Below are positions 1 to 64,000 of a DNA stretch of 64,000 bases, one piece after another. Positions within the stretch are counted from its first letter, which is position 1, and every line of letters starts with the position of its first letter. The position numbers were made by a program, and so were the translations under genes. The stretch is from Candidatus Omnitrophota bacterium (GTDB taxonomy: Bacteria > Omnitrophota > Gorgyraeia > 2-01-FULL-45-10), in contig JAQUSB010000001.1 in NCBI GenBank assembly GCA_028715345.1, positions 40,047-104,046 of the forward strand, read 5' to 3'. The notes under the pieces were generated by a model, which searched no databases, was not told the DNA's origin, and worked only from the letters and a program-made list of their open reading frames with translations.

Positions 1-584
1 AATACCGCCGCCGGTATCCTGAAGAGCGATTGTTCTTTTACGTAAAACCTGTCCGATTGGTCCGGCCTTATCCTCTCATCGCCCGAGTGTATCCTTATAT
101 CCGTCACTCTCCATTTCCTGTATTCGGCGCCTTTGCCGGTAGCGATGGCGGAGACGCCTATGTCCATTCCTTTTATCGTAGGCCTGTACAGGATAGCGGC
201 ATCACACGCGCATTTTTCGAGCTTAAATTTTTTGTATTCGAGCTCTTCCGGGGGCTGCGCTTGCGAAAATGCAAGGCCGGTCCAGAGAAAAACGAACGCA
301 AAAGTTAATGTGCAAAGTTTACGCATGTAACCGCATAATGAATTCGGCATACCTTTTTTTAACACCTCACCTATAGGGACGCATGTAAAATCACGGCCGG
401 AGACCGTCTTCTGCGCGCCCAGCCTCCGGTCATATACTTTACAAGTATATCTTCCGTCCGCCGCTTTGGCAAGATTTGCGCACGGATCCCCGTCGCTGCC
501 GCAGCATTTGCCGCACCTGAGACATAGAGATTCGAAATCCCGCTGCCAGTCGTCCTGTTTTTTCTTGTATATCGCGTCGTCCAT
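1..584 (-). CDS. YkgJ/UPF0153-type cysteine-cluster (CxxCxxCC) protein, partial (3' end lies beyond window start)
   Basis: Minus-strand ORF from ATG at 584 stays open to position 1. Translation MDDAIYKKKQDDWQRDFESLCLRCGKCCGSDGDP... contains the C-x2-C-x2-CC motif. It is absent from the ORF track because it runs off the window edge. Confidence 0.5.
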   Translation of the reverse strand, partial: MDDAIYKKKQDDWQRDFESLCLRCGKCCGSDGDPCANLAKAADGRYTCKVYDRRLGAQKTVSGRDFTCVPIGEVLKKGMPNSLCGYMRKLCTLTFAFVFLWTGLAFSQAQPPEELEYKKFKLEKCACDAAILYRPTIKGMDIGVSAIATGKGAEYRKWRVTDIRIHSGDERIRPDQSDRFYVKEQSLFRIPAAV

Positions 585-599
585 CTTGTTTCGTAAATT

Positions 600-675
600 T
601 GGCGTCCCCGGGCAGATTCGAACTGCCTCGGCTGGCTTCGGAGGCCAGTACTCTATCCAATTGAGCTACGGGGAC
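600..675 (-). tRNA. tRNA-Arg (anticodon CCG)
   Basis: Reverse complement GTCCCCGTAGCTCAATTGGATAGAGTACTGGCCTCCGAAGCCAGCCGAGGCAGTTCGAATCTGCCCGGGGACGCCA gives a 76-nt cloverleaf with 7-bp acceptor stem, anticodon loop CTCCGAA, T-loop TTCGAAT and encoded CCA. Confidence 0.85.
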
Positions 676-722
676 ACTGGGTGTTTATTGTGCCGTAGGG
701 CAGGTTTAAACCTGCCCTACGA

Positions 723-1115
723 TCATTTATTTTTGTAGATCGCTAATAGACTCTTCGTTTCGCTATTGCCGGGGTCTATCTTTAAACATTTTTCCAAAGA
801 CCTGACCGCGTCGTCCATCTTTCCGAGCCCGGCGTAACAGACGGCAATATTAAAATAATAACTGCCCATACGCGAAGCGGCAAGCCCTATATGGCCGGCT
901 TTTTCATAATGGGCCAGTGCGTCCTCATATCTCTTCTCGGATAGATACGCGTTAGCCAGGTCGAAGTGCGCGTTGCCATTGCCTGGCTGCATCTTCACGA
1001 CCTTCTCGTAAAATCTTTTCGTATCTTCGGCCGTTTCGGCGGAACAGGCGGCGCGCGTGATACTAAGTATAATAGCGCTCAAAATAATAACCGGGACGAT
1101 GTTTACGCGGCGCAT
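723..1115 (-). CDS. secreted TPR-repeat protein
   Basis: 130 aa with N-terminal signal peptide and TPR-like repeats (AYLSEKRYEDALAHYEKA, AVCYAGLGKMDDAVRSLEKCLKIDP). Start/stop overlaps the helicase gene. Confidence 0.55.
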   Translation of the reverse strand: MRRVNIVPVIILSAIILSITRAACSAETAEDTKRFYEKVVKMQPGNGNAHFDLANAYLSEKRYEDALAHYEKAGHIGLAASRMGSYYFNIAVCYAGLGKMDDAVRSLEKCLKIDPGNSETKSLLAIYKNK

Positions 1116-3182
1116 TTACGGCAGATCTCCCGGGTCCCATCGCCGCGCGATCTTTCCGCGGCCGACCAGCTCGTCCAATAGCGACTCTTTATCGTAAAAC
1201 GGGACTATACCGTCCGCGTCATCCAGGTCGATGTCATCGCCTATGTCCCTTTCCAGCGCGAATTTCTGGTCGAGGAGCGCCAGGACGTTCGGCATCTCGA
1301 CGAACCGTGACACTTTATTGAATTGCGTTATGCCCCCGCGCATCGCCTCGTGGCTTAACGACATGAATAGCCTGTTCTTCGCCCTCGTTATCCCGACGTA
1401 AAATAAGCGGCTCTCCTCCTCGATCTCGTCATCGTCATCGAGTGAAAAGCTGGACGGCAGGACGCCTTCGACAAGCCCTATCATGAAGACCGTGTCCCAC
1501 TCGAGCCCTTTGGCCGAATGTATCGTCGACAGAGTGATCGGCGCATCTTCCCCGCCCGCCTTAGGCTCGACTTTCAGCACGCCTCTCTCCGGCGGCTCGA
1601 TCGCGAAGTCGGCCAGCAGTTCCTCGAGCCCATCGTATCGCGCGGCTATCTGCCTCAACGCCTCGAGATCGTTCAGCCTCACGTTCCAGTCGTCGAACCG
1701 CAGTTTGAATAACGGCACGTAATAGTCTAAGGCCAGCTCGTATACGCGGCCAGGATCGAGTTCGTCGCGCCCCTGCGCTGCCCGGAGGAATTTCTTCAGC
1801 CTCACGAGCCCGGTCATCGACCTCTTCGGGAATTTTCTCTCGTCCAGCGCTTTACGCAGGATGTCCTCGAGCGATGTCCTCGACATTATCTCGAGTATGC
1901 ATTTATCGGCAGTCTTAGGCCCGACCCCGTCTATCATAGTCAGCACCCGGTGCCAGGCGATCTCGTCTTTTATGTTCATCGCTATCTTCAGGTGAGCGAG
2001 GATATCTTTTACGTGCGCTGTTTCATAAAATTTCAGTCCGCCGAAGACCTGGTAAGGTATGCCGTTCTTGCTAAGCTCCGCTTGGAGCGATATCGATACG
2101 TACGCCGAACGGAACAGGACCGCCTGGTCTTCTAAGCCTACCCCTTCCGACTGCAGCTTCCTTATCGTATCGACTATCCACTCCGCTTCGTCGTAATGGT
2201 TCTTGAAGAAATTGAGTTTCGGCTTGTCGCCGGTCTCTTCCCTCGTAGAGATGAGGCATTTGGAATATTTGTTTTCCATATTCTCGAGCACCGAATTGGC
2301 CACGTCGAGTATATTCTGCGCGGAGCGGTAATTCTCCTCGAGTTTTATTATCTTGCATTCCTCGAACTTCTTCGGGAATTCCATTATATTTTTGTGGGAT
2401 GCTCCCCTGAACCCGTATATGCTCTGCGCGTCGTCGCCCACCACCATTATATTCTTATGTTCCGAAGCCAACAGATACGCGATGTCGCCCTGCAGCGCGT
2501 TCGTATCCTGGTATTCGTCGACCATCACATATTTGTAACGGCCCGCCACTATTTTACGCATCTCATCTATTTCGAGGAGCAATTTCAGGTATACCAGGAG
2601 GTCGTCGTAATCTATATAGCCTTTCTCCAGCTTGTATGAAGCGTATTCTTTTCTTAACTTCTCTATCATGGATGTAAATTCGAGGAAGTGCGGGTATTCT
2701 TTTTCCAATATCTCGGCTATCGGCTTACCCTTATTAAGGGACATGCTCAATATCGCCCTGAGCGTGTCTTTCTTCGGGAACTTCAACTCTTTTTCGAATA
2801 GGCCGAGCTTTACGGCGCAACGGTGGACCGCTTCCGAAGAGTCGCCTTCGTCCAGTATCGAGAATTGGTTCGACAGCCCCAGCGCTTTGGAATACCGCTT
2901 CAGGGTCTTGAAGGCGAACGAATGGAACGTACCGCCGTCTATATGCTTACACCTGGGATCGTGGTTGGATGCGCGGGAGACCATCTCGTGCGCGGCTTTC
3001 CTGGTGAATGTCAAGAGCAGGATCGATTCCGGGCGCACGCCTTTGGTGATGAGGTTAAGTACGCGGTACTCTATGGCGCGGGTCTTGCCGCTTCCGGCCC
3101 CTGCTATCACAAGGACAGGCCCGTCTGTAGCCGATACCGCCAGGAGCTGGGAGGGGTTAAGCTTATCTTTTAGATCGAGCAT
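1116..3182 (-). CDS. uvrD: UvrD/PcrA/Rep-family ATP-dependent DNA helicase
   Basis: 688 aa with Walker A GAGSGKT, motif II VDEYQDTN, and VGDDAQSIYGFRGA, LEENYRS, TIHSAKGLEW motifs. Confidence 0.85.
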   Translation of the reverse strand: MLDLKDKLNPSQLLAVSATDGPVLVIAGAGSGKTRAIEYRVLNLITKGVRPESILLLTFTRKAAHEMVSRASNHDPRCKHIDGGTFHSFAFKTLKRYSKALGLSNQFSILDEGDSSEAVHRCAVKLGLFEKELKFPKKDTLRAILSMSLNKGKPIAEILEKEYPHFLEFTSMIEKLRKEYASYKLEKGYIDYDDLLVYLKLLLEIDEMRKIVAGRYKYVMVDEYQDTNALQGDIAYLLASEHKNIMVVGDDAQSIYGFRGASHKNIMEFPKKFEECKIIKLEENYRSAQNILDVANSVLENMENKYSKCLISTREETGDKPKLNFFKNHYDEAEWIVDTIRKLQSEGVGLEDQAVLFRSAYVSISLQAELSKNGIPYQVFGGLKFYETAHVKDILAHLKIAMNIKDEIAWHRVLTMIDGVGPKTADKCILEIMSRTSLEDILRKALDERKFPKRSMTGLVRLKKFLRAAQGRDELDPGRVYELALDYYVPLFKLRFDDWNVRLNDLEALRQIAARYDGLEELLADFAIEPPERGVLKVEPKAGGEDAPITLSTIHSAKGLEWDTVFMIGLVEGVLPSSFSLDDDDEIEEESRLFYVGITRAKNRLFMSLSHEAMRGGITQFNKVSRFVEMPNVLALLDQKFALERDIGDDIDLDDADGIVPFYDKESLLDELVGRGKIARRWDPGDLP

Positions 3183-3223
3183 CTTTAATTATCTACGGTT
3201 GGAGAGTATATATGATCCGGGAG

Positions 3224-3661
3224 CTACGGCCTTTTCGGCTGCCTGATCGCCAGCTCTTCGCCGGGCGGTATATTCCCGTCCTTTTCTATGTAGTTGAAGA
3301 GATTATCGGCGGCGAATTCCGAAAGCTGATAATTGAGCGACGTCACTTTTACTTCCGTCTTACCGGGAGCTTTTCCGGTAAAGAATATGCCGAGCTCGGT
3401 GGTATTAACGCAGTTCATGAAGACATAATCGAGCTCCATCGCTACTATATAATCGTATTTGCGCGTCTGGAATACTACCGCGTGCCATTTGGCCAGCGCG
3501 GCCTTCGTCAATTCATAGCAGTGTTCCGGATCCTTGTCGAACACCTTCACATGCGCAGGTTCTATCTTCTGCAGGCCGTGAATATCCGCGAGGAATACCG
3601 CGCATCCGCTGAATGAAACGGCAAGGCAAATTATCGCTATGATCTTGGTTAATCTATCCAT
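3224..3661 (-). CDS. hypothetical lipoprotein
   Basis: 145 aa with lipobox (LAVSFSGC) after a signal peptide. No recognisable domain. Confidence 0.45.
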   Translation of the reverse strand: MDRLTKIIAIICLAVSFSGCAVFLADIHGLQKIEPAHVKVFDKDPEHCYELTKAALAKWHAVVFQTRKYDYIVAMELDYVFMNCVNTTELGIFFTGKAPGKTEVKVTSLNYQLSEFAADNLFNYIEKDGNIPPGEELAIRQPKRP

Positions 3662-3691
3662 CGGGATTTATTATATCATTAATGGTCAAAA

Positions 3692-5350
3692 TTACAATAC
3701 AGAAACTTCTTCCGTGATATCGAAATTTTTGCAGAAATCCGGATCTCCGGACAGCCTGGGGAGTTTATATTGGCTGTCGTGAGCGCCCTTGGACACCTTC
3801 ATCCTGCGGTACCGCTCGAATGCGCCTTTTTTGGCGACTAAGAGCACGGGATGGCCCAGCAGAAATTGCTTCCGCGTGTCGTCGTATTCGCTGTTCTGTT
3901 TACGCAGACCTTCTTCTATAGAAACAAGAAATCTTCTTTTGGCTTCCGGCGCCGGAACGGAACTGAACTCCACTATAAAAGCATACTGAGGCGGGACGGT
4001 CTTCCTGAGGCATGCGCTGAATGAAGTGATCGACAGTTTGTTTTTGCCCAAAGCGCCTGTAACCGCGTCGTTTATATGAGACTCGTATATCTTCTCTCCC
4101 GTCAATGAAACGGCATTGTGGGCCTTCTGGACAAATTCTATTACCGGCGTCTTGTTAAAAAATCCGGTCACTCTTACAACGTCGTCGATGTCGTAACGGT
4201 AAAGGCCCCCGGCGGTCGTAACTATGATGACATATTCTTTGCCCTTTTTGAGCTCGTCGCAAAGAAGGGTGCGCGCCTTGGTGCTCTCGGCCTCTTCCCG
4301 CGGCACAAATTCATAGAAGTTCGTATTTACCGCCAGCACACTGCCTGCGCCCTCCCCGTTCATCGGTATGGAGCTTCGGGCCTCGGTAGAAAGACAGCCG
4401 AAATCCCAGATGTCGACGCGGCCGAAATACCGGGGCAATTCGCGTAAATACGCCTTGACCGTCCCGCCCTTCCAGCATTCGATGAGGTCGAGGTGCGGCC
4501 AGAAATATTTCGGCAGAAGCTTCCCGTTCTCGTCCAGGATACGCTTAAGCTCCCCGGCCTTCTTAGGGTTAGGCTTTAATTTCTTCTCCATGGCGCGGCG
4601 GATATCGGGAGGTATATTAAGGTTTTTATCGAGCGTGCCTGCGGCTATATCTTTTATTATCTTCTCCTGATCCTGCGGTATCCTGTCGCACAAAAGTACG
4701 AGCGTACTGGGATTGAGCGTGGCTATAGTCGATATATCATGTTCTATCGCTATTCTTAGGATGGAATAATATCTGGCGTCATAATCGCTTATATAAAATA
4801 ACTCATACGGCAGGACGTATTTACTCTTTATGGCGCCGGGAAGATTATTGTAAGCATGGCCGTCTTCCGGACCGTATGGTATGCCTGATTCGGTATGGCT
4901 TTTTACTTCGGGGCTTATTATTGCCAGGACTTTATTATCCAGGACCTTCGGATGTTTTTTGCTCACATAATACGCCCACAGGCTCATTAGCGCAGTTTTT
5001 TTATTCTGGGAGTATTTGGTGACCGGTATAAGCTTCGGGGTGCCCGTCGTCCCGCTCGTTATGCCGAAAAATATTACCTCGTCCGAAGTGAGGACTTTTT
5101 TCTCTCCTTTTGCTATTCTGTCTACATACGGCCGGATGTTTTCGTAATTTACCATCGGCAGGCGGGAGCGGAATTCTTCTATGGACCTTATCGAGGATAT
5201 GTCATACTTACGGCCGTATTCGGTATCAGCGTTACGCTTCAGATATTTAAGCAGAACGCGCTCCTGCGCGCGGATAGGGTCTTTGGTCGCATTCTCGAAT
5301 GCCATCGCGTTCACAGAAAGCAATTCCAAAGCCATTGAGGCAAAACTCAT
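3692..5350 (-). CDS. GH3-family (auxin-responsive GH3-like) acyl-adenylate forming amido synthetase
   Basis: 552 aa with FFGITSGTTGTPKLIPVT adenylation motif typical of the GH3 family. Confidence 0.7.
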   Translation of the reverse strand: MSFASMALELLSVNAMAFENATKDPIRAQERVLLKYLKRNADTEYGRKYDISSIRSIEEFRSRLPMVNYENIRPYVDRIAKGEKKVLTSDEVIFFGITSGTTGTPKLIPVTKYSQNKKTALMSLWAYYVSKKHPKVLDNKVLAIISPEVKSHTESGIPYGPEDGHAYNNLPGAIKSKYVLPYELFYISDYDARYYSILRIAIEHDISTIATLNPSTLVLLCDRIPQDQEKIIKDIAAGTLDKNLNIPPDIRRAMEKKLKPNPKKAGELKRILDENGKLLPKYFWPHLDLIECWKGGTVKAYLRELPRYFGRVDIWDFGCLSTEARSSIPMNGEGAGSVLAVNTNFYEFVPREEAESTKARTLLCDELKKGKEYVIIVTTAGGLYRYDIDDVVRVTGFFNKTPVIEFVQKAHNAVSLTGEKIYESHINDAVTGALGKNKLSITSFSACLRKTVPPQYAFIVEFSSVPAPEAKRRFLVSIEEGLRKQNSEYDDTRKQFLLGHPVLLVAKKGAFERYRRMKVSKGAHDSQYKLPRLSGDPDFCKNFDITEEVSVL

Positions 5351-5393
5351 ACTCTCTCACTTTTTTTCGTCGGAATAAACCGGAATGCACTCG

Positions 5394-5921
5394 TTACGAG
5401 CTTCGGTCTGCAATGGTAGGATCGCAAACTTTGTTCGGTTTTATCCTGCGGTCACTCAATATCTCGTTTATTCCCGGTAATATTTGCACCGTTATGCCAA
5501 GCCGATTAAAAACCAATTCCGATACAGGTTTTATCTTCGGCTGGAAGATCGTTTCCCTTGTAAGAAATACCCTCGCCACAAAATCCCTGCCGTCTATAGA
5601 AAAAGGATAGTATCGCGTCCATCCCTTTCTTCCGAAATCGAGATTTTCGAGGTCAAATTTAACCGGCGAATCCGCGCAAACGTCATTATATCTTTTTATT
5701 ATTTCGTCTTTCGCCAGTCCTTCCAACGCATCGGCCTTATAAAGCTCAAGCGCCCTAAAAAAAATACCGCAGGTGTTTTTAAGCGGCGTGTTAGCCCCTG
5801 CGGTGCCGATCCCTGTAGGCGGATTCAGTAAATAGACTTCAGCCGGCGCGAAACCGGATAAGAAAAAAGCCTGAACCAGAAAGAAAGTAACTGTCAATAC
5901 AGCCGTTCTTTTCTTGTTCAC
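5394..5921 (-). CDS. hypothetical secreted protein
   Basis: 175 aa with N-terminal signal peptide. No recognisable motifs. Confidence 0.4.
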   Translation of the reverse strand: MNKKRTAVLTVTFFLVQAFFLSGFAPAEVYLLNPPTGIGTAGANTPLKNTCGIFFRALELYKADALEGLAKDEIIKRYNDVCADSPVKFDLENLDFGRKGWTRYYPFSIDGRDFVARVFLTRETIFQPKIKPVSELVFNRLGITVQILPGINEILSDRRIKPNKVCDPTIADRSS

Positions 5922-6018
5922 ACCAAAAGTCTATCACAAAATCTGACTTTTGCAAGTTTATTAAGCCACGGGGTTAGCTAAGTGCCGAAATCTCTGATTT
6001 CGGCCAAGTTTATTCAGC

Positions 6019-6798
6019 TTAAAAACGCACCAGAGGCCTGAACGCAGCCGAAGATATGCTCATACCGCCCGTGAACGGAAAATCAAGCAGCAGTATCGTA
6101 AAGAGTATCATCGCTATTACCATGGCAAGCATCGATGCCATGAGGATCTGGGCCCTGGGATTTTCCGATCCGAAGAAGAGTGTGAACATTATAGTTACAA
6201 CGCCGCCGGTAACCAGGATAACCCAGAGTATGGAATGTATGCCGGTCCGTGAGTCCATTATACGCAGCCGCCTGAACTCCCCCGCCTCATTAAGCTTGCC
6301 GACGGATTCGGCCAGGAATATCTTTTCGCTTTCCGTTTTCGGTTCAAATGAACTATACGCCGCCCAGATATTGTTCAATATTTCGTGCGCAGCCGGGCTT
6401 TGCTCTCCCCTGGCCAGCATCTTCCATTCATCCTTAATTATAGCTATTACATAATCTTTTATAAGGGAACGCACTTCGTCCCTGAAAGTTTCAGGGAACG
6501 CCCCGGAATCACGATACAGATCCACTACGCAATTCGCTTCCTTTTCTACGTTAACGCTGCATTTATCGAAATTCTGCCACGCTATAACGACCACGAACGC
6601 CAGGAGCACCGTATAAGCTACGCCCAGGGTATTGAATATGGCGCCGGCGACGTCGTTATGGATCTTGAGACGGTGGTGCGGAACGGACAGGCGCACAAGA
6701 AGCAGGCCGATTATGGATATAGTCACAAATACCGAAACTATCATTAGGCCGAGGATCAACGGCGGCACATAATAAAGTAACGCTTGCGTAAAAGGCAT
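6019..6798 (-). CDS. integral membrane protein, DUF4239-like (uncertain)
   Basis: 259 aa with two TM helices at the N-terminus, a soluble middle and two TM helices at the C-terminus. Resembles the DUF4239 layout. Confidence 0.4.
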   Translation of the reverse strand: MPFTQALLYYVPPLILGLMIVSVFVTISIIGLLLVRLSVPHHRLKIHNDVAGAIFNTLGVAYTVLLAFVVVIAWQNFDKCSVNVEKEANCVVDLYRDSGAFPETFRDEVRSLIKDYVIAIIKDEWKMLARGEQSPAAHEILNNIWAAYSSFEPKTESEKIFLAESVGKLNEAGEFRRLRIMDSRTGIHSILWVILVTGGVVTIMFTLFFGSENPRAQILMASMLAMVIAMILFTILLLDFPFTGGMSISSAAFRPLVRF

Positions 6799-6802
6799 AC
6801 TC

Positions 6803-8203
6803 CTATCCCTTTCTGTCCTTTTCCAGGACCTTAATGAACGCTCTGACTACTTCAGGATCGAACTGGCTGCCGCTATTTGCGCTCAGCTGCGCTATGGCTT
6901 CGGCCTTATCCATGGTTTTCTGGTAACCTCTGTCCGATATCATCGCGTCATATGAATCCGCTACGGACACGATAGCGGCAAGAAGGCTTATCTTGCCGCC
7001 AGACAAGCCATCCGGGTAACCTTTACCGTCATACCGCTCATGGTGTTCTTTTATCACAGAGAGAAGCTCCGGATCGAGGCAGACCGGTTTCAATATCTCA
7101 GCGCCTATCGCCGGATGCTTCCGTATGGCGTGCCAGTCCTCGTCGCTCAAGACTTTTTTGCTCAATATCATTTCGTGTATGCCCAGCTTACCTATGTCGT
7201 GCAGGAGCGCGGCCTCTCGTAACAGTTCTATCCTCTCTTTCGACACCCCCATGCTCTCGGCGATCTTCACGGCGTACCCGGCCACTCTGTCCGAATGCCC
7301 TTTTGTGGACGGGTCTCTCGCTTCAAGGATGCGGATGAGCGATTGGACGGCGCGGTAAAAGTAGTCGAGGAGCGCTTCCCGGGCCTTGAACAGGTTCGCG
7401 CCCATTTTGTTAAAAGAATCCGCAAGCTCCGCTATCTCGTCCGAACCTTTGGCCGGCACTTTATACTTAAGATCGCCGGAAGATATGTGACGTGTCCCTT
7501 CGACCAGTTTTTTTACCGGAGAAACGACCCGCCCGGCGATGATAAACCCGAATGTGGCCGACAGTAATATCCCCAGTATCAGGACAAAAAAGGCGCGGCG
7601 CTCGGTCTCCTTTTCGGCAGCGTAAACATCGTCGGCCGCCATATCTATGCCTAAAACCGCTATGACATTGCCGTCACCATCGCGTATCGGGGAATAGCCG
7701 GAAAGAAAAACGCCCCACTTATCCGATATCATCTTCCTGTCGGCCGCGGGGGCGTCGAATGCCTTCAGCAGTTCCGGATAAGGCCGCGCGTCATATTTCT
7801 CGCCGGGGACCGCGGGCTCGGCGCCCGCAGCATAAGAACCCGGGTGAATATCTATCACGAATTGTAATATGCCGGGCGTCTCCGTTTTTTTGAGTATGTA
7901 CATATAGGCGAGCGAGGGCATGACCGATCTCATTTTAAGCAGTTCGGTTTCTATGACCCTGTATTGCGGGCTTGCCTGAGCGCTTCTGTCCATAGGTATA
8001 TCTGCCAGGGGGCGGGGATCGATCGTCATCGCTACGGCCCGGGCGACCGTCATCAATTTATCCCTGAGCTGGTTAAATTGGGTTTTGAGGGAATACTCGT
8101 ATATAAGGAAGTTGCTCAATACTGCCGAGAAACAGACCAGCAGTATAAGAGCTGCCGTAACTTTCGCGCGGAAACTTCTGAAAAATATAAAACGTTTATT
8201 CAT
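6803..8203 (-). CDS. membrane-anchored sensor HD-GYP phosphodiesterase (periplasmic sensor + HAMP + HD-GYP)
   Basis: 466 aa with N-terminal TM helix, periplasmic domain, second TM, HAMP region and HD-GYP catalytic domain (HSDRVAGYA...LLHDIGK...HHERYDGKGYP). Confidence 0.8.
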   Translation of the reverse strand: MNKRFIFFRSFRAKVTAALILLVCFSAVLSNFLIYEYSLKTQFNQLRDKLMTVARAVAMTIDPRPLADIPMDRSAQASPQYRVIETELLKMRSVMPSLAYMYILKKTETPGILQFVIDIHPGSYAAGAEPAVPGEKYDARPYPELLKAFDAPAADRKMISDKWGVFLSGYSPIRDGDGNVIAVLGIDMAADDVYAAEKETERRAFFVLILGILLSATFGFIIAGRVVSPVKKLVEGTRHISSGDLKYKVPAKGSDEIAELADSFNKMGANLFKAREALLDYFYRAVQSLIRILEARDPSTKGHSDRVAGYAVKIAESMGVSKERIELLREAALLHDIGKLGIHEMILSKKVLSDEDWHAIRKHPAIGAEILKPVCLDPELLSVIKEHHERYDGKGYPDGLSGGKISLLAAIVSVADSYDAMISDRGYQKTMDKAEAIAQLSANSGSQFDPEVVRAFIKVLEKDRKG

Positions 8204-8672
8204 TCAGATCCAGTTTTTCCAGTATTTTTTTATTGAATTCCTGCGCGTCGGGCGCGCCTTCGGCGGGTGCCCACGGCGCGAAGTGTTTGTCGGCCTTTTC
8301 GTCATACGGCCCGTCTTTAACCTCATAAAGGACAGAGCCGGGTTTCAGCGTAATAAAGGTATGCCATTTGCCCGGCGGTATCTCGACGGCTCTTACGCCG
8401 TGCGCAGGATCGAGGACTGCATGGTCTATGACGTTCCCATTGTCGTCAAATTCCACGACCACGACGCTGCCGTTCAGGATAATGAAGACTTCGTTCTTGT
8501 CGGGATTTTCGTGTTTGTGAGGTTGTATATATGTCCCGGGCTCGGCGGCGTTCAGGAGGCGCTGTACCACGTCATCGTAATTTTTGTGGAAATTGTAGTT
8601 CGTCCTCTTCCTGGGCGAGGCCTTCGCTTTGTCCGAAACCGTTCTTATAAGCTCTTCGGTCAATTTTATCAT
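8196..8672 (-). CDS. cupin-fold protein (WbuC-like)
   Basis: ATG at 8672 (MIKLTEEL...) lies just downstream of the tRNA. The longer track ORF reads through the tRNA exon and is rejected. Cupin His motif PHKHENPDKNEVFIILNG. Confidence 0.5.
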   Translation of the reverse strand: MIKLTEELIRTVSDKAKASPRKRTNYNFHKNYDDVVQRLLNAAEPGTYIQPHKHENPDKNEVFIILNGSVVVVEFDDNGNVIDHAVLDPAHGVRAVEIPPGKWHTFITLKPGSVLYEVKDGPYDEKADKHFAPWAPAEGAPDAQEFNKKILEKLDLNE

Positions 8673-8726
8673 ACAGGTCAAATTTGGCGTCCCTGGCCTG
8701 ATTCGAACAGGCGACCCTCTGCTTAG

Positions 8727-9208
8727 CTTACCGCACTGGATTACTCCAGCCAATGTTACGTTGCGGTCTGGACTATGTCTTCGCCATTTCAGGCGTGCAG
8801 CGTATAGTCTCTGAGGACTCCCATCCAAGCTTCAGATAATCATCGGCCCATTTTACGTGAAGGTTTTGATTATTTATGGTTTTCTCAAAACGTATTGCCT
8901 TCAGCGATGCATATTTAACTTGCAATTTAAATACATCGCCTGTTTTTGAGATAGCCACTACATCATACGGCTGATGCTCGGATAACGGAATGCATGGGAC
9001 ATAGCCCTTAACGGCTAAATCACCTATAACCTTTGCTACTCCGATATCTGCTTTTTCCTTCGTATGATGCAACCTTCACCTCCTTTCATTGGACCGAATT
9101 ACCTGTAGCTTTTATGGTTGCCTGCAAATTGCCCTGTATATGACAGGGGTTCCTTGCATACAGCCGCATCCATTCTATGCGTTTTATTCCGCATAGAAGC
9201 TCCCATTG
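8727..9208 (-). ncRNA. group I self-splicing intron inserted after U34 of tRNA-Arg(UCU)
   Basis: Intron follows an exonic U and ends in G. A 4-bp P1 (CUU|C with GGAG) has U.G at the splice site. P2 hairpin UCUAUGCG/CGCAUAGA. P7/R-like CAGAGACUAUA and S-like AAGACAUAGUCC elements, plus a P8 hairpin CGCC-UGAAAU-GGCG. Confidence 0.7.
8773..9072 (-). CDS. intron-encoded protein, putative PD-(D/E)XK-type homing endonuclease
   Basis: 99 codons with TTG start preceded by an in-frame TGA and a strong SD (AAAGGAGGTGAAGG). It lies inside the intron and its 3' end overlaps P7/P8. Motifs E...PYDVVAIS...FKLQVKY fit a D...(E/Q)xK nuclease core. Confidence 0.5.
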   Translation of the reverse strand: MHHTKEKADIGVAKVIGDLAVKGYVPCIPLSEHQPYDVVAISKTGDVFKLQVKYASLKAIRFEKTINNQNLHVKWADDYLKLGWESSETIRCTPEMAKT

Positions 9209-9263
9209 AAGGCAGATGCTCTATCCAGCTGAGCTACAGGGACGCACAAAATCTAAAATGAAC

Positions 9264-9340
9264 TGGTCGGGGCGGACAGATTCGAACTGTCGACTTCTTG
9301 GTCCCAAACCAAGCGCGCTAGCCAGCTGCGCTACGCCCCG
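9264..9340 (-). tRNA. tRNA-Pro (anticodon UGG)
   Basis: Reverse complement CGGGGCGTAGCGCAGCTGGCTAGCGCGCTTGGTTTGGGACCAAGAAGTCGACAGTTCGAATCTGTCCGCCCCGACCA. Anticodon loop TTTGGGA with G37 and CCA encoded. Confidence 0.85.
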
Positions 9341-9342
9341 TA

Positions 9343-9936
9343 TTATAAATACTTTTTCAAAAATTCGCGAACTTTTTTCAGCGCCTTCGAGCGGTGGCTC
9401 ATCCTATCTTTTACTTTAAGGCCGAGTTCGCCGAACGTTTCTTTGTATTTCGGTATAAGGAACAACGGGTCGTATCCGAAGCCGTATCCGCCCTTTTCGG
9501 AAAACGCTATCACCCCGGCACAGGACTCTTCCAGCACTTTCACTATCTTGCCGTTGTCGCATATCGCGACCGCGCATACGAATTTCGCCTGCCTTTTCGC
9601 GGGCGGGACATCAGCCAGGAGCTTCAGCAGTTTCTTATTATTCTGCTTGTCGCTCTTTCCCGATCCCGCAAATCTCGAAGACTTTACCCCGGGGGCGCCT
9701 CCTAAAGCTTTCACGACGAGCCCGGAATCATCGCCTACAGCAAGCCCGCCGGTAAATTTCGACACCGTCAGCGCTTTTTTGATCGCGTTGGCTTTAAAAG
9801 TCTTGCCATTCTCCACGATGCGCGGAGTATGTTTGAATTCTTTCAGCGAAACTACCCTGGCGCTTATCCCTTTAAGATACCGCCTGAGCTCATAGAGTTT
9901 TTTGTCGTTCTTTGTGGCTATAACAAGTTGGCGCAT
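9343..9936 (-). CDS. rdgB: non-canonical purine NTP pyrophosphatase (RdgB/HAM1 family)
   Basis: 197 aa with GFGYDPLF and SEKGGYGFGYDP motifs characteristic of dITP/XTP pyrophosphatases. Confidence 0.85.
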   Translation of the reverse strand: MRQLVIATKNDKKLYELRRYLKGISARVVSLKEFKHTPRIVENGKTFKANAIKKALTVSKFTGGLAVGDDSGLVVKALGGAPGVKSSRFAGSGKSDKQNNKKLLKLLADVPPAKRQAKFVCAVAICDNGKIVKVLEESCAGVIAFSEKGGYGFGYDPLFLIPKYKETFGELGLKVKDRMSHRSKALKKVREFLKKYL

Positions 9937-9938
9937 AT

Positions 9939-10673
9939 TTAAATAATACCCTTCAACACTTTCTTCTGCGCCGTGACCAGCTCGTCTATGCCTTTTTTTG
10001 CCAGCGTGATGAGCTTATTCATCTCTTCTTTTTTGAACGGCTCTTTTTCGGCGGTGCCCTGTATCTCCACAAAGCGGCCGTCGCCGGTCATAATGATATT
10101 CATGTCGACTTCCGCGGTAGAATCTTCGCTGTAATCGAGATCGAGCGCCGGTTTGCCGTCCAGAATACCTACGCTGATGGCAGCCACGTAATCCGAGACG
10201 GGGATATTTTCGATCAATCCCTCCTCGCGCATCTTTTCGAGCGCCAACACTGCGGAAACGAAACTTCCCGTGATACTTGCGCACCTGGTCCCGCCGTCGG
10301 CCTGGATCACGTCGCAGTCTATCCAGATCGTACGCTCTCCTATCTTCGCCATATCGGCGACCGACCGCATCGAGCGGCCTATCAAGCGCTGTATCTCCAT
10401 CGTCCTGCCGCCCAGCTTACCCCTGGACGCTTCCCTCTGCACTCTCGTCTTGCACGATCGGGGTATCATCCCGTACTCGGCCGTTATCCAGCCGGTGCCC
10501 TTGCCTTTCAGAAAAGGCGGGACGGTGTTTTCGATCGTCGCGGTCGTTATCACTTTCGTATCGCCGATCTCTATAAGGCAGGATCCTTCCGCGTACTTTA
10601 TGTAGTTCTTCGTTATCTTTAATTTGCGTAATTCGTCAGACGCTCTTCCGCTTTGCCTTGTCATATATGTCAT
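9939..10673 (-). CDS. rph: ribonuclease PH
   Basis: 244 aa with [33 protein letters not shown] and [18 protein letters not shown] motifs. Confidence 0.85.
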
Positions 10674-11184
10674 TCCCTTTCGGATCTATCCCCACGATCA
10701 ACGGAAAGTCCGCGACTTCCATCTTGTAAATCGCTTCCGGGCCGAGATCTTTGAATAATATAGCCTTCGCGGCTTTTACCTTTGTCGAAAGAAGCGCGCC
10801 GATACCGCCTGTCGCCAGGAAGTAAACGCGCTTGTATTTTTTTATCGCTTTGCGCACCTCGGCGGACCTGTCCCCTTTTCCTATCATCCCGCCCAACCCC
10901 ATCTTCAGAAGTTCCGGCGTGAACGGGTCCATGCGCGAACTCGTGGTCGGGCCGCAGGAGCCTATGGCCCTGCCCGGCCTGGGCGGCGTAGGGCCGGCGT
11001 AATATATCACCGCGTCCTTTAAATTAAGCGGTACGGGCTTGCCTCTTACGATGAGATCGTGCAGCCTTTTATGCGCCGCATCCCTCGCCGTCAAAATAAC
11101 GCCGCTTAAGAGAACTTCATCGCCGGCCTTTAAAGACATGGCCGCTTGGCTGGTGATCGGCGTTCTTAATTTTATGGCGCTCAT
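10636..11184 (-). CDS. class I fumarate hydratase / Fe-S hydro-lyase, beta subunit
   Basis: 182 aa. The ATGA overlap with the alpha subunit stop and the motifs [11 protein letters not shown] and ATGGIG match the C-terminal (beta) domain of class I fumarase and tartrate dehydratase. Confidence 0.75.
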
Positions 11185-12026
11185 ATTGTCTTCTCTGCGC
11201 TCCTGGTGGCATGGCAGCTCATATTCACGGCGACCGGCAGGCCCGCGATATGCGTCGGCGCTTCCATTATGTTCACGCCGAGCGCTGTGGTATTCCCGCC
11301 CAGCCCCATAGGCCCGATACCTAAAGAATTGATCTCGCGCAAAAGCTCGCGCTCCAGTTTTGCGATATGCTTTTTAGGGTTTCTCCGATCTATCGGGCGC
11401 AGGAGCGCCTTCTTGGCAAGGTAAGCGCATTTTTCGAAAGTCCCGCCCAGCCCTATTCCTAAAACAAAAGGCGGACAGGCATCCGGCCCCGCCTTCTTCA
11501 CCGTCCCGATCACGAATTCCTTTATCATCTCGACAGGATCGGTGGGCCTGAACATTTTTATCGCGCTTTTATTCTCGCTGCCGAAACCTTTAGGCGAAAC
11601 GCTGATCTTTACTTTGTCGCCGTCTACGATATTCGTATAAATGACCGCAGGCGTATTGGTCCCGGTATTTTTGCGCTCGATGGCATCGGACACGACCGAC
11701 TTTCTCAAATAACCTTTCCTGTAGGCCTCCCCGACGCCTTCGTTTATGGCCTTATCGAGCTCCCCGCCGACGAGCAAAACATCCTGTCCTATATCGAGAT
11801 GAACTACCGCCACCCCGGTATCCTGGCATATCGCGATACGTTTTTTCCGAGCGAGTTTCGCGTTATCGATAATAGATTTGATGATATTCTTCGCCCGGAC
11901 GTTCTTTTCTTTGGACAGGCCGGACCTGAGCGCTTTCAATATATCTTTCCTCAGGTCAAAATTTGCCTTCAGGCAAAGTTCGTACACGGCTTCCGTTATT
12001 TCAGATACGTTTATCTCTCTCATCAT
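11181..12026 (-). CDS. class I fumarate hydratase / Fe-S hydro-lyase, alpha subunit
   Basis: 281 aa with CQDTGVAVVHLDIG and GIGLGGTFEK motifs. Cysteine ligands for the 4Fe-4S cluster are present. Confidence 0.8.
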   Translation of the reverse strand: MMREINVSEITEAVYELCLKANFDLRKDILKALRSGLSKEKNVRAKNIIKSIIDNAKLARKKRIAICQDTGVAVVHLDIGQDVLLVGGELDKAINEGVGEAYRKGYLRKSVVSDAIERKNTGTNTPAVIYTNIVDGDKVKISVSPKGFGSENKSAIKMFRPTDPVEMIKEFVIGTVKKAGPDACPPFVLGIGLGGTFEKCAYLAKKALLRPIDRRNPKKHIAKLERELLREINSLGIGPMGLGGNTTALGVNIMEAPTHIAGLPVAVNMSCHATRSAEKTI

Positions 12027-12415
12027 TCTCTCTTGTATTCAGCTTTTACGGTGGTCTTTATCCCGCCGCGTGCGTTGAATTCGCCTACTATCTCCATCCA
12101 CCTCGGCTTGCACGCCTTCACCAGGTCGTCGAGTATCTTATTTATGACGTTCTCATTGAATATACCGACATTGCGGTAAAATATCGTGTAATATTTCAGC
12201 GATTTCAATTCGACGCATAAAAGGCCGGGGATGTATCTTATCGTTATCGTCGCGAAATCCGGGAGCCCGGTCTTAGGGCATATGCATGTGAATTCCGGGA
12301 TGTCTATCGTGATGACGTAGTCTCTGTCCGGATACTGGTTTTTCCACGTCTCGACTACCGGCGTCTTCAGCCTTCGCACCTTCGATTGTAATCCTTCGTA
12401 TGATGATCTCTTCAT
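12023..12415 (-). CDS. queF: NADPH-dependent 7-cyano-7-deazaguanine reductase (type I QueF)
   Basis: 130 aa with EFTCICPKTGLPDFATI motif (catalytic Cys) and QueF E-(S/L)K-S-hK-LY-like motif ELKSLKYY. Confidence 0.85.
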   Translation of the reverse strand: MKRSSYEGLQSKVRRLKTPVVETWKNQYPDRDYVITIDIPEFTCICPKTGLPDFATITIRYIPGLLCVELKSLKYYTIFYRNVGIFNENVINKILDDLVKACKPRWMEIVGEFNARGGIKTTVKAEYKRE

Positions 12416-12419
12416 GCCG

Positions 12420-13127
12420 TCACTTCACTTTCAGTATTTTGTGTATCTGCGGTATCACTCTCATATTGCTCACGTCGTTCCTTGAGCCTACCTCGAGGAA
12501 TTTAATGAGCTTTTCGCGGTCGATATTCATATCGTCCGGCCTTACAGGAGAGGCCGGCTGTAAAATGAACGGGACATTCTTACAGGTTTTTCTTATTAAC
12601 TGCGACGCCTTCTCTATGTCCTCTATATCCGTATCGGGCGTAACGACCGCCTTCACGAAAACTTTCTTCTTCAACGCTATCTTCAGGAAATCGGCATGCT
12701 CGTGCCAGTATTCTCTATCGCCCGTCGAAGACGGCAGCTTAAAATCCATCGCCACTATATCGATGAGGTCTATTATCTTGGATAATTCATGCGGCAGCGT
12801 GCCGTTAGTTTCCAGATAAGATTTAAAACCCCTCGTCTTCTTCATAAGCTTCAGGAAAACCTGAAGAAAATCCCAATATAAAAGCGGCTCTCCTCCGGTA
12901 AAAGATACGGAGTGGTGCGGGCCGCGGGAGACATCCAGCGCTTTAACCTCTTTTGCAAGTTCGATCGCACCGTATTTTTTTGGCTTAACTTTTCTCGTCT
13001 CGTCGCAGAACGCGCAATTGAGGTTACACTTTTTGAACCGTATGAATATCTGTTTCGCGCCTAAGAATATACCTTCCCCCTGTATAGAGGAAAAAATTTC
13101 CGTTATTTCCGCTTTTACGCTGCTCAT
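12420..13127 (-). CDS. queE: 7-carboxy-7-deazaguanine synthase (radical SAM)
   Basis: 235 aa with CNLNCAFCDE radical SAM cluster motif and an N-terminal FSSIQGEG motif. Confidence 0.8.
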   Translation of the reverse strand: MSSVKAEITEIFSSIQGEGIFLGAKQIFIRFKKCNLNCAFCDETRKVKPKKYGAIELAKEVKALDVSRGPHHSVSFTGGEPLLYWDFLQVFLKLMKKTRGFKSYLETNGTLPHELSKIIDLIDIVAMDFKLPSSTGDREYWHEHADFLKIALKKKVFVKAVVTPDTDIEDIEKASQLIRKTCKNVPFILQPASPVRPDDMNIDREKLIKFLEVGSRNDVSNMRVIPQIHKILKVK

Positions 13128-13131
13128 ATCT

Positions 13132-13803
13132 TTATTTCCCGGCAGGATCTTTAATGCCGGCCTCCTTAAAACCTTTCTCTCTCAGCACGCAGGAGTCGCA
13201 TTCGCCGCACGGCAATCCGCCGCCTTTATAGCACGACCAGGTATATTTCAAAGGGGCCCTCAATCTTTGCCCCAGCCCGATTATTTCCCTTTTCGACATT
13301 TTTATAAGGGGAAATTCCAGTTTCAGTTTATTTTCAAGGCCCCGTTTCGTCCCCATCTTTATCGCGCGGCCTATCGCTTCCAGGTATCCCGGACGGCAAT
13401 CCGGATAACCGCTCGAATCCTCGTAATGGGCGCCTATAAATATCGCGTTAGCCCCTATCGCTTCGGCGTAAGACGCCGCGAAGCTTAAGAATATGGTGTT
13501 GCGCGCCGGCACATACGTCGACGGCACGCCGGACTTTTTTATCGTCCCTGGCTTCCGGCGCAAAGGCAGAGCGCTCTTTTTGTCCAAAAGGCTCGACCCG
13601 CCCCACGGCAGGCTTATCTTTACCGTCTTCAATCCGGCCCCGGCTGAGCGCGCCAATCTCTTCGCCATCGCCATCTCGACGCCGTGGCGCTGTCCGTAAT
13701 CGAAGTTCAGGCAATGGCACTCATAGCCTTTACTCTTGGCAAAGAACAATGTAACCGCCGAATCCAGCCCGCCCGAAAGGAGCACAACCGCTTTACGTTT
13801 CAA
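13132..13803 (-). CDS. queC: 7-cyano-7-deazaguanine synthase
   Basis: 223 aa with LLSGGLDS PP-loop and C-terminal CGECDSCVLR zinc motif. Confidence 0.85.
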   Translation of the reverse strand: MKRKAVVLLSGGLDSAVTLFFAKSKGYECHCLNFDYGQRHGVEMAMAKRLARSAGAGLKTVKISLPWGGSSLLDKKSALPLRRKPGTIKKSGVPSTYVPARNTIFLSFAASYAEAIGANAIFIGAHYEDSSGYPDCRPGYLEAIGRAIKMGTKRGLENKLKLEFPLIKMSKREIIGLGQRLRAPLKYTWSCYKGGGLPCGECDSCVLREKGFKEAGIKDPAGK

Positions 13804-13809
13804 ACCAGG

Positions 13810-14166
13810 TCACTCCGTGTAAACGGCGCAGGACTTTTCATTTTCCCAGACCGCGACAGAATAAACATTCTTTATCTTCTTTTTCAGATCGTCGTATATA
13901 AATTTCGCTATATTCTCCGAGGTCGGATTGATCTTCTTAAAATATTCCAGTTCGTTGAGATACGAATGGTCCATGCATTCTGTCGCGTCCTTGAGCGCCG
14001 CTTTCGCTATTTTAAAATCCACGGCCAGGCCGTTCTTATCCGTCTTCTCGTACCTGAAGGCCGCTTCCACTATCCAGTTGTGGCCGTGCAATTTTTCGCA
14101 CTTACCTTCGTAATTCCTCAGGTTATGCGCTGCGCTGAAATCCGCTTTAACTTTTATTTCGAACAT
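13810..14166 (-). CDS. queD: 6-carboxy-5,6,7,8-tetrahydropterin synthase
   Basis: 118 aa with FSAAHNL...CEKLHGHNW zinc/catalytic motifs typical of the PTPS fold. Confidence 0.85.
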   Translation of the reverse strand: MFEIKVKADFSAAHNLRNYEGKCEKLHGHNWIVEAAFRYEKTDKNGLAVDFKIAKAALKDATECMDHSYLNELEYFKKINPTSENIAKFIYDDLKKKIKNVYSVAVWENEKSCAVYTE

Positions 14167-14964
14167 TTATACGGCCCTCTTTACGCATTTGATACGGCGT
14201 TTCAGGAATTTCTCGCCTATGCGGACGAATCTGTTGGGCTCATCGCTGACGAAGAATATGTGCCTGCCGCTTCTTTTCGAACCGTTAAGCAACCCGCCCG
14301 CGTCCAGTATGCGGCGCGCTTCTTTGGCTGTCTCCCTGGCCGAATCGACCAGCATAACCCCGGGCCCCATGACTTTCTTAAGAACTTCTTTCAAAATAGG
14401 ATAATGGGTGCAGCCCATGACAAGGGTATCGACTTTTTTTTGTTTCAGAGGCTTAAGATAAATCTGAGTGATCGTCTTCGTAACTTCCTTATCCGACCAC
14501 CCCTCCTCGACCAGCGGCACAAATAACGGGCAGGCCTGCGTAAATACTTTATACCGGGGACTTATCTTCTTCACGGCCTTCTCGTAAGCTCCCGAGGAGA
14601 TAGTCGCATGAGTGCCGACTACGCCTATCCGGTTATTGCGTGTAGCGCTCACCGCCTGGCGCGCGCCCGGCTCTATCACGCCCATGACGGGGACCCTGAA
14701 GCATCTCTTCAAAAAATCGAGGCTGAGCGAAGACGCGGTATTGCACGCGACCACCACAAGCTTCACGTTATGTTCCATCAGGAATTCCACGTTCTCGACG
14801 GAAAACTTCGTCACGGTCTCTTTTGACTTGGTGCCGTAGGGCACCCTGGCGGTATCGCCGAAATATACCAGGTCTTCGTTAGGTAAAATATCCTGCATCT
14901 CGCCTACGACCGTAAGCCCGCCCACACCCGAATCGAATATGCCTATAGGCCTCGGATCGCTCAT
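14167..14964 (-). CDS. murI: glutamate racemase
   Basis: 265 aa with IGIFDSGVGGLTV and VVACNTAS motifs. Confidence 0.85.
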   Translation of the reverse strand: MSDPRPIGIFDSGVGGLTVVGEMQDILPNEDLVYFGDTARVPYGTKSKETVTKFSVENVEFLMEHNVKLVVVACNTASSLSLDFLKRCFRVPVMGVIEPGARQAVSATRNNRIGVVGTHATISSGAYEKAVKKISPRYKVFTQACPLFVPLVEEGWSDKEVTKTITQIYLKPLKQKKVDTLVMGCTHYPILKEVLKKVMGPGVMLVDSARETAKEARRILDAGGLLNGSKRSGRHIFFVSDEPNRFVRIGEKFLKRRIKCVKRAV

Positions 14965-16091
14965 ATCTTCGTAAAGCCTTCCGTCCTTTCGTATTCTCTT
15001 TTATACTTTAATAAGCCCTGCACCACAGACTCGGCTATCCTGTCTAAAAACGCCGGGTCTTTCAGCTTCAGCTCTTCGTATTTATTGCTCAAATAGCCGG
15101 CTTCGACAAGCACCGCCGGGATATTGGTATGTTTAAGCACGTAGAATCGCGCGGTCCTTATGCCCCTGTTGCCGGTGACAAGGCTCTCGTCGATCGAATC
15201 ACAGATCGAACCGGCAAGTTCAGCCGACTCGAGCCTATTCTCGGTAAGCGTCATATCCCAAAGCGTCTTATCGAGCGGTTTGGAATGCTGGGCCGACGCG
15301 GCTTCGTCCATTTTCAGCGAAGAATTTTCGAAAGCTTCGAGCGCGCGGGCGTTATCATCCGTGGCGTTCGACAGATAATAACATTCGAAGCCCCTCATCA
15401 TCCTCGAGCGCGACGCGTTTATATGCACGCTGATGAACAGGTCCGCGCCGCTCTTATTCGCGATCTCCGAGCGCCTGGGAAGCGGTATAAAGACATCGCT
15501 GTCCCGGGTCATAATAACTTTAAGGCCGGCGTCCTCCAGAAGAGATTTGATCTTTTTCGCCAGCTTAAGGGTCAGGACTTTTTCCTTTACGTGGGTCCTT
15601 CTGCCTATAGCGCCGGGGTCATTGCCTCCGTGGCCGGGGTCGATAACCACCTTCTTTATAGTAAATCTCTTCGGCCCTTCGGGCGCCGGCGGAAGCTTGC
15701 CCGCCGGACGGTAACCTGCAATGGGGCCCAGGTTATTCCTGACGAACGAGAGCGGGACAAAAAGTTCGCCGTCACTCATAGTAACCGGCTTGTCCATCTT
15801 TACCATCTCATCGTTAAAAAGCACCCTGTCTCCCCCTGCTCTTACAGCTATCCGGTTCGAGCCTTTACTGATAAAGGCCGTGCGCGCAAAATTATCGCAC
15901 CTATGCTCAAACCCGTAAAAATCGCATACTTTCCCGAGCGAAATATATTCCGAGCCGCCCATCGGCCTGACATACTTCTGCAGGGAAGTATCCAGCTTAA
16001 AATGCGGCACTCCGGTCGCGCATCCGGATAAAACAGCGACAGCACAGCATATAATAATTATGGGGTAATATTTATAATTATTTATTTTCAT
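14961..16091 (-). CDS. N-acetylmuramoyl-L-alanine amidase (Amidase_3) lipoprotein with N-terminal AMIN-like domain
   Basis: 376 aa with lipobox LSGC. The Amidase_3 core carries IDPGHGGNDPGA and DLFISVHINA motifs. Confidence 0.8.
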   Translation of the reverse strand: MKINNYKYYPIIIICCAVAVLSGCATGVPHFKLDTSLQKYVRPMGGSEYISLGKVCDFYGFEHRCDNFARTAFISKGSNRIAVRAGGDRVLFNDEMVKMDKPVTMSDGELFVPLSFVRNNLGPIAGYRPAGKLPPAPEGPKRFTIKKVVIDPGHGGNDPGAIGRRTHVKEKVLTLKLAKKIKSLLEDAGLKVIMTRDSDVFIPLPRRSEIANKSGADLFISVHINASRSRMMRGFECYYLSNATDDNARALEAFENSSLKMDEAASAQHSKPLDKTLWDMTLTENRLESAELAGSICDSIDESLVTGNRGIRTARFYVLKHTNIPAVLVEAGYLSNKYEELKLKDPAFLDRIAESVVQGLLKYKREYERTEGFTKI

Positions 16092-16101
16092 AATAAATTA
16101 A

Positions 16102-16186
16102 TGGTGCGGAAGGTGGGATTTGAACCCACAAGTCTTGCGACACAGGCTTCTGAGACCTGCGCGTATGCCAGTTCCGCCACTTCCGC
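16102..16186 (-). tRNA. tRNA-Leu (anticodon CAG)
   Basis: 85-nt class II tRNA GCGGAAGTGGCGGAACTGGCATACGCGCAGGTCTCAGAAGCCTGTGTCGCAAGACTTGTGGGTTCAAATCCCACCTTCCGCACCA with a long variable arm and CCA encoded. Confidence 0.8.
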
Positions 16187-16245
16187 ACGAGTATTGGCGC
16201 ATATTGAATTTATTAGTATACCGCAAAACGGCACTGCTGGCAAGG

Positions 16246-16274
16246 TTGATTTCGCGTCGATATTATGCTATATT
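16246..16274 (+). promoter_or_regulatory. candidate sigma70 promoter for smpB (TTGATT-N17-TATATT)
   Basis: A -35 box TTGATT (16246-16251) and a -10 box TATATT (16269-16274) with 17-nt spacing. They sit very close to the smpB start, so the leader would be very short. Confidence 0.3.
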
Positions 16275-16285
16275 AAGGCTTGAAA

Positions 16286-16738
16286 ATGGCAGATACTATC
16301 ATAGCGACTAACAGGCACGCAAGGTTCGAATATAACATACTCGAAAGCCTTGAAACCGGAATAGCGCTCACAGGGACAGAGGTCAAGTCGCTAAGGACGG
16401 GTAAGGCCGGCCTTGCAAATAGTTTCGCCAGGATCGAGGGCACCGAGATATTTTTGCACGGTATGCACATAGCGCCGTATTCGTTCGGCAATATTGCCAA
16501 CCCTGACCCGCTGAGATCGAGAAAGCTTCTGTTGCACAAAAAACAGATACGCCATCTTATCGCAGAGGTAACGACCAAGAAACTGACCCTCATCCCTCTT
16601 AAGGCGTATTTTAAGAACGGTATAGTTAAAATAGAGCTGGCGTTAGCCAGAGGGAAGAAATTATACGATAAGCGCGATGTCATTAAGAAGCGCGACATGG
16701 ACAGGGAATTGAAACGTATTTCCAGAAGCAGAAGTTAG
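16286..16738 (+). CDS. smpB: SsrA-binding protein SmpB
   Basis: ATG at 16286 (MADTIIATNRHARFEY...). The track ORF begins at an upstream TTG. Conserved SmpB motifs NRHARFEYNILE and GIAL.G.EVKS are present. Confidence 0.85.
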   Translation: MADTIIATNRHARFEYNILESLETGIALTGTEVKSLRTGKAGLANSFARIEGTEIFLHGMHIAPYSFGNIANPDPLRSRKLLLHKKQIRHLIAEVTTKKLTLIPLKAYFKNGIVKIELALARGKKLYDKRDVIKKRDMDRELKRISRSRS

Positions 16739-16771
16739 CACGGTTCTTTAACATAGCTCTTTGCAAAAATC

Positions 16772-17187
16772 GGGGGTGAAAGGTTTCGACCCAGATGAGC
16801 AAAGTATAAGCAGCATGTAGAGGTTGCTAGGAGGCCTCTTTAAACACCTGGCAAAAAATCAAATGCTGAAAACGTAAAAGTTCCAGCAACGGTGAACGAA
16901 CTCCTAAGCACCATGCAAGTGGTGCCGGGGCCAGTTCTACCGGTAGCGTTACCTTTATAAGGTAACCCGCCAACCGGTCCTTCTCCTGCGGGGGCCGGAT
17001 TGACGACACACAGCAGGATGGCCCGGATCTTTTAGCCTTTGGAGGCCCGGGCGAGACTGACAAAGGATACCTCTTTGAAATTCCGCCTGTTGAAGTTCAC
17101 TGGGGGAAATCAAAGATCAGGCTAAACATGTAGCGGCTTATTCTTTGACGTTCGGGGACGCGGGTTCAATTCCCGCCACCTCCACCA
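16772..17187 (+). ncRNA. ssrA: tmRNA (transfer-messenger RNA, ssrA)
   Basis: 5' end is GGGGGUGAAAGGUUUCGAC. 3' end is GGACGCGGGUUCAAUUCCCGCCACCUCCACCA, a T-arm with acceptor 3' strand and encoded CCA. The acceptor pairs GGGGGUG with CACCUCC and carries the G3.U identity pair. It lies immediately downstream of smpB. Confidence 0.85.
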
Positions 17188-17204
17188 CTAACAAATTTGG
17201 CTTC

Positions 17205-17238
17205 AGGCCCAAAAAATGTGGTGTGTGTTTTTTGGCCT
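17205..17238. terminator. hairpin AGGCCCAAAAAA-loop-TTTTTTGGCCT downstream of ssrA (possible bidirectional terminator)
   Basis: About 17-bp inverted repeat with an 11-nt loop. It lies in the intergenic space between convergent ssrA (+) and the deacetylase gene (-). Confidence 0.4.
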
Positions 17239-17283
17239 TCAGCCGCCGGACTTAAATAATAGCGGGCTTGCGCCCAAATTTGT

Positions 17284-17310
17284 TTAAAGGGAAACTACGT
17301 TTCCCTTTAA
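17284..17310. terminator. hairpin TTAAAGGGAAAC-tac-GTTTCCCTTTAA
   Basis: Perfect 12-bp inverted repeat with a 3-nt loop, flanked by a T-rich tract on the plus strand. Lies between the convergent genes. Confidence 0.4.
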
Positions 17311-17384
17311 TATATCCCTTCCTTTAAGAAAAGAAAAGGTTTTCCTTAATTTTCCTTTCCAAAATATTCTTTCCCAAAACTAAA

Positions 17385-18239
17385 TTATTTTTTCGATAGG
17401 GCAGCGAGCTCGCCGAATGTGATGAGTTTGATGCCGTTGTCGTCGATCACTTTTTTAACGCGGCGGCTTGTCAGCGCGGCAAGGTCTGTTTCGCAGGTCC
17501 TGTGGAATATGCACCTTTCAAGGACTTCGGCGCTTATGAAACCCGGATGGGCGATGAGCTCCGTGGTCCCGTCGGAAAGCCCGTTCAGCATCCTTATCAG
17601 TATCTCCTCTATGACATTTCCTGAATCGAGGAATCCCAGAAAATTATCCGTATACTTTATACCGGCCTCGTCAAAGGCGCGTTTCATTTTGTTATCGAAA
17701 TACCCCAGGATAAGTTTCTTAAATATTTTTTTCGCGTTATACGGATAAGCCAGCCTGTCATTATGGAGGTATCTTATCGCCGGCACATTGTATTCTTTAG
17801 CCAATTGTATAAAAATTTCCGTTATACCCGGCAGCATATGGATATGCTGGTGGCTGCTGATACTCGTTACGGGGATATCCCGTTCTCTCAACCGCTCCAT
17901 CTGGCTTTTTAATTCTATGTATATTTCCTTCGCGTCTATTACACCGAGGACAAGCCGTGATACAAAACCTGCATAGCCCTTATAAAACCTGCCGTTCCCG
18001 GCCAAAAGCGTAGGTATCTTGCTGCGGTCGCTCACAGGAGATGTTTCGGTGAGAGCAAGGTGCGCGCTGATCTCTTTCGGCTTCGTCTGCCTCAAGAGCG
18101 CCATCGCATCGTAGAACGCATCGCCAGACGAGAGAACGTTGAGCGCCGTCACCACGCCCTCTTCGTAACTTTTGATTATCCCGCGGTTTATGCTGTCGGA
18201 TAAACCCAGGTCATCCGCGCTGATTATAAGATATTTCAT
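17385..18239 (-). CDS. YdjC/ChbG/HpnK-family carbohydrate deacetylase
   Basis: 284 aa. N-terminal MKYLIISADDLGLS is the signature of the YdjC-like deacetylase family. Confidence 0.75.
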   Translation of the reverse strand: MKYLIISADDLGLSDSINRGIIKSYEEGVVTALNVLSSGDAFYDAMALLRQTKPKEISAHLALTETSPVSDRSKIPTLLAGNGRFYKGYAGFVSRLVLGVIDAKEIYIELKSQMERLRERDIPVTSISSHQHIHMLPGITEIFIQLAKEYNVPAIRYLHNDRLAYPYNAKKIFKKLILGYFDNKMKRAFDEAGIKYTDNFLGFLDSGNVIEEILIRMLNGLSDGTTELIAHPGFISAEVLERCIFHRTCETDLAALTSRRVKKVIDDNGIKLITFGELAALSKK

Positions 18240-18340
18240 GCTTCCCCGCTCCTCAGTAGATAAATTTTTCGATTGCTGCTATAAGGAATTCCCGCGAGGC
18301 ACAATCCCGAAAGGGAATTCCTTGCATGGTGCGAAAAAAT

Positions 18341-19033
18341 TTATCTCGACAACCTATACCGTAGCATGTCCCAGAATGTCCTCGCGACGACACTTAAGCG
18401 CGATATCGTCGACTCGCCCTTCATGCGCAGGTCGAATATGAGCCCGTACTGCGCTATTTTAAATCCTCTTCTTGACGCTTCGGAGAATATTTCGACATCG
18501 ATGAACGGGCTTCGCGACTTCAGGTCCAGCCCTTCGAGAACTTTTCTTTTATATATCTTGAGCCCCGAATTTATATCGCGGATCTTCAGGCCGAAGAGAA
18601 GGCGGACGAGAAAATTGTAGCCTTTGGACATTATGATGCGTTTTAAGCTGGCGTCTTTCAGGACGAGGCTGTATGCCGTGACTATATCGGCGCCGTCCAG
18701 GAGCTCCAGCGCCTTTTTAATATCGCTTTCTTTAGCGGGCAGGTCGGAATCGGTGTAGATCACCACTTCTTTCGACGCATTCTTAAGCCCTGCGTTCAGG
18801 GCGCCGCCGAATTTCGTATTTACCTTCAGGCGGACCGGCTTTATATGTTTATCCGTACCGGCCAGTTTATCTACCAGATCGCCGCTGCCGTCGGTAGACG
18901 CGTCGTCGGCTATGACTATCTCATAATCGTCGGATACCTCGGACGCGAGGGCGGTTGCCCGGCGTATCGTATCCTCGATATTTTCGGCTTCATTGAACAT
19001 CGGGAAGACGAAAGATACGCTGTATTTTTTCAT
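18341..19033 (-). CDS. GT2-family polyprenyl-phosphate glycosyltransferase (ArnC/DPM1-like)
   Basis: 230 aa with SFVFPMFNEAENI, IVIADDASTDGS and YTDSDL (DxD) motifs and no membrane-spanning domain. Confidence 0.75.
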   Translation of the reverse strand: MKKYSVSFVFPMFNEAENIEDTIRRATALASEVSDDYEIVIADDASTDGSGDLVDKLAGTDKHIKPVRLKVNTKFGGALNAGLKNASKEVVIYTDSDLPAKESDIKKALELLDGADIVTAYSLVLKDASLKRIIMSKGYNFLVRLLFGLKIRDINSGLKIYKRKVLEGLDLKSRSPFIDVEIFSEASRRGFKIAQYGLIFDLRMKGESTISRLSVVARTFWDMLRYRLSR

Positions 19034-20700
19034 TTAGCTCTCTCTCGTTTCATGATGTAAACACCGTCTTCCGGGACCTGATTGGTCACTATCGACCTCT
19101 TCCCCACCTTATAGATAAGATAGGTCGGCTTTACATATTCGCTGTTTATCTCCGGATCATACAGCTGCCTGTGATTTTTCTCTTTTATGACAGCCCATAT
19201 CCTTTCATCCGAATTCAGGAAATTTATCACCGCGTCGTGTTTATCCAGGTCTACGGCGAATTTATCGGTGTAGAACGCGAGGCCGGGTAAATAATTGCTC
19301 TGGGCGCCCAGCGCCTCGCCGTCTTTGATTATCGGCCGTAATTTCCCGGACACCTCTTTACTCGCTTCATATCGTTCCACGTCGGGCAATACGTAAAGAT
19401 CGAGCGGAAACAGGAGCATCATAAGGGCTATTATCACCAGGCAGAATGCGGCCATATACTTTTTCCTGATAAATAATACGGCGGATACGGCGAACCCTAT
19501 AACCAGCGATAAGCTCGACATAACGACTCCGCCGAATATCTCCGGCATGTCGAATTTCACGAATATGGAAATGCCTATAGCGCCCCCTACGATGGCCGCG
19601 GCCAATACGTAATAGGAGGCTTTAACTCCCGAGGCGACGAACTTCGAGACTTTGCCGGGGTCCAGGAAATCGTCCCACAGAGCTCCCGCTATCAGCGCCA
19701 GCGATATGAACGTCGGAAAAATATACGTGGGCAGTTTGGTGCGCGATATCGAGAAAAAGACGAAAATGATCGCGAACCATACCATTATAAAGATGCCTGC
19801 GTTCTTTTCGTTTTGCGTTCCGTATCCTTTTTTCCATATCTTTTTGAACATATACCAGAAACCGAACGGCAGGAAAGCGCTCCACGGGAAGAACCCGGCC
19901 ATTATGACCGGTATATTGTAATAGAACTGGGAACCTATCTTATGCTCCGACTGCATGAACCTGGTGACATTATGGAACCCGAAGAAGGCGTCTATGAACT
20001 CTTTGCCGTGGATCTTATACGCCGCCAAATACCACGGCCCGGCGATCAGGATAAAAACTAAAAGACACCACCCGAGCGGGATCTTTTTAAGCCTGCCGAG
20101 GTCCTTGACCAAGAAAAGGAATATCAGGAAGGCCGCCGCAGGCAGGATTATGGCTATCGGCCCTTTCGTAAGTACCGCCAGGGCAAAAGCCGCCGATGAC
20201 AAAATGTAAAAATACCTCTTCTCTTTCAGGTAGCCGCAAAAGAAGAAAAGGACGCCCAAAAGCATAAGCACGGTCAATACCATGTCCGTTATGCAGGCGC
20301 GCGACAGTATCACGTATTCCACGTTCGTGGCCAATATGAGCGCCGATAAAAAACCGGCTTTCCTGCCGAAAAGTAAAGAGCCGAGAAAATACATAGCTAT
20401 CACACCGATGAGCCCGAATACCGCCGAAGGCACTCTGGCTGCCGTTTCGTTGATGCCGAAGACTTTATAGGACGCTTCGACCAGCCAGTAAATAAATATG
20501 GGTTTTTCGAATTGCGGTTTGCCGTAAAGATACGGGGTCGTCCAGTCGCCTTTATTCAGCATCTCTTTGGCGGTCTGGGCGTAAAAAGTCTCGTCGGGAT
20601 CAGTCAGCGCCATATCCCCTAATTTGAAGAAAAAGAGATACGCGCATAATACTGCCAATATGGCCGCCGCGAGGAAAGTTTTTTCCTGGATTTTTTTCAT
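19030..20700 (-). CDS. GT-C fold glycosyltransferase, ArnT/PMT (GT39/GT83)-like
   Basis: 556 aa with many TM helices and an N-terminal DPDETFYAQTAKEM motif (DE..Y of ArnT/PMT loop 1). Confidence 0.75.
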   Translation of the reverse strand: MKKIQEKTFLAAAILAVLCAYLFFFKLGDMALTDPDETFYAQTAKEMLNKGDWTTPYLYGKPQFEKPIFIYWLVEASYKVFGINETAARVPSAVFGLIGVIAMYFLGSLLFGRKAGFLSALILATNVEYVILSRACITDMVLTVLMLLGVLFFFCGYLKEKRYFYILSSAAFALAVLTKGPIAIILPAAAFLIFLFLVKDLGRLKKIPLGWCLLVFILIAGPWYLAAYKIHGKEFIDAFFGFHNVTRFMQSEHKIGSQFYYNIPVIMAGFFPWSAFLPFGFWYMFKKIWKKGYGTQNEKNAGIFIMVWFAIIFVFFSISRTKLPTYIFPTFISLALIAGALWDDFLDPGKVSKFVASGVKASYYVLAAAIVGGAIGISIFVKFDMPEIFGGVVMSSLSLVIGFAVSAVLFIRKKYMAAFCLVIIALMMLLFPLDLYVLPDVERYEASKEVSGKLRPIIKDGEALGAQSNYLPGLAFYTDKFAVDLDKHDAVINFLNSDERIWAVIKEKNHRQLYDPEINSEYVKPTYLIYKVGKRSIVTNQVPEDGVYIMKRERAK

Positions 20701-20735
20701 GATTTCCTAAAGGTTACTATAAAACCACCGCCCTG

Positions 20736-21551
20736 TCAATGGGTATGATCATGGCTCGGATGGCCGTGCGGATGGACGTGGGGCTTGCCATCGTGCCTGT
20801 GGGAATGGATATGGATGAGGTTGTTATCCTGAAGGAATCCCGTATCGGCCAAAAGCTCCGCAGGCGGGGCAGCCCGCACTATATGCTTGTCGTGGTTAAA
20901 CACATAAACGATGTCGGCGATCTCCTCTATTATATGCATGTCGTGAGTTGCCGTTATTACAGTCTTCCCTTCCCTGTGGTATTTGTTCAAAAGGTCCACA
21001 AGGCCGCGCGAGGTCCTGGGATCCAGCCCCGCGGTAGGCTCATCGAGCAAGAGGACGTCGGGGTTCGATATGAGAACTGCCGCCATCGAAACTTTGCGTT
21101 TTTCGCCTATACTCAACTGGTGAGGCATGCGGCCGGCAAGGTCTTCTATGCCGAAAACTTTCATTATGGCGTCGAAGTCTTTTGCCGCCTTTTCATATCC
21201 GGACCCGAAATTTAGCGGGCCGAACATGACCTCCTCTTTTACCGTCGGGCAGAATAACTGGACGTCCGGGTTCTGGAAGACCAGGCCCACCCTCCTCCTG
21301 AAATCATAATTGAATTGCGCGTCCGCAAGCGCGCCTTCGCTTAATTCGGCGCCGAAAGCCTTCACTGACCCGCTGTCGGGGAATATGAGCCCGTCGAGAA
21401 GATGGAGGAGCGTCGATTTACCGGAGCCGTTCGCGCCGACAAGCGCTATCCTCTGCCCCTTCTCCACGGATATATCCACGCCGCAAAGGGCAGGATATTT
21501 TCCCAGGTATGCGAACCGCACATCCTTTAGTTCAAAAATTTTCTCATTCAT
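20736..21551 (-). CDS. cbiO: ECF transporter ATPase (CbiO/NikO-type) with C-terminal His-rich tail
   Basis: ATG at 21551 (MNEKIFELKD...). Walker A GANGSGKST, signature LSIGEKRKV and Walker B LLLDEPTAGLD are present. C-terminus reads HIHSHRHDGKPHVHPHGHPSHDHTH. Confidence 0.8.
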   Translation of the reverse strand: MNEKIFELKDVRFAYLGKYPALCGVDISVEKGQRIALVGANGSGKSTLLHLLDGLIFPDSGSVKAFGAELSEGALADAQFNYDFRRRVGLVFQNPDVQLFCPTVKEEVMFGPLNFGSGYEKAAKDFDAIMKVFGIEDLAGRMPHQLSIGEKRKVSMAAVLISNPDVLLLDEPTAGLDPRTSRGLVDLLNKYHREGKTVITATHDMHIIEEIADIVYVFNHDKHIVRAAPPAELLADTGFLQDNNLIHIHSHRHDGKPHVHPHGHPSHDHTH

Positions 21552-22411
21552 ATAATATTGAATTTCCACAGGCCGCCGCAATAAAGCAATGCGCCTGATA
21601 TGAACGTTACAAGAACAAGCCACACCCAATCCTTCGGCCCGGCCTTAAAATCATGCGATATGACAGGCTCTCCCCTGTAACCTCTCGACAGCATCGCGCC
21701 GTAAACCGCTTCATTGAGCTGATACGACCTGTACCAGAGCGACGCCATGCTCCAGGCTACCATATGCTGCCCTTTTTTATAATCAATCCTCCGTCCTACG
21801 CGGCTCTTTATCGCCATGTAAGTATTTTCCACCACTTCGATGAAAAGATATATGTACCTGTAGCACATACCGAGCACCATCACGAATACCTGGGGCACCC
21901 TGACGACGCGCAAGACCTTGAGAAGTTCGAAATGTTTTGTGGTGATGCTCAGTAGCACGGCAAAGGATACCGATGCTATTACGCGCGCAACGAATAACGA
22001 CGCGCCGTATAAACCCTGCCGCGTAATGATAAAATTCAGATTAACGACCCTGAAACTGAATATGGCCTCACCCGGCGAGAATACACTGAATAATGCCGGT
22101 ATCGCGATGAACAAAGAAAAGAGCGGAATGAATATCCACGTTCTCTTAAGAAAAAATACAAGGTCGATCTTTGAAAAATAAGCAAGAGCTAAACATAGAA
22201 TATAGAAAACGAAAGAGACCGCTATGCTTTTCGTGAATAGTACCGCTAAAATAAAAATGATGAAGGTTATGAATTTTATGCGCGGGTCGAGCGACTGCAG
22301 GAAGCCGGGCCTCGAGGCATACTCGTCCGAGAATACGGATCCCTTCAAAAAACATAGAGCGCCCATGATCGAGCGCTCTATGAAATTATTATCTCTTTTC
22401 CGCACGCGCAT
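21548..22411 (-). CDS. cbiQ: ECF transporter transmembrane (T) component CbiQ/NikQ
   Basis: Start MRVRK at 22411 overlaps the CbiN stop as ATGA. About 288 aa with multiple TM helices. The stop overlaps the cbiO start as ATGA. Confidence 0.7.
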   Translation of the reverse strand: MRVRKRDNNFIERSIMGALCFLKGSVFSDEYASRPGFLQSLDPRIKFITFIIFILAVLFTKSIAVSFVFYILCLALAYFSKIDLVFFLKRTWIFIPLFSLFIAIPALFSVFSPGEAIFSFRVVNLNFIITRQGLYGASLFVARVIASVSFAVLLSITTKHFELLKVLRVVRVPQVFVMVLGMCYRYIYLFIEVVENTYMAIKSRVGRRIDYKKGQHMVAWSMASLWYRSYQLNEAVYGAMLSRGYRGEPVISHDFKAGPKDWVWLVLVTFISGALLYCGGLWKFNII

Positions 22412-22746
22412 CAGTTGTCTTTTTTGGTTAGCATTTTGCCTATTAAAAACACCGCCAGGACCGTTATGCCTATCCCAACTATAGCTGATATTATATAGGC
22501 TAAACTGAGATCGGGCAATCCTTTTTCTTCCCAACCCTTGAATGCGTAGTCAGGCAGGGGCGCGCTCCAGAGGCCGGAAAGCTTCTCGAGGCCATTAGGA
22601 ATATATCCGACGAGCGAAACCATCTCATCGGCTCCCCACTCACCCCATGCCGCACCTGCCTTAAAATGTTCCGGCATTATAAGGCCGAGAGGAGAAAGTA
22701 TGATCAATACGGCTATTCCTATCCAAAATTTGGTTACGGTCTTCAT
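22411..22746 (-). CDS. cbiN: CbiN-like / PDGLE-domain small membrane component of the Ni/Co ECF transporter
   Basis: 111 aa with two TM helices flanking a soluble loop (GLWSAPLPDYAFKGWEEKGLPDLS). Sits between cbiM and cbiQ. Confidence 0.6.
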   Translation of the reverse strand: MKTVTKFWIGIAVLIILSPLGLIMPEHFKAGAAWGEWGADEMVSLVGYIPNGLEKLSGLWSAPLPDYAFKGWEEKGLPDLSLAYIISAIVGIGITVLAVFLIGKMLTKKDN

Positions 22747-22748
22747 CT

Positions 22749-23429
22749 TTACATCCTCCCTTCTTCAAGCAAGCCCGGATCCTGCTTCTGCAGGTATTTA
22801 ACTACAAGGGCCGTCACGATAGCCTCTACCCATCCGAATATAAGCATATGCTCGCCGAGCATCGCCGGTAACGCGGCATTCAATCCGTATGGACAATATA
22901 GCGCCTGACCGAGCGCCGTCTTGTGCAGCATGGGCTGGATCCCAAATTCAAATCCTGTAAGGCCGGCGGCAATATTTAATGCAATATATCCCGCTATCCC
23001 GGCAGCTATGACTCTCCTGTTAGAATTCACCGGAGAATTATAGCTTATAAACCTGTATATGTAGTATCCCGCGAACGGCAGCACAAACGCCATGTTAAAA
23101 CAATTCGCGCCGATAGCAGTAATGCCTCCGTCGCCGAATAGCAATGCCTGCACCACCAGCGCAACGGTGATAGCAATACAAGCGGCCCATGGGCCGAGGA
23201 GTATCGCCACTAAAACCCCTCCCACCGCGTGTCCTGTCGTACCGCCGGGTATCGGCACATTGAACATCATTATAACAAAACTGAACGCTGCGCCTATTGC
23301 CAGAAGCGGCACCTGTTTTGCTTTAAGCGTTTTTTTGACTACCTTCGAAGCTACCGCCCATATAGGCGCCATCACGACATAAAAGAATCCGCATGTCGTC
23401 GGCCCTAAATATCCGTCCGGTATATGCAT
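22749..23429 (-). CDS. cbiM: ECF transporter substrate-capture component CbiM/NikM
   Basis: 226 aa. N-terminal MHIPDGYL is the hallmark metal-binding N-terminus of CbiM/NikM. Confidence 0.85.
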   Translation of the reverse strand: MHIPDGYLGPTTCGFFYVVMAPIWAVASKVVKKTLKAKQVPLLAIGAAFSFVIMMFNVPIPGGTTGHAVGGVLVAILLGPWAACIAITVALVVQALLFGDGGITAIGANCFNMAFVLPFAGYYIYRFISYNSPVNSNRRVIAAGIAGYIALNIAAGLTGFEFGIQPMLHKTALGQALYCPYGLNAALPAMLGEHMLIFGWVEAIVTALVVKYLQKQDPGLLEEGRM

Positions 23430-23450
23430 ATTTTCCCCTTTCTCTTTTAA

Positions 23451-24863
23451 TTAAAAGTTGACCTGGCCTCTCATGCCGTATACAAATATAGTGCTCCTGT
23501 CGCCCTGGTACGACTCGTTTACTCCGCGCGGGTTCCAGATAAACTGTATATCCGGGCTCAGCGCCAGGTTCTTCGTGACTTTGAAATTGTAATAAGCCTC
23601 GAAGTGCCCTTCGGCGGCTGCGCCGTGTATAGTGCCGTCATCGTACCCTTTATATTTTTCGCTCGGGAACAGCTGTCCTATGGCAAACGCCAGGACGTCG
23701 TCCTCTCTCTTCCAGTATTTACCCGTCATCTGCAGGCCGGCCGACCACATCCACTCGACGGGGGCGGCATTGAGATTACTGCTTACTATATTCACGTCCT
23801 GCCTCTGCCAGCCGACGCGCGCAAACGCTCCGAAGACATCCGTCAGCATCTGATCGAAGCTCGCGCCGAACCCGGTATTGGTCTCTTTCGGGCTATCATC
23901 TGCCGCCGTAAGCTTTACGTGGTCCAGGCCGTTATACCACCAATATATCCTGTAATTACCGCCCCATATTTTTTCATCATAGCCAAACGCCTTGGCAGGC
24001 ATAAAAGTAAGTTCGGTCGATATGAACGGTTTGTCGAATATATCCTGATAACTATCATTGGCGTTGAAATAGGAAGCGTTCAGGGCCAGATACGGGACGA
24101 ACTCCGGGGCAAAAGCAATAGAGGCTCCGAGAGTATTATCATTCGGCCATTCTACAGCCGGAGAGTTCCTGAAGACGCGTCCCAGGAATTGCGTGGTCTC
24201 GTCGAAGGCGTATTCGTTCTGGTCGAGATAATTGGCAGGGTCCATCTTACCGGCGGTAACGGAGATCTGTTTATTAAATAAGTAATGCTGGTACCACACT
24301 TCGGTTATAGGCACATTGGCGCCCGTATCGTTGGCGTCCCTGTTCACGTTACTGAAGACATTGAGCCTGTCCTCGAGCGTATTCGCCTGTCCCGGCTCCA
24401 GATGCAAAAGGGCAAGGCCCCAGTCGTCGAACGCCTTTTCTATGAATATATCCGCCGACCACGAAGCATCACACCTGGACTTATTGCTTTCTCCGGCATT
24501 ATTCGCGTCCGGCGTCCCCTGCACTATAAATGTAGCGTCGGCTTGAATTTTAAATCCGCACGGCGCTATTTCGACTCCCTCACCCGGCGTATATTTTATG
24601 AGCCCTTCCGATGGCACCGCCTGTATGAGGGACTGTTTCACCTCTCTTACGCTGCCTTGCTGTTCCAGTATAGCGCACTTCTGTTCGCCGACCTGTTTCT
24701 GAAGTTCGGCGATCTGCGCTTTAAGCTGGTCCATCTCAGAGACTTTGGCTTTCAGCTCGGCTATCTCTTTACGCAGCTCTTCCTCGCTCGCGAAGACTGG
24801 TTGCATTGACAATATCGCTATCACCGCAAAAGCTATGGCCGATTTTAATACCTTATACCGCAT
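23451..24863 (-). CDS. OprB-family (carbohydrate-selective-type) outer-membrane porin with N-terminal coiled coil
   Basis: 470 aa with signal peptide and a heptad coiled coil (EELRKEIAELKAKVSEMDQLKAQIAELQKQ). The beta-barrel has aromatic girdles and ends in F. Confidence 0.6.
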   Translation of the reverse strand: MRYKVLKSAIAFAVIAILSMQPVFASEEELRKEIAELKAKVSEMDQLKAQIAELQKQVGEQKCAILEQQGSVREVKQSLIQAVPSEGLIKYTPGEGVEIAPCGFKIQADATFIVQGTPDANNAGESNKSRCDASWSADIFIEKAFDDWGLALLHLEPGQANTLEDRLNVFSNVNRDANDTGANVPITEVWYQHYLFNKQISVTAGKMDPANYLDQNEYAFDETTQFLGRVFRNSPAVEWPNDNTLGASIAFAPEFVPYLALNASYFNANDSYQDIFDKPFISTELTFMPAKAFGYDEKIWGGNYRIYWWYNGLDHVKLTAADDSPKETNTGFGASFDQMLTDVFGAFARVGWQRQDVNIVSSNLNAAPVEWMWSAGLQMTGKYWKREDDVLAFAIGQLFPSEKYKGYDDGTIHGAAAEGHFEAYYNFKVTKNLALSPDIQFIWNPRGVNESYQGDRSTIFVYGMRGQVNF

Positions 24864-24871
24864 AATCCCTC

Positions 24872-25228
24872 CTATCTGCTTTTCCCTTTTACAGGTATGC
24901 CGTTCGCGCGCAATTCATCCGTTTTCTTTTTCGAACATTCCATGCACAGAAAAACCGGTTTAGAACCGCTTCTGTCATACCCCACCGTCTTTACCAACCG
25001 CCACAAATGTGAAACTTTACCGCACTTATCGCATTTTCCTTCCTTTACATGCCAAACCTCTATGGCCTGCGACGTAAATATAAATTTATCTACCCAAAAA
25101 AATATGGCCCCTCCTATTAAATTCGCTATTATAGTAGAAGACAGGCTGGCGCCAAGCTGTTTTACAACAACCCACAATATAGGCGTACTCAGCTGCCATC
25201 TTATCAGATAAAGTATGAATCTTTTCAT
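24872..25228 (-). CDS. small membrane protein, GtrA-like N-terminal TM hairpin plus C-terminal zinc ribbon
   Basis: 118 aa with GtrA-like N-terminus (IANLIGGAIFFWVDKFIFT). C-terminus has CDKCGK...CMECSKKK. Confidence 0.4.
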   Translation of the reverse strand: MKRFILYLIRWQLSTPILWVVVKQLGASLSSTIIANLIGGAIFFWVDKFIFTSQAIEVWHVKEGKCDKCGKVSHLWRLVKTVGYDRSGSKPVFLCMECSKKKTDELRANGIPVKGKSR

Positions 25229-25566
25229 TTAATTTCTATTCTTTCGATGTAAAATTCTCTGCCTTTTTCTATGTCGAAACCATGGCTTTTACAATGGGGG
25301 CATTCGAATACAGGCTCTGCATGCTTAGAGTCGCGTCCGCAATTTTTACAGCATATAGTAAACTCGGATGTTTCTATTTTAAGTCTTACTTTGTCGCCCC
25401 ATTCGCCTTCAGCCAGCATCCGGAATGTCTCTTTAAGCCCTTCCGCTTTAACATGGTTAAACGGGCTTAGCCTGACGTTTACGGTTATCATTCCGGCGCT
25501 ACCTTTTTCGCTCACCTTTTTTCTTATGGCATTCAATATATCGGTGGCATATCTCAGATCGTGCAC
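25225..25566 (-). CDS. hypA: hydrogenase/urease nickel-incorporation protein HypA
   Basis: 113 aa with GTG start behind SD GGGAGGAG. N-terminal MHDLRYA matches the HypA MHE motif. C-terminal zinc finger CCKNCG...CPHCKS. Confidence 0.75.
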   Translation of the reverse strand: MHDLRYATDILNAIRKKVSEKGSAGMITVNVRLSPFNHVKAEGLKETFRMLAEGEWGDKVRLKIETSEFTICCKNCGRDSKHAEPVFECPHCKSHGFDIEKGREFYIERIEIK

Positions 25567-25585
25567 AACAGGCTCCTCCCGCTTA

Positions 25586-26560
25586 TTATAGATATCTATT
25601 ATTTTTTAAATAGCCGGTATAATCTTTTACCGCCTCTTCGAAAGCGGTAAATTTTTTCCTGTATCCCGTTTTCCTTAATTTATCCATCTTTGCCTGGGTG
25701 AAATACTGGTAATTCGGCCTGATAGGTTCTGGCATATCGATATATTTTATGTCGGGCGGCTTCCCCAGCGCGGAGAACATGGCTCCGGCAAGGTCATTCC
25801 AGCTGCGCGCCGCCCCCGAGCCCAGATTGAATATGCCTGAACGCTCCGGATGCTCCAGGAAATAGAATAAAACATCTATCACGTCTTTTACATATATAAA
25901 ATCCCTTTTCTGCCCTCCATCCTTGTAATCATACCGGTATGATTTAAACAGTTCTATACGCCCATCTCGGCTCGCTTGCGTAAATTTTTTGCATATAACG
26001 CTCATCATTTCGCCTTTATGATATTCGTTAGGGCCGAAGACATTGAAAAATTTGATGCCTGTCGCTACTTTATCTAACTTATTGTTCAATACCCATAGAT
26101 CGAATAGTTGTTTTGAATATCCGTACATATTCAATGGACGTAGCATGCGGGTAGATCTATCGGAGTCATCATATCCGAGCTCGCCATCGCCATATGTAGC
26201 GGCCGATGAAGCATAAATAAACTTTACCTTATTAGCCTCAGCCCACCTGGCAAGAGTTTTGGAATATTCGTAGTTATTTTTTATGTAGTATGCGGCATCG
26301 GTAAGTACGGTAGAACTGCAGGCGCCTAAATGGACAATGGTTGAAACATTGATATTAACGCTTCCTTCAAGCAACTCTAAAAAATCGTCTTTCTGTATAT
26401 ATTCCAGGAATCTTTTTCCGGTGAGGTTTCGCCATTTTTCGGATGTGCCGAGGTTGTCGACCACTATGACATTATCGATGCCTTCGCGGTTAAGTTTCCA
26501 CAGAAAACAGCTTCCGATAAAACCGGCTCCGCCCGTCAAAATTATTTTCTTTTTACCCAT
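25586..26560 (-). CDS. hldD: ADP-L-glycero-D-manno-heptose 6-epimerase
   Basis: ATG at 26560 (MGKKKIILTGGAGFIGS). Rossmann motif plus YASSAATYG and FFNVFGPNEYHKG motifs. Confidence 0.8.
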   Translation of the reverse strand: MGKKKIILTGGAGFIGSCFLWKLNREGIDNVIVVDNLGTSEKWRNLTGKRFLEYIQKDDFLELLEGSVNINVSTIVHLGACSSTVLTDAAYYIKNNYEYSKTLARWAEANKVKFIYASSAATYGDGELGYDDSDRSTRMLRPLNMYGYSKQLFDLWVLNNKLDKVATGIKFFNVFGPNEYHKGEMMSVICKKFTQASRDGRIELFKSYRYDYKDGGQKRDFIYVKDVIDVLFYFLEHPERSGIFNLGSGAARSWNDLAGAMFSALGKPPDIKYIDMPEPIRPNYQYFTQAKMDKLRKTGYRKKFTAFEEAVKDYTGYLKNNRYL

Positions 26561-26616
26561 ACCCGCCCGATATAATAATACTTTTATAAAAATCGTGTTA
26601 CTAAATACCAAAAAAA

Positions 26617-27030
26617 TTATATCCCCTTACCGGTGCTTGACATACTTAGCGTGGCGTGCTTTACGCCCTTAACAGCCCTAAGAGCTCCCTCGAGCTTATG
26701 CGCCTTTTCAGCCGACCCTTTTATCGCTACTATCTCAAGGCAATTATCATGATCCAGGTGAATATGCTGGGTCGACATAATGACCTTGCTGAAATCATGC
26801 TGGATATCCATAAGCTTATTCACCAGCTCCCGCTTGTGATGGTCGTAGATCATGGTGATCGCCCCCGCGATATCTTTGCTTTCCGTCCATTCTTTCTTTA
26901 CAAGCTCCCCGCGCACTAGATCGGAAAAAGCTTTGGAACGGTTCGTATAACCGCGAACCTTCATTAAGCTATCAAATTTAGCGAGTAGGTTTTTTTCGGT
27001 AGATATACCGAATCTCACAAGCTCCGTCAT
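26617..27030 (-). CDS. nikR: nickel-responsive transcriptional regulator NikR
   Basis: 137 aa with ribbon-helix-helix N-terminus (RFGISTEKNLLAKFD...GYTNRSKAFSDLVR). C-terminal metal-binding domain carries the HxxxH...H...C ligand pattern (STQHIHLDHDNCLEI). Confidence 0.85.
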   Translation of the reverse strand: MTELVRFGISTEKNLLAKFDSLMKVRGYTNRSKAFSDLVRGELVKKEWTESKDIAGAITMIYDHHKRELVNKLMDIQHDFSKVIMSTQHIHLDHDNCLEIVAIKGSAEKAHKLEGALRAVKGVKHATLSMSSTGKGI

Positions 27031-27166
27031 CTCTTATCCTTTCCAATGCTACATTTATAAATATAGTAACACGAAAAATAATTAAGTCAAGATATTTTTG
27101 ATCGATCCTTTATTTTGCCAGGAAAACGAATGCCGCGCAGGATATGGCCGACATTACCGCGCCGTA

Positions 27167-27391
27167 TTAGAACGGCGCCGGGATCCCGATATACGTCCAG
27201 AGCAGTCCCGCGATGAGGCTGGGAAAGAACGCAAATATGCCCAGGACAAAATGGTAAAGTCCCATAGCGGTCCCCACATATTCGGCCGGGACCATATCCG
27301 ATACAAGGGCCTTCCCCACCCCGTCGGTCATCGCTATATGGAAACCGTATTTGCGTATGCCTTTAAACGGCCGCGGGACGGCCTTAAACAT
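27167..27391 (-). pseudogene. 74-codon remnant matching the C-terminal two helices of an MFS transporter
   Basis: ORF MFKAVPRPFKGIRKYGFHIAMTDGVGKALVSDMVPAEYVGTAMGLYHFVLGIFAFFPSLIAGLLW... begins 3 nt after the upstream gene stop. No room remains for the other ~10 helices. Confidence 0.3.
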
Positions 27392-27393
27392 AA

Positions 27394-28407
27394 CTATTGC
27401 GAATTTTTGTAGTAATTTGAGCGGACGTCATATTCATCCTCGATCTCGCCCACTATCTCTTCCAGCAGGTCTTCGAGGGTGATAATACCCACAAGCTTAC
27501 CTCTGGCGTCCGTCACTACACCCAGATGCGCGTGCCCTTTCTGGAATTCCTTCAGCAGCTCGGAAACTTTCTTCGTTTCGGTAAATACCGCCGCAGGATA
27601 TACTATATCCTGCAGAACAACGAGGTTCCTGTTTATGGAAAGGCTCAGCAGGTCTTTCATGTTTATGAGGCCTATTATGTTGTCGGGGTTATCCTTATAT
27701 ACGGGAAGGCGCGAATAGCCCGACTCCAGGACTTTTTCCATGATGTCGTCGAAGGAGGAATTTATATTTATCGATACGATATCTTTCTTCGGGGTCATGA
27801 CGTTCTTGACTATGGCATCGCTGAAATCGAAGACCTTGGAAAGCATCTTATATTTTTCCTTATCGAGGGCATCCTCTTCCGCGTTTATTTTTATAATAGC
27901 TTTTATTTCTTCATCTGTAACAAGAGCCGGTTTTACCGGCGCCTGAGCGCTGACAAGTTTCACTATAAAATTCGTTACATAAACAAGGCCTTTTACTATC
28001 GGGGTGAATATAACGATCATCACATAAACAGGCTTCGCGAGCATAACGGAGAACTTCTCCGAGTGCGTTGCGGCGAGGGTCTTGGCCACGACTTCGATTA
28101 TGATTATTATAAGCGAAGCCAGTATGGTGGCAAGCAATACGCCCTGGTCGTTACCGACGGCCGTGATCATGATAACCGTCAGCATGGCGGCGATCAATGT
28201 GTTGACTATATTGTTAACGACCAGTATCGTGCTGAAAAATTTCTCCGGCGCGTCGCGCATGTTCAATACTCTGGCGGCGGCTTTGGATCCCGAGGAAACG
28301 GATTTGCGCAGTTTGATGCGCGAGGCCGCTATTATGGATATTTCCGACGCGGCTGTCAACGCCGTGATGCCCAACAGTATAATAATTATTGTTATTTGTA
28401 ACGTCAT
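27394..28407 (-). CDS. CNNM/HlyC-CorC-family membrane protein (DUF21 + CBS pair)
   Basis: 337 aa with an N-terminal four-TM DUF21 domain and a CBS pair (...GLINMKDLL...). The CorC_HlyC C-terminal domain appears absent. Confidence 0.7.
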   Translation of the reverse strand: MTLQITIIIILLGITALTAASEISIIAASRIKLRKSVSSGSKAAARVLNMRDAPEKFFSTILVVNNIVNTLIAAMLTVIMITAVGNDQGVLLATILASLIIIIIEVVAKTLAATHSEKFSVMLAKPVYVMIVIFTPIVKGLVYVTNFIVKLVSAQAPVKPALVTDEEIKAIIKINAEEDALDKEKYKMLSKVFDFSDAIVKNVMTPKKDIVSININSSFDDIMEKVLESGYSRLPVYKDNPDNIIGLINMKDLLSLSINRNLVVLQDIVYPAAVFTETKKVSELLKEFQKGHAHLGVVTDARGKLVGIITLEDLLEEIVGEIEDEYDVRSNYYKNSQ

Positions 28408-28419
28408 GGTTACGCTGCC

Positions 28420-29016
28420 TTAAACTTTTTGTCCGGCGAAAGACGCTATGGTCTCCAGCACACCTTTTCGTATCATCATTACCGCGATCGCCGCAAGGAG
28501 CAGGTTGGCTATCTTGGAAAAAGCCTTCGATCCGGCCTTGCCTAAAAAGTTGGATATGGCGGCGGCATAATAGAACGTGACCCAGACTATAAGAAGGTTT
28601 ATGACGAATGAGGATACGGTAAGAACCAAACCGTGCGTATCAAGAAGTATCACTATTGTTGTAAGGACAGCCGGCCCGGTGATGAGAGGCGTCCCTATGG
28701 GCACCGCTCCAAGCGTTTCCGGGGACAGTTTATGGCCTTTCTCATACTGCAAGAGGTCCCTCAAAGACAACGCCAGAAGGACCAGGCCGCCCGCTATCTT
28801 GAAATCTGACACCAACACTCCGAGGATACTGAATATCCATGTTCCTAAGAACAGGAACACGATACCTACGATAAACGCCGTTATTATCGATTGGGCAAGG
28901 ATCCTGCGCCGCTCGCTCTTTTTAAGGTGCTCCGTAAAGCCTATGAACATCGGCAGGACGCCTATAGCGTCCATCGCGACAAATATCGGAATAAAAGATA
29001 AAAGGAATCCTTTCAT
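28420..29016 (-). CDS. MarC/UPF0056 family membrane protein
   Basis: ATG at 29016 (MKGFLLSFIPIFVAMDAIGVLPMF...). MarC DxxGxxP motif and six TM helices. Confidence 0.65.
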   Translation of the reverse strand: MKGFLLSFIPIFVAMDAIGVLPMFIGFTEHLKKSERRRILAQSIITAFIVGIVFLFLGTWIFSILGVLVSDFKIAGGLVLLALSLRDLLQYEKGHKLSPETLGAVPIGTPLITGPAVLTTIVILLDTHGLVLTVSSFVINLLIVWVTFYYAAAISNFLGKAGSKAFSKIANLLLAAIAVMMIRKGVLETIASFAGQKV

Positions 29017-29123
29017 ACGCCCCCTCAAAAAAAGTTCGTTAGCCCATAGCAAAAAAGGCAGGGTTACGGTTATCGTCTAACCCATTACCCTGCCTATTGC
29101 TATAAAATTTTTGGCTTCCTGTA

Positions 29124-29309
29124 CTATCTTGACAATTTACCCTTAACGATTCTTTCCGCCTCAAGCCAATCGTCTATCGAGTGTCCGGCTTTCCGGCCCC
29201 TCTTCTCATAAAGCTCATAGGCTTTCTTCTCGATCAGCTTATTGACATCCTCTTTTGTCATCGTTGGGTTCGAGGATTTACCCAATTTAAATGCCGCAGG
29301 TCTTGCCAT
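29124..29309 (-). CDS. DUF2934-like small protein
   Basis: 61 aa with AYELYEKRG...DDWLEAE motif. Confidence 0.5.
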   Translation of the reverse strand: MARPAAFKLGKSSNPTMTKEDVNKLIEKKAYELYEKRGRKAGHSIDDWLEAERIVKGKLSR

Positions 29310-29361
29310 GTGACACCTCCTCTTTTTGAAACGTGTATTTTATTATACGCGTTAGGAATTT

Positions 29362-30996
29362 TTATGCAATAGAAATCTTCAAAAAATCGGGAACGGGCTT
29401 TTTCAGTATCTTATATACATTCCGCAGGTGCGTCAGGTAGAGCTTATCGAACGGGTTGTCGCCCCCTTTATGCGCCTTACCCTGATACCACCAGTTCCAG
29501 TCGCTTCCTTCGGCTATATACAATTCCCGCCACGCTTCTTTCGGCTGGCCGGATCCTTTCGTGAATTTAACGAGGTCTTTCCTTACCTTGGATAGGTATT
29601 CCCACGAAACGTTATCCTGCTCCTGGCCTATCCATATCTCGAAATTATGATTTATCCAGGACCCGGGAAATATATTGGAAAGCGTTTTTCTCGGCGGGTC
29701 GAACGAGAGGTAATCGCTTATAGTGGTGGAGCACACGTTTTCGTCTTTATCCATATTCGAGTAAAGCGTTTCGAAGAACTTTCTGCCGTTATCTTCATAG
29801 TATTCCCAGGCATTTTCGCCGTCCATCGCTATCGTGAGCAGCCCCTCGTCGGTATCACGCCTTAGATTTTGCGCCGTCGTCCTGAAATGGCCTATCAGGT
29901 CATGCGCCGCGTCATAAGGGTTCCATGAATTGTAACTGAAACTTATCATATCCGAGAGGTTCTTATCCCTGAAGATCATCGCCAGGCTGCCGTTATCCTT
30001 CTTTATTTTATACGGGCGATATATGATGCGCCTGTCGAAATATTCCATCCCTTTGTATTTCCGGTCGTAAAGCGACAGGGTGCGGAACAATATATCCTCA
30101 TCCGTGGCCACCCATTTTATGCCTTTGGAAATTATCGTCTCTATGGCCTTGTCCGATACACTGCCTTCGGACGGCCACATGCCGCGCGGCGCACTGCCGA
30201 ATTGCCCGGTGTGGTATTTCACGGCTTCGGCTATCTGCCAGGCCGCGTCTTCCGGATGCGAAAACTTTCTCGGCAGCTCCATGCCGGGCGAGGACACATT
30301 GGCGACGGACGTGTCGCATAATAGCGGTAGTATCGGATGGTAAAAAGGCGTCGTCGTTATCTCGATCTTACCTTCATCGCTCATTTTTTTATACAAAGGT
30401 ATGATCTGCCCCATCACCTGCCTATGCTTATTTATTACATATTCCTTATCGGCCTCGGTATAGTCCTCTTTCTTCTCGACGAGCTTTTGCAGGTTTGTGT
30501 CGCTTTCGATGCTGATGGAATGGAACCATGCCATATTGAATAAGACCTGCAGATCGAGAAAATCCCGGTCCGAAAAAGACATTACGACCTTTTTAAGGGC
30601 TGCGCCCGACAGCGGCCTGACGCCTTTTTTTATCAGGAGCTCGGCATACCTTGCGTTGGGCTCGATGAACCGCCTGAAATTTACGTGGAAAAAATTATTG
30701 AGGATAAAAACTTTGTCCTGGAAAGAAAGCGCGCTCGCTTTCTTCACCGTCATGTCCAGATAGGTATCGCTCGCGTTATTATGGACGTAATCGTTTATCT
30801 GCTCGATGAGCGAAGGGACGAGGTTAAATGTGACCTTGACGTCGAATTTGTCGACGAGCGCGGCCATGGGGAAATAATCTTTCACGCCGCGCAGGCGGAC
30901 CCAGGGCATCATATATTCGCCCGAAAGAGGGTCTTTGTAGAACGGCTGGTGCATGTGCCACAGAAAGGCAATGCCTAAAGTTTTTTTAGGGTCCAT
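29362..30996 (-). CDS. glycoside hydrolase family 57 protein (alpha-amylase / 4-alpha-glucanotransferase type)
   Basis: 544 aa with N-terminal GIAFLWHMHQPFY, the GH57 signature, and a typical GH57 catalytic core. Confidence 0.75.
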   Translation of the reverse strand: MDPKKTLGIAFLWHMHQPFYKDPLSGEYMMPWVRLRGVKDYFPMAALVDKFDVKVTFNLVPSLIEQINDYVHNNASDTYLDMTVKKASALSFQDKVFILNNFFHVNFRRFIEPNARYAELLIKKGVRPLSGAALKKVVMSFSDRDFLDLQVLFNMAWFHSISIESDTNLQKLVEKKEDYTEADKEYVINKHRQVMGQIIPLYKKMSDEGKIEITTTPFYHPILPLLCDTSVANVSSPGMELPRKFSHPEDAAWQIAEAVKYHTGQFGSAPRGMWPSEGSVSDKAIETIISKGIKWVATDEDILFRTLSLYDRKYKGMEYFDRRIIYRPYKIKKDNGSLAMIFRDKNLSDMISFSYNSWNPYDAAHDLIGHFRTTAQNLRRDTDEGLLTIAMDGENAWEYYEDNGRKFFETLYSNMDKDENVCSTTISDYLSFDPPRKTLSNIFPGSWINHNFEIWIGQEQDNVSWEYLSKVRKDLVKFTKGSGQPKEAWRELYIAEGSDWNWWYQGKAHKGGDNPFDKLYLTHLRNVYKILKKPVPDFLKISIA

Positions 30997-31005
30997 AGCG
31001 TCAGG

Positions 31006-32595
31006 TTAAATGCCGTAAATGGAATAGTCTATGTCGGGGAACAGGTTAAATTTATCTTCAAGCTTCTTTATATACTGCTCGTCCAGTTCGTTACTTTTTA
31101 CCTCTTCGTAAAGTTCGTTAAAATTCTCGGCATGCTGGCGCAGGCGCTCCACCGCGTAAGGGACGTGCGACCCGGTCTTCATTATGAAAGCCCAATCGCT
31201 CGATTGCGCGAGCAAAAGCTCCCTGGCCATCTGGTTCAGGGCGCGGCGCATCGATCCTTTGGCATTTTTATGTTCCTTGGCAACCTCGACCATGCGTTCG
31301 GCCATCTTATGCGTATGACGGTATATCCAGTCGTTAGACCCTTCCAGCCATACTTCGCTGTAGCCTTTCCAACCCCAGCTCGACGCAGCGGGCGAAAGGA
31401 CCTGGTATTTCTTATAGAGTTTCAGATATTCGCCCGGGGTGGTCATGGCTATCGTCTTCTGGTCGTACCTTATCTTTCTTATCAGGAAATCGAGCCATTG
31501 CGGGCCTTCATACCACCAGTGGCCGTATAATTCCGCGTCATAAGGCGCCACTATTATCGGCGCGCGGCCCGGCATCTGTCCGGCAAGGTGCTCTATCTGT
31601 TTTTCCCTGTTGAACATGAAATTACCCGCCTGGTCGGCCGCCCTGTTACGCGCCGCCTCAGGCACATAAGGCTCTTTATAACTGGTGGTGCCGGTGATCT
31701 TATAATATTTTATGCCGGTATTTATCCTGACACCGTCGGCGTTTATGTAAGGTTTTATGTAATCGTAATCGAGATCGAAGCCTATGTCCCTGTAAAATTC
31801 CCTGTAGTTGTAATCTCCCGGGTAGCCCTCCACCGCGCTCCAGACAGCTTTGGAAGATTCCGTGTCGCGGCCGTAAGCAGCCACTCCGCTCCTGGTAAGA
31901 TACGGGCTGAATACTCCGAACCTCGGCCTGGGGGAGCCGAAAAGTATGCCGTGCGTATCGACGAAGAAATATTTTATCCCCTCTTTCTTCAGCGCTTCCT
32001 CGTCGCCGGGTTTGTACCCGCATTCGGGCAGCCACATACCGAGAGGCCTCTTACCGAACAGCTTCTCGTACATATCCGCGGCCACTTTAACCTGCGCCCG
32101 CACCGAAGTTTCCCTTTCGACTTCCATAAGAGGCAGGTACCCGTGAGTGGCGCAGCAGGTGATGACCTCGAGATTACCGAGGTCCTGGAAGCGCTTGAAA
32201 GCGTTTATAAGGTTCGATTTGTATTCGTCCGCGAATATGCGCTTGGCTTCTATGAAGGTGGAATGGTACATATGGGCGAGGTTATTGAATTGCCCCTGCC
32301 ACTTCGTGCGATCTATCTCTTTTTCGGAAAGCTCGATCAATTTATTGATATGTTTGATATATTTAGACTGCAGGTGCGGATCTATGAGCATCGACATTAA
32401 AGTCGGAGAGAGCGATATGGTGAGCTTGTAATCGACCCCGTCCCTGGCAAGGCCGTCCATCACTTTTATGAGCGGTATGTAAGTTTCCGTGATCGCCTCG
32501 AAAAGCCAGTCTTCCTCGAGGAAATCATCGAACTCGGGGTGGCGTATAAACGGCAGATGCGCGTGAAGGACTATCGCAAGATAACCTTTTGGCAT
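31006..32595 (-). CDS. GH57-family 1,4-alpha-glucan branching enzyme-like protein
   Basis: 529 aa with N-terminal GYLAIVLHAHLPFIRHPE, the GH57 HxHxP motif. Length and architecture match GH57 branching enzymes. Confidence 0.7.
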   Translation of the reverse strand: MPKGYLAIVLHAHLPFIRHPEFDDFLEEDWLFEAITETYIPLIKVMDGLARDGVDYKLTISLSPTLMSMLIDPHLQSKYIKHINKLIELSEKEIDRTKWQGQFNNLAHMYHSTFIEAKRIFADEYKSNLINAFKRFQDLGNLEVITCCATHGYLPLMEVERETSVRAQVKVAADMYEKLFGKRPLGMWLPECGYKPGDEEALKKEGIKYFFVDTHGILFGSPRPRFGVFSPYLTRSGVAAYGRDTESSKAVWSAVEGYPGDYNYREFYRDIGFDLDYDYIKPYINADGVRINTGIKYYKITGTTSYKEPYVPEAARNRAADQAGNFMFNREKQIEHLAGQMPGRAPIIVAPYDAELYGHWWYEGPQWLDFLIRKIRYDQKTIAMTTPGEYLKLYKKYQVLSPAASSWGWKGYSEVWLEGSNDWIYRHTHKMAERMVEVAKEHKNAKGSMRRALNQMARELLLAQSSDWAFIMKTGSHVPYAVERLRQHAENFNELYEEVKSNELDEQYIKKLEDKFNLFPDIDYSIYGI

Positions 32596-32600
32596 AATGA

Positions 32601-33431
32601 CTATTCTGTCTTTCTTGTAACTATAGGGGTTATGCGGCGGAGGTCAATTCCGTCCTTTGAAACAGCTTCGACAGGGATCTCTTGTTTTCCGTCCGGGAGC
32701 GCAAACCTTAAAGTGAACGTTCCGTCTTCTCTTAATTTTACGTTCTTACCCTGCACGGTCAGCTTAGCGTCTGGCTCGGTAGCCCCGTACACTATCAATT
32801 CGCAATTCACCACCAGCCAGAATTTACGTTCGGAAGGTTTCCTGTAGAAAGAAGCGCCGCTCGATATGCCGCCCGAGGTGACCTGCTCCTCGAGGCGCTT
32901 TTTGAACATCTCCCGCACTTCCAGGGAACCTTTGCCTACGCCCATCCCTCCCGAAAGCCCGAACATCTTCCAGAACATGTCTTCCGGGGCCATCCATTCG
33001 GCGTCCAGCTTGTCCGACATGCCGAACCGCGGCGTCCTGACCGCGTTAGAGCGGGCTAAAAGGTAAAAATTGCCCTTATCCGAAACTATACCTATATCGA
33101 CGACCCATGAACTGTCGGGCATGTTGACATTTATATACCAATTGCTCGCCAATCCTTTCAGGTCTATGTCAAAAAAAGAACGGGCATTGCGCCCGTTGAA
33201 ATTTATATCGGTGACATCATAAACCCTGAGAATGGATTTCGCGGGTTTCTCTCCCGCCCTCTCCATCTTCCGGACAATTTCTTCTTCTTTATCTTTCCTT
33301 GTCTCCCAATAAGCAAATAGCCACCACGGATCTCTCACAAGGAGGACAATCTTGTGGTCGCCGTAGCCCGAAGGAAACCTGAACTCTTTCCTCTCACGGA
33401 TCCTCAAAGGATTGGATGCGTCCTTCGCCAT
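32601..33431 (-). CDS. DUF4912-domain protein (commonly GH57-associated)
   Basis: 276 aa with LLVRDPWWLFAYWE motif characteristic of DUF4912. Sits immediately downstream of the two GH57 genes. Confidence 0.6.
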   Translation of the reverse strand: MAKDASNPLRIRERKEFRFPSGYGDHKIVLLVRDPWWLFAYWETRKDKEEEIVRKMERAGEKPAKSILRVYDVTDINFNGRNARSFFDIDLKGLASNWYINVNMPDSSWVVDIGIVSDKGNFYLLARSNAVRTPRFGMSDKLDAEWMAPEDMFWKMFGLSGGMGVGKGSLEVREMFKKRLEEQVTSGGISSGASFYRKPSERKFWLVVNCELIVYGATEPDAKLTVQGKNVKLREDGTFTLRFALPDGKQEIPVEAVSKDGIDLRRITPIVTRKTE

Positions 33432-33444
33432 TATGAACCACCCC

Positions 33445-33876
33445 CTATTGATTAGGTGTTCCCTGCGCGCTCTCTTCCGTTTTGGCCGGCATCTCTACGA
33501 CCGGAGCCTCTTCCTCTTTTTCTACTATGATGGATTTCGCGATATTTTTACCGCCTGCCGCCGTATAAATAACGTCGGCCCAGTTGCCCTGCCTGATATC
33601 CGCTAAGGTGGCCGCGTTTTCCATCTTCGTGGTATTGTCCATCATGATGGTTATGGACTTTTCTTCGTCGCTATCGTAATCGTAATACTGGATGGTCATG
33701 GAATTCGCTGCAGCATCTACGGCCTTTATTTCACCGTAAATGGATACCTCCTGAGGCTGGACTACGGCTTCCTGAGGCTGCTCCTGGACCGCAGGAGCTT
33801 GATTATCCTGGCATTGCCCAATACCCGCAAATAGGCCAAGAAAAATTATCGCTAAAAGATATCGTTTCATACGCAC
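33445..33876 (-). CDS. hypothetical secreted protein
   Basis: 143 aa with a signal peptide and a Gln/Glu-rich linker. Confidence 0.4.
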   Translation of the reverse strand: MRMKRYLLAIIFLGLFAGIGQCQDNQAPAVQEQPQEAVVQPQEVSIYGEIKAVDAAANSMTIQYYDYDSDEEKSITIMMDNTTKMENAATLADIRQGNWADVIYTAAGGKNIAKSIIVEKEEEAPVVEMPAKTEESAQGTPNQ

Positions 33877-33883
33877 TCCTTTC

Positions 33884-34234
33884 CTATGCTTTAGGCAGTT
33901 TATCCTGCAGTTCTTTATTTTCGGCCTGCAGTTTATCGTAAGCGGCTTTCAGGGCTATCTTCTCGTCGAGTATCTTATCGTACTCGCCCTTAAGCGCGGC
34001 TTTTTCGTTCGTGAGAGTTTCGACCATGGTCGCAAGTTCCATCTTTTCAGTGAGAAGATTATCGTATTCTTTTTTAAGTGCGTCCTTTGAGGTCGTAAGC
34101 ACGGTGACTTTCTCTTCGAGGGTGATCTTCTCGTTCAGCAACGCTTCGTATTTGTCCTTCGGTACGCCGCAGCCGGTTAAAGAAACCAGGGAAATGAAGG
34201 CCACAAGTAACAGGGGCAACTTCGCATACTTCAT
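33884..34234 (-). CDS. coiled-coil lipoprotein with tandem KxxYDxLxxEKxxL repeats
   Basis: ATG at 34234 behind SD AGGAGG, with lipobox LTGC. Four repeats follow: ~11 residues, e.g. EYDNLLTEKMELA, EYDKILDEKIALK, AYDKLQAENKELQ. Confidence 0.5.
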   Translation of the reverse strand: MKYAKLPLLLVAFISLVSLTGCGVPKDKYEALLNEKITLEEKVTVLTTSKDALKKEYDNLLTEKMELATMVETLTNEKAALKGEYDKILDEKIALKAAYDKLQAENKELQDKLPKA

Positions 34235-34253
34235 TAAGGTATTCCTCCTAAAA

Positions 34254-34706
34254 TTATTGTTGAACCAGGTATTTTTCCAGCTCGGCCCAGGTAATCGGCC
34301 CGACTTTGCCGTCGACTTTAAGCCCGTTGGCTCTCTGGAACTCTTCGATGGCACTCTTCGTCTTCGGCCCTAATTTGCCGTCTATGGAAGCGGTGTAAAA
34401 TCCTGCATTCTTCAGCGCTCTCTGGATGTCTTTGACCCTCGCGTCACCGGCCTGCACAATTGCCTGCGTCTGGGCGGGCTGTTCTGCCAGCTGAGGCGCG
34501 GCTGAAGGCGGTATCGTCTCCGTAGCTACGAGCTGAGACGGCTCCTGAATAGCAAGTGTATCGGCTGCCGGCGCCATAGTGTCCATCGGCATCGCCGCGC
34601 TCGTTTCCGGGGTTTCCGGCTTATCCGCCTTTGCTTTGCAGCCGAAAATCGCAAGCGGCACAACGACCATTGCTACTAAAATTATCACTAAAAATCTCTT
34701 ATTCAT
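34254..34706 (-). CDS. lipoprotein with C-terminal peptidoglycan-binding (PG_binding_1-like) domain
   Basis: 150 aa with lipobox IFGC. C-terminus reads IQRALKNAGFYTASIDGKLGPKTKSAIEEFQRANGLKVDGKVGPITW. Confidence 0.6.
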   Translation of the reverse strand: MNKRFLVIILVAMVVVPLAIFGCKAKADKPETPETSAAMPMDTMAPAADTLAIQEPSQLVATETIPPSAAPQLAEQPAQTQAIVQAGDARVKDIQRALKNAGFYTASIDGKLGPKTKSAIEEFQRANGLKVDGKVGPITWAELEKYLVQQ

Positions 34707-34788
34707 CTAATCCCCCTTTCTAAATTTTGGAAGATGAATTATTATTCCATATAATCATATTAAAATTATACCGCCCGCTATAACTTTG

Positions 34789-35946
34789 TCAAGTTATATA
34801 TGATTTAAGGAAGCGCTCCATCCTTACCATGGCTTCCTTTAATTTATCGAAACCTGTCGCGTAGGATATCCTCACATAACCTTCGCCCGAAGCGCCGAAA
34901 GCCGTGCCGGGGACAACCGCCACTTTTTCCTGTTTCAGCAGGCGGCTGGAAAATTCCAGGGAAGAAAGCCCCGTCTTTTTTATGGAAGGGAACGCATAGA
35001 AAGCCCCTTCCGGCTTGTGGCAGCAAAGCCCTATCTCGTTAAGACGGGAAATGACAAACTCGCGCCGCCTTTTGTATTCGCGTTTCATCTCGGCGACCGA
35101 CCTCTCCCCGTTCTTGAGCGCTTCTATCGCGGCCATCTGCGAAGTTATCGGCACGCACATCATCGTATACTGGTGGACCTTCGTCATGGCGGCAATGACA
35201 TCTTTGGGGCCGCACGCATATCCTATCCTCCAGCCCGTCATGGCGAAAGCTTTGGAAAAACCGTTCAAATATATAGTCCTCTGCTTCATGCCCGGCAGCG
35301 TCGGAAAAGGCGTGTGGTCAAAATCATAAGTGAGGTCGCAGTATATTTCATCCGAGACCATGGTTAAATTTTTCTTGGCGACGACGGCCGCTATCGCTTT
35401 CAGTTCTTTTTTGGAATAGGAATTCCCCGTCGGGTTATTTGGATAGTTCAAAACTATGGCCTTCGTCTTTTTATCGCAGGCGCCGATTATGCCCCCGGGA
35501 GTTATCTTAAAACCGTTCTGCGGTTCCGTCTTTACGGGGACCGGCCTGCCGCCGCATATAGTAGCCACAGGCCCGTATGAAACATAAGTGGGTTCCTGTA
35601 TCAACACTTTATCGCCGCGGTCGGTTATCGCCCTTATGGCAAGGTCAAACCCTTCGCTCACCCCGACCGTCACGAGTATCTCTTCTTCCGGGTCGTAATC
35701 CATCCCGTATTTATTTTTCAGGTAACGGGATATCTCCCGCCTCAGCTCTATCATACCTTTATTGGAAGTGTAGGACGTGTATCCTTCCTCGAGCGAGAAT
35801 ATCGCTTTTTCCCTGATATTCCAGGGCGTGACGAAATCCGGCTCTCCGACGCCCAGGGATATCACGTCCTTCATCCCCAGGACAAGCTCGAAGAATACTC
35901 GTATCCCCGACGGCGGGATATCCTGCACAAGTTTGGATATCTTCAT
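34789..35946 (-). CDS. PLP-dependent class I/II aminotransferase (AspC-like)
   Basis: 385 aa with LNYPNNPTG and GFSKAFAMTGWRIGY (PLP lysine) motifs. Confidence 0.8.
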   Translation of the reverse strand: MKISKLVQDIPPSGIRVFFELVLGMKDVISLGVGEPDFVTPWNIREKAIFSLEEGYTSYTSNKGMIELRREISRYLKNKYGMDYDPEEEILVTVGVSEGFDLAIRAITDRGDKVLIQEPTYVSYGPVATICGGRPVPVKTEPQNGFKITPGGIIGACDKKTKAIVLNYPNNPTGNSYSKKELKAIAAVVAKKNLTMVSDEIYCDLTYDFDHTPFPTLPGMKQRTIYLNGFSKAFAMTGWRIGYACGPKDVIAAMTKVHQYTMMCVPITSQMAAIEALKNGERSVAEMKREYKRRREFVISRLNEIGLCCHKPEGAFYAFPSIKKTGLSSLEFSSRLLKQEKVAVVPGTAFGASGEGYVRISYATGFDKLKEAMVRMERFLKSYIT

Positions 35947-35974
35947 AAATTCGGCTTTCGCGCTATTCCTTTTT

Positions 35975-36460
35975 TTATAACGTTATCGCCGGACGCTTGG
36001 ACCTCTCCGGCTGTTTCAATATATCCCCATCCTCTTTATATTTCTTCAATATGAAATGCGTTACCGTGCCGCGCACATTCTCCATCGGCGACAATTTTTC
36101 GGCGACAAAATTTGAAACCGTGTGTATGCTCTTTCCTTCCACCACGACCAAGAGATCGTACGCGCCCGACATAAGGTAGCAGCTCGTGACCTCGGGGAAC
36201 TGGTATATACGCTCCGCGACGTGTTCGAACCCCAGATTTTTCTGCGGTGTGATCCTGACCTCTATGAGAGCGCGCACACCCGAATCATCTTCTCTGGAGA
36301 TCTCTTTGTTCACGATGGCTTTATACTTCAATATCACGCCGTCTTTCTCCAGTTTTTTGATCTCTTTTCTTACGGCGGCAGGGGCAATGCCGGTCATCCG
36401 CGCTATCTCTTCCGGCGTCGTCCTCGCGTCCTTTTCCAGTATCTCCAATATCTCGTTCAT
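35975..36460 (-). CDS. Lrp/AsnC-family transcriptional regulator
   Basis: ATG at 36460 behind SD AAGGAGGG. HTH ILEILEKDARTTPEEIARMTGIAPAAVRKEIKKLEKDGVI plus C-terminal RAM domain. Confidence 0.8.
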   Translation of the reverse strand: MNEILEILEKDARTTPEEIARMTGIAPAAVRKEIKKLEKDGVILKYKAIVNKEISREDDSGVRALIEVRITPQKNLGFEHVAERIYQFPEVTSCYLMSGAYDLLVVVEGKSIHTVSNFVAEKLSPMENVRGTVTHFILKKYKEDGDILKQPERSKRPAITL

Positions 36461-36541
36461 TCCGAATCCCTCCTTAAACTTAAAAGGGGCTTCCCTCTTT
36501 TGTGAGGTGGAGCCCCTTTTCAAGAAATTTTTATCTATCCT

Positions 36542-37057
36542 TTACTTGGTGGCAGCTCCCTCTTCCGGCCATCCGGCTCCGCTTTGTGCCGGCGCGGCTT
36601 CATATTTACTTAAAACTTCCCACGTCTTCGGCCCGACGATCCCGTCGACTTTAAGGCCGTTCGCTCCCTGGAATTCTTTTATCGCTTTTTTGGTGTTCCT
36701 GCCTTTGACACCGTCTATCTTGCCGCTATAAAAACCCGCGTTCTTAAGGCAAGTCTGTATATCTTTTATGCGCGCCTTGCCATCGACGGATCCCGACGAC
36801 CTGGTAGTTATATTGGTTCTCACCGTACTTTCCTTCGACGACTTTATCTCTTCTATCGTCTGGGCCTGCTGGCTCACCGCGCGTTCGGCTTCGGATTGCT
36901 TCGACTCTACGGACTCCATCCTGGATTCCAAAGTATCGACTTTAGATTTTATGCCGGAAACTTCTTCTTTGAACTTTTTGGGAACAGTGCTGCAACCGGA
37001 TATTAAAAATACCGCCGCTACCGCAACAACAGCCAACGCCATATTTTTTCTTCCCAT
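36542..37057 (-). CDS. lipoprotein with C-terminal peptidoglycan-binding domain (paralog of 34254..34706)
   Basis: 171 aa with lipobox ISGC. C-terminus IKDIQTCLKNAGFYSGKIDGVKGRNTKKAIKEFQGANGLKVDGIVGPKTW is nearly identical in pattern to the other copy. Confidence 0.6.
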   Translation of the reverse strand: MGRKNMALAVVAVAAVFLISGCSTVPKKFKEEVSGIKSKVDTLESRMESVESKQSEAERAVSQQAQTIEEIKSSKESTVRTNITTRSSGSVDGKARIKDIQTCLKNAGFYSGKIDGVKGRNTKKAIKEFQGANGLKVDGIVGPKTWEVLSKYEAAPAQSGAGWPEEGAATK

Positions 37058-37121
37058 TTAAAATTCCTCCCGTTCAAAATCTTTTAAAGATTATATGCTA
37101 CTATTATATAAAAATCAATTA

Positions 37122-37916
37122 CTATTTTTTATTTTTCGCGCTGATAAGCAGTGTGCTGGCCTCTTTTACGCTCGCGCCTTCATGCACTATCTTCCGGATG
37201 GCTTTTACCATACCGACGGCGTTATCCGACTGCCATATATTCCTGCCCATATCGACGCCTTTGGCGCCTTCGTTCACCGCGTTGTAGGCGAGTTTAAGCA
37301 CGTCGAGTTCCGTCTTGAGTTTCGGCCCGCCTGCTATGACAAGCGGCACAGGGCACGAATTCACGATCTTTTCGAAATCCTCGCAATAATATGTTTTGAC
37401 GACCTGCGCGCCGAGTTCGGCGGCTATCCTGCAGCACAATCCAAGGTAACGCGAGTCCCTCTTTTCGAGCTCTTTGCCGACGGCGGTAACGGCCAGGACG
37501 GGCATGCCGTACCTCTGGGCTTCGTTCACAAGAGCGCCCAGGGCCATAAGGGTTTGATGTTCGTGTTCGGTACCGACATATATGGACAGCGCTACGGCGG
37601 ATGCGTTAAGCCTGAGAGCCTCTTCCACCGAGGTCTGGATGCCTTCGTCCGAAAGCGCCGGGCCGGCAATACTGTTGCCGCCGGAGACTCTGAGTATCGC
37701 CGGGATATCGAGGGAAGCGTCGACGCAATTACGCAGGACGCCGCGCGTCAGCATAATGGCATCGATGAAAGGAAGGAGCGGTTTTATCGTCTTGGCCGGA
37801 TCGTCGAGCTTAGCTACCGGGCCTAAAAAATAACCGTGATCGACGGCGAGCCACACTGCTTTACCGCTGTCAGGCCTTATCAGGCGGGACATCCTGTTCT
37901 TCATTCCCCAGTCCAT
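37122..37916 (-). CDS. class I aldolase of the DhnA/FbaB archaeal-type family (fructose-bisphosphate aldolase or ADH synthase-like)
   Basis: 264 aa with VWLAVDHG and the Schiff-base lysine in VVKTYY. Adjacent to pckG. Confidence 0.55.
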   Translation of the reverse strand: MDWGMKNRMSRLIRPDSGKAVWLAVDHGYFLGPVAKLDDPAKTIKPLLPFIDAIMLTRGVLRNCVDASLDIPAILRVSGGNSIAGPALSDEGIQTSVEEALRLNASAVALSIYVGTEHEHQTLMALGALVNEAQRYGMPVLAVTAVGKELEKRDSRYLGLCCRIAAELGAQVVKTYYCEDFEKIVNSCPVPLVIAGGPKLKTELDVLKLAYNAVNEGAKGVDMGRNIWQSDNAVGMVKAIRKIVHEGASVKEASTLLISAKNKK

Positions 37917-37929
37917 ATCGCTCCCCCCT

Positions 37930-39699
37930 TTACCCTAACTTCTTTTTCATTGTATTCAATTCGTCCCACATCTCTTTGGGCAGCCTGGGACCGAATTTTT
38001 TGAAAAATGTTTCTATGTCGGCGGCTTCTCGTATCCATCCGTCCTTGTCTATCGCGAATAATTTTTTAAGGTCGTCTTTAGAGATATCCAATCCCGACAT
38101 ATCGAGGTCTTCGATCTTAGGAGTAAGGCCTATAGGCGTTTCATTAGCGCCGACCCTGCCGTGGACCCTGTCTATCACCCATTTGAGGACGCGGACATTA
38201 TGTCCGAACCCGGGCCACAAATATTTGCCGGCCCCGTCGGTCCTGAACCAATTTATGGAAAATACCCTGGGTTTATAGGCGAGTTTTGTTTCTATGTTAA
38301 GCCAATGCCTGAAATAATCCGCCATATTGTAGCCGCAGAAAGGGAGCATCGCCATCGGGTCGCGCCTTATGACGCCCTCCGCATGGCTTGCCGCCGCGGT
38401 CGTCTCCGAGCCCATGCGCGCGCCGAGGAAAACGTTATTCTGCCAGCTTGTGCCTTCGACTATGAGAGGCAGCAGGCTCATGCGCCTCGAGCCGAAGAGG
38501 ATCGCCGATATCGGGACGCCCTGCGGGTTCTCGAACAGAGGCGACAACGTCGGGCACTGGTATGCCGAAACCGTAAATCTTGAATTGGGATGGGCCGCTT
38601 TAGCGCCGGAAGCCGGGTTCCATTTATTGCCGCGCCAGTCTATCAGGTTTTCAGGTTTGGCGCCGTTCATACCTTCCCACCACGGTTCGTTCGTGTCCGC
38701 GTTTATGGCGGTATTTGTAAATAACGTCGGGTAAAAGGTGCCTTTGGTAAGGGTCGCCATCATGTTGGGATTCGTATTTTTAGACGTACCCGGCGCGACG
38801 CCGAAGAACCCTGTCTCCGGGTTTATCGCCCAGAGCCTTCCGTCCTCGCCGATATTCATCCACGCGATATCATCGCCCACCGTCCAGATCTTATAACCGG
38901 GGAGCACCGACTGCATCATCGCTAAATTCGTTTTGCCGCACGCGCTCGGCAATGCCGCCGCGATATAAGTCGTATCGCCGCTCGGATCCTGCGCGCCGAG
39001 TATGACCATGTGCTCGGCCAGCCACCCTTCCTGCAGGCCGAGATACGACGCTATCCTGAGCGAAAAGCATTTTTTCCCGAGCAAAGCGTTACCGCCGTAG
39101 CCCGATCCTATACTCCACACGAAGTGCTCGTCGGGAAAATGCATTATGAGGCGCTTTGCGGGATTCAGGTCGCCTACCGAATGCAGCCCTTTGACAAATT
39201 CTTTGCTGTTGCCTATTTTATCTATGATCTTTTTTGACATGCGCGTCATTATGCGCATGCTTATCGCCACATATACGGAATCGGTGAGCTGTATGCAGGC
39301 CTTTGCGTAAGGAGAATCGGGATGGCCCATCATATAAGGGAGCACGTACATCGTCTTTCCCTTCATACAACCGTCGGAAATAGCGCCTATCTTCTTCTTG
39401 GCTTCGTTCGGCTCCATCCAATTATTGTTCGGGCCGGCAGTCTCTTTATCCGGGTGGCAGACATATGTCAGATGTTCCGTACGCGCGACATCGGTAGGAT
39501 GGCTGCGGTGATAGTATGCTCTTGGAAAAGTCTTCTGGTTGAGTTCCGAAAACACGGCGTGGCCGTCGATCTTCTCTTCTTTGATGCCGATCTCTATCAG
39601 GCGGCGGGCTTCCTCTTCGGAGCCGTCGCACCAGTATATCCTGTCAGGCTTGGTAAGTTTAGCCTGCTCCTCGACCCATCTTTCCAGCGGTGTTGCCAT
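37930..39699 (-). CDS. pckG: phosphoenolpyruvate carboxykinase (GTP)
   Basis: 589 aa. GTP-PEPCK N-terminus plus kinase-1a-like GSGYGGNALLGKKC and conserved PSACGKTN P-loop. Confidence 0.85.
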   Translation of the reverse strand: MATPLERWVEEQAKLTKPDRIYWCDGSEEEARRLIEIGIKEEKIDGHAVFSELNQKTFPRAYYHRSHPTDVARTEHLTYVCHPDKETAGPNNNWMEPNEAKKKIGAISDGCMKGKTMYVLPYMMGHPDSPYAKACIQLTDSVYVAISMRIMTRMSKKIIDKIGNSKEFVKGLHSVGDLNPAKRLIMHFPDEHFVWSIGSGYGGNALLGKKCFSLRIASYLGLQEGWLAEHMVILGAQDPSGDTTYIAAALPSACGKTNLAMMQSVLPGYKIWTVGDDIAWMNIGEDGRLWAINPETGFFGVAPGTSKNTNPNMMATLTKGTFYPTLFTNTAINADTNEPWWEGMNGAKPENLIDWRGNKWNPASGAKAAHPNSRFTVSAYQCPTLSPLFENPQGVPISAILFGSRRMSLLPLIVEGTSWQNNVFLGARMGSETTAAASHAEGVIRRDPMAMLPFCGYNMADYFRHWLNIETKLAYKPRVFSINWFRTDGAGKYLWPGFGHNVRVLKWVIDRVHGRVGANETPIGLTPKIEDLDMSGLDISKDDLKKLFAIDKDGWIREAADIETFFKKFGPRLPKEMWDELNTMKKKLG

Positions 39700-39700
39700 T

Positions 39701-40729
39701 TTATCCTTGCGGTTTAATTATAACCTTTATCGAATCTTTCGCTTCCGCGACCAATTTAAAACCTAAGCCCGTGTCCTTCAGGGCAAACAGGTTTGTTATC
39801 ATATCATAAACGTTTACTTTATGCGAGGTAATTTTTTTCAGAGCCTCGATGTGGTCTTTCGGGCTTCCGGCGTATGAACTTACGATCTTTACCTCATTTC
39901 GCCAGAATATATCGTTTATAGGGACGGGAAATAACGCGTCCTTCTCCGCTGCCGCGAAAATAAGCACCGTCCCGCCGCGTTCGACAGACCTCAGGGCCTG
40001 TTCGAAGGCAGACTTAGCCCCTGCGCAAATTATAACGTGATCGGCGAGATATCCGTCATTCAAACTTTTTATTTTCTCAGGGGTATAGTCTTTGGCGTTC
40101 ATGGCGTGATCGGCGCCGAATCTCTCCGCGGCTTTGAGGCGCGGAGCGGCAATATCCGTAGCGAATATCTTTTTAGCGCCGCCCAGCTTCGCGAGCTGTA
40201 TGTGCAGGAGGCCCGATATGCCGCTGCCCACTACAAGCACCGTCTTGCCCTTCACGGGCCCGGCCATGCGCTGGCCGCGAATGACGCAGGCGAGCGGTTC
40301 AATGAACGTCGCTTCCTCGAAAGAGACACTGCGCGGGATCCGATAGACGCCCTTTTCGACGTTTATCTTCGGGATGCGGACAAATTCGGAAAATCCTCCG
40401 GGGTCGAAATTCGTCTTCCTGAGGGTATCGCAGACCGTCTCGTGGCCTGCGCGGCAGAAACGGCATTTGCCGCACGGAACATGATGCGAGGCCGAGACCC
40501 TGTCGCCGACTCTATATCCTTTGACGCCTTTGCCCGCTTCGACTACAGTGCCCGCGATCTCGTGGCCCAGGACGAGCGGGACCCTGTGGATGCGGTACCA
40601 TTCGAGACAATCGGTCCCGCATATGCCGCTCGCTTCTATTTTCACAAGGAGCTCGCCGTCGCCTATAACAGGCCGGGGCCTTTCTTCGATACGGATGTCG
40701 TTATTGCTGTAGTAAACTGCGACGCGCAT
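39701..40729 (-). CDS. zinc-dependent alcohol dehydrogenase (MDR family; sorbitol/threonine DH-like)
   Basis: 342 aa with GICGTDCLEW...GHEIAG zinc motif. The structural-zinc Cys cluster CGKCRFCRAG and the GSGISG NAD fold are present. Confidence 0.8.
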   Translation of the reverse strand: MRVAVYYSNNDIRIEERPRPVIGDGELLVKIEASGICGTDCLEWYRIHRVPLVLGHEIAGTVVEAGKGVKGYRVGDRVSASHHVPCGKCRFCRAGHETVCDTLRKTNFDPGGFSEFVRIPKINVEKGVYRIPRSVSFEEATFIEPLACVIRGQRMAGPVKGKTVLVVGSGISGLLHIQLAKLGGAKKIFATDIAAPRLKAAERFGADHAMNAKDYTPEKIKSLNDGYLADHVIICAGAKSAFEQALRSVERGGTVLIFAAAEKDALFPVPINDIFWRNEVKIVSSYAGSPKDHIEALKKITSHKVNVYDMITNLFALKDTGLGFKLVAEAKDSIKVIIKPQG

Positions 40730-40738
40730 AAAGACCGG

Positions 40739-41218
40739 TTACAATACTTTCTGCAGCGATGAAGCTACGAAATCGTTGTCTTTGTTCTTATTGTCGGGGA
40801 TATTTATCTCGTCTACTTTCGAAGCGCCCTTGGCTTCGAGAATGGCGCGTATATGTTTAAAACAATGCTTAACGCCGAGACCGCTGCCGGATGTCAAAAG
40901 CACGATGACGCGCTTGTCTTTGAGGCCCGACAAATTTTCGAGAAATGTATTTATCGACGGCACCGGGGCAAATGCCCATACCGGCGAGCCTATGAGCACA
41001 AGGTCGTAAGAGGCCACGTCGAATTTTACCCCTTGCCCGAGGATGGCCTTATCGCCTTTCCTGGCCGCCCTGCACTGGGCGAGGAAACCTTTTATCTCGA
41101 CGGAGGGCTTAAGCCGCTGCACATGCACTTCGCCTTTGGGTTCCAGCATCTTTCCGAACATCCTGGCCACCCTGTCGGTATTGCCGCTGTAAGAATAGTA
41201 CGTTACGAGTATCTTCAT
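40739..41218 (-). CDS. flavodoxin-family protein
   Basis: 159 aa. N-terminal MKILVTYYSYSGNTD is the flavodoxin FMN-phosphate loop. Confidence 0.7.
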   Translation of the reverse strand: MKILVTYYSYSGNTDRVARMFGKMLEPKGEVHVQRLKPSVEIKGFLAQCRAARKGDKAILGQGVKFDVASYDLVLIGSPVWAFAPVPSINTFLENLSGLKDKRVIVLLTSGSGLGVKHCFKHIRAILEAKGASKVDEINIPDNKNKDNDFVASSLQKVL

Positions 41219-41245
41219 CGATCAGCCCCCTTTAAAATATTTATA

Positions 41246-42253
41246 CTACCACCGCCACGCCGCGCCGGCGTAGCAGGCCACCTCGCTCTTCGATGCCAGC
41301 GCGCGTAAAAATATTTCGCCGTCCGAGCGCAGGATCTTCTTCGATATCACCAGCTCCATACCGAGATCTTTATTTTCGACGCTGTCTTTAAGCTTAAATG
41401 ATACCATGCCCGGGCCCGCAAGCGCAATATCCGCTCCGAAAAGTATCGAATTTATTTTACCGCCGTTATATTTTATTTCGAACGACAATCCCGAGCCGCG
41501 CTTGAATTTCCACCGGCCGAAAAGGGCGATCGTCCGCTTTACGGGCTTTATCCTGCCTTCCAATTTTATCCCCGCTTCATACTTTATATAGTTCTCCGCA
41601 GGGATACCAATACCGGTTTTGAAATCAAAACAGGAACCCGAATCTCCGTCCAGCACATACGATATGCGGGCTTTGCCTTTTATATCCCAATGCCCTTTGA
41701 ACGATAGACCGTGTACGCTCTTTTTCTTCCGTATGAGAACGGCCTTCTCATACCGGTATACGATCTCGTGATCCTTATTTATTTCCCAGGCTCCGTTCAA
41801 ATGAAGGATGTCGGGCGAGCCGCCCTCTTTCTTCACCGCGAAGGACAGCCTGTTATTTTCATCCGCTTTCCACAGGCCCCGGAGAACTAAAGTATATGTA
41901 GCCTGCCCGCCGGACGCGCGTTTTGTAGTTACGGAAAAAGTGAGCGAGTCTTTCTCCGCGCCGAGCAACCGGCCTTCTATCGTCAGTTTGTCCCCGAATG
42001 TGCGCCTGGACTCCTTGTCCAGAGATAGGCACAACCTGTGATCGCCGTCGAGCGACCAGTTACCGCCTATATTTATCCGGTGCGGGATCTTTTCGCTTTC
42101 AGACTGGGGGGCTTTTACCTGATACGAGAGGTTATTGTTTTCGCCTATTTTGAACCGGCCTTCCAATACTCTGCGGAATTTTCTAAGGCCGCTTTCTTCG
42201 CCGTTGATCACAAGCCTGTTGAACGGGTCTATTTCGTAATATGCTCTTCGCAT
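41246..42253 (-). CDS. hypothetical beta-rich protein built from ~50-60-aa internal repeats
   Basis: 335 aa with no signal peptide. At least five repeats have the pattern (L/I)xFxVKxxxxG....LxGxWxIxxDxxI/L. No family recognised. Confidence 0.4.
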   Translation of the reverse strand: MRRAYYEIDPFNRLVINGEESGLRKFRRVLEGRFKIGENNNLSYQVKAPQSESEKIPHRINIGGNWSLDGDHRLCLSLDKESRRTFGDKLTIEGRLLGAEKDSLTFSVTTKRASGGQATYTLVLRGLWKADENNRLSFAVKKEGGSPDILHLNGAWEINKDHEIVYRYEKAVLIRKKKSVHGLSFKGHWDIKGKARISYVLDGDSGSCFDFKTGIGIPAENYIKYEAGIKLEGRIKPVKRTIALFGRWKFKRGSGLSFEIKYNGGKINSILFGADIALAGPGMVSFKLKDSVENKDLGMELVISKKILRSDGEIFLRALASKSEVACYAGAAWRW

Positions 42254-42266
42254 ATATCAGCGGGCG

Positions 42267-43004
42267 CTATTCGAGCATTTTTAAAAAATACATGAGGGCG
42301 AGGCCGATAATAAAAGTTACCATTATAAGGGCGGACCTCTTCCCCCCTTCTTCTTTATGTAATTCGGGGATGAGGTCGCATGAAGCTATATAAATGAAGC
42401 CGCCCGCCGCGGCAGGCATAAGCACCGTTGAAAAACCTCCTATCTTGCCGGCGAAATAATAACCTACCAGCGTCCCCGCTATCGCGAAGAGCGCCGACAG
42501 AAAATTAAAGAACAGGGCTTTCAGCTTGGAGAAGCCGCCGTACACCAGGATGGTGAAATTGCCGAGCTCATTGGGGATCTCGTGGAATACTATAGCCAGC
42601 GTGGTCGCGATGCCGATCTTCACATCCACCAGGAAGACCGCCCCTATCACCAGCCCGTCACCGAAATTGTGCACGATATCGCCGACGATGTTCAGGTATG
42701 TGAACTGGTGTATCTTACATTCAGGTTCGTGGCAATGGCGCCAATGGAGGTATTTTTCCAATATGAAGAATAACATGTAACCCAGCAGTACGAAAAGGAA
42801 CAACTGCCCGATATCTTTCGTATATTCCGCGGCTTCGGGTATGAGGTCGAGGAACGCGCTGCCTATCAAACCTCCGGCTGCGAAAGCCACAAGATATATT
42901 ATAAGTTTTTTCAGGAGTTCGTCCTTCACTAAAAGCGCGAAGGCTCCCACTAAGGAGATAAGGCTTACGATAAAACTCGCCGCAAGCGCGAATATCAGGT
43001 TCAT
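42267..43004 (-). CDS. zupT: ZIP-family metal transporter (ZupT-like)
   Basis: 245 aa with HNFGDGLVIG and HEIPNELGNF metal-binding motifs and a His-rich loop HCHEPECKIH. Confidence 0.8.
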   Translation of the reverse strand: MNLIFALAASFIVSLISLVGAFALLVKDELLKKLIIYLVAFAAGGLIGSAFLDLIPEAAEYTKDIGQLFLFVLLGYMLFFILEKYLHWRHCHEPECKIHQFTYLNIVGDIVHNFGDGLVIGAVFLVDVKIGIATTLAIVFHEIPNELGNFTILVYGGFSKLKALFFNFLSALFAIAGTLVGYYFAGKIGGFSTVLMPAAAGGFIYIASCDLIPELHKEEGGKRSALIMVTFIIGLALMYFLKMLE

Positions 43005-43039
43005 GAAAAAGACTCCTCTCTTGCGTTATTTTAGGGCTA

Positions 43040-43273
43040 TTACTGACGTGAAAGGCCGCTGATACCGTCCGCCATTTTCTGGAATATGCCTATCTTCTTG
43101 AAAGGCACCGTTTCGACTTCATATTTTCCTTTTATCACATCGCCCGCCTTCTGGAATACGCTGTCCTCTTTTTCTTTTTTCGCGTCCTGCTCGGCTTTAA
43201 TTGCCGCGGGCATTGCCATGGAAGCGGCGCAAATGATGAAAGATACGATAAATAGGCCTGTTATTTTTTTCAT
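43040..43273 (-). CDS. small secreted hypothetical protein
   Basis: 77 aa with a signal peptide. Confidence 0.35.
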   Translation of the reverse strand: MKKITGLFIVSFIICAASMAMPAAIKAEQDAKKEKEDSVFQKAGDVIKGKYEVETVPFKKIGIFQKMADGISGLSRQ

Positions 43274-43283
43274 TTTCTCTCCT

Positions 43284-43601
43284 TTATTTATACCAGTCGG
43301 ACTTCCCGGGCTGAACTGTGGTGCTTGTAGCGGCCGTCGTACCCGTAGTCGTCGACGTGGAGGCAGTAGTCGACGTCGAAGCCGACGTCGGCGCGGAAGT
43401 CGGCTGCACCAGCGTATCTCCCGACGAACCGTTAGAAGCCGACGAAGACCCGGACTGCGCCTGCGACGGGTACCACCCTTTATTCTGGAGGAACGGGTAC
43501 CAATCTTTCTGTTCGGCGTAAGCGTAACCCGTCACGGCCGGTAATAAGATCAGCGCTGCCATTATAGCGCGCGGCATAACACCTCTATACATATTTTTCA
43601 T
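43284..43601 (-). CDS. small secreted Ser/Thr-rich protein with repeated (K/S)DWY motifs
   Basis: 105 aa with signal peptide, KDWYP and KGWYP motifs, a low-complexity STSASTSTT tract and KSDWYK. Confidence 0.35.
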   Translation of the reverse strand: MKNMYRGVMPRAIMAALILLPAVTGYAYAEQKDWYPFLQNKGWYPSQAQSGSSSASNGSSGDTLVQPTSAPTSASTSTTASTSTTTGTTAATSTTVQPGKSDWYK

Positions 43602-44472
43602 GCGTCATTTCTTCGGGAAGCTCTTCCCTGAATTCCCGCGATATTTTTATATGCCGCGGGTCGGTCTTTTCTTTCCTCGCAAGACATATAAGCGTAACCA
43701 CTATATCCCTGTCGAACCTTTTCCTGTCGGACTCGAATAACAGATAATCCAGCGACGCCCTGAGCGAAAACGATTTGCCCCTGTACGGCCTTTTCGTCAT
43801 CAGCGCATCGAGGACGTCGACCACGCTTATAAGCTGGGAATATTTATCTATTTTTTTTATCCCTTTCGGATAACCCGAACCGTCAAGGCGCTCGTGATGA
43901 TCGAGTCCGGCGATAGAACATATGACCCTGTCTTTCTTCAAATAATAATTCAGTAGAAGGTAGCCCATCACCGGGTGGGTCTCCATTATCATCCTCTCTT
44001 CCGATGTCAGCTTCCCGGGCTTGTTCAATATGGATATAGGTATGCGCGTCTTGCCGATATCGTGCGTAAATCCGCAATGGGTGATCGTATCTTTGTCGAA
44101 CTTGCCCGGTTTATAAGCGAGGGAAAGCCTTATCGTCAAAGCCGCGACTATGAGGACGTGATGATAGGTGTAAGGCAGGTTCTGTTTCATGGTGCTCAGT
44201 TCGAAGATGAGATCGTTCTCGATCGCGAGAGCGCCGGCTATATCGCATACCTGTTTTTTGACGGCGGGCGGCTTCAATATGTTCGCGTATTTCGGATCGT
44301 AAAAGACTTTGTCGAAGTCCGCGAACAATTCCGTATTCTTTAAAGGTACCCGCGCCTGCTTATGCGCCTCGCCCATCTTCCGTATCTTTTTTATGACTGC
44401 CGGCGTTATCTCCGTATTCTTTTCTACCAGAAGATCGCCGTAAATGGTATACAGGTCGTTCAAAAGGCGCAT
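43585..44472 (-). CDS. stand-alone HD-GYP domain phosphodiesterase
   Basis: 295 aa with HHVLIV...THDIGK...HHERLDGSGYP motifs. Confidence 0.75.
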   Translation of the reverse strand: MRLLNDLYTIYGDLLVEKNTEITPAVIKKIRKMGEAHKQARVPLKNTELFADFDKVFYDPKYANILKPPAVKKQVCDIAGALAIENDLIFELSTMKQNLPYTYHHVLIVAALTIRLSLAYKPGKFDKDTITHCGFTHDIGKTRIPISILNKPGKLTSEERMIMETHPVMGYLLLNYYLKKDRVICSIAGLDHHERLDGSGYPKGIKKIDKYSQLISVVDVLDALMTKRPYRGKSFSLRASLDYLLFESDRKRFDRDIVVTLICLARKEKTDPRHIKISREFREELPEEMTHEKYV

Positions 44473-44536
44473 GATCCCCTCCCCTTGAAGTTTAATTATA
44501 TCATAAATTTATTTCGGGTGTGATATAATATGAAAT

Positions 44537-45346
44537 ATGAAAAAATGCGAACGAAGAAATATACTATACAGGCAATGGGGCTGTTCGGCGCCCAGAGCAA
44601 CGATGATAATGGTGCACGGGCTCGGCGGCCACAGCAATAACTGGGAGCTGGTGGCGAATTTTCTCGTCGAGCATGGCATAGCCTGCTACTCCATAGAGCT
44701 TAAAGGCTTCGGCAATACCGAAGGCGTCAGGGGCCACATAGATTCCCTGAACGTTTACTTAAAGGATATACGCCGCCTTTACAGCATAGTGAAAAGAGAA
44801 CACAGGAACCTCCCGGTATTCGTCGCCGGAGAAAGCATGGGCGGACTCCTTTCTTTCCTTTTAGCCATAAAAAAACCGGCGTTATTACGGGGGATAGTAT
44901 GCGTCTCTCCCGGATTCGCCAGCAGTTTAAAATTTTCTCTGATGGAATACATCAGGATGATATCCGCGCGTTTCTACAATTCGAAGAAGCAATTCGTCAT
45001 GCCTTTCACCAATGAGATGTGCACCCGCGATCCGGAATGCAAAAAGATCATGGATAACGACCCGCTCGAACACAAACTGGCCACCCCGAAACTTTTACAG
45101 AGCATACTGATAGGACAGGTGCTGAGCAGGCTGTTCAAACACAAGATCAGGACGGATACTTTATTTTTACTGGCCGGCGCCGATACTTTTGTAAGTTCGG
45201 AGGCGAGCAAAAAAATATTCGAAGGGATAAAGTTCAAAAATAAAGAGCTGCATGAGTACCCGGAGATGCGCCATAGCCTCACCATGGAGCTCGGCAGAGA
45301 AAGAGTATTCGCCGACCTGCTAAAGTGGCTAAATAAACGAATCTAA
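44537..45346 (+). CDS. alpha/beta hydrolase (lysophospholipase/monoacylglycerol lipase-like)
   Basis: 269 aa with IMVHGLGGHS oxyanion motif and GESMGG nucleophile elbow. Confidence 0.75.
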   Translation: MKKCERRNILYRQWGCSAPRATMIMVHGLGGHSNNWELVANFLVEHGIACYSIELKGFGNTEGVRGHIDSLNVYLKDIRRLYSIVKREHRNLPVFVAGESMGGLLSFLLAIKKPALLRGIVCVSPGFASSLKFSLMEYIRMISARFYNSKKQFVMPFTNEMCTRDPECKKIMDNDPLEHKLATPKLLQSILIGQVLSRLFKHKIRTDTLFLLAGADTFVSSEASKKIFEGIKFKNKELHEYPEMRHSLTMELGRERVFADLLKWLNKRI

Positions 45347-45373
45347 AATATCCGCCCTTTAAGGAAAGATCGC

Positions 45374-47089
45374 ATGATAGATTCGATGGTGAAAGATGTC
45401 CTGAAGAATATAACCATCAGGGACGTCCTGGAAGCCATAAATAAAAAATACGGCAACAAGACGGCGCTCAGGATAAAGAACGAAGACGGCTCTTTCAGGG
45501 AAATATCCTATTTAAGGCTCGGGCGCAGGGCGGTGAGCATCTCTTCGGCCCTGATGAATCTGGGCGTCGATAAAGGCGACAGGGTAGCGATCCTCTCCGA
45601 GAACAGGCCCGAATGGGCGGCGGCTTATTTCGGCATCATCTCCTGCGGCGCGGTGATCCTCCCTGTAGACGTAAAACTCACCGACAATGAAATAAAATTC
45701 ATCTTAAACGACAGCGAGGCGAAGTGCATCTTCGTCAGCGAAAAATATCTCGGCGCGGTAGACAGGCTAAGACCCGCCCTCCCCCATCTTAAAAGAACGA
45801 TACTCTTCGATAAGACCGGCCGCGAAGACCTGGCGCAATTGGGCAAGCTCAGGATCCATCGCGGCAAAGGAAAAGAGCGCATCTCGTATCCCGACGATAC
45901 GGCGATCATAGTCTACACTTCCGGCACGACCGGGATCTCCAAAGGGGTCGAGATAAGCTACAAGAACCTGCTCTTCCAGATGCTCGAATTCAGCCGGACT
46001 ATCCGCTGCACGCCTAAAGAGAGGCTCCTGTCCGTATTGCCGCTCAACCATATGCTCGAAATAACCGGCGGCCTCATCGCACCGCTCTACGCGGGTTCCT
46101 GCGTCACATATTGCGATACACTGAAGACGAATATGCTCTTGCCGCTCATGCGGGAGGTTGGCACGACGGCGATCATATGCGTGCCGCTCGTCCTGAAACT
46201 GATACTCTCGGGCATAAGGAAGAAAGCGGCGAAGTTACCGCCGTTAAAGCGGCATATATTTAACGCATTCCTTGCCCTGTCGAGATTTCTGCTCAAATTC
46301 AGGATACGCGCCGGCAGGCTGCTGTTCCGCGCCGTCCACAAGGAATTCGGCGGGCGGCTGCACACATTCATAAGCGGCGGCGCGCCGCTCGACACGGATG
46401 TCGAAATAGATATGAACGCCCTCGGGTTCAGGATATTGCAGGGATACGGCCTCACGGAAACGGCTCCCGTCATTTCGGTCAATACTTTCTCCGATAACAG
46501 GTTCGGCTCCGTAGGCAAGCCTCTGCCCGGGGTCGAGGTCAGGATACTGAAAGAAAAAGAGGCGGACGCGGCCGGCGAGATATTGACCCGCGGCCCTCAC
46601 GTCATGAAAGGTTATTTCAAGAACCCCGAAAAGACCGCCGAGGCAATAAAGGACGGGTGGTTCTACACCGGGGACCTGGGCTATCTGGACAAGGACGGCT
46701 TCCTTTATATCTCGGGACGTAAAAAGAATATGATAATCTTAGGCGGCGGCAAGAAGGTGTTCCCGGAAGAGATCGAGGCCGTCATGGCAAACAGCCCTTA
46801 TATAAAAGAGATATGCGTCCTGCCCAGGATAGCGGCCCGGGGCCTGCGCGAAGGGCATGAAGAGGTCTATGCCATCGTGGTGCCGAACCTCGAAATGTTC
46901 GAGCGGGAAAAGGACTCCGCGAAAGAAGCGGTGGAGTTAAAAATATCGTCCGAGATCTCGCGGCTGGGCAAGGAACTGTCGGCGTATAAAAGGATAGTGA
47001 ATTTCGATGTGTATTACGGGGAATTACCGAAAACGGTAACAAAAAAGATAAAACGTGACGCGGTTGCCGAAATGGCTAAGGATTTATAA
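45374..47089 (+). CDS. long-chain fatty-acid--CoA ligase (AMP-dependent synthetase)
   Basis: 571 aa with AMP-binding motif I YTSGTTGISKGV, motif II YGLTET and GDLG...DGFLYISGRKKN. Confidence 0.85.
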   Translation: MIDSMVKDVLKNITIRDVLEAINKKYGNKTALRIKNEDGSFREISYLRLGRRAVSISSALMNLGVDKGDRVAILSENRPEWAAAYFGIISCGAVILPVDVKLTDNEIKFILNDSEAKCIFVSEKYLGAVDRLRPALPHLKRTILFDKTGREDLAQLGKLRIHRGKGKERISYPDDTAIIVYTSGTTGISKGVEISYKNLLFQMLEFSRTIRCTPKERLLSVLPLNHMLEITGGLIAPLYAGSCVTYCDTLKTNMLLPLMREVGTTAIICVPLVLKLILSGIRKKAAKLPPLKRHIFNAFLALSRFLLKFRIRAGRLLFRAVHKEFGGRLHTFISGGAPLDTDVEIDMNALGFRILQGYGLTETAPVISVNTFSDNRFGSVGKPLPGVEVRILKEKEADAAGEILTRGPHVMKGYFKNPEKTAEAIKDGWFYTGDLGYLDKDGFLYISGRKKNMIILGGGKKVFPEEIEAVMANSPYIKEICVLPRIAARGLREGHEEVYAIVVPNLEMFEREKDSAKEAVELKISSEISRLGKELSAYKRIVNFDVYYGELPKTVTKKIKRDAVAEMAKDL

Positions 47090-48118
47090 CTAGCCTCCCT
47101 GCCCCTCTTCTATCCACTTTTCATCGGTCACGAAATGCGCTATGGCCGTCCTGTTCACATAAGAATAAACTACGTGGATAAGCCCGTCTTTGGTCTGTAT
47201 TACCGACGGGTAAGTGCTGACTGTGCCCGCCTTGAACTCTATCACCCTGCGGCGCGGCCACGTCCTGCCTTCATCGTATGACAGCGCTATCGTAATGCCG
47301 GTCTTATCGGTCTTGGAATCGTTGGACACCAGAACAACGTGGCCATTCTTCAATTTCAGCATCTCCAAAGCCGTCCCGGGATTCTTTACATCGGAAAATC
47401 CCCACCCCCACCAGTTATATCCGAGGTCGCGGCTTGTAGACTGCCACGCCAACCTGGGCGGCATACCGGTCCTCATAAGCGCGAACAGGCTCGAATCCGA
47501 GCGCTGGATGATGGTCGGCTGGAGGCCGAAAAAGAACATGATATACCTGGGCCCTTCCCAGGTCAGGCCGCCGTCTTTGGAAATAGCCACCGCGGAAGAT
47601 GTGTGCAGATCGGTATATATAGGAAGGACTATAGGGCCTTCTTTGAGTTTTATCGGGTGGTTCTTCGGCAAAAACCACGCGAGCTTTCCTAGTTTGCGCG
47701 GCGCGTCCCAGGTCCTGCCCAGATCGGCGGACGTTTTTACCATTATCGTGTCCTTGACCAGTTTGTAGACCCTTCTCTCTTCCGCCCAGAATAACCATAA
47801 TTTTTTATTTTCGTCGAAATACAGGACGGGGTTTTTGTTGGAATGGCCGGGAGTCGAGTAAATGACCTCCGGGCTAGTCCACTTATCGGAGCCGGCAGGC
47901 TTTCTCGCGCCCCATATCGCGGCATATTTACTGCCCGGTGTCGCGCCGTACCAGACGACGAATAACTCCCCGTCCGGAAGTTCCGCCATGCTGGCCGCGT
48001 GAGGCGACGGGAGCGAGCTCGGTTTAAATATAAATTCCTTATAAGGTAAAGTTTCGGCAAATGCCGGCAGGGAAATAAAAAATACCAAAAACAGGGCGAG
48101 TAACGTTTTTTTGTTCAT
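47090..48118 (-). CDS. secreted BNR-repeat exo-alpha-sialidase-like glycoside hydrolase
   Basis: 342 aa with a signal peptide and three SxDxGxTW BNR motifs (SADLGRTW, SKDGGLTW, SYDEGRTW). Confidence 0.65.
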   Translation of the reverse strand: MNKKTLLALFLVFFISLPAFAETLPYKEFIFKPSSLPSPHAASMAELPDGELFVVWYGATPGSKYAAIWGARKPAGSDKWTSPEVIYSTPGHSNKNPVLYFDENKKLWLFWAEERRVYKLVKDTIMVKTSADLGRTWDAPRKLGKLAWFLPKNHPIKLKEGPIVLPIYTDLHTSSAVAISKDGGLTWEGPRYIMFFFGLQPTIIQRSDSSLFALMRTGMPPRLAWQSTSRDLGYNWWGWGFSDVKNPGTALEMLKLKNGHVVLVSNDSKTDKTGITIALSYDEGRTWPRRRVIEFKAGTVSTYPSVIQTKDGLIHVVYSYVNRTAIAHFVTDEKWIEEGQGG

Positions 48119-48205
48119 GCGGTCCTTTCAAAGTTAGCTAATTGTATCATCTGCGCAGAAAAATAGGAAGCAAAACCTTACGGCTGTGCTATAATTATTT
48201 CACAT

Positions 48206-49366
48206 ATGAAAAAGATCAGGCTGGGCATAGACGCGCGGATATTCTCTCAAGCCATGAACGGCGTGGCCCGCTACGCCATGGCGCTCGTAAAAGGCCTTTC
48301 CGAATGCGAACAATTCGAGATATACCTGTTTTCCGACTCGCCTCTGAGAGAAGAATACCGCGAATATTTCTCGGGCCATCACCTCGTCCTGTTCGATAAC
48401 CGGAGGTTTAAAAAATACTGGAAGAATTGGGTCCTCCCCTTCCAACTTCTAAAACACGGGATAGACCTGTACCATGCCGTATGGGATAAAGGAGTCCCCC
48501 TCTTGTCGCCATGCCCTGCCATAATGTCCATACACGATCTATACTCTATCTCGGACATAAATAAAACCTCAAGCCTTAAAAAGAAATCCCGCAGGTTCTC
48601 CGGACTTTTCCTCGAAGGACGGGCGGCCAAAAAGATAATAACCGTGTCGGAAAGCACGAAAAAAGAGATAATGAAGAAATTGCGTGTCCGCCCCGAAAAG
48701 ATAACTGTCACATACTTAGACTGCGATAAGCGCCATATAGAAAAGATGCTGGCTAGAGGGCCTGCCATCGCACTCCCCGCAGGCCTCCGGCCAAAGGAAT
48801 ACATTGTAAGCATTGCCGGCAGGCTTGATGACGTCAGGAAAAATATCCCATTTTTAATAAGATCGTTCTCCCGATCTATAAAGGACGGCGAGAATAAAAA
48901 TGGTTGCCGTAAGCTTGTTATAGTCGGCAGTTATAATGAGAATAGCCCTTCGTTCGGCAGGCTGAAAGATCTCGTAGACGAGAGCGATCTGCGGGAAAAT
49001 GTAATATTCACCGGATATTTACCTGATCCCGTCCTGTATCATCTCGTAAAAGAGGCCGGGTTCATGGTATTCGCATCCCTCTTCGAAGGTTTCGGCATCC
49101 CTTTACTGGAAGCGTTCTTTTTAGGCGTGCCCGTCATAACGAGCAACACTTCTTCCATGGCGGAGATAGCCTCGTCGGGCAGCGCTTTACTGATAGACCC
49201 GGTTTCCGAAAATGAACTGGCAGCGGCAATGACATCCCTGTGCGGGGATCCCGCTTTAAGGGCAAAGCTCGCGGAGAACGGGCGCAGGCGGCTGCGCGCG
49301 TTCGACTGGGACATTACGATAAAGAAAACGATATCCGTCTACAACGAGGTTTTGAAGGCCAGATGA
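48206..49366 (+). CDS. GT4-family (GT-B) glycosyltransferase
   Basis: 386 aa with the EGFGIPLLEA motif of retaining GT4 enzymes. Confidence 0.75.
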   Translation: MKKIRLGIDARIFSQAMNGVARYAMALVKGLSECEQFEIYLFSDSPLREEYREYFSGHHLVLFDNRRFKKYWKNWVLPFQLLKHGIDLYHAVWDKGVPLLSPCPAIMSIHDLYSISDINKTSSLKKKSRRFSGLFLEGRAAKKIITVSESTKKEIMKKLRVRPEKITVTYLDCDKRHIEKMLARGPAIALPAGLRPKEYIVSIAGRLDDVRKNIPFLIRSFSRSIKDGENKNGCRKLVIVGSYNENSPSFGRLKDLVDESDLRENVIFTGYLPDPVLYHLVKEAGFMVFASLFEGFGIPLLEAFFLGVPVITSNTSSMAEIASSGSALLIDPVSENELAAAMTSLCGDPALRAKLAENGRRRLRAFDWDITIKKTISVYNEVLKAR

Positions 49367-50277
49367 GCGCGACAGAGAAAGCGAAAGTATCCGTTATCAT
49401 CCCCGCCTACAACAGGGCGCATACCCTGATGCCTGCCGTAAAGAGCGCCATCGATCAGCATTACGATAATATGGAAATAATAATAGTGGACGACTGCTCT
49501 TCGGATAATACCAAAGACGTTGTAGCCGGCATAGCGGATAAACGTATAAAATATTTACGCCGCGCAAAGAACGGAGGGGTCGCGGCCGCCCGTAATGACG
49601 GCATAAGGGCAGCCTCGGGCGATTATATAGCTTTCCTGGATTCGGACGACGCGTGGATGCCGGGCAAGATCGAAGCCCAGCTGAAAGCTTTCGCCGAAAA
49701 TGAAAGCGCAGGGCTCGTGTTCGTGAACGCTTATGAAACCGCGGCGGACGGCGCTGCGAGATCATTTATCGACAGGCCTGAACCTTCGCGCGTTGTTTAC
49801 GGATCAAAGGATAGGGCGGCCGGAATATTCCCGGGGTCTATAATGGTAGCGCCTCCGACCGGCTGGATGATCAAAAAGGCCGCCATTGACAAGACCGGGT
49901 TCTTCGACGAGAACATGAGCGTATGGGAGGATTGCGATTACCTCGCGAGGCTTGCCGCGCGGTTCGATATATATTTCGTTAACGTCCCTCTTATCGTTAT
50001 AGCTGCCGGCGGATCCGATCATTTAAGCCGGAATATGCTCTCATGGCACGAAGGCAAGAAAATATTTTACGCTAAGCACGCGCTTTCGATGGATAGAGAC
50101 AAGCGCCACCTGTTCCGGTTCTACAAAGGCATGGCAAAGGATTGTTTTATACTGAAAGACAGGGATAATGCCGCGAAGTGGATCAAAAAAGCACTGCGCC
50201 TGAACCCGTTCGCGCTGGATCTATACTTTAAACTGCTGCGCCTTTATCCATCCCCTTCTCATCAAAGATCTTCTTAG
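49363..50277 (+). CDS. GT2-family glycosyltransferase
   Basis: ATG at 49363 overlaps the GT4 stop as ATGA. VSVIIPAYNRAHTL...VDDCSSDNT...FLDSDD (DxD). Confidence 0.75.
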   Translation: MSATEKAKVSVIIPAYNRAHTLMPAVKSAIDQHYDNMEIIIVDDCSSDNTKDVVAGIADKRIKYLRRAKNGGVAAARNDGIRAASGDYIAFLDSDDAWMPGKIEAQLKAFAENESAGLVFVNAYETAADGAARSFIDRPEPSRVVYGSKDRAAGIFPGSIMVAPPTGWMIKKAAIDKTGFFDENMSVWEDCDYLARLAARFDIYFVNVPLIVIAAGGSDHLSRNMLSWHEGKKIFYAKHALSMDRDKRHLFRFYKGMAKDCFILKDRDNAAKWIKKALRLNPFALDLYFKLLRLYPSPSHQRSS

Positions 50278-51064
50278 CCTTATCGAAATAACCTTGGGCC
50301 TCTTTTGCGTTGCCGGCCTTATTGTATAACAGGCCTATGGCGTAATACGCCTCGCCGAAGTTGGAATCCAATTCTATCGCCTTCCGGAAAGCGGCGATAG
50401 CTTCGGTATCTTTGCCCAAAGCACTGTAAGAATTGCCCATATCATAGTAAGCGTAGGCAAATTTCGGGTTGATCCTGAGGGTCCTCTGAAATAATATTAT
50501 CGCGTCCTCGTGCTGGTTCAGCTTACCGTATACCTGACCCAATTTATAGTTTGCATAGTAATCGTTCTGGTTTATCAGGATGGATTTTTTGAAATAAGCT
50601 ACGGCCTCTTCCGGTTTATCCATCGATAAGAAAAGATCCCCGAGGCTGTTATACGGCTGAAAAAATCCCGGGTCTATCTCTATCGCTTTCTGGAAAGACG
50701 CTATCGCCTTCTCGGTATTGCCCAATGCGAGGTATGCCTCGCCCATATTCTGATAAGCGGCGGGGTATCCGGGATTCAACTGGATCGCCTTTTGAAAGCA
50801 TTCCACCGCAGCCTGCGGCTGGCGCAGGACCAGATATATGCACCCTTTTTTGAAATACGCTATCGGGTAATCCGGCTCAAGGGCGATGGCCTTGTCGAAT
50901 TCGGCAAGCGCCGATCCGAAATTACTCTTGTCGTAATATTCTTTGCCTGCGATCAAGTGGTCTTCCGACGTCTCTTCGGCGAAAAGGCCCGCGCAAAATA
51001 CCGGAAGCGAAGCGAAGATCGCTATCGCGATAAGGCCGGCTATGATCATCTTAATATTCTTCAT
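50228..51064 (-). CDS. secreted TPR-repeat protein
   Basis: 278 aa with a signal peptide and seven or more TPR units (AxxxxGxAYxxLG...). Confidence 0.6.
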   Translation of the reverse strand: MKNIKMIIAGLIAIAIFASLPVFCAGLFAEETSEDHLIAGKEYYDKSNFGSALAEFDKAIALEPDYPIAYFKKGCIYLVLRQPQAAVECFQKAIQLNPGYPAAYQNMGEAYLALGNTEKAIASFQKAIEIDPGFFQPYNSLGDLFLSMDKPEEAVAYFKKSILINQNDYYANYKLGQVYGKLNQHEDAIILFQRTLRINPKFAYAYYDMGNSYSALGKDTEAIAAFRKAIELDSNFGEAYYAIGLLYNKAGNAKEAQGYFDKAKKIFDEKGMDKGAAV

Positions 51065-51148
51065 GGTGATGCCTCCTGTTGATATAAATAATCGACATTC
51101 TAAGCAGGACGCTATTATATCATTTTTATACTGCAGAGTGAATATCCT

Positions 51149-51907
51149 TTACATTCTATCTATTTTATTGCCGCTTGGCGTAATACGTAAGTCTAACCCG
51201 ATATTTTCGAGTTCTTCGTTGATCTCAGGTATCGTTTTCGGGGTTTTTTGTTCGATGAACCATTTCCAGCGGCCGTTCCTGTTCCAATCACCGGGTAGGA
51301 CCATATTGACCATCATATGCGCCCAGTCCACCTGCGGAGGATTAGGCCAATTCGAAAGGTCCAGCCAGAATTGTTCTTTGTCGCGCGCGGAAAGCAAATT
51401 ATAAAACGGGCTTTGAGCCCGAAAAACATCCTCGAAATACGGCCTTACGGGTTTACGGGGGATCGTTATCTGCCATCTGAATACCGCCATCATGCAGCGG
51501 GCGCCGGCCAGATCTGCCTTCATTATATCAAGCGCCACCAATGTGTACGCGCATAAAAATTTCCGGAAACGCAATTCTTCGCCGCCGTATAATTCGGACA
51601 CACAAGCTTTATGCGGATCCTCCGCCTGCCGGCTTTCCGTGATCCCATATTTTTCTTTAAGGGCAGAAACGGCGCTTAAAGCTTTGCCCGGATCCTTTGA
51701 AAAATAAGAGAGCCGGGCGGTATCATAATTACCGGCCACATTTATATAATAACCGCTGACGGCATCAAGCCATTCACTGCCATACAGAAAAGGCCGCATG
51801 TCGTCTATCGTCTTATAGTAATTTTCGAATTTTTTATTGCCGGGGGCCTTCAGGTAGAACCTTCCGAACAGGTCTTCCGTAGTCAGCTTTGTGAGATCGG
51901 GGAACAT
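51149..51907 (-). CDS. hypothetical protein
   Basis: 252 aa with no TM helix and no signal peptide. Contains an ELYGGEE motif. No family assigned. Confidence 0.4.
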   Translation of the reverse strand: MFPDLTKLTTEDLFGRFYLKAPGNKKFENYYKTIDDMRPFLYGSEWLDAVSGYYINVAGNYDTARLSYFSKDPGKALSAVSALKEKYGITESRQAEDPHKACVSELYGGEELRFRKFLCAYTLVALDIMKADLAGARCMMAVFRWQITIPRKPVRPYFEDVFRAQSPFYNLLSARDKEQFWLDLSNWPNPPQVDWAHMMVNMVLPGDWNRNGRWKWFIEQKTPKTIPEINEELENIGLDLRITPSGNKIDRM

Positions 51908-51912
51908 ATTCT

Positions 51913-53583
51913 TTATATGCTTCCCCGCCCTTCTATTATATCCATCATCTTCCGGGCGTTAGGAAAATTCGGCTTGATCGATAATGCCTTTTTAAGATTT
52001 TCCCCGGCCATTGCGTAATTTCCCTGCGATAGGTATATACTTGCGATATTGCTGTATGCCTCCGCGTAATCGGGCCGAAGTTCGAGGGCTTTTTTATATT
52101 CTGCCATGGCGTCCTTTTCCCGGCCCATGGCGCTATAGACATTGCCGAAATTAAGACGGAGCCGGGCATTGTTCGGCGAATACTTTATGGTATTTTTAAA
52201 GAACGTTACTCCGTCCTTCCAGTCCTTATTCCGCTCGAACGTCAGGATACCGAAGAAAAGGAATAAGCCCGCCAATAAAAAGACGACCGCCGGTTTGTAA
52301 AAAAAACGCGCGCAGGCAAGGCCTATCATCATATATATGCCTATAGCCGGAAGATAAAGCCAGTGCTCGGATATGAAACTGTTTATAGGGACTATGTTAG
52401 AGACCGGCAGAAGGCCGATAAAAAACCATAGGGATGCGAAAAAAACTTTCCGCGATCTTTTGCGGGCTATATAGACCATGACGGCTATTACCGACATCGC
52501 GGCTAAAGCTATGAATACTTCCGGGTTAGCGAAAGATGTCGCCACCTTTACCTGCCGTTCCATGTGCAGCCCGAACGGCAGCGCCAAAAGGAACAGGTAG
52601 ACGCATACGGCCTTAAATGTGGTGAGCATCCTTATATATAGATTGAATTTACCCATTATCGTGGACGGGGCCGCCGCGGAGAAATCGAGGATCGTCTTCC
52701 TCATAATGACATAGGCTAAAAAGACCACTAAATAAGGAATGACCAATGAATAGAGCTTCGCGCGGTCCTTTTGGCCGGAGAAAACGAATATATACAGAAT
52801 AAAAAATAAAGGCAGTATCATCCCTATCTCTTTCGAGAGCACAGAGGCGGCGTAAAATAAGATAGACAGCGCGTACGGGACATAGCGGATCCCTTTATTT
52901 TCCGTCGATGCTTCGGCCGCGCGCAGGAAAAGGATGAACGAGATGAGGAAGAAGAGCAGATAAAGAGGGTCCGCCCTCCCGGCAACGTATGTGACGGCTT
53001 CCGTATTTATGGGATGGATGCCGAACAGAGAAGCCGTCACGAAAGCGACAAGCCAGTTCTTGAAGATCTTCAACGAAAGTATGTATAAAAATACCGCGCA
53101 TAGTGCGTGCAATAATATATTCGTCAGGTGAAAACCCAGCGGCAGGCTCCCCCACAGGAAACGGTCGATCATGTATGATAGTTCCTGGATGGGCCGGTAA
53201 AAATTATTTATATTACCGCTTGTAGCGGCGAGGTATGTTTTGAATATGCGCGCCGCATTATTGAAACTATTTATGGCGGTATTGTCCCTTATCAGGAACT
53301 CGTCGTCCCAAATGAAATCATTATTCAGGGCGCTCGAGTAAGCCGCAAGGACAAGCACGGCTATTACGATGACCGATAAGACGTGCACCCATTTTTTAAT
53401 GACCGGCGCCTTCTCATCCTCCTCCTGCCGCAGGCGCTGCCCGGAGGGTTTCCCTTCCCGCAGGCCCATTTTACGGAGATACTTCGAGACGCTCCTCTCA
53501 CGCAAACCCAATTCATCGGCGATTTGCCTGGCGGTTTTAGTCCCTATGTTCTTCGCTATATATTCTTCCTGTGACTGTTTCAT
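51913..53583 (-). CDS. fusion protein: N-terminal HTH (sigma-70 region-4-like) + GT-C-like polytopic membrane domain + C-terminal TPR repeats
   Basis: 556 aa. N-terminus TARQIADELGLRERSVSKYLRKMG is an HTH. A block of ~11 TM helices carries NDFIWDDEFLI and FYRPI motifs (TMTC/DUF1736-like). Three C-terminal TPR units follow. Confidence 0.5.
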   Translation of the reverse strand: MKQSQEEYIAKNIGTKTARQIADELGLRERSVSKYLRKMGLREGKPSGQRLRQEEDEKAPVIKKWVHVLSVIVIAVLVLAAYSSALNNDFIWDDEFLIRDNTAINSFNNAARIFKTYLAATSGNINNFYRPIQELSYMIDRFLWGSLPLGFHLTNILLHALCAVFLYILSLKIFKNWLVAFVTASLFGIHPINTEAVTYVAGRADPLYLLFFLISFILFLRAAEASTENKGIRYVPYALSILFYAASVLSKEIGMILPLFFILYIFVFSGQKDRAKLYSLVIPYLVVFLAYVIMRKTILDFSAAAPSTIMGKFNLYIRMLTTFKAVCVYLFLLALPFGLHMERQVKVATSFANPEVFIALAAMSVIAVMVYIARKRSRKVFFASLWFFIGLLPVSNIVPINSFISEHWLYLPAIGIYMMIGLACARFFYKPAVVFLLAGLFLFFGILTFERNKDWKDGVTFFKNTIKYSPNNARLRLNFGNVYSAMGREKDAMAEYKKALELRPDYAEAYSNIASIYLSQGNYAMAGENLKKALSIKPNFPNARKMMDIIEGRGSI

Positions 53584-53601
53584 TATTTAAAACCTTACGG
53601 G

Positions 53602-54189
53602 CTATCGTCTCGGCGGCTGGGGCGGCGGTGAAGGCGGCCGCGGCGGCTGGGGCGGCGGCGTCTGAGGCTGAGCCGGAGGCATCTGGCGCTGCATAGCCGA
53701 AACCCTCTGGGCCTCTTCTACGACTTCCATTTGCCGCGCCACCTCTTTAGCCTGGTATGCATTTATCTGGATGTACACCTTATCCAAAAGCCCTTTCAGC
53801 GCGGCATCGTCGAGGTCTTCTATATTCACTTCTTCCGCCCCGCGGGGATATGTATATCTATCTTCTCCGTCCGAGCCTTTCTTTTTCTTAAGCTCCGGGA
53901 TGCCCTTCAGGACCTCCTCGTTATTTCCGGTCTCCTCTTTTATGATCTTTAACATATCCTCCCTCGCCATAGCAGGCGCCGATCCGTTAAAAGGCGGCAG
54001 GGATGCTTTCTGCCCGGGGACGGAGGAAACTGCCGGAGAAGGCCGCGCCGGAATATTTTTTCCGGTAAATTTTTTCCACATTCTCGGGATCAAACCTTCA
54101 CCGGCCTGCGCCGACGCTGTAAGAGGCGTCAGGATGATCACCAGAGATATTATCAAAATTTTTGATAGATCGTTCACGATTTTACGCAT
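53602..54189 (-). CDS. secreted protein with C-terminal Pro-rich tail
   Basis: 195 aa with a signal peptide. C-terminus reads PPAQPQTPPPQPPRPPSPPPQPPRR. Confidence 0.4.
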   Translation of the reverse strand: MRKIVNDLSKILIISLVIILTPLTASAQAGEGLIPRMWKKFTGKNIPARPSPAVSSVPGQKASLPPFNGSAPAMAREDMLKIIKEETGNNEEVLKGIPELKKKKGSDGEDRYTYPRGAEEVNIEDLDDAALKGLLDKVYIQINAYQAKEVARQMEVVEEAQRVSAMQRQMPPAQPQTPPPQPPRPPSPPPQPPRR

Positions 54190-54195
54190 ATGCTT

Positions 54196-54864
54196 TTATC
54201 CGGGATATCCTACAGTCTGTGCCAGAATTATCTTCTGGCCGGAGCGCAGCTTCATAGCTTTGGCCAATGCCGGCCTGTCCACCAAACCGCGCACTACCGT
54301 AGCAAGGCCGGCCGAGGCGCAGTAAAGATACACGTTCTGGCTTACGAAACCGGTATCTGTGGCCACGTAGAAATCCGCGTCCGCCGCGGCCATCTTACCC
54401 ATCTTCGAAACGTCCGCCACAAATATGAGATTTACAGGAGCGTCCTTTACGAAAGGCTGCGCGCCGCTGGCGGCCCTGAGGTCATCGTTCGATACCTTGA
54501 CCAGCGTGTTGGTTTTGGCATCATACAGATACAGGCCGCTTGCCATTGCCGCGTAAATATCTATCTCCTGCATATTTCTTGCCGAAGGCGCCGTCCTTAA
54601 ACCGGTAGCCGGCCGGCTGATGCCGTTAGCGGCCCAGAGCATATCCGACATCACCTGTAAGGGAATATCTTTGGAGCTGAAAGATCTCTGCGACATCCTC
54701 TCTTTCAGCGCCTGCATCAAAGGTTTCCCGCCTTGCGTCTCGGGATCGGGCAGTTTTATCGATCCCGCGCTCTCCGCCGATACGGCCGCAGAATAGGCCG
54801 CCAAGATTGCCAGCGTGAAACAAGCCGTTAAAATTTTTCTCACCTGCATATCATCCTCCTGCAT
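54196..54864 (-). CDS. secreted nitroreductase-superfamily (SagB-type dehydrogenase-like) flavoprotein
   Basis: 222 aa with a Sec signal peptide. Nitroreductase-fold motifs ERMSQRSFS, MLWAANGISRP and TAPSARNMQEIDIY are present. Confidence 0.55.
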   Translation of the reverse strand: MQEDDMQVRKILTACFTLAILAAYSAAVSAESAGSIKLPDPETQGGKPLMQALKERMSQRSFSSKDIPLQVMSDMLWAANGISRPATGLRTAPSARNMQEIDIYAAMASGLYLYDAKTNTLVKVSNDDLRAASGAQPFVKDAPVNLIFVADVSKMGKMAAADADFYVATDTGFVSQNVYLYCASAGLATVVRGLVDRPALAKAMKLRSGQKIILAQTVGYPG

Positions 54865-55580
54865 TTACCGGATATGTCGGCGATAGCGCCGACGGGACAA
54901 AAATACCTGCACCAGAATTTCGGTATAAAGAACGCCGCCGATAAGATGGCCGCCGCGATAAAAACGGCCGCCCAGGCCCAGGCATACCACCCGTTCCCGA
55001 AATATTTTACCCACGCCGACGAGGTAACGGTCAGAAAATAGACGGCGGCAACAGCAATAAGTATAACATAGGAAGACACGGATAACCAGGCCGCGGGCTT
55101 TAAATGCTTCTTCGATATAGCTACCTGCGCCTCCTGGAACGAGCCTAAAGGACAAAGGCGCGCGCACCAGAATTTGCCGGACAGGTTCAGCCCTACGAAC
55201 GCGCCGAAGAGAAAAGTCCTCGATATCCCCCATGGACATTTATCCGGGCAGGCCCTGCAGAATACATACGGCACTTTAAAATAGCAGCGGAATACCGGCA
55301 GCAGGATCACCGGGAGAAATATGAGGCCGCCGATAAATTTCAGCCAGAAGTACGGCAGTAATTTTTGGTTTACCCATTTTATTATAAGAAGGGCGAACGA
55401 CGCGGCGCAAATTATTTTGATAAATAACGAGAACGGCGGCCGCCAGAAAAAATAAAGCAGGCGCAGGCTGCTCTCCGAATAGGCCATACTTGCGAAGAAT
55501 ATACCTATGAGGGCGAAGAGCCAGAAGAAAACGGAATTTTTTATACCGCTTATGATATTGCCTTTGCTCAAGGTCGTCAT
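54840..55580 (-). CDS. integral-membrane polyferredoxin-like 4Fe-4S-binding protein (NapH/COG0348-like)
   Basis: 246 aa with six TM helices. Repeated Cys motifs FCRACPDKCPWG, WCARLCPLGS and WCRYFCPVGA lie in cytoplasmic loops. Confidence 0.55.
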   Translation of the reverse strand: MTTLSKGNIISGIKNSVFFWLFALIGIFFASMAYSESSLRLLYFFWRPPFSLFIKIICAASFALLIIKWVNQKLLPYFWLKFIGGLIFLPVILLPVFRCYFKVPYVFCRACPDKCPWGISRTFLFGAFVGLNLSGKFWCARLCPLGSFQEAQVAISKKHLKPAAWLSVSSYVILIAVAAVYFLTVTSSAWVKYFGNGWYAWAWAAVFIAAAILSAAFFIPKFWCRYFCPVGAIADISGKCRRMICR

Positions 55581-55581
55581 C

Positions 55582-57846
55582 TTATTTATAGATTATATCA
55601 CGACTGCGCAAAAATATTAAAACAACCGCGAGGTTAAGGAACGCAACGGCTAAACAGCTCTGGACCAGGCCCAGTACGGGGATCATAAATACACCCGTCA
55701 GGGCCGCGCCCAGGCAGGAGCCTAACAGATCGAGCCCGTAAGTCAGCCCTGCCGAAGAGCCGGCAGCCGCCTCTTTTTTGCCGGCCAGGTATATCCTGTT
55801 GGACAGGGCAAATAGCGCCCCTCCCTGCAACCCTGCTAATAAGGACAGCGCGGGAAAGAAAATGGCGGCGCCGAACCAATGGGCGTAGCCGGTCTTGGCG
55901 GCCGAGATCAGGTTGACCGCGGCCGGGAATATGAATGCATAGACTGCGATGCTTAATTGAACGACGAGAAATTTTATCTTCGATCTCCCGGGGCCGGCAT
56001 CGGCCCTCGATTCATACCATCCGGCCAGGGCGAGCCCGAGCATGAAAAACGTAAATAACATGCCGAGCTTGAAATACAGATACCCGTATATGACCTGGAA
56101 CGAGAATAAGAGCATTATCTGTATCGCAGCCTGGCTGAATCCCATCACGAAAACGCCGGCTAACGCGGGCTTGGCGGAATTCCCGGTATTCTTTAAGCCC
56201 AATAGCATAATAAAAATGCCGGCCAATGCAAATACCGACCAGATGATGCCGCCGGAAGCCGTTCTTAAAACATTCGTCATCAGCGAATCGCGGAATTGCG
56301 ATGCCCAATAGATGATGGCGTAATAATACGACGACGGCCTGAAGTCGAAATTGATCCTCGCTCCGGATCTTTTAAGCGCGTCTTCCGTGTAGCGGACCTT
56401 GTCGGCAGACATCCTGGCAAACAGATAATCCTCCCGCATATATTGCAGATCGAGCTGCCGCTCCTCCGCTCTCCGCATCAGCAATTTGTAGTCATAAGTA
56501 AGCCCTCCGGGGCTTTCGGATGCCAGGAAATACGCGGTATTGCCGGGGATGACTTTCACGTCCGCAAATTCCTTCTGCAGGGTCGCGCGGACCGAACTTA
56601 GGTATTCGGACATATCCGGATCTATATAGCTTTCGGAACCGCTCAGGCCGAAACTTATTATGCCCCCGTCCGTTAAAACATTTTTTGCTTCGCGGAAAAA
56701 GTCGCGGGTGTAAAACCGGTTCAACTGCGCCGTATACGGGTCTCCGAGGTCTATTATGATGCAGTCATATTTATTTCCGGTCGTCTTGATAAAATAGCGG
56801 CCGTCCATATTTTTGATCGAGACCCTGCCGTCGTCGAGGGCTTTCGTGTATCCGCGCGCGAGGAAGCTGCGCGCAAGCCTGACCAGTTCCGGGTCGAGCT
56901 CGACGTAATCGATATGCCTGACCGGATATTTCAATATTTCATCGACGAGGCCGCCTATCCCCCCGCCTATCAGAAGTATGTTCTTCGGGTCTTTATGTTC
57001 CAAAAGGCAGAAATGGACCGCTTCTTCGGAGATCTTTTTATCCGGCACACTGCAAAACCTTATCCCGTTATTAATGAAAGATATCTGCCCGTCCCTTTTT
57101 AACGTGACCAGGTTGGCGTAAACGGAGTTCCTCGCGTCCAGGACTTCGTAGCCCTTCCACTGCTTTTTGAATGAAAATATCTCCGCGTTTTTCCATCCCT
57201 GCAACATCCATACCAGGCCCAGCGAAATTATGATCACGGCCGCGCCGGCTCGCGCCATTCTTTTTTGCGGCGCCTCGGCAAAGAAGAAAGCCGCGGCCGC
57301 ATTGAGCAGGCTGAGCACGGACATTATTTCGAAGGAATTAAAATATCTCAACAGGACGAGGCTTACGATGCCACCGCCCAGGATAGACCCGAACGCTTCC
57401 ATGGCATAAACCCTGCCGATGCCCGACGCTTTATCTTTTATTTCGTATATCCGGCACGCCAGTATGAACATGAAACCCATGACGGCGCATAACGGGATCA
57501 GGACAGCGATACTTGAAAATGCCAGGATATGAAAAGGAAGGATCTGCCCGGGGTTGATACCTAAGATCGGCCTTATCAGCCTGATGAGCAATATCCCGAA
57601 CGGCAGGAATATACTCAGGAATATCTGCAGCAGCACGAAAACGAGGTTCTTCCGTTTTATTCTGTCGGCAAGCTTTCTCAATAATAACGCGCCGACGGCG
57701 CCCGACAGCATCCAGCCGGCCAGTATTATACCGACGGAAAGCTCGTCCCCGGAAAAGACGATAAGGAATTCCCGGATGAAGACTATCTGGGAAGCCATCG
57801 CGGTGGCTCCGAGGCATATTATGGAGAAGAGTAAAGGCTTTTTCAT
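55582..57846 (-). CDS. spermidine/spermine synthase-like domain flanked by N- and C-terminal multi-helix membrane domains
   Basis: 754 aa. N-terminal ~8 TM helices, then a central aminopropyltransferase-like SAM-binding fold (LLIGGGIGGL...DYVELDPELV...IIIDLGDP), then ~8 C-terminal TM helices. Confidence 0.65.
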   Translation of the reverse strand: MKKPLLFSIICLGATAMASQIVFIREFLIVFSGDELSVGIILAGWMLSGAVGALLLRKLADRIKRKNLVFVLLQIFLSIFLPFGILLIRLIRPILGINPGQILPFHILAFSSIAVLIPLCAVMGFMFILACRIYEIKDKASGIGRVYAMEAFGSILGGGIVSLVLLRYFNSFEIMSVLSLLNAAAAFFFAEAPQKRMARAGAAVIIISLGLVWMLQGWKNAEIFSFKKQWKGYEVLDARNSVYANLVTLKRDGQISFINNGIRFCSVPDKKISEEAVHFCLLEHKDPKNILLIGGGIGGLVDEILKYPVRHIDYVELDPELVRLARSFLARGYTKALDDGRVSIKNMDGRYFIKTTGNKYDCIIIDLGDPYTAQLNRFYTRDFFREAKNVLTDGGIISFGLSGSESYIDPDMSEYLSSVRATLQKEFADVKVIPGNTAYFLASESPGGLTYDYKLLMRRAEERQLDLQYMREDYLFARMSADKVRYTEDALKRSGARINFDFRPSSYYYAIIYWASQFRDSLMTNVLRTASGGIIWSVFALAGIFIMLLGLKNTGNSAKPALAGVFVMGFSQAAIQIMLLFSFQVIYGYLYFKLGMLFTFFMLGLALAGWYESRADAGPGRSKIKFLVVQLSIAVYAFIFPAAVNLISAAKTGYAHWFGAAIFFPALSLLAGLQGGALFALSNRIYLAGKKEAAAGSSAGLTYGLDLLGSCLGAALTGVFMIPVLGLVQSCLAVAFLNLAVVLIFLRSRDIIYK

Positions 57847-57851
57847 TGTTT

Positions 57852-58502
57852 TTAGCCCAATATGAAAATTACGCCGAACAGTATCAGAACTGCCGCGCAG
57901 ATCGACCTGAATATCATGTTAGCTGCCGGAGACATGGCAAATTTTTTCGGGAATACATTTAATACGCCCGTTATCCCGGCGGCAAGGATCAAACCTGAGA
58001 AAAAAGTGCCCAACCCGAACGCGAGACCGTAAACGGCGCCCTGCAGGAATGTTTTAGATACGAGCGCGATCTCCGTCAAGAGCCCTATTAAAGGAGGGCA
58101 CGGGCTCACTCCTACCATAAAACCGAAGACGAAGGAGCCGCCGCCATGCAAAACCCGGTGGACGCGCCCCGAACAGGCTTCTCCCATCTTTTGCCTGTAG
58201 AAAAAGATATATATCCCGAAGAGGATACTTATAACGCCCGCGGCGGGTCTAAAATAAAAAGAGATGTTCGAGCCGGTAAATTGGCGCAATATTACGCCGG
58301 ACAATCCCGCTAAAAACCCGAGCGCCGTGTAGGCGAGGACTCTCCCGGATAAAAATACGGCGATCACAAAAAGTACTTTTTTATAGCCCTCTTTTATGCC
58401 GGCGCCGAGGGCAAGAGTTATCGGAAGGCAGTAAAGAAGGCACGGCCCGCTGATCCCGAGGATAAAACCTATGGAAAAAACCTGTAATGCAGGAATGAGC
58501 AT
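57852..58502 (-). CDS. ccdA: CcdA/DsbD-family thiol-disulfide transmembrane electron transporter
   Basis: 216 aa with six TM helices. Conserved Cys in TM1 (ISGPCLLYCLP) and TM4 (GVSPCPPLIG). Confidence 0.6.
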   Translation of the reverse strand: MLIPALQVFSIGFILGISGPCLLYCLPITLALGAGIKEGYKKVLFVIAVFLSGRVLAYTALGFLAGLSGVILRQFTGSNISFYFRPAAGVISILFGIYIFFYRQKMGEACSGRVHRVLHGGGSFVFGFMVGVSPCPPLIGLLTEIALVSKTFLQGAVYGLAFGLGTFFSGLILAAGITGVLNVFPKKFAMSPAANMIFRSICAAVLILFGVIFILG

Positions 58503-59613
58503 CTACTTTTCCCAGCGCCCCGCGACCGGATAACCGCAATAAGCGCATTTGCCGTCTTTTATATTTACTTCCCTTACCCTGTAACCTGTGCGGGAGACTA
58601 AAAGTTTCCCGCAATTCGGGCAATACGTATTCTCGTACACGTTGACAAAAGGGACGTTGCCGATATAGACATACTTTAACCCGACGCTCTTTGCGATCCT
58701 GTATGCCTCTTCCAATTTCTCGATCGGAGTGGGCGGAAGATTGGCCAATTTGAACGCAGGCGTAAAACGGCTGAAATGCAGAGGCACGTCATCGCCGACA
58801 TTTTCCTTTATCCATACGCACATTTTCCGTATCTCTTCGGGGCTGTCGTTCTGCCCGGGGATGACTAAGTTCGTTATCTCGAGCCAGACGCCTTCTTTTT
58901 TTTACCGTCTTGATCGTATCGAGGACCGGCTGCAGTTCGGCGAACGCCCCCATCTTCCGGTAAAAAGCTTCATTGAAACCCTTCAGGTCGATATTCACCG
59001 CGTCCATATATTTGAGCAGCTCTTTAAGCGGCGCTTCATTTATGTAACCGCATGAATGCATCGTATTCTTTATCCCCTTCTGGCGGGCGAGCTTAGCGAT
59101 ATCGAGCATATACTCATAAAAAACGGTCGGCTCGGTGTAAGTGTACGCGATGTATTTACAATCGTTCTTTACGGCAGCTTCGACGATCTCTTCGGGCGGG
59201 GTGAAACGGCTCTTCACTTCGTCGGGCTTCGCCTGCGAGATCTGCCAGTTCTGGCAAAAGAGGCAGCGCATATTGCACCCCGCCGCCGCTATAGAAAACG
59301 CCTTTTCCCCCGGAGCGACGTGAAAGAACGGCTTCTTCTCTATAGGGTCGATGTGCAGAGCTACCGGCTTGCCGTATCCCAAAGCGTAAAGAGTGCCGCC
59401 CCTGTTTTCGCGCGCCGTGCAGAAACCGCGCGCGCCGTCGCGGATAACGCATTTGCGCGGGCATAGTTTGCACTGTATGACGGTGTCCTTGAATTTTTCC
59501 CAGTAACTCGCGACATGAGGCCCATCCTGTTTCCCTGCCGGGGCAGCCGGCGCGACGGCAAAAGTAACCGCGCATAGCGCCGCGACGAATATGAGAGCAG
59601 GTTTCGTTCTCAT
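58503..59613 (-). pseudogene. AmmeMemoRadiSam-type radical SAM enzyme (PflA/COG1180 family) disrupted by a +1 frameshift in an A8 tract
   Basis: Two overlapping ORFs, 58789..59613 and 58503..58823, together cover one protein. N-terminal part carries YWEKF...CKLCPRKCVIRDGARGFC...GCNMRCLFCQNWQIS. C-terminal part carries HFSRFTP...PPTP...CPNCG...CAYCGYPVAGRW. The frame changes at plus-strand T8 (58896-58903); reading A7 restores ...TVKKEGVWLEITNLVIPGQND.... Confidence 0.65.
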
Positions 59614-60212
59614 TACTTTACGAAGAACATCAGGACGGGGGCGATTAGGAGGGCATATAAACTTATCACGGGATATATGAATGACATCAGAGCGGCAAAT
59701 AAAGACACGAGCGGAAAGACTAAAAGTTTCTTCTTTTCTTTATCGATATAGCGACGCGTGACCGTTTCGCTTATCAGCCTGTAGCCTTTTGCCGCGTATG
59801 CCCAGTTAAAATAATTGAATACGCCCACTACGAACATATTCGAGGCGAGGAACGCTTCTGCGACCGGATCCGTCGGGAACTTGTTGACCAGAGACGAGGA
59901 GAACGGGATGAGCGCTATGAACATCAGGGTCAAGACGCTTATCCATAAATGGGCGCGGTCGGTGTGTTGTATAAAATGGGCCTGGTTATGGTGCACGAAC
60001 CAGAGGTAACCCAGCGTAATGAAGACTATCATGTAAACGATGATGTCCTGGAAACAGCCGGTGAGGAACTGCTCGATGCTTACGGTCCTGAATACGCTGA
60101 TATCATGCGGGACTTTTATATCCAGCACCAATATGGTCATGACGATGGCAAATATGCCGTCCGTCAGGGCGCTTATCCTATGCGGTAAAACTTTATTCTG
60201 CGTTACGTTCAT
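59613..60212 (-). CDS. DUF1211/TMEM175-family membrane protein
   Basis: 199 aa. N-terminal RISALTDGIFAIVMTILVLDIKVP is the TMEM175 signature helix. The stop overlaps the radical SAM start as TAATG. Confidence 0.6.
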   Translation of the reverse strand: MNVTQNKVLPHRISALTDGIFAIVMTILVLDIKVPHDISVFRTVSIEQFLTGCFQDIIVYMIVFITLGYLWFVHHNQAHFIQHTDRAHLWISVLTLMFIALIPFSSSLVNKFPTDPVAEAFLASNMFVVGVFNYFNWAYAAKGYRLISETVTRRYIDKEKKKLLVFPLVSLFAALMSFIYPVISLYALLIAPVLMFFVK

Positions 60213-60244
60213 AGTTAGTTATAGTATATCATATTTTTGCCGGA

Positions 60245-61870
60245 TTATTGCCCGGCGCCTTCCGCGTATTTTTCGTATCCGGCCAGCGCCATGCCGAGCG
60301 AGGCCTTGGCCCAGTTCAGCGGGACTATGGGCGACGGCAAATAATATTTTTGCCCGTCCACGACCACCGTATTTATGCTCTCCGGCAGCAACCAAGGCTG
60401 GGCGGTGTTGCCGTCCGCTGTAATAGAACCGCCCGTGATCTGGCCGAGCGCGCGCTTAATGTGGACCGCAGCTAAGTATATATCCTGTTCGCGGAGCTTC
60501 GGGTCTTTTGTTATCCCGGCGAGATGCAGCCGCGCCATTGCCAGCAGGCTGTCGAAAAACCACTGCGCTTCGGTATCGGGGATAAGCCCGCCCAGCCGGC
60601 CCAGGAAAGCGTCTTTCGAAGACGTGTCCGCCGTAAGGGACGCGCTGTCTTTGCCGGAAGGCTTTATCCAGAAATTCCCGCCCTGGTAGCTGTCGTTGTT
60701 ATACCGCAGGACGCCCGCCGGACGTTTGAGCGTTTCCACTATAAGGAGCGCTTTTCTCATCTCTTCTTCGCTCAACCCCTCGAGCGGCGAAGGCTGTATC
60801 AAAGTTATTAGCGCTGCGTCTGCCCGACGAAAATGTATGTCTTCCGGCTTGTAATCCGGCGACTCTCCCCCGAGGAACAGCTGGTATCTGACGGTCTCCA
60901 GGCCTTTATTTACAAGAAACGTTAAATTGCCGTCCGACCAGGATCTCTTTATATTTTCGTTCTCTTTTTTGAGCATAGGAAAAAACTTTTTGCGCAAAGC
61001 GTCCGCCGGCTTCTCTTTATTTTTATACAAAAGATCGCACCAGGCTTCGAGAGAGCGCGCGGCGAGGCCTATACTGGAGGTATTTTTACGGGTTATCTCT
61101 TCCCATGAGCCTGCGTCCTCATAATCGTAGAAAGATATGGCTGAAAGGAACGACGGGTATAAGCTCAAGGCTTTGAATCTTTTCTCGGTCAGGTCGTCAG
61201 GCGTCAGGAGGCCTTTTGTGAATGCCTCTGCCAAAGCCGTAAAAAATATCCCGTGAGCGTCGATCTGCCTGTGATTCCAATGCTGCGGCTTTCCGTCTAT
61301 TATGACATCGTCCAGGGCGGGCGAACTGCCGTCGAACCGTATGTGAGGCACCGCCATTTCGTCCTGCGCGATCGCGGGATCCGCTATCACACCGGAAAAA
61401 CGTTTATACTGCGCGTCCGTAGAATAGTAATCCCATAATGCCAGGATAAGGCGCCGCGCGTCATTCCGGCGGGCCGGGTCTTCGAGAAGCGAATAATATA
61501 CCCATACATTGTCCCTGACCCATATGGCGTCGTAGTGCGTCGCGTCTTTTTCTTTCTCGGCGCTGCGCGAGGCGGCAGGAGCGAAACCCCTGTCATTAAG
61601 TTTTATGTAAAGGCTGTCCTTCAATGCCCGGCGTATATCGGATAAAGCTTTCTTGTCTATTTTGGCCTTTACCCAATCCGCGACTTTGTCGTTGAACACG
61701 GTTATGAATTCACCTTCGGGCGAAAGGACGGTCCGGCAGGGCTTTGCTGAAAGGAGATATTGTTTTACGTTATCGTATCCGGCGGTGCCCCGGTTTTCCT
61801 GGGCGAAGGCGGCGCCGGAGGCCAGAAGTAAACCTATAGTCAGACTTATTACGCGTTTATTCGCCGTCAT
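60245..61870 (-). CDS. secreted glycoside hydrolase family 15 (glucoamylase-like) protein
   Basis: 541 aa with a signal peptide. IWVRDNVW matches the W.RD motif and GSWEE the catalytic acid region of the GH15 (alpha/alpha)6 barrel. Confidence 0.65.
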
Positions 61871-62325
61871 TTAAGCAGATCGCCGCGGCCGACTTCGTAA
61901 TCGCCGATCTGGCGCTCGTATTCTTCCGTCATCATGCTCGAAGATATTATGAAATCTGCCGACGCGCGATTGCAGGCCGCCGGAATATTGTAAACGACCG
62001 CTATTCGTAAAAGCGCTTTAACGTCCACGTCATGAGGCTGGGGCTGCATGGGATCCCAGAAAAATATAAGGAAATCTATCTCGGAATTCGCTATCTTCGC
62101 GCCGACCTGCTGGTCTCCGCCCAGAGGGCCGCTTTTCAATTTATTGATCTTAAGCCCAAGTTCGCGCTCAAGTATGGCCCCCGTCGTCCCGGTAGCGATA
62201 AGTTCGTGTTTTGCCAGGGAACCTTTATTGAACTTTGCCCACTCGAGCAGGTCCTTCTTCTCATTATCATGCGCTATAAGAGCGATACGTTTTTTCACCG
62301 CCATCTTAATGGTCTTTGTCTGCAT
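61867..62325 (-). CDS. mgsA: methylglyoxal synthase
   Basis: 152 aa with [24 protein letters not shown] and FFWDP motifs. Confidence 0.85.
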
Positions 62326-62445
62326 CCGTCCTCCTTATCTTATTATTTGAAGTATGCCACAACCAACCGAAAAATACAAATTTATCGAGCCTTTGCGCGG
62401 GGTTTTGTATATAATCATATATAGGATAAAAGAAAGGATGCGGTT

Positions 62446-63156
62446 ATGCATAATTTTATCGGGGAATTATTCGGAACGATGGTATTGGTATTGCTCGGGG
62501 ACGGGGTGGTCGCGAATGTCCTCCTGAAAAAAAGTAAAGGCGAGAATTCCGGCTGGATGGTCATCGCCAGCGGGTGGGGCCTCGGCGTGGCTATAGCCGT
62601 TTACGTCGCCGGCTGGGTCAGCGGAGCGCACATCAACCCTGCCGTTACGCTGGGGTTCCTGGTGATCGGTAAAATAGCGCTGAAAGATGTGCCGTATTAT
62701 ATCGCGGGCCAATTGATAGGCGCTTTTCTGGGCGCGGTGATCGTATGGCTGGCGTACCTGCCGCACTGGAAAGTGACCGAAGATCCCGACAAGAAACTTT
62801 CGGTTTTCTGCACTATGCCCGCTGTGCGCAATTACAAAGCGAACCTTCTCTGCGAGATCATAGGCACCGCCATGCTCCTTATGGGCATACTCGGGATATT
62901 CAACGTCCACAATTCGATCGGCAGCGGCGTCGGGCCGTATCTGGTCGGCATACTCATATTCAGTATAGGGCTTTCCATAGGCGGCCCTACGGGTTACGCC
63001 ATAAACCCCGCGCGAGATCTTATGCCGCGCATCGCCCACGCGGTCCTCCCTATCCCCGGGAAACGCGATCCCGATTGGGCATATTCATGGGTACCTGTCG
63101 TCGGGCCGCTAATAGGCAGCGTCCTGGGCGCAGGACTTTATCACATTATATTTTGA
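62446..63156 (+). CDS. glpF: aquaglyceroporin / glycerol uptake facilitator (MIP family)
   Basis: 236 aa with the two MIP signature boxes SGAHINPAVT and NPARD. Confidence 0.85.
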   Translation: MHNFIGELFGTMVLVLLGDGVVANVLLKKSKGENSGWMVIASGWGLGVAIAVYVAGWVSGAHINPAVTLGFLVIGKIALKDVPYYIAGQLIGAFLGAVIVWLAYLPHWKVTEDPDKKLSVFCTMPAVRNYKANLLCEIIGTAMLLMGILGIFNVHNSIGSGVGPYLVGILIFSIGLSIGGPTGYAINPARDLMPRIAHAVLPIPGKRDPDWAYSWVPVVGPLIGSVLGAGLYHIIF

Positions 63157-63160
63157 GGGC

Positions 63161-64000
63161 TTACTTGTTTTTCGGCCGGGCGAGGAATGCGAACGACACG
63201 CACCATATGATCAGCGTTGCGACCGATGGGACGCCCCATTCGTCGAACGGGCCGAGATGGCCCACGGCCTGTGCCAGGAAAGCGAGCAAACTGCTCCACA
63301 TGAGGGCCTGGTAGGACAAAGAATTTCGCGGCAGGTCATCGAGATACAAAAATATCGGGAAGAATATCGAGAAGAAGACCGTATAGTGGTGCATTTCATT
63401 GACAGGCGAAGCCAATAACATCAGTATCGCGAAAAGCGAATACTCGAGCATTATCCGATTCGGCGATGACGGTCCTTTTTTCCGCCTGCTGACGAAAGCG
63501 AGCGCAACCAGCGCTATGCCGCTGAACGCCCGGACGCCCCACTTCACCCAAAAATTACCATAAGCCGCTAAATTGGTTTCGGTCTGGTAAAACCACCGCG
63601 TAAGCGTAGCGTAAAGGGATTGGTTGTCTGCGGATATCGGGGTGGCCAACTGTCCCCATATACGGCTATTTTTACCGGTGCTCGATACTGCCTGACTTAA
63701 AGTATTATGCCACTCATTTAAGAATAACCAATTCCTCTCCGGGCCGATCACCAAAGACGGGAAAGCCAGGGCGAAAAATAATATGCCCAGCGCGGCGGAT
63801 GCGACTATCTTCCATTCCCTTTTGACGATAAAGAACACTATGAGAAACGCCAGCGGGCTTGATTTCAGTACGACCGCGAAGGCAAAAAGAATTCCCGCCC
63901 AGACACCCCACCCTTTCATATACAGGTATAGTATTGCGACCGCAAAAAAAGCTACCATCACTCCGGTCTGGGCCCGCGTTATCGATTCCAGTATTGAAGG
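63161..64000 (-). CDS. polytopic membrane protein, DUF2029/GT87-like (partial; N-terminus beyond window end)
   Basis: Minus-strand ORF stays open through position 64000. More than eight TM helices. Weak resemblance to GT87/DUF2029 mannosyltransferase-type proteins. Confidence 0.4.
   Translation of the reverse strand, partial: PSILESITRAQTGVMVAFFAVAILYLYMKGWGVWAGILFAFAVVLKSSPLAFLIVFFIVKREWKIVASAALGILFFALAFPSLVIGPERNWLFLNEWHNTLSQAVSSTGKNSRIWGQLATPISADNQSLYATLTRWFYQTETNLAAYGNFWVKWGVRAFSGIALVALAFVSRRKKGPSSPNRIMLEYSLFAILMLLASPVNEMHHYTVFFSIFFPIFLYLDDLPRNSLSYQALMWSSLLAFLAQAVGHLGPFDEWGVPSVATLIIWCVSFAFLARPKNK

Follow-up and report, generated by a model that had tools for sequence, protein, structure and literature searches.

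A tRNA-Arg(UCU) gene of an Omnitrophota bacterium is split by a group I intron with a probably inactive homing-endonuclease gene

In the genome of a Candidatus Omnitrophota bacterium, a group I intron follows U34 of a tRNA-Arg(UCU) gene and splits it in two. The analysis covered a stretch of 64 kb (64,000 nt, here called the window), and the features of the locus described below all lie on its minus strand. Judging from the sequence, we consider it very probable that the tRNA-Arg(UCU) gene is functional and that the insertion between U34 and C35 is a self-splicing intron of the IC3 type, which carries a homing-endonuclease gene in the course of decay.

The original prediction had placed two tRNA halves 482 nt apart on the minus strand, and both sequences were found where it put them, with the insert running from 9208 to 8727. 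The 5' exon (9209-9243, 35 nt), which ARAGORN recognised in the spliced and in the unspliced sequence, comprises the 5' strand of the acceptor stem, the D arm, the 5' strand of the anticodon stem and C32 U33 U34. The 3' exon (8685-8726, 42 nt, likewise found by ARAGORN) runs from C35 U36 A37 to the encoded CCA. Joined, the halves were expected to give a canonical tRNA-Arg(UCU); ARAGORN indeed returned a tRNA-Arg(tct) of 77 nt with a standard cloverleaf and a UCU anticodon and, when introns were allowed, called the unspliced gene as tRNA-Arg(tct) i(36,482). The exon half GTCCCTGTAGCTCAGCTGG is present as a single copy in the window, with 0 expected by chance, and its sole near match there is tRNA-Arg(CCG) at 600-675. 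Over at least 33 species the acceptor and anticodon stems co-vary while the cloverleaf is kept. On related loci the long-intron mode of ARAGORN produced many spurious isotypes (Trp, Ser, Gly, Pyl); direct matching of the exon halves was used there.

A tRNA-Pro(UGG) gene (9264-9340) lies on the same strand, 20 nt upstream of tRNA-Arg(UCU), and the two are probably co-transcribed. This Pro-Arg order recurs in relatives, and two of these loci, L057 and L058, have RNase PH and Ham1 synteny in common. A scan for promoters and terminators over 8400-9700 gave nothing above chance on the minus strand. AGA accounts for 13.6% of the Arg codons of the window (132 of its ~18,000 codons). It had been stated that an intron-free tRNA-Arg(UCU) is missing from the window, and no second gene of this kind was found by ARAGORN in the 64 kb, where it listed only Arg(CCG), Pro(UGG), Leu(CAG) and a tmRNA. 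On the scale of this 64-kb window, a need for splicing in order to decode AGA is plausible.

The intron, IC3-like by the labels of its published homologues (discussed below), occupies 8727-9208 (482 nt), with C as its first nucleotide and G as its last (omega-G at 8727). In the window the splice position is formally ambiguous, with a C flanking both junctions. Seven relatives have an intron with U as its first nucleotide and leave no doubt about the 34/35 position, and the predicted insertion after U34 is the only one that yields both U at position -1 and a terminal G. Insertion at 35/36 was rejected: both position -1 and the last intron nucleotide would then be C, and the U-starting relatives remove the ambiguity. 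U at -1, the terminal G and C35 are each found in 49 of 49 homologous introns.

Over the entire window, the Rfam model RF00028 gave no match at its gathering score of 50 bits, which is a detection cut-off and not a structural definition. A local search did align the intron in full length (19.5 bits, E=0.015, model positions 1-253), with an insertion of ~300 nt being penalised. The low score results from the 300-nt ORF inserted in the P6 loop, and the homologues L054, L052 and L055, which carry no ORF, reach 55.2, 53.3 and 52.7 bits, respectively. Since the ORF depresses the score and the ORF-less homologues pass, we did not take the sub-gathering score as a refutation. The original prediction had counted the absence of an RF00028 hit against itself; such a test would misfire here because the match is full-length but sub-threshold.

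The fold of the intron was assessed by covariation over 49 homologous introns. Helices were defined by hand, because RNAalifold cannot draw the P3/P7 pseudoknot, and pairs were counted against controls with slid partners, in which 12-65% of positions paired for the helices from P2 to P9b and 12-55% for the core helices P3-P8. All core base pairs of the window intron are canonical. The elements named in the original prediction, i.e., P1 formed by CUU|C and GGAG with its U.G pair, P2, P7, P8 and the terminal G, were all recovered, and the comparison of the 49 introns supports each of them. In the P1/P10 region (9200-9211), exon C32U33U34 together with intron C1 (9211..9208) faces the guide GGAG (9203..9200); P1 is 99% paired, and the U34.G wobble at the splice site is found in 49/49 introns. 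For P10, UGG (9205..9203, UAG in most relatives) can pair with C35U36A37 of the 3' exon, and the paired fraction of 81% exceeds the 4-50% of slid controls, which for so short a helix is weak evidence alone. The P2 hairpin UUCUAUGCG / GAAUAAAA / CGCAUAGAA (9173-9198) is 98% paired, with compensatory double changes in 8 of 9 pairs.

P3 joins a 5' strand UGCGGC (9163-9168) with a 3' strand GCUGCA (8801..8796), which closes the P3/P7 pseudoknot; 99% of its positions pair and 4/6 pairs show compensatory changes. In the P4-P5 domain (9123-9158), where covariation is accompanied by recovery of both helices in the RNAalifold and MFE folds, P4 (UGCAAG/UUUGCA, 9158..9153 with 9128..9123) is 100% paired and P5 (CCCUGU/ACAGGG, 9148..9143 with 9137..9132) 89%, both with compensatory changes. 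P7 (GACUAU/AUAGUC) is 100% paired in 49/49 introns, and L041 has a single compensatory change (AU->UA); the 5' strand of P7 lies with J6/7 (UCAGA-GACUAU) at 8804-8814, where covariation and the RF00028 alignment agree, and its 3' strand at 8771-8776. Between the two strands, the predicted P8 hairpin is indeed found (CGCC-UGAAAU-GGCG, 8782-8795; 100% paired, 3/4 pairs compensatory), but the 3' strand of P3 lies there too, which makes the pseudoknot. The P9 domain (8731-8766) consists of P9 (CCGCA/UGCGG, 97% paired) around a variable arm, and P9b (CUGGA-GUAA-UCCAG), which is 100% paired with compensatory changes in 5/5 pairs and has a GNRA loop in 49/49 introns.

In the P6 region, the 5' strands of P6 (GG), P6a (CCAU) and P6b, a long extension (AGCUACAGGUAAUUCGGUCCA), lie at 9090-9122, and the 3' strands of P6b, P6a and P6 at 8815-8850, where the same bases encode the ORF residues WADDYLKLGWES. 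Over the 49 introns P6 is 100% paired, P6a 77% and P6b2 93% with AU<->GC changes, the 2-bp P6 (GG/CC) being indistinguishable from its own slid controls. The counts for P6b1 (61%) and P6b3 (42%) are lower, which we ascribe to the variable stretch beside the ORF being poorly aligned; for the long P6b helix, the evidence is that of the P6b2 segment and the MFE fold. By these sequence comparisons, the insert is a well-preserved group I intron.

One could regard the split gene as a dead relic that is not spliced, with AGA being read by another tRNA-Arg(UCU) outside the window. No more than 64 kb of the genome can be seen, the RF00028 score stays under the gathering threshold and the endonuclease gene is already decaying. 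However, the core helices, the guide, the U.G pair, the terminal G and the GNRA loop are all intact, the exons make a perfect cloverleaf, and the 13% of differences from L057 preserve pairing, e.g., an A->G change in P3 gives a G.U pair. Moreover, dozens of Omnitrophota species have the split gene at this same place beside tRNA-Pro, and for this reason it appears to be the working copy. A dead relic is thus very improbable.

From the established group I pathway, the following course can be proposed. The pre-tRNA would be transcribed, probably jointly with the upstream tRNA-Pro, and the intron would fold to its P1-P10 core, with the long P6b helix joining both ends of the ORF loop. Free guanosine bound in P7 would attack the phosphate 3' of U34, which is held in the U.G wobble of P1 by GGAG; the 3'-OH of U34 would then attack after the terminal G (8727), with P10 aligning the 3' exon. 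The product would be a mature tRNA-Arg(UCU), needed for AGA codons, and the intron may persist since its precise splicing renders it harmless. This course need not be autonomous. In vivo, many group I introns depend on helpers, and the present one has a short P1 of 4 bp and a core that must fold round a 300-nt ORF loop, while translation of the ORF through P6', P7, P3' and P8 would transiently unfold the core. We nevertheless hold it unlikely that a host protein or RNA chaperone is required in the cell by what would still be a true group I intron: efficient self-splicing is known from the compact IC3 introns in tRNA genes of Anabaena and Azoarcus, two stabilising elements (the P6b clamp and the P9b GNRA loop) are conserved, and no candidate cofactor is encoded near the intron.

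The description of the insert as a group I fold in the original prediction holds, but the ORF within it (9072..8773) and its internal deletion were overlooked. This ORF of 99 aa (8773-9072) is an internally deleted PD-(D/E)XK endonuclease gene of the I-Ssp6803I family (PF11645). It starts with TTG in the P6b loop, spans P6', J6/7, P7, P3' and P8, and stops at a UAG (8775..8773) inside the 3' strand of P7. A Shine-Dalgarno sequence AGGAGG (9079-9084) lies 6 nt upstream of the TTG start and is kept in relatives as (A)AGGAGGUG. PF11645 matches the ORF with 49.7 bits (cut-off 26.1) over profile positions 1-80 of 138. An identical protein is named 'group I intron-associated PD-(D/E)XK endonuclease' by NCBI, despite which no NCBIfam model was found for the window ORF or for a full-length relative. 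A phmmer search of the 99-aa ORF against PDB gave chance matches only, whereas the profile of the endonuclease family matches 2OST (E=9e-6). The AlphaFold model of a 152-aa relative (pLDDT 74) has 2OST as its top fold match as well (E=3e-9, TM 0.66), with ~25% sequence identity in the structural alignment. The residues D37, Q51 and K53, which align with the 2OST motifs YD and QVK, do not vary within the family and are retained in the window ORF.

Alignment to the 152-aa relatives, as well as DNA alignment to L057 (87% identical outside one gap), places the deletion junction …GCATCGCT|GAAGGCAATACG… at 8902-8903. The missing 159 nt (53 codons, in frame) correspond to residues 58-110 of the 152-aa form, which carry the strands E62-64, E89-94 and E99-104 of the model. 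The window protein does not have the complete ~150-aa PD-(D/E)XK fold and is a remnant of the family, not an intact member of it. Since these 53 internal residues are deleted and three core beta-strands are gone with them in the model, the window endonuclease is probably inactive, and the intron is most likely fixed and no longer mobile in this genome. An intact 152-aa endonuclease of the I-Ssp6803I type would be expected to cut tRNA-Arg(UCU) genes that lack the intron (…GCATCTGCCTTCTAAGCAGAGG…), with cleavage in the region of the anticodon, and thereby to cause homing.

Alternatively, the 99-aa protein might still be functional and kept by selection; it might serve as a minimal nuclease, be a partner of full-length enzymes (either DNA-binding or dominant-negative) or help in splicing. 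Its frame is open, it still has a start codon with an undamaged Shine-Dalgarno sequence, the deletion leaves the reading frame unshifted, and the equivalents of the catalytic D37, Q51 and K53 are kept; in comparison to L057, synonymous changes outnumber non-synonymous ones (24 to 10). This excess, however, may predate a recent deletion, and in the last 25 codons, which show 0 synonymous changes relative to L057, the constraint comes from the ribozyme and not from the protein. In addition to the loss of three strands from the core, the internally deleted form stands alone among 228 homologues, of which nearly all others have 152 aa, and the existence of ORF-less and nonsense-bearing relatives indicates that the intron can do without the protein. 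We also know of no maturase role for the PF11645 family. Altogether, retention of a function is quite improbable in our estimation, and loss of activity remains the preferred reading.

Introns of this kind have been published. Table S5 and the legend of Fig. 6 of a survey (PMC13011429, mSystems 2026) give Arg(TCT) 34/35 group I introns for Bacillota, Bacteroidota, Desulfobacterota and Campylobacterota, and according to the same material part of them carry the endonuclease family of the window ORF. Their host tRNA and insertion site are the same as in the window, and both are thus already known and not new; the original prediction, which had set the host tRNA outside the group I intron hosts it named, has to be corrected here. 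In the homologous entries of Table S5 the labels are mostly IC3, with two IB3, and it is from these labels that the window intron may be called IC3-like. The survey is one of complete genomes only, its sole Omnitrophota entry is a tRNA-fMet intron and, according to its abstract, splicing was tested only for Patescibacteria Asn/Asp introns (PMC13011429). In the literature we found no splicing assay of any Arg(UCU) 34/35 intron.

On the sequence level, the window intron is a homologue of the published ones, and so is its ORF family. The guide UAGGAGCC, P2, P3, P7-P3'-P8(CCUGAAAUGG)-P7' and P9 follow the same layout, and the ORF-less L054 is collinear with each published Arg(TCT) 34/35 copy, with 61% identity over ~190 columns. 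A published Bacteroidota copy of 639 nt carries a homologous PD-(D/E)XK ORF (43% identical, E=2e-21). The P4-P6 region differs, with UGCAAG/UUUGCA in the window and UCGGUG/ACCGAG in the published introns, and so does the endonuclease with its 159-nt internal deletion. The tRNA-fMet intron of Synechocystis PCC 6803 with I-Ssp6803I (2OST) likewise combines an anticodon-loop group I intron with a PF11645 PD-(D/E)XK protein, but it lies in tRNA-fMet(CAU) at position 33/34, in contrast to Arg(UCU) and 34/35, and its endonuclease is not truncated as that of the window is. The tRNA-Leu(UAA) intron, as correctly predicted, sits at the same 34/35 site of the anticodon loop after U34, in a different tRNA. 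Its core is of the same subgroup type: in an Acidobacteriota Leu(TAA) example, P7-P3'-P8-P7' and P9 align, and the aligned core is 53% identical to that of L054. To our knowledge, the classic tRNA-Leu intron has no ORF.

What the present locus and its relatives add is Omnitrophota as a host phylum, a decay series of the endonuclease and phage copies with a swapped HNH gene; the current understanding of group I introns is not overturned. Recognising the intron also repairs the tRNA annotation. Both the default mode of ARAGORN and the Rfam gathering score miss the split gene, so that with standard finders Omnitrophota genomes would seem to be without their sole AGA-reading tRNA.

Among the relatives, the endonuclease gene has decayed independently: nonsense codons are found in L029 and L030, a stop with a deletion in L045, and complete loss at seven loci. 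The relatives thus form a natural series in which the gene is intact, interrupted by nonsense codons, internally deleted or gone. Copies of the Arg(UCU) 34/35 intron are spread widely through Omnitrophota, Elusimicrobiota and Endomicrobiales, where the endonuclease gene is mostly intact. Since it is so widespread, is also present in true phage tRNA arrays and has its endonuclease module exchanged, we tentatively suggest, while holding it somewhat doubtful, that the intron is actively mobile across phyla and shuttled by phages, and not a rare and mostly immobile relic. If this were true, the published view of infrequent horizontal transfer of bacterial tRNA introns would have to be qualified, and the window copy with its internal deletion would be a snapshot of a cycle of invasion, fixation, decay and loss. 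The endonuclease module is of the PD-(D/E)XK type in bacteria and in some viral contigs, and of the HNH type in other viral contigs; phage copies with another endonuclease family hint at a route of transfer between phyla.

The two halves of a tRNA-Arg(UCU) gene lie 482 nt apart on the minus strand. The 5′ half (GTCCCTGTAGCTCAGCTGGATAGAGCATCTGCCTT, 9243..9209) and the 3′ half (CTAAGCAGAGGGTCGCCTGTTCGAATCAGGCCAGGGACGCCA, 8726..8685) were read in the window sequence, as the original prediction had it, and such a match is not due to chance (0 expected). Joined, they make a 77-mer which ARAGORN calls tRNA-Arg(tct) with a standard cloverleaf, and the claim of a canonical tRNA with a UCU anticodon is borne out. 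In the window the split gene was missed by default ARAGORN and by Rfam at gathering scores, whose only RNA gene calls were tRNA-Arg(CCG) (600-675), tRNA-Pro(UGG) (9264-9340), tRNA-Leu(CAG) and a tmRNA; ARAGORN found it directly, as i(36,482), once long introns were permitted. Among the 18,016 codons of 57 long window ORFs, 132 are AGA, which amounts to 13.6% of Arg codons (AGG, 32%). The split gene directly follows tRNA-Pro(UGG) in many Omnitrophota, and L057 and L058, two closer relatives, have RNase PH and Ham1 upstream as the window does. The recurrence of this arrangement argues, within the 64-kb view, that the split gene is the working copy.

The RF00028 model of group I introns, expected to detect the insert, gave no match at its gathering score but aligned over its whole length (1-253) to 9152..8747 in a permissive local Rfam search (19.5 bits, E=0.015). 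The low score is an artefact of the intron ORF, because an insertion of ~300 nt is penalised. We collected 56 loci from species-representative genomes via the intron ORF and added L057 and L058; direct exon-half matching identified 49 split tRNA-Arg(UCU) genes, window included. In all 49, position -1 is U, the intron ends in G and the 3′ exon opens with C35. Seven of these introns (192-266 nt) are naturally ORF-less, and three of the seven exceed the curated RF00028 threshold (55.2, 53.3 and 52.7 bits). Helices were transferred to the window from the alignment of one ORF-less homologue, L054, and pairs were counted in all 49 introns after removal of the ORF. P1 (CUUC/GGAG) is 99% paired, with the U.G in 49/49, and P10 is 81% paired, neither with a compensatory count. 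Compensatory pairs were counted in P2 (98% paired, 8/9), P3 (UGCGGC/GCUGCA, 99%, 4/6), P8 (100%, 3/4) and P9b (100%, 5/5), and are also present in P4 (100%), P5 (89%) and P9 (97%); P7 (GACUAU/AUAGUC) is 100% paired with one AU->UA swap. Slid-partner controls gave 12-77% pairing for the counted helices and 4-50% for P10. P9b carries a GNRA loop in every intron, and the core pairs of the window copy are all canonical. The group I hallmarks and their structural interpretation were therefore right, and we regard the group I intron reading of the locus as very probable; judged by this comparison, the insert is a well-preserved group I ribozyme.

Insertion after U34 was also predicted correctly. Because C flanks both window junctions, splicing at 34/35 and at 35/36 would yield an identical tRNA. 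The 35/36 position was ruled out, as only 34/35 gives both U at -1 and a 3′-terminal G, and the ambiguity disappears in seven relatives whose intron starts with U. At L021:2354-3053 (an Elusimicrobia MAG) the 5′ exon ends in CCAU, not CCUU, which places A at the universally conserved U33, and the intron guide is GAUGAG in place of GGAG; either P1 has changed in compensation, in an unusual tRNA, or the assembly is in error. One Omnitrophota clade (L012, L013, L017-L019, L022, L023, L027, L028) has a U29-C41 mismatch in the anticodon stem (CCUGC/GCCGG) of an otherwise intact split tRNA-Arg(UCU). Short copies of approximately the first 16 nt of the tRNA (…GCGCCTGTAGCTCA…), followed by a GC-rich hairpin, occur in several relatives and are absent from the window. 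They sit just upstream of the genuine split tRNA-Arg (L003:2276, L018:2226, L019:2223, L022:2224, L037:2165 and 2219), and L026 has three tandem 59-nt units of the same type (3635/3694/3753) ahead of tRNA-His.

The ~300-nt insertion relative to RF00028 holds a 99-aa ORF with a Shine-Dalgarno sequence (9072..8773). It matches PF11645 (PDDEXK_5) at 49.7 bits (cut-off 26.1), covering only profile positions 1-80 of 138, and an identical NCBI protein is named 'group I intron-associated PD-(D/E)XK endonuclease [Candidatus Omnitrophica bacterium]'. Nearly all of the 228 homologues are 152 aa long, and in the protein alignment the window copy lacks 53 consecutive residues, in one clean gap that keeps the frame. 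At the DNA level 159 nt present in L057 are missing (junction 8903/8902); the remaining sequence is 87% identical to that relative. The family profile matches I-Ssp6803I (2OST, E=9e-6), and an AlphaFold model of P0003, a full-length 152-aa relative (pLDDT 74, pTM 0.71), has 2OST as its best PDB match (E=3e-9, TM 0.66). According to this model, strands E62-64, E89-94 and E99-104 are lost with the deleted residues, and the D...QxK catalytic residues are kept. From this we infer that the 99-aa protein is probably inactive.

The ORF sits in the loop that caps a long P6 extension. The segment 9110..9090, just upstream of the Shine-Dalgarno sequence, pairs with the …WADDYLKL… codons (8850..8828); within this helix GUAAU/AUUAU covaries (93% paired, AU<->GC changes), in agreement with the MFE fold. 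The final ~25 codons (8773-8850) double as P6b′, P6′, J6/7, P7, P3′ and P8, with the UAG stop inside P7′. Compared with L057, they carry 0 synonymous and 1 non-synonymous change, versus 21 and 7 in codons 1-57; the constraint on them acts on the RNA. Relatives (L004, L007, L010, L032, L033, L035, L040, L042, L044) have two natural ORF lengths, 151-152 aa, running through the core, and 135-136 aa, ending just before it. Since some end before the core and disorder is predicted for the tail that the core encodes, this tail looks like incidental read-through.

Homing endonucleases follow a life cycle of invasion, fixation, degeneration and loss. The endonuclease gene is intact in 29 loci and also occurs in shorter natural variants; stop codons interrupt it in L029 and L030, L045 has both a stop and a deletion, and seven loci have none. 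In L052, an ORF-less homologue, the P6b strand consists of retained 3′ remnants of the ORF. By sequence comparison, the window copy is an intermediate stage of this usual cycle.

The intron core motif was found in 27 IMG/VR viral contigs, at least 17 of which have tRNA-Arg(UCU) split at 34/35. One copy (L076:6059-6625) lies within a 14-tRNA array adjoining a GIY-YIG gene, another (L085:8911-9465) on a contig of 67 kb that also carries phage replication and nucleotide-metabolism genes (primase/helicase, ribonucleotide reductase, thymidylate synthase). Their intron ORF is HNH_3 (PF13392), whereas that of L070:1047-1544 is PDDEXK_5; thus phages carry this ribozyme at this site with an exchanged endonuclease module. 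The exchange has taken place within one intron lineage, and the phage copies suggest a route of intron spread between phyla.

The suspicion that tRNA-Arg(UCU) was a novel host did not hold. In a survey of 4,934 complete bacterial genomes (mSystems, January 2026; PMC13011429), Table S5 lists Arg (TCT) 34/35 group I introns in Bacillota (4), Bacteroidota (2) and Desulfobacterota (1), most labelled IC3, and, according to the Fig. 6 legend, tRNA-Arg(UCU) introns carry PD-(D/E)XK endonuclease genes in Bacteroidota and Campylobacterota. Host tRNA, insertion site and endonuclease family are all, by that table and legend, already published. The published introns are collinear with L054, at 61% identity, and with the window; guide, P2, P3, P7-P3′-P8-P7′ and P9 are common to them. 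Over its visible part, the ORF of the Bacteroidota intron has 43% identity to the Omnitrophota endonuclease (E=2e-21). As the sole Omnitrophota entry of the phylum-sorted Table S5 is a tRNA-fMet intron, the Omnitrophota lineage is an addition to those listed there, and the window locus is an Omnitrophota member of this catalogued intron-plus-endonuclease lineage, with an internally deleted endonuclease gene. The splicing assays of that survey concern Patescibacteria introns, and for Arg(UCU) 34/35 introns we found no report of an experimental test.

Two further features of the window deserve mention. A small cupin/DUF6016 gene (8196-8660, minus strand) begins ~25 nt past the encoded CCA of tRNA-Arg(UCU), and the stretch separating the two has no terminator-like site on that strand; therefore the tRNAs may share one transcript with neighbouring genes. 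The tmRNA (16772-17187, plus strand; RF00023, 172 bits) differs from the Rfam model by an insertion of ~60 nt in the coding part, and its predicted tag peptide is unusually long (31 aa, AENVKVPATVNELLSTMQVVPGPVLPVALPL).

Follow-up and report, generated by a model that had tools for sequence, protein, structure and literature searches.

A shortened PD-(D/E)XK endonuclease gene, probably in decay, within the group I intron of an Omnitrophota tRNA-Arg(UCU) gene

Introduction

Does a 99-codon open reading frame (ORF) lying on the minus strand of a Candidatus Omnitrophota contig still encode a homing endonuclease, or is it what remains of one? [quoted passage not shown] Enzymes and introns of this kind are documented in other bacteria: I-Ssp6803I is a tetrameric PD-(D/E)xK homing endonuclease of cyanobacteria (PMC3384342), tRNA-Arg-TCT introns have been reported in Beggiatoaceae (PMC4853749), and Williams 2020 (bioRxiv 10.1101/2020.01.27.920355) raises the number of bacterial tRNA group I intron classes from 4 to 21 and indicates that genes, whole or partial, may be contained in introns longer than about 400 bp. 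A literature search combining Omnitrophica and group I intron found nothing.

Results

A split tRNA-Arg(UCU) gene

Standard Aragorn calls no tRNA at the locus, and the genome thereby seems to be devoid of an AGA decoder; when introns are allowed, the program recovers a tRNA-Arg(tct) (window 8685..9243) that is split by an intron of 482 nt between anticodon positions 34 and 35. Given that group I introns are preceded by U and end in G, the intron is bounded at 9208 and 8727, the 5' exon ending at 9209 and the 3' exon starting at 8726 (CUU/c...aag/CUAAGCAGA; Table 1). Joining of the exons yields a cloverleaf with the anticodon UCU, the U(-1) and the final G are both found at the boundaries, and these boundaries are identical in about 37 relatives. 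The ORF is thus located inside the intron, as had been proposed. Elsewhere in the window, Aragorn places a tmRNA at 16772-17187 (+), the tag of which is unusually long, with 31 residues (AENVKVPATVNELLSTMQVVPGPVLPVALPL).

No other tRNA-Arg(UCU) gene was detected by Aragorn with introns in the 1.6-Mb, 65-contig assembly, which may be incomplete, so that a second copy is possible; the other tRNA-Arg genes of the assembly carry the anticodons ACG, CCG, CCU, and UCG. As the only gene detected for this tRNA in the assembly, the split gene should be needed for the reading of AGA, and its intron must presumably still splice.

Relatives of the ORF were collected at 44 loci from species-representative genomes, mostly labelled Omnitrophota. 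As Aragorn with introns picked up the split tRNA at a few of these loci only, the exon motifs were used, and L003, L022, and L023 were excluded because the exon pattern had mis-set their 3' boundary. In about 40 of the 44 loci, the same tRNA-Arg 5' exon precedes the ORF by about 150 nt, and the 3' exon CUAAGC... follows the intron-terminal G in about 40 related loci, the pair formed by a gene of the 152-aa type and its intron being widespread in MAGs mostly labelled Omnitrophota. One locus (L021:1376-1390) has a 5' exon ending in CUGCCAU rather than CUGCCUU, which puts an A at tRNA position 33, almost universally U, and reflects either an error or else an unusual tRNA.

As regards the genomic neighbourhood, a tRNA-Pro(UGG) gene (window 9264-9340, minus strand) stands about 20 nt upstream of the split gene; it is also found upstream, at a variable distance of about 20-210 nt, in L001, L006, L015, L022, L031, and L037, while a tRNA-His gene often lies downstream. 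This conserved neighbourhood suggests a mostly vertical inheritance of the intron-bearing gene. Homologues were also seen in other settings. In a MAG labelled Pseudomonadota (L040:1501-2100), a PDDEXK_5 homologue is free-standing just upstream of a tRNA gene behind which, after ...CGCCCUU, group I-like sequence is found, in a displaced-endonuclease arrangement. A partial homologue (L043:646-816; residues 1-58, 45% identity) sits between a tRNA-Cys and a second tRNA-Ser gene in a dense tRNA array, on a contig labelled Nanoarchaeia that may be mis-binned or belong to a mobile element.

Table 1. Features of the split tRNA-Arg(UCU) gene, its intron and the ORF, in window positions
Feature	Position	Strand	Basis
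tRNA-Arg(UCU) 5' exon, ending at U34 (CUU/)	9209..9243	-	Aragorn with introns; sequence
Group I intron, 482 nt, after U(-1), terminal omega-G (8727)	8727..9208	-	Weak Rfam match; covariation
P2 hairpin (UUCUAUGCG / CGCAUAGAA)	9173..9198	-	RNAalifold, compensatory changes at most pairs
P3, UGCGGC with GCUGCA	9163..9168 with 8801..8796	-	Covariation, 37 introns
P4 (UGCAA/UUGCA) around P5 (CCCUGU/ACAGGG)	9123..9158	-	Covariation; MFE fold
Long-range helix, 5' strand, just upstream of the Shine-Dalgarno sequence	9091..9111	-	MFE fold
Shine-Dalgarno sequence AAAGGAGGTGA	9076..9086	-	Sequence
99-codon ORF, PF11645-family gene in which codons 58-110 of the 152-codon form are missing	8773..9072	-	Pfam; homologue alignment
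Deletion junction (CT/GAAG; TGAAG, codons L57/K58)	8899..8903	-	DNA alignment with L001; bridging contigs
Long-range helix, 3' strand, ORF codons ~75-82 (WADDYLKL), full-length codons 128-135	8827..8849	-	
Core P7-P3'-P8-P7'	8771..8809	-	Rfam R/S alignment; P8 covariation; third-position identity
Core parts P7; P3'; P8; P7'	8809..8804; 8801..8796; 8795..8782; 8776..8771	-	
P9 (ACCGCA/UGCGGU) with inner hairpin CUGGA-GUAA-UCCAG	8730..8767	-	Compensatory changes
tRNA-Arg(UCU) 3' exon (CUAAGCAGA...CCA)	8685..8726	-	Aragorn with introns; exon motifs

Architecture of the ribozyme

The Rfam model RF00028 (Intron_gpI) matches the intron weakly, with 19.5 bits (E=0.024) for a gathering score of 50; the R and S core elements of the intron align to the model, and the match is interrupted by the 300-nt ORF. 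According to Williams 2020, the model contains no bacterial seed sequences. The core helices were followed by covariation in 34 related introns for P2, P4, P5, P8, P9, and the inner P9 hairpin, and in 37 introns for P3, and compensatory changes were found in P2, P4, P5, P8, P9, P9a, and P3. More precisely, P3, which joins both halves of the intron, exists in five paired variants, four of them Watson-Crick (UGUGGC/GCCACA, UGCAGC/GCUGCA, UGCGGC/GCCGCA, and UAUGGC/GCCAUA) and the fifth being the G.U form of the window (UGCGGC/GCUGCA), with compensatory changes at three positions. P7 (GACUAU/AUAGUC) is invariant among the relatives, so that covariation neither supports nor contradicts it. P2, P3, P4/P5, P8, and P9 are all present in the minimum free energy (MFE) structure predicted for the window intron (z = -7.8). 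When RNAalifold was run on the separate intron halves, the pairings UGCCU (exon)/AGGCA and AGCC/GGCU emerged among invariant stretches; they are regarded as artefacts of fragment folding, since AGCC/GGCU conflicts with the covarying P3.

Translation signals and C-terminal tail of the ORF

The reading frame is present on the minus strand with the peptide, the strong Shine-Dalgarno sequence, the TTG start, and the upstream in-frame TGA that the earlier note had read in the sequence: GGAGG ends 6 nt ahead of the TTG (9072..9070), the TGA is found at 9078..9076, and the GAAAGGAGGUG motif recurs upstream of the ORF in most relatives. With a Pfam match above the cut-off and 228 homologues, it is more than a chance ORF.

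The overlap of its 3' end with P7 and P8, noticed from the start, is real: the last 16 codons and the TAG stop (8775..8773) run through J6/7, P7, P3', and P8 into P7', the last 13 codons overlapping the core. The tail starts at 8820, its peptide (window 8773-8820, minus strand) reading W-ESSETIRCTPEMAKT. Third-codon-position identity amounts to 0.92 in this tail versus 0.42 in codons 1-136, and several relatives stop at codon 137 or switch frame there (L001, L005, L008, L011, L031, L039, L041, L033, L034, and L038 were examined). Besides, the tail is disordered in the full-length AlphaFold2 model, and distant family members match profile positions ~2-135 only. Taken together, these results show the tail to be read-through of the ribozyme core, lying outside the enzyme, and the high conservation of its "protein" sequence is conservation of the RNA.

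Membership of the PD-(D/E)XK family

The Pfam search that had been put forward as a check confirms the assignment to the PD-(D/E)XK family: PF11645 (PDDEXK_5) is matched with E=4.9e-13 and 49.7 bits, for a cut-off of 26.1, and a profile of the relatives retrieves I-Ssp6803I (2OST) with E=2e-5, collinearly over positions 1-104. The Pfam match covers ORF residues 2-78 and profile positions 1-80 of 138, and therefore falls short of the complete domain of about 135 residues. The spacing PYD...QVK, in which a nuclease core had been recognised, holds as well, since PYD37 and Q51-V-K53 align with SYD and QVK of 2OST. D9, D37, and Q51-V-K53 are all kept in the window protein, are invariant in 55 relatives, and stand opposite D, D, and QVK of 2OST; D9 in helix 1, D37 at the start of strand 2, and Q51-x-K53 in strand 3 are presumably the catalytic residues.

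A profile was needed for this result, as phmmer, run with the 99-aa sequence alone on the PDB sequences, gave nothing meaningful. In NCBIfam, no family was found for the window protein or three relatives, and PHROGs returned an unnamed family only. Among the 120 homologues listed out of the 228 found, nearly all are 151-154 aa long, several bear the NCBI name 'group I intron-associated PD-(D/E)XK endonuclease', and the window's own protein is the sole one of 99 aa. When 1.84 billion cluster representatives were searched with a profile, 3215 relatives were found at E<=0.001, matched over profile positions ~2-135; the family is therefore large, and the full domain is conserved across it.

The full-length relative P0002 was modelled by AlphaFold2 with a pLDDT of 80.8, and the top PDB hit of this model is 2OST (E=2.3e-9, TM 0.67-0.70, 25% identity), ahead of SPARDA nuclease domains, archaeal Hjc resolvases, and restriction enzymes. 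By comparison, the model of the 99-aa window protein has a pLDDT of 53.5, with values below 50 for residues 55-99, and is disordered from residue 55 on, it being understood that the alignments were 55 rows deep for P0002 and 11 for the window protein, so that the two confidences are not strictly comparable and their contrast is indicative only.

An in-frame deletion of 159 nt

An alignment comprising ten relatives gives the window protein 95% identity to P0002 outside one clean gap, at columns 58-110. The loss comprises exactly residues 58-110, that is 53 residues or 159 nt, in frame, from the middle third of the 152-aa form; in the DNA alignment, the 482-nt intron of the window likewise equals the 641-nt intron of L001 minus exactly 159 nt. 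The designation as a candidate homing endonuclease thus stands for the family and fails for the completeness of the protein, 53 residues being absent from its middle, which points to a decayed gene. In L001, AAG is found at both ends of the missing segment, giving a microhomology of 3-4 nt at the junction, the pattern of a microhomology-mediated deletion. Five of the nine beta-strands predicted in the P0002 model (62-64, 68-73, 76-81, 89-94, and 99-104) are all within the deletion; helix 1 and strands 1-3, which bear the motif residues, remain in the window copy.

The junction was checked on Logan contigs of four runs covering window 8500-9400. It is bridged with 0 differences and 0 gaps in the runs X1 (landfill, 8697-9237), X3 (wastewater, 8500-9058), and X5 (anaerobic digester, 8591-9011), which come from three studies, one of which may be the source sample, the other two being independent. 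Because contigs of three separate studies bridge the junction unchanged, the deletion is not an artefact of assembly.

Three intron size classes coexist in the landfill run X1. In addition to the 482-nt form of the window (depth 3.4), a 631-nt contig (depth 10.5) has 483 nt where the window has 323, hence about 160 nt more, and a 391-nt contig (depth 4.9) has 76 nt in place of 295 (window 8767-9237 region) and represents a nearly ORF-less relative. The 631-nt contig differs at 9/94 and 3/54 flanking bases and for that reason comes from another strain or species; it is probably the full-length relative encoding P0002, a protein whose single contig has the same length of 631 nt. A joint 8726/9210 with one letter between, together with loose ends at 9208, was also seen in X1 and was attributed to intron-less tRNA-Arg genes of other organisms rather than to an allele of this organism.

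Among the relatives, introns with an intact ORF measure 629-782 nt, and other copies are damaged in various ways: L029 has a stop codon at the position of Q51, the 367-nt intron of L044 keeps codons 2-29 and 126-152 in different frames, P0138 (residues 1-37 and 92-135) and P0220 (1-23 and 102-152) carry other in-frame internal deletions, and the N-terminus of P0121 is scrambled. As the end-points all differ, these decay events are independent.

A long-range helix closes the ORF loop

The ORF had been placed between P6 and P7, which is roughly right; more exactly, its body forms a loop, closed by a long-range helix with which the P6 region is extended. The layout typical of homing endonucleases, with the gene in a peripheral loop of the tRNA-borne group I intron, had also been correctly recognised. 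In 36 loci, the cognate strands of this helix pair at a mean of -22.2 kcal/mol versus -14.3 for non-cognate strands, the cognate strand ranking first or second in 22 of them, and the helix covaries across these loci. It was further observed that the coding strand stays fixed while the upstream strand changes to match it. Since this helix closes it, the segment comprising the Shine-Dalgarno sequence and about the first 125 codons of the full-length gene is a loop, and since the deleted stretch is wholly within that loop, the ribozyme core is left intact in the window copy. The DNA-level deletions of the window and of L044 both leave the long-range helix and the core unharmed.

Constraint and mosaic ancestry

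The nearest full-length relative with DNA available is L001, against which the ORF was compared (window 8821-9072, minus strand, versus L001:1501-1911). Over codons 1-57, 33 of 171 nt differ, with a dS of 1.62, a dN of 0.058, and an omega of 0.035, the synonymous sites being saturated; this low omega indicates that the protein has been under strong constraint over most of the divergence. Over codons 111-136, only 4 of 78 nt differ (dS 0.07), and the break in identity coincides with the deletion junction. A general RNA-level constraint on codons 111-136 was considered and rejected, their third-position identity of 0.42 being that of the rest of the ORF; the low dS is specific to the window/L001 pair. 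Because no general RNA constraint explains this segment, what lies left of the junction and what lies right of it differ in their history with respect to L001, a mosaic pattern that is compatible with recombination between intron alleles.

Discussion

The ORF is, with good probability, a decaying homing-endonuclease gene in the intron of a tRNA-Arg(UCU) gene. The starting state would have been a 152-codon PD-(D/E)XK gene of the I-Ssp6803I type in a peripheral loop of the group I intron, from which a deletion of the microhomology type has removed codons 58-110 in the lineage of the window. With an intron that has gone to fixation in an essential tRNA gene, no empty sites to invade would be left for the endonuclease, and its gene may erode wherever the ribozyme tolerates the loss. 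The nuclease activity has most likely been lost, and the 99-aa product, if translated, is predicted from the models to be unfolded and inactive. Counting against decay, the deletion is in frame, the Shine-Dalgarno sequence and the start codon are intact, and none of the invariant residues in the retained parts has changed, all of which would also be expected of a short protein that is still selected. Nevertheless, a deletion falls in frame by chance one time in three, and this one may be recent.

The same intact signals bear on the two readings in which the short protein still has a function. That it would be a still-active, minimised homing endonuclease could be argued from the conservation of D9, D37, Q51, and K53, of the Shine-Dalgarno sequence and start codon, from the reading frame, and from the occurrence of the identical allele in three studies; yet five of the nine predicted strands are absent, disorder sets in after residue 55 in its own model, no other of the 120 listed homologues is 99 aa long, the full domain (profile ~2-135) is conserved in 3215 cluster representatives, and I-Ssp6803I works as a tetramer (PMC3384342), for which the N-terminal third is not enough, which makes an active mini-enzyme highly improbable. 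Retention of the protein for a non-nuclease role, such as binding of the intron RNA or target DNA, or interference with a co-resident full-length enzyme, would also account for the intact translation signals and the frame, and finds some echo in the close relative, apparently with a full-length gene, of run X1 and in the in-frame deletion forms P0138 and P0220. However, the end-points vary (58-110, 38-91, 24-101, 30-125), so that the copies have no conserved short form in common, some of them are out of frame or carry a nonsense codon, and the protein database over-samples in-frame forms, the only ones called as one ORF; such a role is accordingly improbable.

The possibility that the 159-nt gap arose in assembly or binning, the full-length gene being really present, deserves mention in that the window stems from a metagenome-type assembly and a longer relative is present in run X1. 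This is hardly credible, given that separately assembled contigs of X1, X3, and X5 span the junction without a difference or gap, and that the longer X1 contig, by its flanking differences, belongs to another strain or species. Finally, the identity break at the junction raises the prospect that the 99-codon allele is a recombinant of two intron alleles, for instance through aborted or imprecise homing or gene conversion, with a short protein that might also be kept for a non-nuclease role; this is rather unlikely, and if true, the recombinant allele would attest, in a natural setting, that co-resident uncultured bacteria are still exchanging introns.

For the preferred reading of a decaying endonuclease gene, the importance of the locus is little beyond correct annotation: the ORF is to be labelled as the remnant of a truncated group I intron-associated PD-(D/E)XK endonuclease, and the tRNA-Arg(UCU) gene as intron-split. 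Both the protein family and the fact that it is housed in group I introns of bacterial tRNA genes are textbook knowledge, and this class of intron and endonuclease is already annotated; the window copy represents an ordinary late stage of homing-endonuclease decay, which adds a documented deletion and no new kind. Together, the copies of this intron family, whether intact, ended by a nonsense codon, deleted in part, or almost devoid of the ORF, form a natural decay series in an essential bacterial tRNA gene, which could help to define the dispensable parts of the intron.

According to the life cycle said to have been described by Goddard and Burt in 1999, homing-endonuclease genes pass through invasion, fixation, degeneration, and loss. 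The present intron family is in the same line, as it comprises copies that are intact, interrupted by a nonsense codon, partially deleted in frame, and almost completely deleted; it differs in that the host gene is an apparently single-copy essential tRNA gene, from which the intron cannot be lost imprecisely. Among characterised enzymes, I-Ssp6803I (2OST), from the tRNA-fMet intron of Synechocystis, belongs to the same family by Pfam and profile and, for the full-length relatives, by fold. [quoted passage not shown] With the other introns of tRNA-Arg(UCU) at position 34/35, the window intron shares the tRNA, the insertion point (CUU/c...g/CUAA), the U(-1), and the omega-G; following the naming rule of Williams 2020, it would be an 'Arg.3Ug' intron, and in comparison with these introns, the window copy is a form of intermediate size in which the ORF is partly deleted.

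Follow-up and report, generated by a model that had tools for sequence, protein, structure and literature searches.

A candidate extracytoplasmic radical SAM system of the AmmeMemoRadiSam type in Omnitrophota

Seven closely packed genes of a Candidatus Omnitrophota bacterium raise the question whether they form one envelope redox system, as a preliminary description proposed, and on which side of the membrane their radical SAM (rSAM) protein acts. The window, the whole stretch of DNA analysed, has 64,000 nt (GCA_028715345.1, contig JAQUSB010000001.1, positions 40,047-104,046 of the forward strand); the gene string occupies its positions 53602-60212. Reading of the sequence verified the coordinates, the minus strand of all open reading frames and the overlapping, abutting or short-gap junctions. 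The six family assignments made earlier all hold in HMM searches, including CcdA-like (PF13386) and nitroreductase (PF00881). The genes, with one downstream neighbour, are:

59613..60212, minus strand: TMEM175/DUF1211-like membrane protein; it opens the string (PF06736, 81 bits, 9e-23)
58503..59613, minus strand: AmmeMemoRadiSam-type rSAM with a +1 frameshift inside (TIGR04337); orthologues lie upstream of the SpeE-fusion gene
57852..58502, minus strand: CcdA-like six-helix DsbD_2 thiol-disulfide membrane protein (PF13386, 70.4 bits, cut-off 24.9, 2.5e-19)
55582..57846, minus strand: 754-aa, 14-helix MFS/SpeE-like protein, here called SpeE-fusion (AF2 model, hhalign, K+R counts, NF037959)
54840..55580, minus strand: six-helix NapH/NosR-like membrane polyferredoxin (PF12801 Fer4_5, 46.3 bits, cut-off 22, 4e-12)
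54196..54864, minus strand: Sec-exported nitroreductase-fold flavoprotein, NTR (PF00881, 88.4 bits, 8e-25)
53602..54189, minus strand: secreted protein whose C-terminus is Pro-rich; it ends the string (below every family cut-off)
51913..53583, minus strand: membrane protein with C-terminal TPR repeats (TPR families matched), 18 nt downstream of the string

The TMEM175 stop and the rSAM start overlap by 1 nt (TAATG), and the rSAM stop abuts the DsbD_2 start (TAGATG). Gaps of 5 nt and 1 nt separate the SpeE-fusion gene from DsbD_2 and from the polyferredoxin gene, respectively; the polyferredoxin and NTR frames overlap, and 6 nt lie between NTR and the Pro-rich gene. The TPR/membrane gene, weak homologues of which occur close to the system in loci L012, L093 and L095, may belong to the same transcription unit, and 32 nt upstream of the string there is a gene for an exported GH15-like protein; the unit may therefore exceed seven genes. 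Promoter and terminator scans yielded no more sites than shuffled sequence.

One possibility is that chance alone brought together these seven tightly packed genes for membrane and secreted proteins, tight junctions being common in compact genomes. We compared 82 related loci and scored rSAM adjacency in the 68 with enough upstream DNA. No homologue of the TMEM175-like or of the Pro-rich protein was found in any of the 82, and polyferredoxin and NTR are usually encoded elsewhere, alone. On the other hand, the rSAM gene lies directly upstream of a gene for a SpeE-fusion of about 750 aa in 59 of the 68, from different GTDB species, with median gaps of 0-6 nt. The five-gene operon occurs three times in two gene orders (window, L095, L022), and multiple independent fusions join four of the five families in single polypeptides. 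A chance string, very unlikely as an account of the whole, is thus already contradicted where the five core genes are concerned and holds for the TMEM175 and Pro-rich genes, which are local passengers, not conserved partners. The proposed envelope redox system is retained for rSAM, DsbD_2, SpeE-like protein, polyferredoxin and flavoprotein and loses the two passengers, which do not recur.

The preliminary description had named scattering of the genes in related genomes as evidence against it. Polyferredoxin, NTR, TMEM175 and Pro-rich genes, four of the seven, are indeed scattered or non-recurrent: the rSAM-SpeE core co-occurs, and the seven-gene set does not. Polyferredoxin and NTR stand beside the core in the three five-gene operons and are missing near it in most Omnitrophota, among them L005, the closest relative at 66% identity. 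Clustering of neighbours over the 82 loci found no further recurrent neighbour of the core.

Read mechanically, the rSAM gene falls into two frames (58789-59613 and 58503-58823). The description had the family right and took the gene for an intact single frame. The break is at a homopolymer:

58896..58903, minus strand: A8 (T8 on the plus strand), site of the rSAM +1 frameshift (sequence reading)

With A7 the gene would read ...TVKKEGVWLEITNLVIPGQNDSPEEIRKMCVWIKEN... (repair and translation). Deletion of one A gives a full-length protein of 369 aa, which scores 393.8 bits against TIGR04337 (cut-off 220), model positions 2-334 matching residues 36-368. It has CxxxCxxC in the form CNMRCLFC, an N-terminal four-cysteine motif and a C-terminal CxxC...CxxC ribbon. 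The frameshift in the assembly reflects a sequencing error or else an inactivation that happened very recently. It had been overlooked, as had the rSAM export signal and the predicted periplasmic place and degeneracy of the SpeE-like domain. The nearest characterised relatives are PflA and other glycyl-radical-enzyme activases (3c8f, E 3e-6; TIGR02493 matches), and action of the rSAM on a protein partner is therefore conceivable. Assignment as an activase was rejected, every activase cut-off being missed widely. Unlike PflA-type activases, the rSAM has the extra four-cysteine motif, the ribbon and an export signal, and no glycyl-radical enzyme is encoded nearby.

59533..59613, minus strand: rSAM N-terminal export signal MRTKPALIFVAALCAVTFAVAPAAPAG, Sec-type, no twin arginine, extending beyond the family model

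The TIGR04337 match begins at residue 36 and leaves this signal uncovered. Localisation was called by sequence rules together with hydropathy and charge counts of our own. With the exception of L065, whose N-terminus is ambiguous, every complete orthologue has a Sec- or Tat-type signal; these signals show a positively charged N-region, an AxA-type end and canonical S/T-R-R-x-F-L-K motifs; the L039 orthologue matches TIGR01409 TAT_signal_seq (19.4 bits, cut-off 16.7). Tat signals occur in about 22-30 of 150 rSAM family representatives. In neighbour-joining order, the Tat-bearing proteins stand mostly beside the Omnitrophota enzymes and the fusions, with few canonical members interspersed, and about 64 canonical cytosolic rSAMs form a separate bulk.

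The DsbD_2 gene lies between rSAM and SpeE-fusion in 37 loci, and DsbD_2 is fused to rSAM in P0250, P0252 and P0259. The TM1 motif GPCxxxCxP is present in every orthologue with its N-terminus retained, and the TM4 motif [S/F/T]PCxPL is invariant (39 of 39). Short rSAM signals accompany DsbD_2 in 37 of 37 loci (32 without RR, five with an ambiguous RR). Among loci without DsbD_2, long Tat-type signals are found in 17 of 23 (11 RR, 6 RK) and Sec-type signals in five. Outside Omnitrophota, the non-Tat locus L101 and the DsbD_2-rSAM fusions obey the same rule. The correlation is largely one clade split and therefore phylogenetically confounded. Like CcdA, DsbD_2 has six helices with conserved cysteines in PC motifs of TM1 and TM4, and the proposed logic would be the same, a Sec-exported apoprotein needing reduced cofactor-binding cysteines. 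However, it belongs to another Pfam family (PF13386, not PF02683), no thioredoxin-like periplasmic partner is encoded near it, and the proposed client is an Fe-S/rSAM protein.

The SpeE-fusion consists of an MFS-like half (TM1-6), TM7, a SpeE-fold domain, TM8 and a second MFS-like half (TM9-14), with pLDDT 87.8 and pTM 0.89 in the AF2 model. The SpeE fold is thus inserted between two membrane domains, as described earlier; these have seven helices each, a six-helix half plus a connecting helix, instead of about eight. The halves are homologous and in the same orientation (hhalign probability 98.3%, E 1e-14), and the N-terminal one matches MFS transporters in PDB. The whole protein exceeds the NF037959 cut-off (71.3 against 40 bits).

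56302..57159, minus strand: SpeE-fold domain, about residues 230-515 (Foldseek), predicted to be periplasmic and catalytically degenerate

Firstly, K+R counts alternate over the 14 loops, which together with the homologous halves predicts a periplasmic SpeE-like domain. Secondly, the proteins of L090, L091 and L092 point independently to the same topology: behind the cytoplasmic C-terminal end of the MFS part, a single helix leads into FMN_bind. As judged from sequence, the gene arrangement shows translational coupling of the rSAM to a 14-helix MFS-like protein that would display its SpeE-fold domain periplasmically.

A membrane SpeE could instead provide the envelope with spermidine or a modified polyamine, by synthesis or export, its neighbours being accessory or unrelated. 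PF01564 Spermine_synth (5e-30) and several polyamine aminopropyltransferase HMMs match, the fold is that of solved SpeE enzymes (1uir, 3anx, 6bq2; E 5e-13, TM 0.73-0.78), and the MFS relatives VMAT and NorA carry cationic amines. However, the protein scores below every equivalog cut-off (166 against 472, 118 against 260, 98.6 against 249.55), and conservation is lost at the Asp/Glu of GGG[DE]G, at the catalytic Tyr and at the first, catalytic Asp of DxxDP: GGG[DE]G is replaced by GGGIGG and Y-H-E by S-E-E, and the first Asp varies across the family. The domain, going by these motifs, is devoid of aminopropyltransferase catalytic residues; it is also predicted to face the periplasm, where to our knowledge dcSAM is not available. 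We consider a polyamine system highly improbable. Membrane aminopropyltransferases of the PRK03612 type and the 'fused MFS/spermidine synthase' of NF037959 likewise have an N-terminal seven-helix domain and a complete SpeE fold. The SpeE-fusion differs in having another, homologous six-helix half behind the SpeE domain, in its unconserved catalytic residues and in the coupling of its gene to rSAM.

The polyferredoxin has two CxxxCP (Fer4_5) motifs, PF12801 matching in two stretches, and aligns with the polyferredoxin part of the fusions L092_big (9e-15) and P0244 (2e-9). The NTR probably starts at M6 (54849), as in NCBI protein P0121; among solved structures it is closest to 8cqs and 3hoi ('FMN-dependent nitroreductase BF3017'), with E about 1e-44. 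Its homologues all have Sec signals; the family is very large, and members mostly stand alone. An exported nitroreductase fold had been described correctly, and the SagB-like label is dropped (TIGR03605, 52.8 bits, below the cut-off of 78.4) in favour of a plain nitroreductase fold close to BF3017.

The polyferredoxin is tied to the core mainly because domain fusions elsewhere join them. Single polypeptides combine DsbD_2, FMN_bind, Fer4_5 and rSAM (P0259), Spermine_synth, FMN_bind and Fer4_5 (P0394-98, P0402), or SpeE-fusion and polyferredoxin (L094), and the ApbE flavinylation motif Dxx[ST]GAT is kept in all fused FMN_bind domains. These comparisons show the same rSAM clade, across phyla, fused to or clustered with DsbD_2, NapH/NosR-like polyferredoxin and a predicted exported flavin domain.

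Alternatively, the hydrophobic N-terminus of the rSAM might anchor it to the inner face beside the MFS/SpeE-like protein, in a membrane-tethered complex with cytoplasmic chemistry. SAM and reductants are available there, the canonical members of the family reside in the cytosol, L090 and L092 encode rSAMs that lack a signal of their own, and no extracytoplasmic rSAM was found in the literature searched. Against this stand the charged N-regions, AxA-type ends, twin-arginine motifs and TIGR01409 score reported above. In P0269, P0296, P0265 and P0248 an N-terminal signal is followed by FMN_bind with its flavinylation motif, CBM_11 or a beta-propeller and then, with no more helices, rSAM; in P0244, P0249 and P0259 the chain passes through exactly one helix between the last cytoplasmic CxxxCP motif and rSAM. 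Finally, the partner SpeE-like domain is predicted to lie outside on two independent arguments. Such a cytoplasmic complex is unlikely in our judgement.

On balance we lean towards reading the window as the Omnitrophota version of a widespread extracytoplasmic AmmeMemoRadiSam-type rSAM system, of which, in agreement with the preliminary description, the searched literature holds no account. An rSAM with an export signal, encoded beside membrane proteins that could carry electrons, thiol reductant and perhaps SAM across the membrane, suggests rSAM chemistry outside the cytoplasm. The polyferredoxin would send electrons outward to an exported flavoprotein (the nitroreductase fold here, an ApbE-flavinylated FMN_bind domain elsewhere), which would reduce the rSAM cluster. 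DsbD_2, by analogy with CcdA in cytochrome c maturation, may keep the many ligand cysteines of the rSAM, which Sec exports unfolded, in reduced form and so make cluster formation possible; Tat lineages, exporting folded rSAM, would manage without it. The MFS-like protein would supply or dock what the rSAM needs outside. Our preferred guess is the cationic cofactor SAM, whose export by the MFS-like protein we infer, and which the degenerate, adenosyl-binding SpeE-like domain might hand over. The rSAM would finally abstract a hydrogen atom from some envelope or periplasmic target. We know of no precedent for extracytoplasmic SAM, for a periplasmic reductant of sufficiently low potential or for Fe-S assembly after Sec export, and this counts against the reading. 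Also counted against it are the frameshift in the window, the signal-less rSAMs mentioned above and the absence of polyferredoxin and NTR near the core in most Omnitrophota.

Envelope glycan genes surround the system in the window. They would suit another reading, in which a membrane lipid such as an isoprenoid or a quinone is bound or flipped by the MFS-like halves and presented to a periplasmic rSAM, and the SpeE-like domain is a docking or substrate platform. Burroughs and colleagues reportedly linked Memo-AMMECR1-rSAM contexts to aliphatic isoprenoid modification in 2019, which counts for it, as does a polyprenyl synthase gene near the big fusion protein in L091. The SpeE-like nucleotide motifs decay further in distant fusions (GQDGLL, VVRD, VQQD), which also weakens the SAM-binding idea. 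However, no lipid-pathway gene recurs beside the core in the 82 loci, the ribose-binding Glu and the adenine-binding Asp show no variation within Omnitrophota, and the source of periplasmic SAM is still unaccounted for. Lipid modification seems improbable to us.

The extracytoplasmic rSAM system that we favour resembles known modules in part. NapH-like modules are modular electron suppliers to extracytosolic enzymes with mostly unknown terminal reactions (Meheust et al. 2021, PMC8238504). In the NapH-like/DsbD-like systems and NosR, as here, a Fer4_5 CxxxCP polyferredoxin and a thiol-disulfide carrier feed an exported redox partner, and the likeness to NosR extends to flavinylation-motif FMN_bind and adjacent ApbE in the fused relatives. 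However, the proposed terminal enzyme would be an rSAM, which the main text of PMC8238504 does not mention; the exported flavin protein of the window has a nitroreductase fold in place of FMN_bind, and the window encodes no ApbE. The ferredoxin domain at the C-terminus of NapH and NosR is also missing from the polyferredoxin (TIGR02163, 23.9 bits, cut-off 213).

The AmmeMemoRadiSam system proper, known from comparative genomics and of unknown function, combines the TIGR04337 rSAM with Memo and AMMECR1. The present rSAM is far above the TIGR04337 cut-off. However, it falls in a clade of its own whose members have export signals, and its constant partner is the membrane/SpeE-like protein; Memo (MEMO1) and AMMECR1 are absent from the 64-kb window, as had been stated, and from beside the core in Omnitrophota loci. 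In L090, L092 and L101 (Myxococcota-like and other contigs), genes for rSAM, a Memo+AMMECR1 fusion and an MFS/SpeE-like+FMN_bind+polyferredoxin protein are clustered. Memo and AMMECR1 are thus present in related systems of other phyla, a point missed earlier, and there these proteins have signal peptides too.

Every long open reading frame (ORF) on the minus strand at 53602-60212 agrees with the preliminary description of this region, and the tight junctions that it reported between the seven genes are present: a 1-nt overlap, one abutment, gaps of 5, 1 and 6 nt, and one further overlap. HMM searches support its assignments to TMEM175/DUF1211, the AmmeMemoRadiSam-type radical SAM enzyme (rSAM), DsbD_2, the SpeE domain, the Fer4_5 membrane polyferredoxin and the nitroreductase fold. 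The label SagB-like was dropped, as the exported nitroreductase-fold protein scores 52.8 bits against the TIGR03605 cut-off of 78.4. The secreted Pro-rich protein is below the cut-off of every family. The window belongs to a Candidatus Omnitrophota MAG, and proteins identical (100%) to the SpeE-like fusion and the nitroreductase-fold protein exist at NCBI. Since a TPR/membrane gene follows only 18 nt downstream of the string, the transcription unit may exceed seven genes; a scan for promoters and terminators yielded no more sites than shuffled sequence.

Features within and around the gene string of the window
43585-51064 and 60245-63961, envelope and glycan genes (GT4, GT2, GT87-like, BNR protein, TPR proteins)
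51149-51907, minus strand, 252-aa ORF between TPR genes, no Pfam family at E<=0.001
58896-58903, minus strand, A8 run with a +1 frameshift in the rSAM gene; removal of one A gives a 369-aa protein
60245-61870, exported GH15-like protein

Genes for methylglyoxal synthase and an aquaporin also lie near the operon.

The rSAM gene, taken previously for a single ORF, consists of two ORFs split by the frameshift in the A8 run, and has no intact reading frame in the window. The repaired protein scores 393.8 bits with TIGR04337 (cut-off 220), and the unrepaired fragments score 232.9 and 108.3 bits separately. As the gene is otherwise perfectly conserved, the frameshift reflects either an error of sequencing or assembly or an inactivation that happened very recently, and the two origins are indistinguishable. 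Programmed frameshifting at the A8 run was rejected, because intact orthologues have no such run and a +1 shift would be required. In Ca. Tantalella remota (locus L058, 8468-9657) the orthologue is likewise in two fragments.

The seven genes do not co-occur across genomes as the set originally envisaged. We surveyed the loci of the 754-aa SpeE-like fusion, taking one genome per GTDB species (80 loci, nearly all in Omnitrophota), and searched their ORFs with the proteins of the window. The rSAM gene lies directly upstream of the fusion in 59 of the 68 loci whose upstream DNA extends for 1.4 kb or more, and DsbD_2 is inserted between the two in 37 loci; the median intergenic gaps of these genes are 2, 0 and 6 nt. 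In all-against-all clustering any other neighbour was limited to 11 loci at most, and its presence reflects ordinary synteny. As a route to the substrate pathway, clustering of conserved neighbours recovered nothing beyond local synteny (YggS, FeoB, thioredoxin reductase, response regulators). The TMEM175-like and Pro-rich proteins recur in none of the surveyed loci, and it is only for these two outer genes that chance juxtaposition is a valid explanation.

In the same survey the polyferredoxin and the nitroreductase-fold protein accompany the core in one locus, L022, where five contiguous, overlapping genes have an order different from that of the window (polyferredoxin, rSAM, DsbD_2, SpeE-like fusion, nitroreductase-fold protein). 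A second survey, anchored on the polyferredoxin, covered 19 metagenome loci. One of them, L095, has the same five-gene order as the window; in L094 the SpeE-like fusion and the polyferredoxin form a single 1016-aa ORF; and in L101 the pair of SpeE-like fusion and polyferredoxin faces DsbD_2, rSAM and a Memo+AMMECR1 fusion. In about 8 of the 19 loci the polyferredoxin stands alone beside housekeeping genes, with neighbours such as a DEAD-box helicase and a GH1 enzyme. The surveys thus define the conserved core as rSAM-(DsbD_2)-MFS/SpeE-like. Judged by gene order, the polyferredoxin and the nitroreductase-fold protein are occasional operon members, and the TMEM175-like and Pro-rich proteins are passengers.

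The TIGR04337 model begins at residue 36 of the window rSAM, and residues 1-35 begin with positive charge, continue with a hydrophobic stretch and end rich in Ala. Such an N-terminal extension is present in all complete orthologues adjacent to the SpeE-like fusion, except one unclear case (L065). The signal of the window protein lacks the RR pair and is of the Sec type, so the protein is not a candidate Tat substrate. The loci containing DsbD_2 (n=37) encode short Sec-type signals, often ending in AxA, without RR in 32 cases and with an ambiguous RR in five. Among the 23 loci lacking DsbD_2, 17 encode long signals of the twin-arginine type (11 with S/T-R-R-x-F-L-K, six with an R-K variant), five encode Sec-type signals and one is unclear. 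The Tat model TIGR01409 (cut-off 16.7 bits) recognizes the protein of L039 with 19.4 bits, and that of L068 is borderline (16.6). The association of signal type with DsbD_2 is mostly a single clade split, a weak point of the mechanism outlined below.

An exhaustive search of 1.84 billion representatives placed these proteins in the family at large. Among the best 150 members, about 64 have no extension and are canonical cytosolic enzymes, some of them fused to AMMECR1; Tat signals occur in 22-30, and 13 are fusions. A neighbour-joining ordering brings most of the exported and fused rSAMs, that of the window among them, into one group, which takes in a few canonical sequences and is separate from the majority of the cytosolic ones. 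Going by these signals, exported rSAMs are not peculiar to Omnitrophota. Pfam scans of long members of the rSAM and SpeE-like families revealed the following fusions.

Domain architectures of fused rSAM and SpeE-like proteins
DsbD_2+FMN_bind+Fer4_5x2+rSAM: P0259, one protein of 1055 aa
FMN_bind+Fer4_5x2+rSAM: P0244, P0249
DsbD_2+rSAM: P0250, P0252
signal+FMN_bind+rSAM: P0269, P0296
signal+CBM_11+rSAM: P0265, 681 aa
signal+beta-propeller (Reg_prop/PorZ-like)+rSAM: P0248, 919 aa
Spermine_synth+FMN_bind+Fer4_5: P0394-98, P0402, about 1200 aa

Each of the separate proteins of the window aligns to the matching segment of these fusions. Comparison of proteins and loci shows the five families (rSAM, DsbD_2, SpeE-like fusion, polyferredoxin, nitroreductase-fold protein) to form what is predicted to be one system. 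In the fusions of polyferredoxin with rSAM a single helix lies between the last CxxxCP motif and the rSAM domain; in NapH and NosR this last motif is cytoplasmic. By prediction, the rSAM and the SpeE-like domain both lie on the periplasmic side. An alternative is a membrane-tethered complex with the rSAM in the cytoplasm. We know of no precedent for periplasmic SAM, for SAM export or for Fe-S cluster assembly outside the cytoplasm. The export signals and fusions considered, the evidence partly favours radical SAM chemistry outside the cytoplasm. The CBM_11 and beta-propeller fusions of the candidate exported rSAMs hint at a target at the cell surface or associated with polysaccharide.

The architecture of the SpeE-like fusion differs from the one proposed previously, in which the SpeE-like fold was embedded between two domains of about eight helices each. 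An AlphaFold2 model built with 26 homologues (pLDDT 87.8, pTM 0.89) shows a central domain and 14 membrane helices. The first six helices and helices 9-14 are homologous (hhalign, residues 2-191 and 558-747, probability 98.3%, E 1e-14), so that the protein consists of two six-helix halves, between which helix 7, the SpeE-fold domain and helix 8 are inserted. MFS transporters with 14 helices have their extra helix pair at this same position. The protein scores 71.3 bits with the 'fused MFS/spermidine synthase' model NF037959 (subfamily cut-off 40) and 28.4 bits with Pfam MFS_1, below the cut-off of 33.4. The N-terminal half modelled alone (pLDDT 92.7) finds almost exclusively MFS proteins among the top 50 PDB matches of Foldseek (probability about 1.0, TM 0.5-0.6), with weak E-values of 0.03-0.2; the best of these weak matches are VMAT, NorA, SLCO2A1, PepT and QacA.

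The average number of K+R per loop in the alignment alternates (1.9/0/3.4/1.2/2.4/0.7/3.1 and 2.8/0/3.5/0.65/2.8/0/1.0), with the rich loops on the same side in both halves, as in MFS proteins whose halves share one orientation. The two termini are thereby assigned to the inside and the SpeE-fold domain to the outside. Relatives that continue into a NosR-like module allow this topology to be checked independently: a single helix connects their K/R-rich C-terminus to FMN_bind with the ApbE flavinylation motif, and FMN_bind is an extracytosolic domain type (PMC8238504).

The SpeE fold itself is well recognized (PF01564, 104.8 bits; Foldseek matches 1uir, 3anx and 6bq2, E 5e-13, TM 0.73-0.78), as would be expected of a true polyamine enzyme. 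However, the catalytic and dcSAM-selecting residues are not conserved: among 26 homologues the acidic residue of GGG[DE]G is replaced (GGG[I/A/V/S/F]), Y-H-E becomes [S/A/C/R]-E-E with loss of the Tyr, and the first Asp of DxxDP varies (D/N/H/S/Y/R). The scores also miss the aminopropyltransferase equivalog cut-offs (NF002956, 166 against 472; NF002010, 118.3 against 260; TIGR00417, 98.6 against 249.55). A canonical polyamine synthase was rejected because the catalytic residues are missing; as far as its residues tell, the SpeE-like domain is no ordinary enzyme. Within Omnitrophota the Glu that binds ribose and the Asp that binds adenine do not vary. In distant fusions the nucleotide motifs decay, which weakens the proposal of SAM binding.

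DsbD_2 belongs to the CcdA/DsbD group (PF13386, 70.4 bits, cut-off 24.9). In 39 sequences GPCxxxCxP in TM1 is kept wherever the N-terminus is retained, and [S/F/T]PCxPL in TM4 is invariant. Most orthologues have an additional Cys-x-Cys in the K/R-rich cytoplasmic loop before TM4 (residues ~105-112 of the protein at 57852-58502), which may be a metal or redox relay site. The polyferredoxin has two Fer4_5 stretches with CxxxCP (PF12801, 46.3 bits, cut-off 22) and falls short of the NapH and NosR families (TIGR02163, 23.9 against 213; NF046105, 18.3 against 1000). It ends just past the second CxxxCP, without the C-terminal 2x[4Fe-4S] domain and without FMN_bind. Both FMN_bind with Dxx[ST]GAT and ApbE are absent from the window, whereas both are present in the fused relatives.

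The nitroreductase-fold protein (54196-54864, about 218 aa) has a signal peptide. Among solved structures it comes nearest to 8cqs and 3hoi, which are nitroreductase-like, and the structure of a close homologue, BF3017, is that of an FMN enzyme. A SagB-type peptide dehydrogenase was rejected, given the score below the cut-off and no cyclodehydratase nearby. The family is very large and highly conserved, with at least 8000 matches, many of them 63-70% identical; a Sec signal is present in each of the members inspected. In three unrelated neighbourhoods (L085, L086, L088) the gene stands alone. How a Sec-exported FMN enzyme acquires its flavin is a separate question.

The window enzyme shares the rSAM family of AmmeMemoRadiSam by HMM score, but differs in that the partners Memo and AMMECR1 are absent. 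Their absence, reported earlier, was borne out by phmmer with the Memo+AMMECR1 proteins of L090 and L092, which found no match in the 64-kb window; the window thus does not encode a complete AmmeMemoRadiSam system. Signal-less Memo of the cytosolic type occurs downstream of the core, at 1-7 kb, in 3 of 82 loci, all from Omnitrophota, and is probably unrelated to the putative exported system. On two other contigs a large SpeE-like/FMN_bind/polyferredoxin protein is found beside rSAM and a Memo+AMMECR1 fusion with its own signal peptide. In L090, from a Myxococcota MAG, ApbE is also adjacent to the cluster.

Memo homologues in the surveyed loci
L015 8444-9271; L016 5437-6258; L037 11092-11916: cytosolic-type Memo
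L090 6429-7976; L092 10126-11643; L101 7632-9269: Memo+AMMECR1 fusion with an N-terminal signal peptide or signal anchor

These fusions suggest that whole AmmeMemoRadiSam systems may be extracytoplasmic in some Myxococcota-like and other bacteria.

A possible mechanism can be outlined. The polyferredoxin would pass electrons outward to an exported flavoprotein, which would reduce the rSAM cluster; the nitroreductase-fold protein would fill this place in the window instead of FMN_bind. DsbD_2, given its CcdA hallmark cysteines, may keep the approximately 11 cysteines of the Sec-exported apo-rSAM reduced for cluster formation, and the Tat lineages, having no DsbD_2, would export the enzyme as a folded holoenzyme. 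The MFS-like protein would provide what is missing outside, most economically SAM, which is a cation like the substrates of the nearest structural relatives of the MFS-like half. The adenosyl-binding remnant of the SpeE fold could then hand SAM to the rSAM. Another possibility is that the MFS part presents a lipid; Burroughs and co-workers are said to have tied Memo-AMMECR1-rSAM contexts to isoprenoid modification in 2019. Returning to SAM as the cargo, it is quite possible, if not quite probable, that this is the first radical SAM system outside the cytoplasm, with an enzyme exported by Tat, or by Sec with CcdA-assisted cluster loading, a polyferredoxin-flavin wire and SAM supplied by an MFS/SpeE exporter; the same reasoning would cover exported Memo+AMMECR1 systems in other phyla.

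To our knowledge, radical SAM enzymes are regarded as confined to the cytoplasm, since their chemistry depends on SAM, on a reductant of very low potential and on Fe-S clusters that are sensitive to oxygen. The existence of a large clade with Sec or Tat signals, fused to trans-membrane carriers of electrons and thiols, implies that radical SAM chemistry in the envelope is possible. If so, SAM export would be required and, in the Sec lineages, also extracytoplasmic Fe-S cluster assembly. It would also provide a concrete handle on AmmeMemoRadiSam and an envelope context for the enigmatic Memo and AMMECR1 proteins; their homologues in humans, MEMO1 and AMMECR1, are linked to disease and obscure in their biochemistry. 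The system would mark a phylum-wide envelope function in Omnitrophota, for which we know of no cultured model organism.

The claim that the system is undescribed stood up to full-text literature searches, which gave no exported rSAM and no association of rSAM with SpeE-like proteins or polyferredoxins. Searches on periplasmic or extracytoplasmic radical SAM, on AmmeMemoRadiSam function and on links between spermidine synthase, MFS and NosR found nothing relevant; one Tat paper naming radical SAM lists only a neighbouring gene. The closest similarity is in the wiring of NapH-like/DsbD-like extracytosolic electron-transfer systems (Meheust et al., PMC8238504), described there as modular and mostly of unknown terminal function; the main text goes without mention of radical SAM. 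Family membership, the NapH-like wiring and the negative literature searches together point to an extracytosolic electron-transfer module with an AmmeMemoRadiSam-type rSAM as a candidate terminal enzyme, a role that may extend to some orphan NapH-like modules.

Finally, small ORFs of 62-95 aa start with a Tat signal or a membrane helix and continue with SD[HR]EA.[FW]Y, which is normally the first strand of the rSAM domain.

Occurrences of SD[HR]EA.[FW]Y apart from the rSAM domain
L090 6131-6418 and 11594-11800: small ORFs
L092 8743-8967 and 9941-10129: small ORFs
L091 8001-11867: C-terminus of the product

The small ORFs resemble detached N-termini and occur in clusters where the rSAM lacks a signal; they might be explained by Tat hitch-hiking or by strand complementation.

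Follow-up and report, generated by a model that had tools for sequence, protein, structure and literature searches.

The window, by which we mean the whole 64-kb stretch of DNA that was analysed, contains a packed run of seven genes on the minus strand, read from 60212 to 53602 with gaps or overlaps of only -25 to +6 nt. It starts with a TMEM175-family gene (59613-60212), whose stop codon overlaps the start of the second gene by 1 nt (TAATG). This second gene encodes a radical SAM enzyme (rSAM) that is split in two by a frameshift, and it is the subject of this report. Directly after its stop codon follows the ATG (TAG ATG) of a DsbD_2-family membrane protein (57852-58502), which NCBI names 'sulfite exporter TauE/SafE family protein'. 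The run then continues with a fused MFS/spermidine-synthase-like membrane protein (MFS/SpdSyn; 55582-57846, 754 aa, intact), a Fer4_5 membrane protein (54840-55580), a nitroreductase of 222 aa (54196-54864), and a Pro-rich secreted protein of 195 aa (53602-54189). The last two (together 53602-54864, minus strand) both start with signal-peptide-like sequences. Judged from its predicted products (secreted-type proteins, DsbD_2, and the Fer4_5/NapH-like protein), the packed run suggests an extracytoplasmic redox system.

The break lies in a homopolymer at 58896-58903, which is TTTTTTTT (T8) on the plus strand and A8 on the minus strand, i.e., the gene strand. It consists of the codons for Lys238 and Lys239 plus one supernumerary A, the site of a 1-nt insertion, and the minus strand here reads ...GAT ACG ATC AAG ACG GTA AAA AAA AGA AGG CGT CTG.... 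The upstream open reading frame (ORF; 58789-59613, minus) encodes 274 aa, namely 239 authentic residues followed by a 35-residue out-of-frame tail (RRRLARDNELSHPRAERQ... / RRRLARDNELSHPRAERQPRRDTENVRMDKGKCRR) that ends at the TGA at 58791-58789. The true continuation of the gene (58503-58895, minus) lies in the +1 frame, which is open from the tract to the TAG at 58505-58503 and provides 130 stop-free codons for residues 240-369. The downstream ORF as called (58503-58823, minus) begins at an internal ATG (Met264) and encodes 106 aa; it overlaps the upstream ORF by 35 nt on the same strand, in a different frame. Residues 240-263 are thus coded by neither called product. In the NCBI annotation the upstream product is MDD5427708.1, an 'AmmeMemoRadiSam system radical SAM enzyme' of 274 aa, and the downstream one is MDD5427707.1 (PHI58_00525), a 'hypothetical protein' of 106 aa. 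The latter is identical to the 106-aa ORF and shares a 118,497-nt Candidatus Omnitrophica MAG contig with MDD5427708.1. When one A is deleted from the A8 run in the computed sequence, the reading becomes ...TVKKEGVWLEITNLVIPGQNDSPEEIRKMCVWIKENVG... and a single 369-aa product results, with the junction peptide TVKKEGVWLEITNLVIPGQNDSPEEIR in the full-length product versus TVKKRRRLAR in the truncated one.

The repaired 369-aa sequence is a clear member of TIGR04337 (NCBIfam, AmmeMemoRadiSam system radical SAM enzyme). In a profile search it scored 393.8 bits (E = 5.6e-118) against a curated cutoff of 220 bits, in one uninterrupted stretch that pairs residues 36-368 with profile positions 2-334 of 349. 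Pfam Radical_SAM (PF04055) is present as well, with 95.4 bits, and the PflA, NrdG, and MoaA models score far under their own cutoffs on the repaired protein. The radical SAM CX3CX2C cluster motif is C113-NMR-C117-LF-C120. On re-check, the coordinates, motifs, and translations of the first-pass annotation all proved correct, the motifs being CKLCPRKC, GCNMRCLFCQNW, HFSRF, PPTP, CPNCG, and CAYCG. The authentic upstream part holds an export-type leader, CxxCPxxC, and CX3CX2C (C113/C117/C120). The repaired protein can be aligned over its core with the structural reference, pyruvate formate-lyase activating enzyme (PflAE; 3C8F/3CB8). The alignment with PDB 3C8F pairs query residues 109-266 with residues 25-185, and because it runs across the site, the frameshift falls inside the radical SAM catalytic core fold. 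There are also differences. The window protein has an extra 35-residue N-terminal export-type leader outside the profile, and its neighbours are DsbD_2 and the fused MFS/spermidine synthase rather than AMMECR1 and Memo, the partners of the family in a three-part system; neither turned up in a scan of the packed run and of the annotated surroundings of the gene in three relatives. Finally, the coding sequence is interrupted in the window genome, where the A8 run shifts the frame after Lys239 and leads into the premature TGA.

Among database proteins, the best 120 homologues are 338-384 aa long, 66-79% identical, and mainly from Omnitrophota. None of them has a gap at the site, where they follow the pattern K-[KEQRSAN]-x-G-V-W-L-E within the consensus ...L-K-T-[IV]-K-x-x-G-V-W-L-E-I-T-N-L.... 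In an alignment of 32 sequences the corrected-frame window sequence keeps every invariant column downstream of the tract (G241, W243, L244, E245, T247, N255, D256, H279, R282, PPTP, and C331/C334/C356/C359). At the DNA level we compared 84 related loci, 80 of them from GTDB species representatives and the others the closest metagenomic contigs. The first-pass annotation had held that likewise interrupted orthologues would speak against its reading of the site. We found none, neither among the 84 loci (in all of which the best tblastn segment covers approximately the whole gene) nor among the 120 proteins. Its central claim, that one PflA-like, AmmeMemoRadiSam-type gene is split by an extra A and that A7 restores a family-conform sequence, is borne out by the profile match, the homologue alignment, and a near-identical relative with A7 (see below).

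The same comparison bears on the idea that the gene is naturally split and its two halves act as separate subunits. NCBI does annotate two proteins, and the internal ATG at Met264 offers a start for the second one. On the other hand, no homologue is divided at this point, the upstream product ends in 35 junk residues, and the radical SAM core fold itself is what the break cuts through. That two subunits could rescue the enzyme is implausible because residues 240-263, with the invariant G241, W243, L244, E245, T247, N255, and D256, are in neither called ORF. We find a natural split hardly credible.

The tract itself is variable among relatives. The motif was located in 26 of the 80 loci, and here the two Lys/x codons hold A-runs with lengths anywhere between 1 and 8 nt. 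Relatives code these positions with AAG, GAA, CAG, and other codons; the tract is a by-product of two Lys codons. One orthologue (L024, around position 8700) carries an in-frame A8 (ATC AAA AAA AAT) and another (L043) an A7 (ATG AAA AAA ATG). Because both carry such runs in frame at the same codons, the two-codon position is a recurrent natural hotspot for exactly such indels. Since no homologue or locus is interrupted and the A-runs range from 1 to 8 nt, the frameshift is lineage-specific and not a conserved recoding event. DNA patterns with the exact flanks of the tract had no matches in GTDB genome contigs or JGI metagenome contigs and gave no further alleles. A protein search with the out-of-frame tail as query, designed to find further A8 alleles, retrieved no protein except that of the window itself; apparently, the index leaves out partial products from the ends of contigs.

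How exceptional the split is within the window can be seen from a survey of its homopolymers, in which all A/T runs from 6 nt upwards and all G/C runs from 5 nt upwards across the 64 kb were altered by +1 or -1 and checked for ORFs that become fused. There are five A/T runs of 8 nt in the window and some 30 of 7 nt, and among all runs tested only the target rejoins two halves of one gene by a 1-nt change. The four other 8-nt runs (5757-5764, 14434-14441, 43851-43858, and 52299-52306) lie inside open ORFs, the last of them inside a Pfam-supported TPR/BatA protein. At a coding density of 93%, the window shows no further gene that is obviously broken. The split at the A8 run is not chance, and because no other qualifying run splits a gene, the assembly is not generally homopolymer-noisy. 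Three further fusion candidates (9993-9999, 25602-25607, and 59637-59641) were rejected, as each is a junction of distinct adjacent genes: rph (RNase PH)/rdgB-like, hypA/epimerase, and TMEM175/rSAM. An overlapping pair at 8196-8828 and 8773-9072 was likewise rejected as a split gene; its members belong to different families, and the overlap stems from an over-extended TTG start.

Two RNA features elsewhere in the window deserve a short mention. The PD-(D/E)XK gene of the overlapping pair (8773-9072) covers only profile positions 1-80 of 138 and is flanked by a tRNA-like 3' fragment at 8687-8725 (minus; GGGTCGCCTGTTCGAATCAGGCCAGGGACGCCA), which ARAGORN did not call. This fragment lies about 580 nt from tRNA-Pro(TGG) (9264-9340), with which it has an 81%-identical T-arm segment in common, and fragment and gene may be what is left of an element that had inserted at a tRNA. 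A tmRNA at 16772-17187 (plus strand, Rfam 172 bits) has an ARAGORN-predicted tag of 31 residues (AENVKVPATVNELLSTMQVVPGPVLPVALPL), far above the usual length of about 10 residues and without an ALAA end.

Near-identical sequences give direct access to the history of the A8 run. Look-ups of the exact 274-aa ORF and DsbD_2 sequences gave no match in the contig index. Through a cluster mate of the neighbouring DsbD_2 protein we reached the ENA contig ERZ27247363 k141_890882 (L084), which is 96% identical to the window at the nucleotide level over 2.1 kb. It reads GACGGT-AAAAAAA-GAAGG, that is A7, and has one open frame of 280 codons through the site to the stop. Because so close a relative has A7 and an open frame, A7 is the ancestral functional state and A8 a derived insertion. 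Apart from the tract, the window and this relative differ by a single indel, which changes the 5-6-nt spacer that separates DsbD_2 from MFS/SpdSyn by 1 nt (window 57847-57851 versus L084 1495-1500; TAAA-AACAATG versus TAAACAACAATG). The A8 run, in turn, recurs in an independent Logan assembly of SRR22315506 (L083), a 964-nt contig that aligns to window positions 58182-59143 and on which the 106-aa product is also called; a literature search for this run found no paper. Its single difference from the window is a synonymous GAG/GAA SNP about 190 nt downstream of the tract. Since the Logan contig keeps GAA, as in the A7 relative, while the window has GAG, A8 sits on two slightly different haplotypes.

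The Logan contig excludes an assembler artefact because it has A8 too; as it and the MAG were possibly built from the same reads, strictly only assembler error is excluded. A read-level sequencing or consensus error is a separate matter. It would mean that the organism has A7 and an intact gene, the extra A coming from homopolymer miscalling or slippage during library PCR and ending up in both assemblies, and indeed both A8 observations may derive from the reads of one project. The A7 of the nearest relative fits such an error, and so does the lone character of the homopolymer frameshift, since Antonov et al. 2013 (PMC3711429) expected that most BLASTp-validated singletons go back to errors in sequencing. 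Against it, A8 came out of two different assemblers and sits on haplotypes distinguished by a SNP, and some 35 other A/T runs of 7-8 nt in the window are free of frame breaks, which would be unusual for homopolymer-noisy data. We regard a read error as possible, though less likely than a genuine null allele.

Selection along the gene is informative on the age of the lesion. We estimated dN/dS by the Nei-Gojobori method for the window versus the A7 relative. For the 147 rSAM codons upstream of the tract it is 0.064 (4.5 non-synonymous and 16.5 synonymous changes), and for the 130 codons downstream, in the corrected frame, it is 0.070 (5 and 17). The DsbD_2 gene gives 0.11 (19.8 and 47.2) and the first 200 codons of the MFS/spermidine synthase gene give 0.14 (12 and 25). 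Neither relaxed constraint nor further stops appear downstream of the tract in the comparison with L084, and this absence of decay is compatible only with a very young lesion or an artefact. With a dS of about 0.2 between the window and L084 lineages, the lesion must be much more recent than their separation, or it is absent from the DNA. The perfectly preserved downstream frame, with a dN/dS as upstream, and the intact downstream genes are thus also what a read error would leave. For a genuine null allele, a disruption against an intact ancestral state is seen in the comparison with the close relative; relaxed selection or secondary lesions downstream are not.

The first-pass annotation had left three options for the split: a sequencing or assembly artefact, a genuine pseudogene, and expression by slippage or phase variation. 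In the last of these, A8 is real and full-length enzyme is still made, either through transcriptional realignment or a +1 slip on AAA-A, or through a DNA-level A7/A8 ON/OFF toggle. Runs of A are slippery for DNA polymerase, RNA polymerase, and ribosomes alike, and A7 (ON) and A8 (OFF) alleles do occur in lineages 4% apart. Moreover, slippage on 8 As is apparently productive in some insertion sequence (IS) elements of Deinococcus and Nostoc, and productive slippage on an A8 run has also been reported for human apoB (PMC1088944). However, Baranov et al. 2005 (PMC1088944) report that in a large share of bacterial genomes selection against slippage-prone runs begins to show at 9 nt, whereas the present run has 8.

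The direction of the shift matters here. To restore the frame, the mRNA needs one A fewer or two As more, or the ribosome has to slip by +1. According to Traverse and Ochman 2017 (PMC5574713), homopolymer slippage mainly inserts single bases, homopolymers are seldom the starting point of deletions, and in none of the frameshifted genes did the transcripts restore the frame. The favoured direction gives A9 and is therefore of no help, as rescue needs -1 or +2. A +1 ribosomal slip could proceed by tRNA-Lys moving from AAA onto AA-A, with perfect re-pairing and GAA as the next codon. Sequence elements that would promote it are missing from the context: AGA, the 0-frame codon in the A site, is not a rare one (6.7 per 1000 and 13% of those for Arg, counted over 9,660 window codons), so that a 'hungry codon' model was rejected; no Shine-Dalgarno (SD)-like element is visible just upstream of the tract; and a 141-nt stretch around the tract is no more stably folded than its shuffled versions (z = +0.76), which led us to reject a stimulatory RNA structure. 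We also rejected a -1 ribosomal frameshift on A_AAA_AAA, since the resulting frame (AAG AAG GCG TCT GGC TCG AGA TAA) meets TAA after 9 codons.

Conservation points the same way. For programmed recoding, both the shift and the slippery motif are expected to be conserved (Antonov et al. 2013, PMC3711429), and neither is kept among the orthologues, in which the frameshift is found in none of the 84 loci or 120 proteins, the A-run ranges from 1 to 8 nt, and one A8 is in frame. A contingency locus would have a long tract conserved in relatives, and this is lacking as well; nor does the gene belong to a surface or restriction-modification class. With known programmed transcriptional slippage sites (Thermus thermophilus dnaX A9, Shigella mxiE T9, and IS elements with A8-A9; PMC1088944) the site has in common a sense-strand A-run that joins two overlapping frames. 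In those systems, however, the tract and the two-ORF layout are conserved among homologues and the run is usually at least 9 nt long (PMC1088944). The window tract, in contrast, has 8 nt and needs a change in the disfavoured direction (-1 or +2), and every homologue either lacks it or reads through it in frame. Nothing indicates a selected recoding mechanism. Background leaky rescue by slippage of RNA polymerase or the ribosome would likely amount to a few percent at most, as at any A8. All in all, we consider functional slippage or phase variation highly unlikely. More specifically, the chance that the A7/A8 tract serves the apparently exported rSAM/DsbD_2/MFS-spermidine-synthase module of Omnitrophota as a low-frequency ON/OFF switch or a leaky, slippage-dependent throttle seems slighter still. 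If it did, part of the population, or a few percent of the transcripts, would still yield full-length enzyme.

A better match is provided by the frameshift pseudogenes in poly-A/T runs, the singleton 'fs-genes' of the GeneTack survey (PMC3711429). As in these, one base is gained or lost in an A/T run that is 7 nt or longer, the two halves belong to a single family, orthologues do not have the change, and no other damage to the gene is seen. We see no essential difference; in the present case the ancestral A7 allele and a second A8 assembly were recovered in addition, which dates the event as very recent.

In short, the three options can now be ranked. The assembly artefact falls away with the Logan contig; programmed slippage or phase variation finds no footing, given whole orthologues, an unconserved tract, and no stimulators; and a genuine null allele is the most likely. 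We therefore favour, with some reserve, a genuine and very recent null allele in the lineage of this Omnitrophota MAG, and infer that A8 is a true allele of its DNA. The event is very recent and not programmed. Single-A additions of this kind are usually caused by replication slippage. Here, one A would have been added to the A7 run of the Lys-Lys codons, changing GTA AAA AAA GAA into GTA AAA AAA AGA, and the frame would shift after Lys239 of the 369-aa exported-type AmmeMemoRadiSam-family radical SAM enzyme. The ribosome would then read 35 junk codons and stop 286 nt ahead of the translationally coupled DsbD_2 gene. The truncated product retains the leader, the N-terminal CxxCPxxC...C motif, and the CX3CX2C cluster site. 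As it would lack the C-terminal third, and with this the Cys4 region and the strands that complete the radical SAM core, we expect it to be inactive.

The consequences may extend beyond the enzyme itself. The first-pass annotation had described the locus as a tightly coupled seven-gene operon. Its tight spacing agrees with that description, but only the rSAM-DsbD_2-MFS/spermidine synthase part is conserved in relatives. DsbD_2 lies directly downstream of rSAM in 17 loci, all from close Omnitrophota relatives, and an MFS/SpdSyn gene is found within 8 kb of rSAM in 47 of the 84 loci, which come from several phyla. One relative has all three genes joined by 4-nt overlaps. This conserved, translationally coupled module (window 55582-59613) is seen in L001-L011, L022, L081, L082, and L084. 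The Fer4_5 gene recurs in one relative only (L001), and the TMEM175, nitroreductase, and Pro-rich protein genes are not conserved neighbours. A promoter and terminator scan of 53000-62600 gave matches at chance level, from which the operon boundaries cannot be defined. In the frameshifted state the 286 nt ahead of the DsbD_2 start are untranslated, and a loss of translational coupling or polarity on the downstream genes is therefore possible, so that expression of the coupled genes may fall. It would, critically speaking, be somewhat surprising to find the first gene of a conserved, coupled three-gene module lost in the dominant allele, and this counts against a null allele.

The N-terminal leader is a feature of the subfamily at large. 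In the window it spans 59509-59613 (minus; residues 1-35) and lies outside the TIGR04337 profile; in the relatives (L001-L082) we surveyed the sequence upstream of CxxCPxxC. Omnitrophota members, in about 32 loci and in 113 of the 120 top proteins, have MKK or MRK, a hydrophobic core, and an AxA-like site. Some 30 more distant members (Desulfobacterota, Acidobacteriota, Aminicenantes, and others) carry a clear twin-arginine motif, e.g., RRDFLK, and members from Thermodesulfovibrionales have no leader. An exported radical SAM enzyme, as predicted from these leaders, would be unusual; none is described in the titles and abstracts on radical SAM and twin-arginine that we searched.

For annotation, the outcome is that MDD5427708.1 and MDD5427707.1 are halves of one gene, for which the entry should either be corrected or name a frameshifted pseudogene. 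Should the allele be real, the population has just lost the first enzyme of the conserved rSAM-DsbD_2-MFS/spermidine-synthase module, a hint that this module is dispensable under the sampled conditions. The A7-to-A8 insertion as such is an ordinary, already known kind of event and adds nothing to what is known of recoding. Of greater biological interest is the family of the affected gene, radical SAM proteins with Sec- or Tat-type leaders, and this holds independently of the frameshift.
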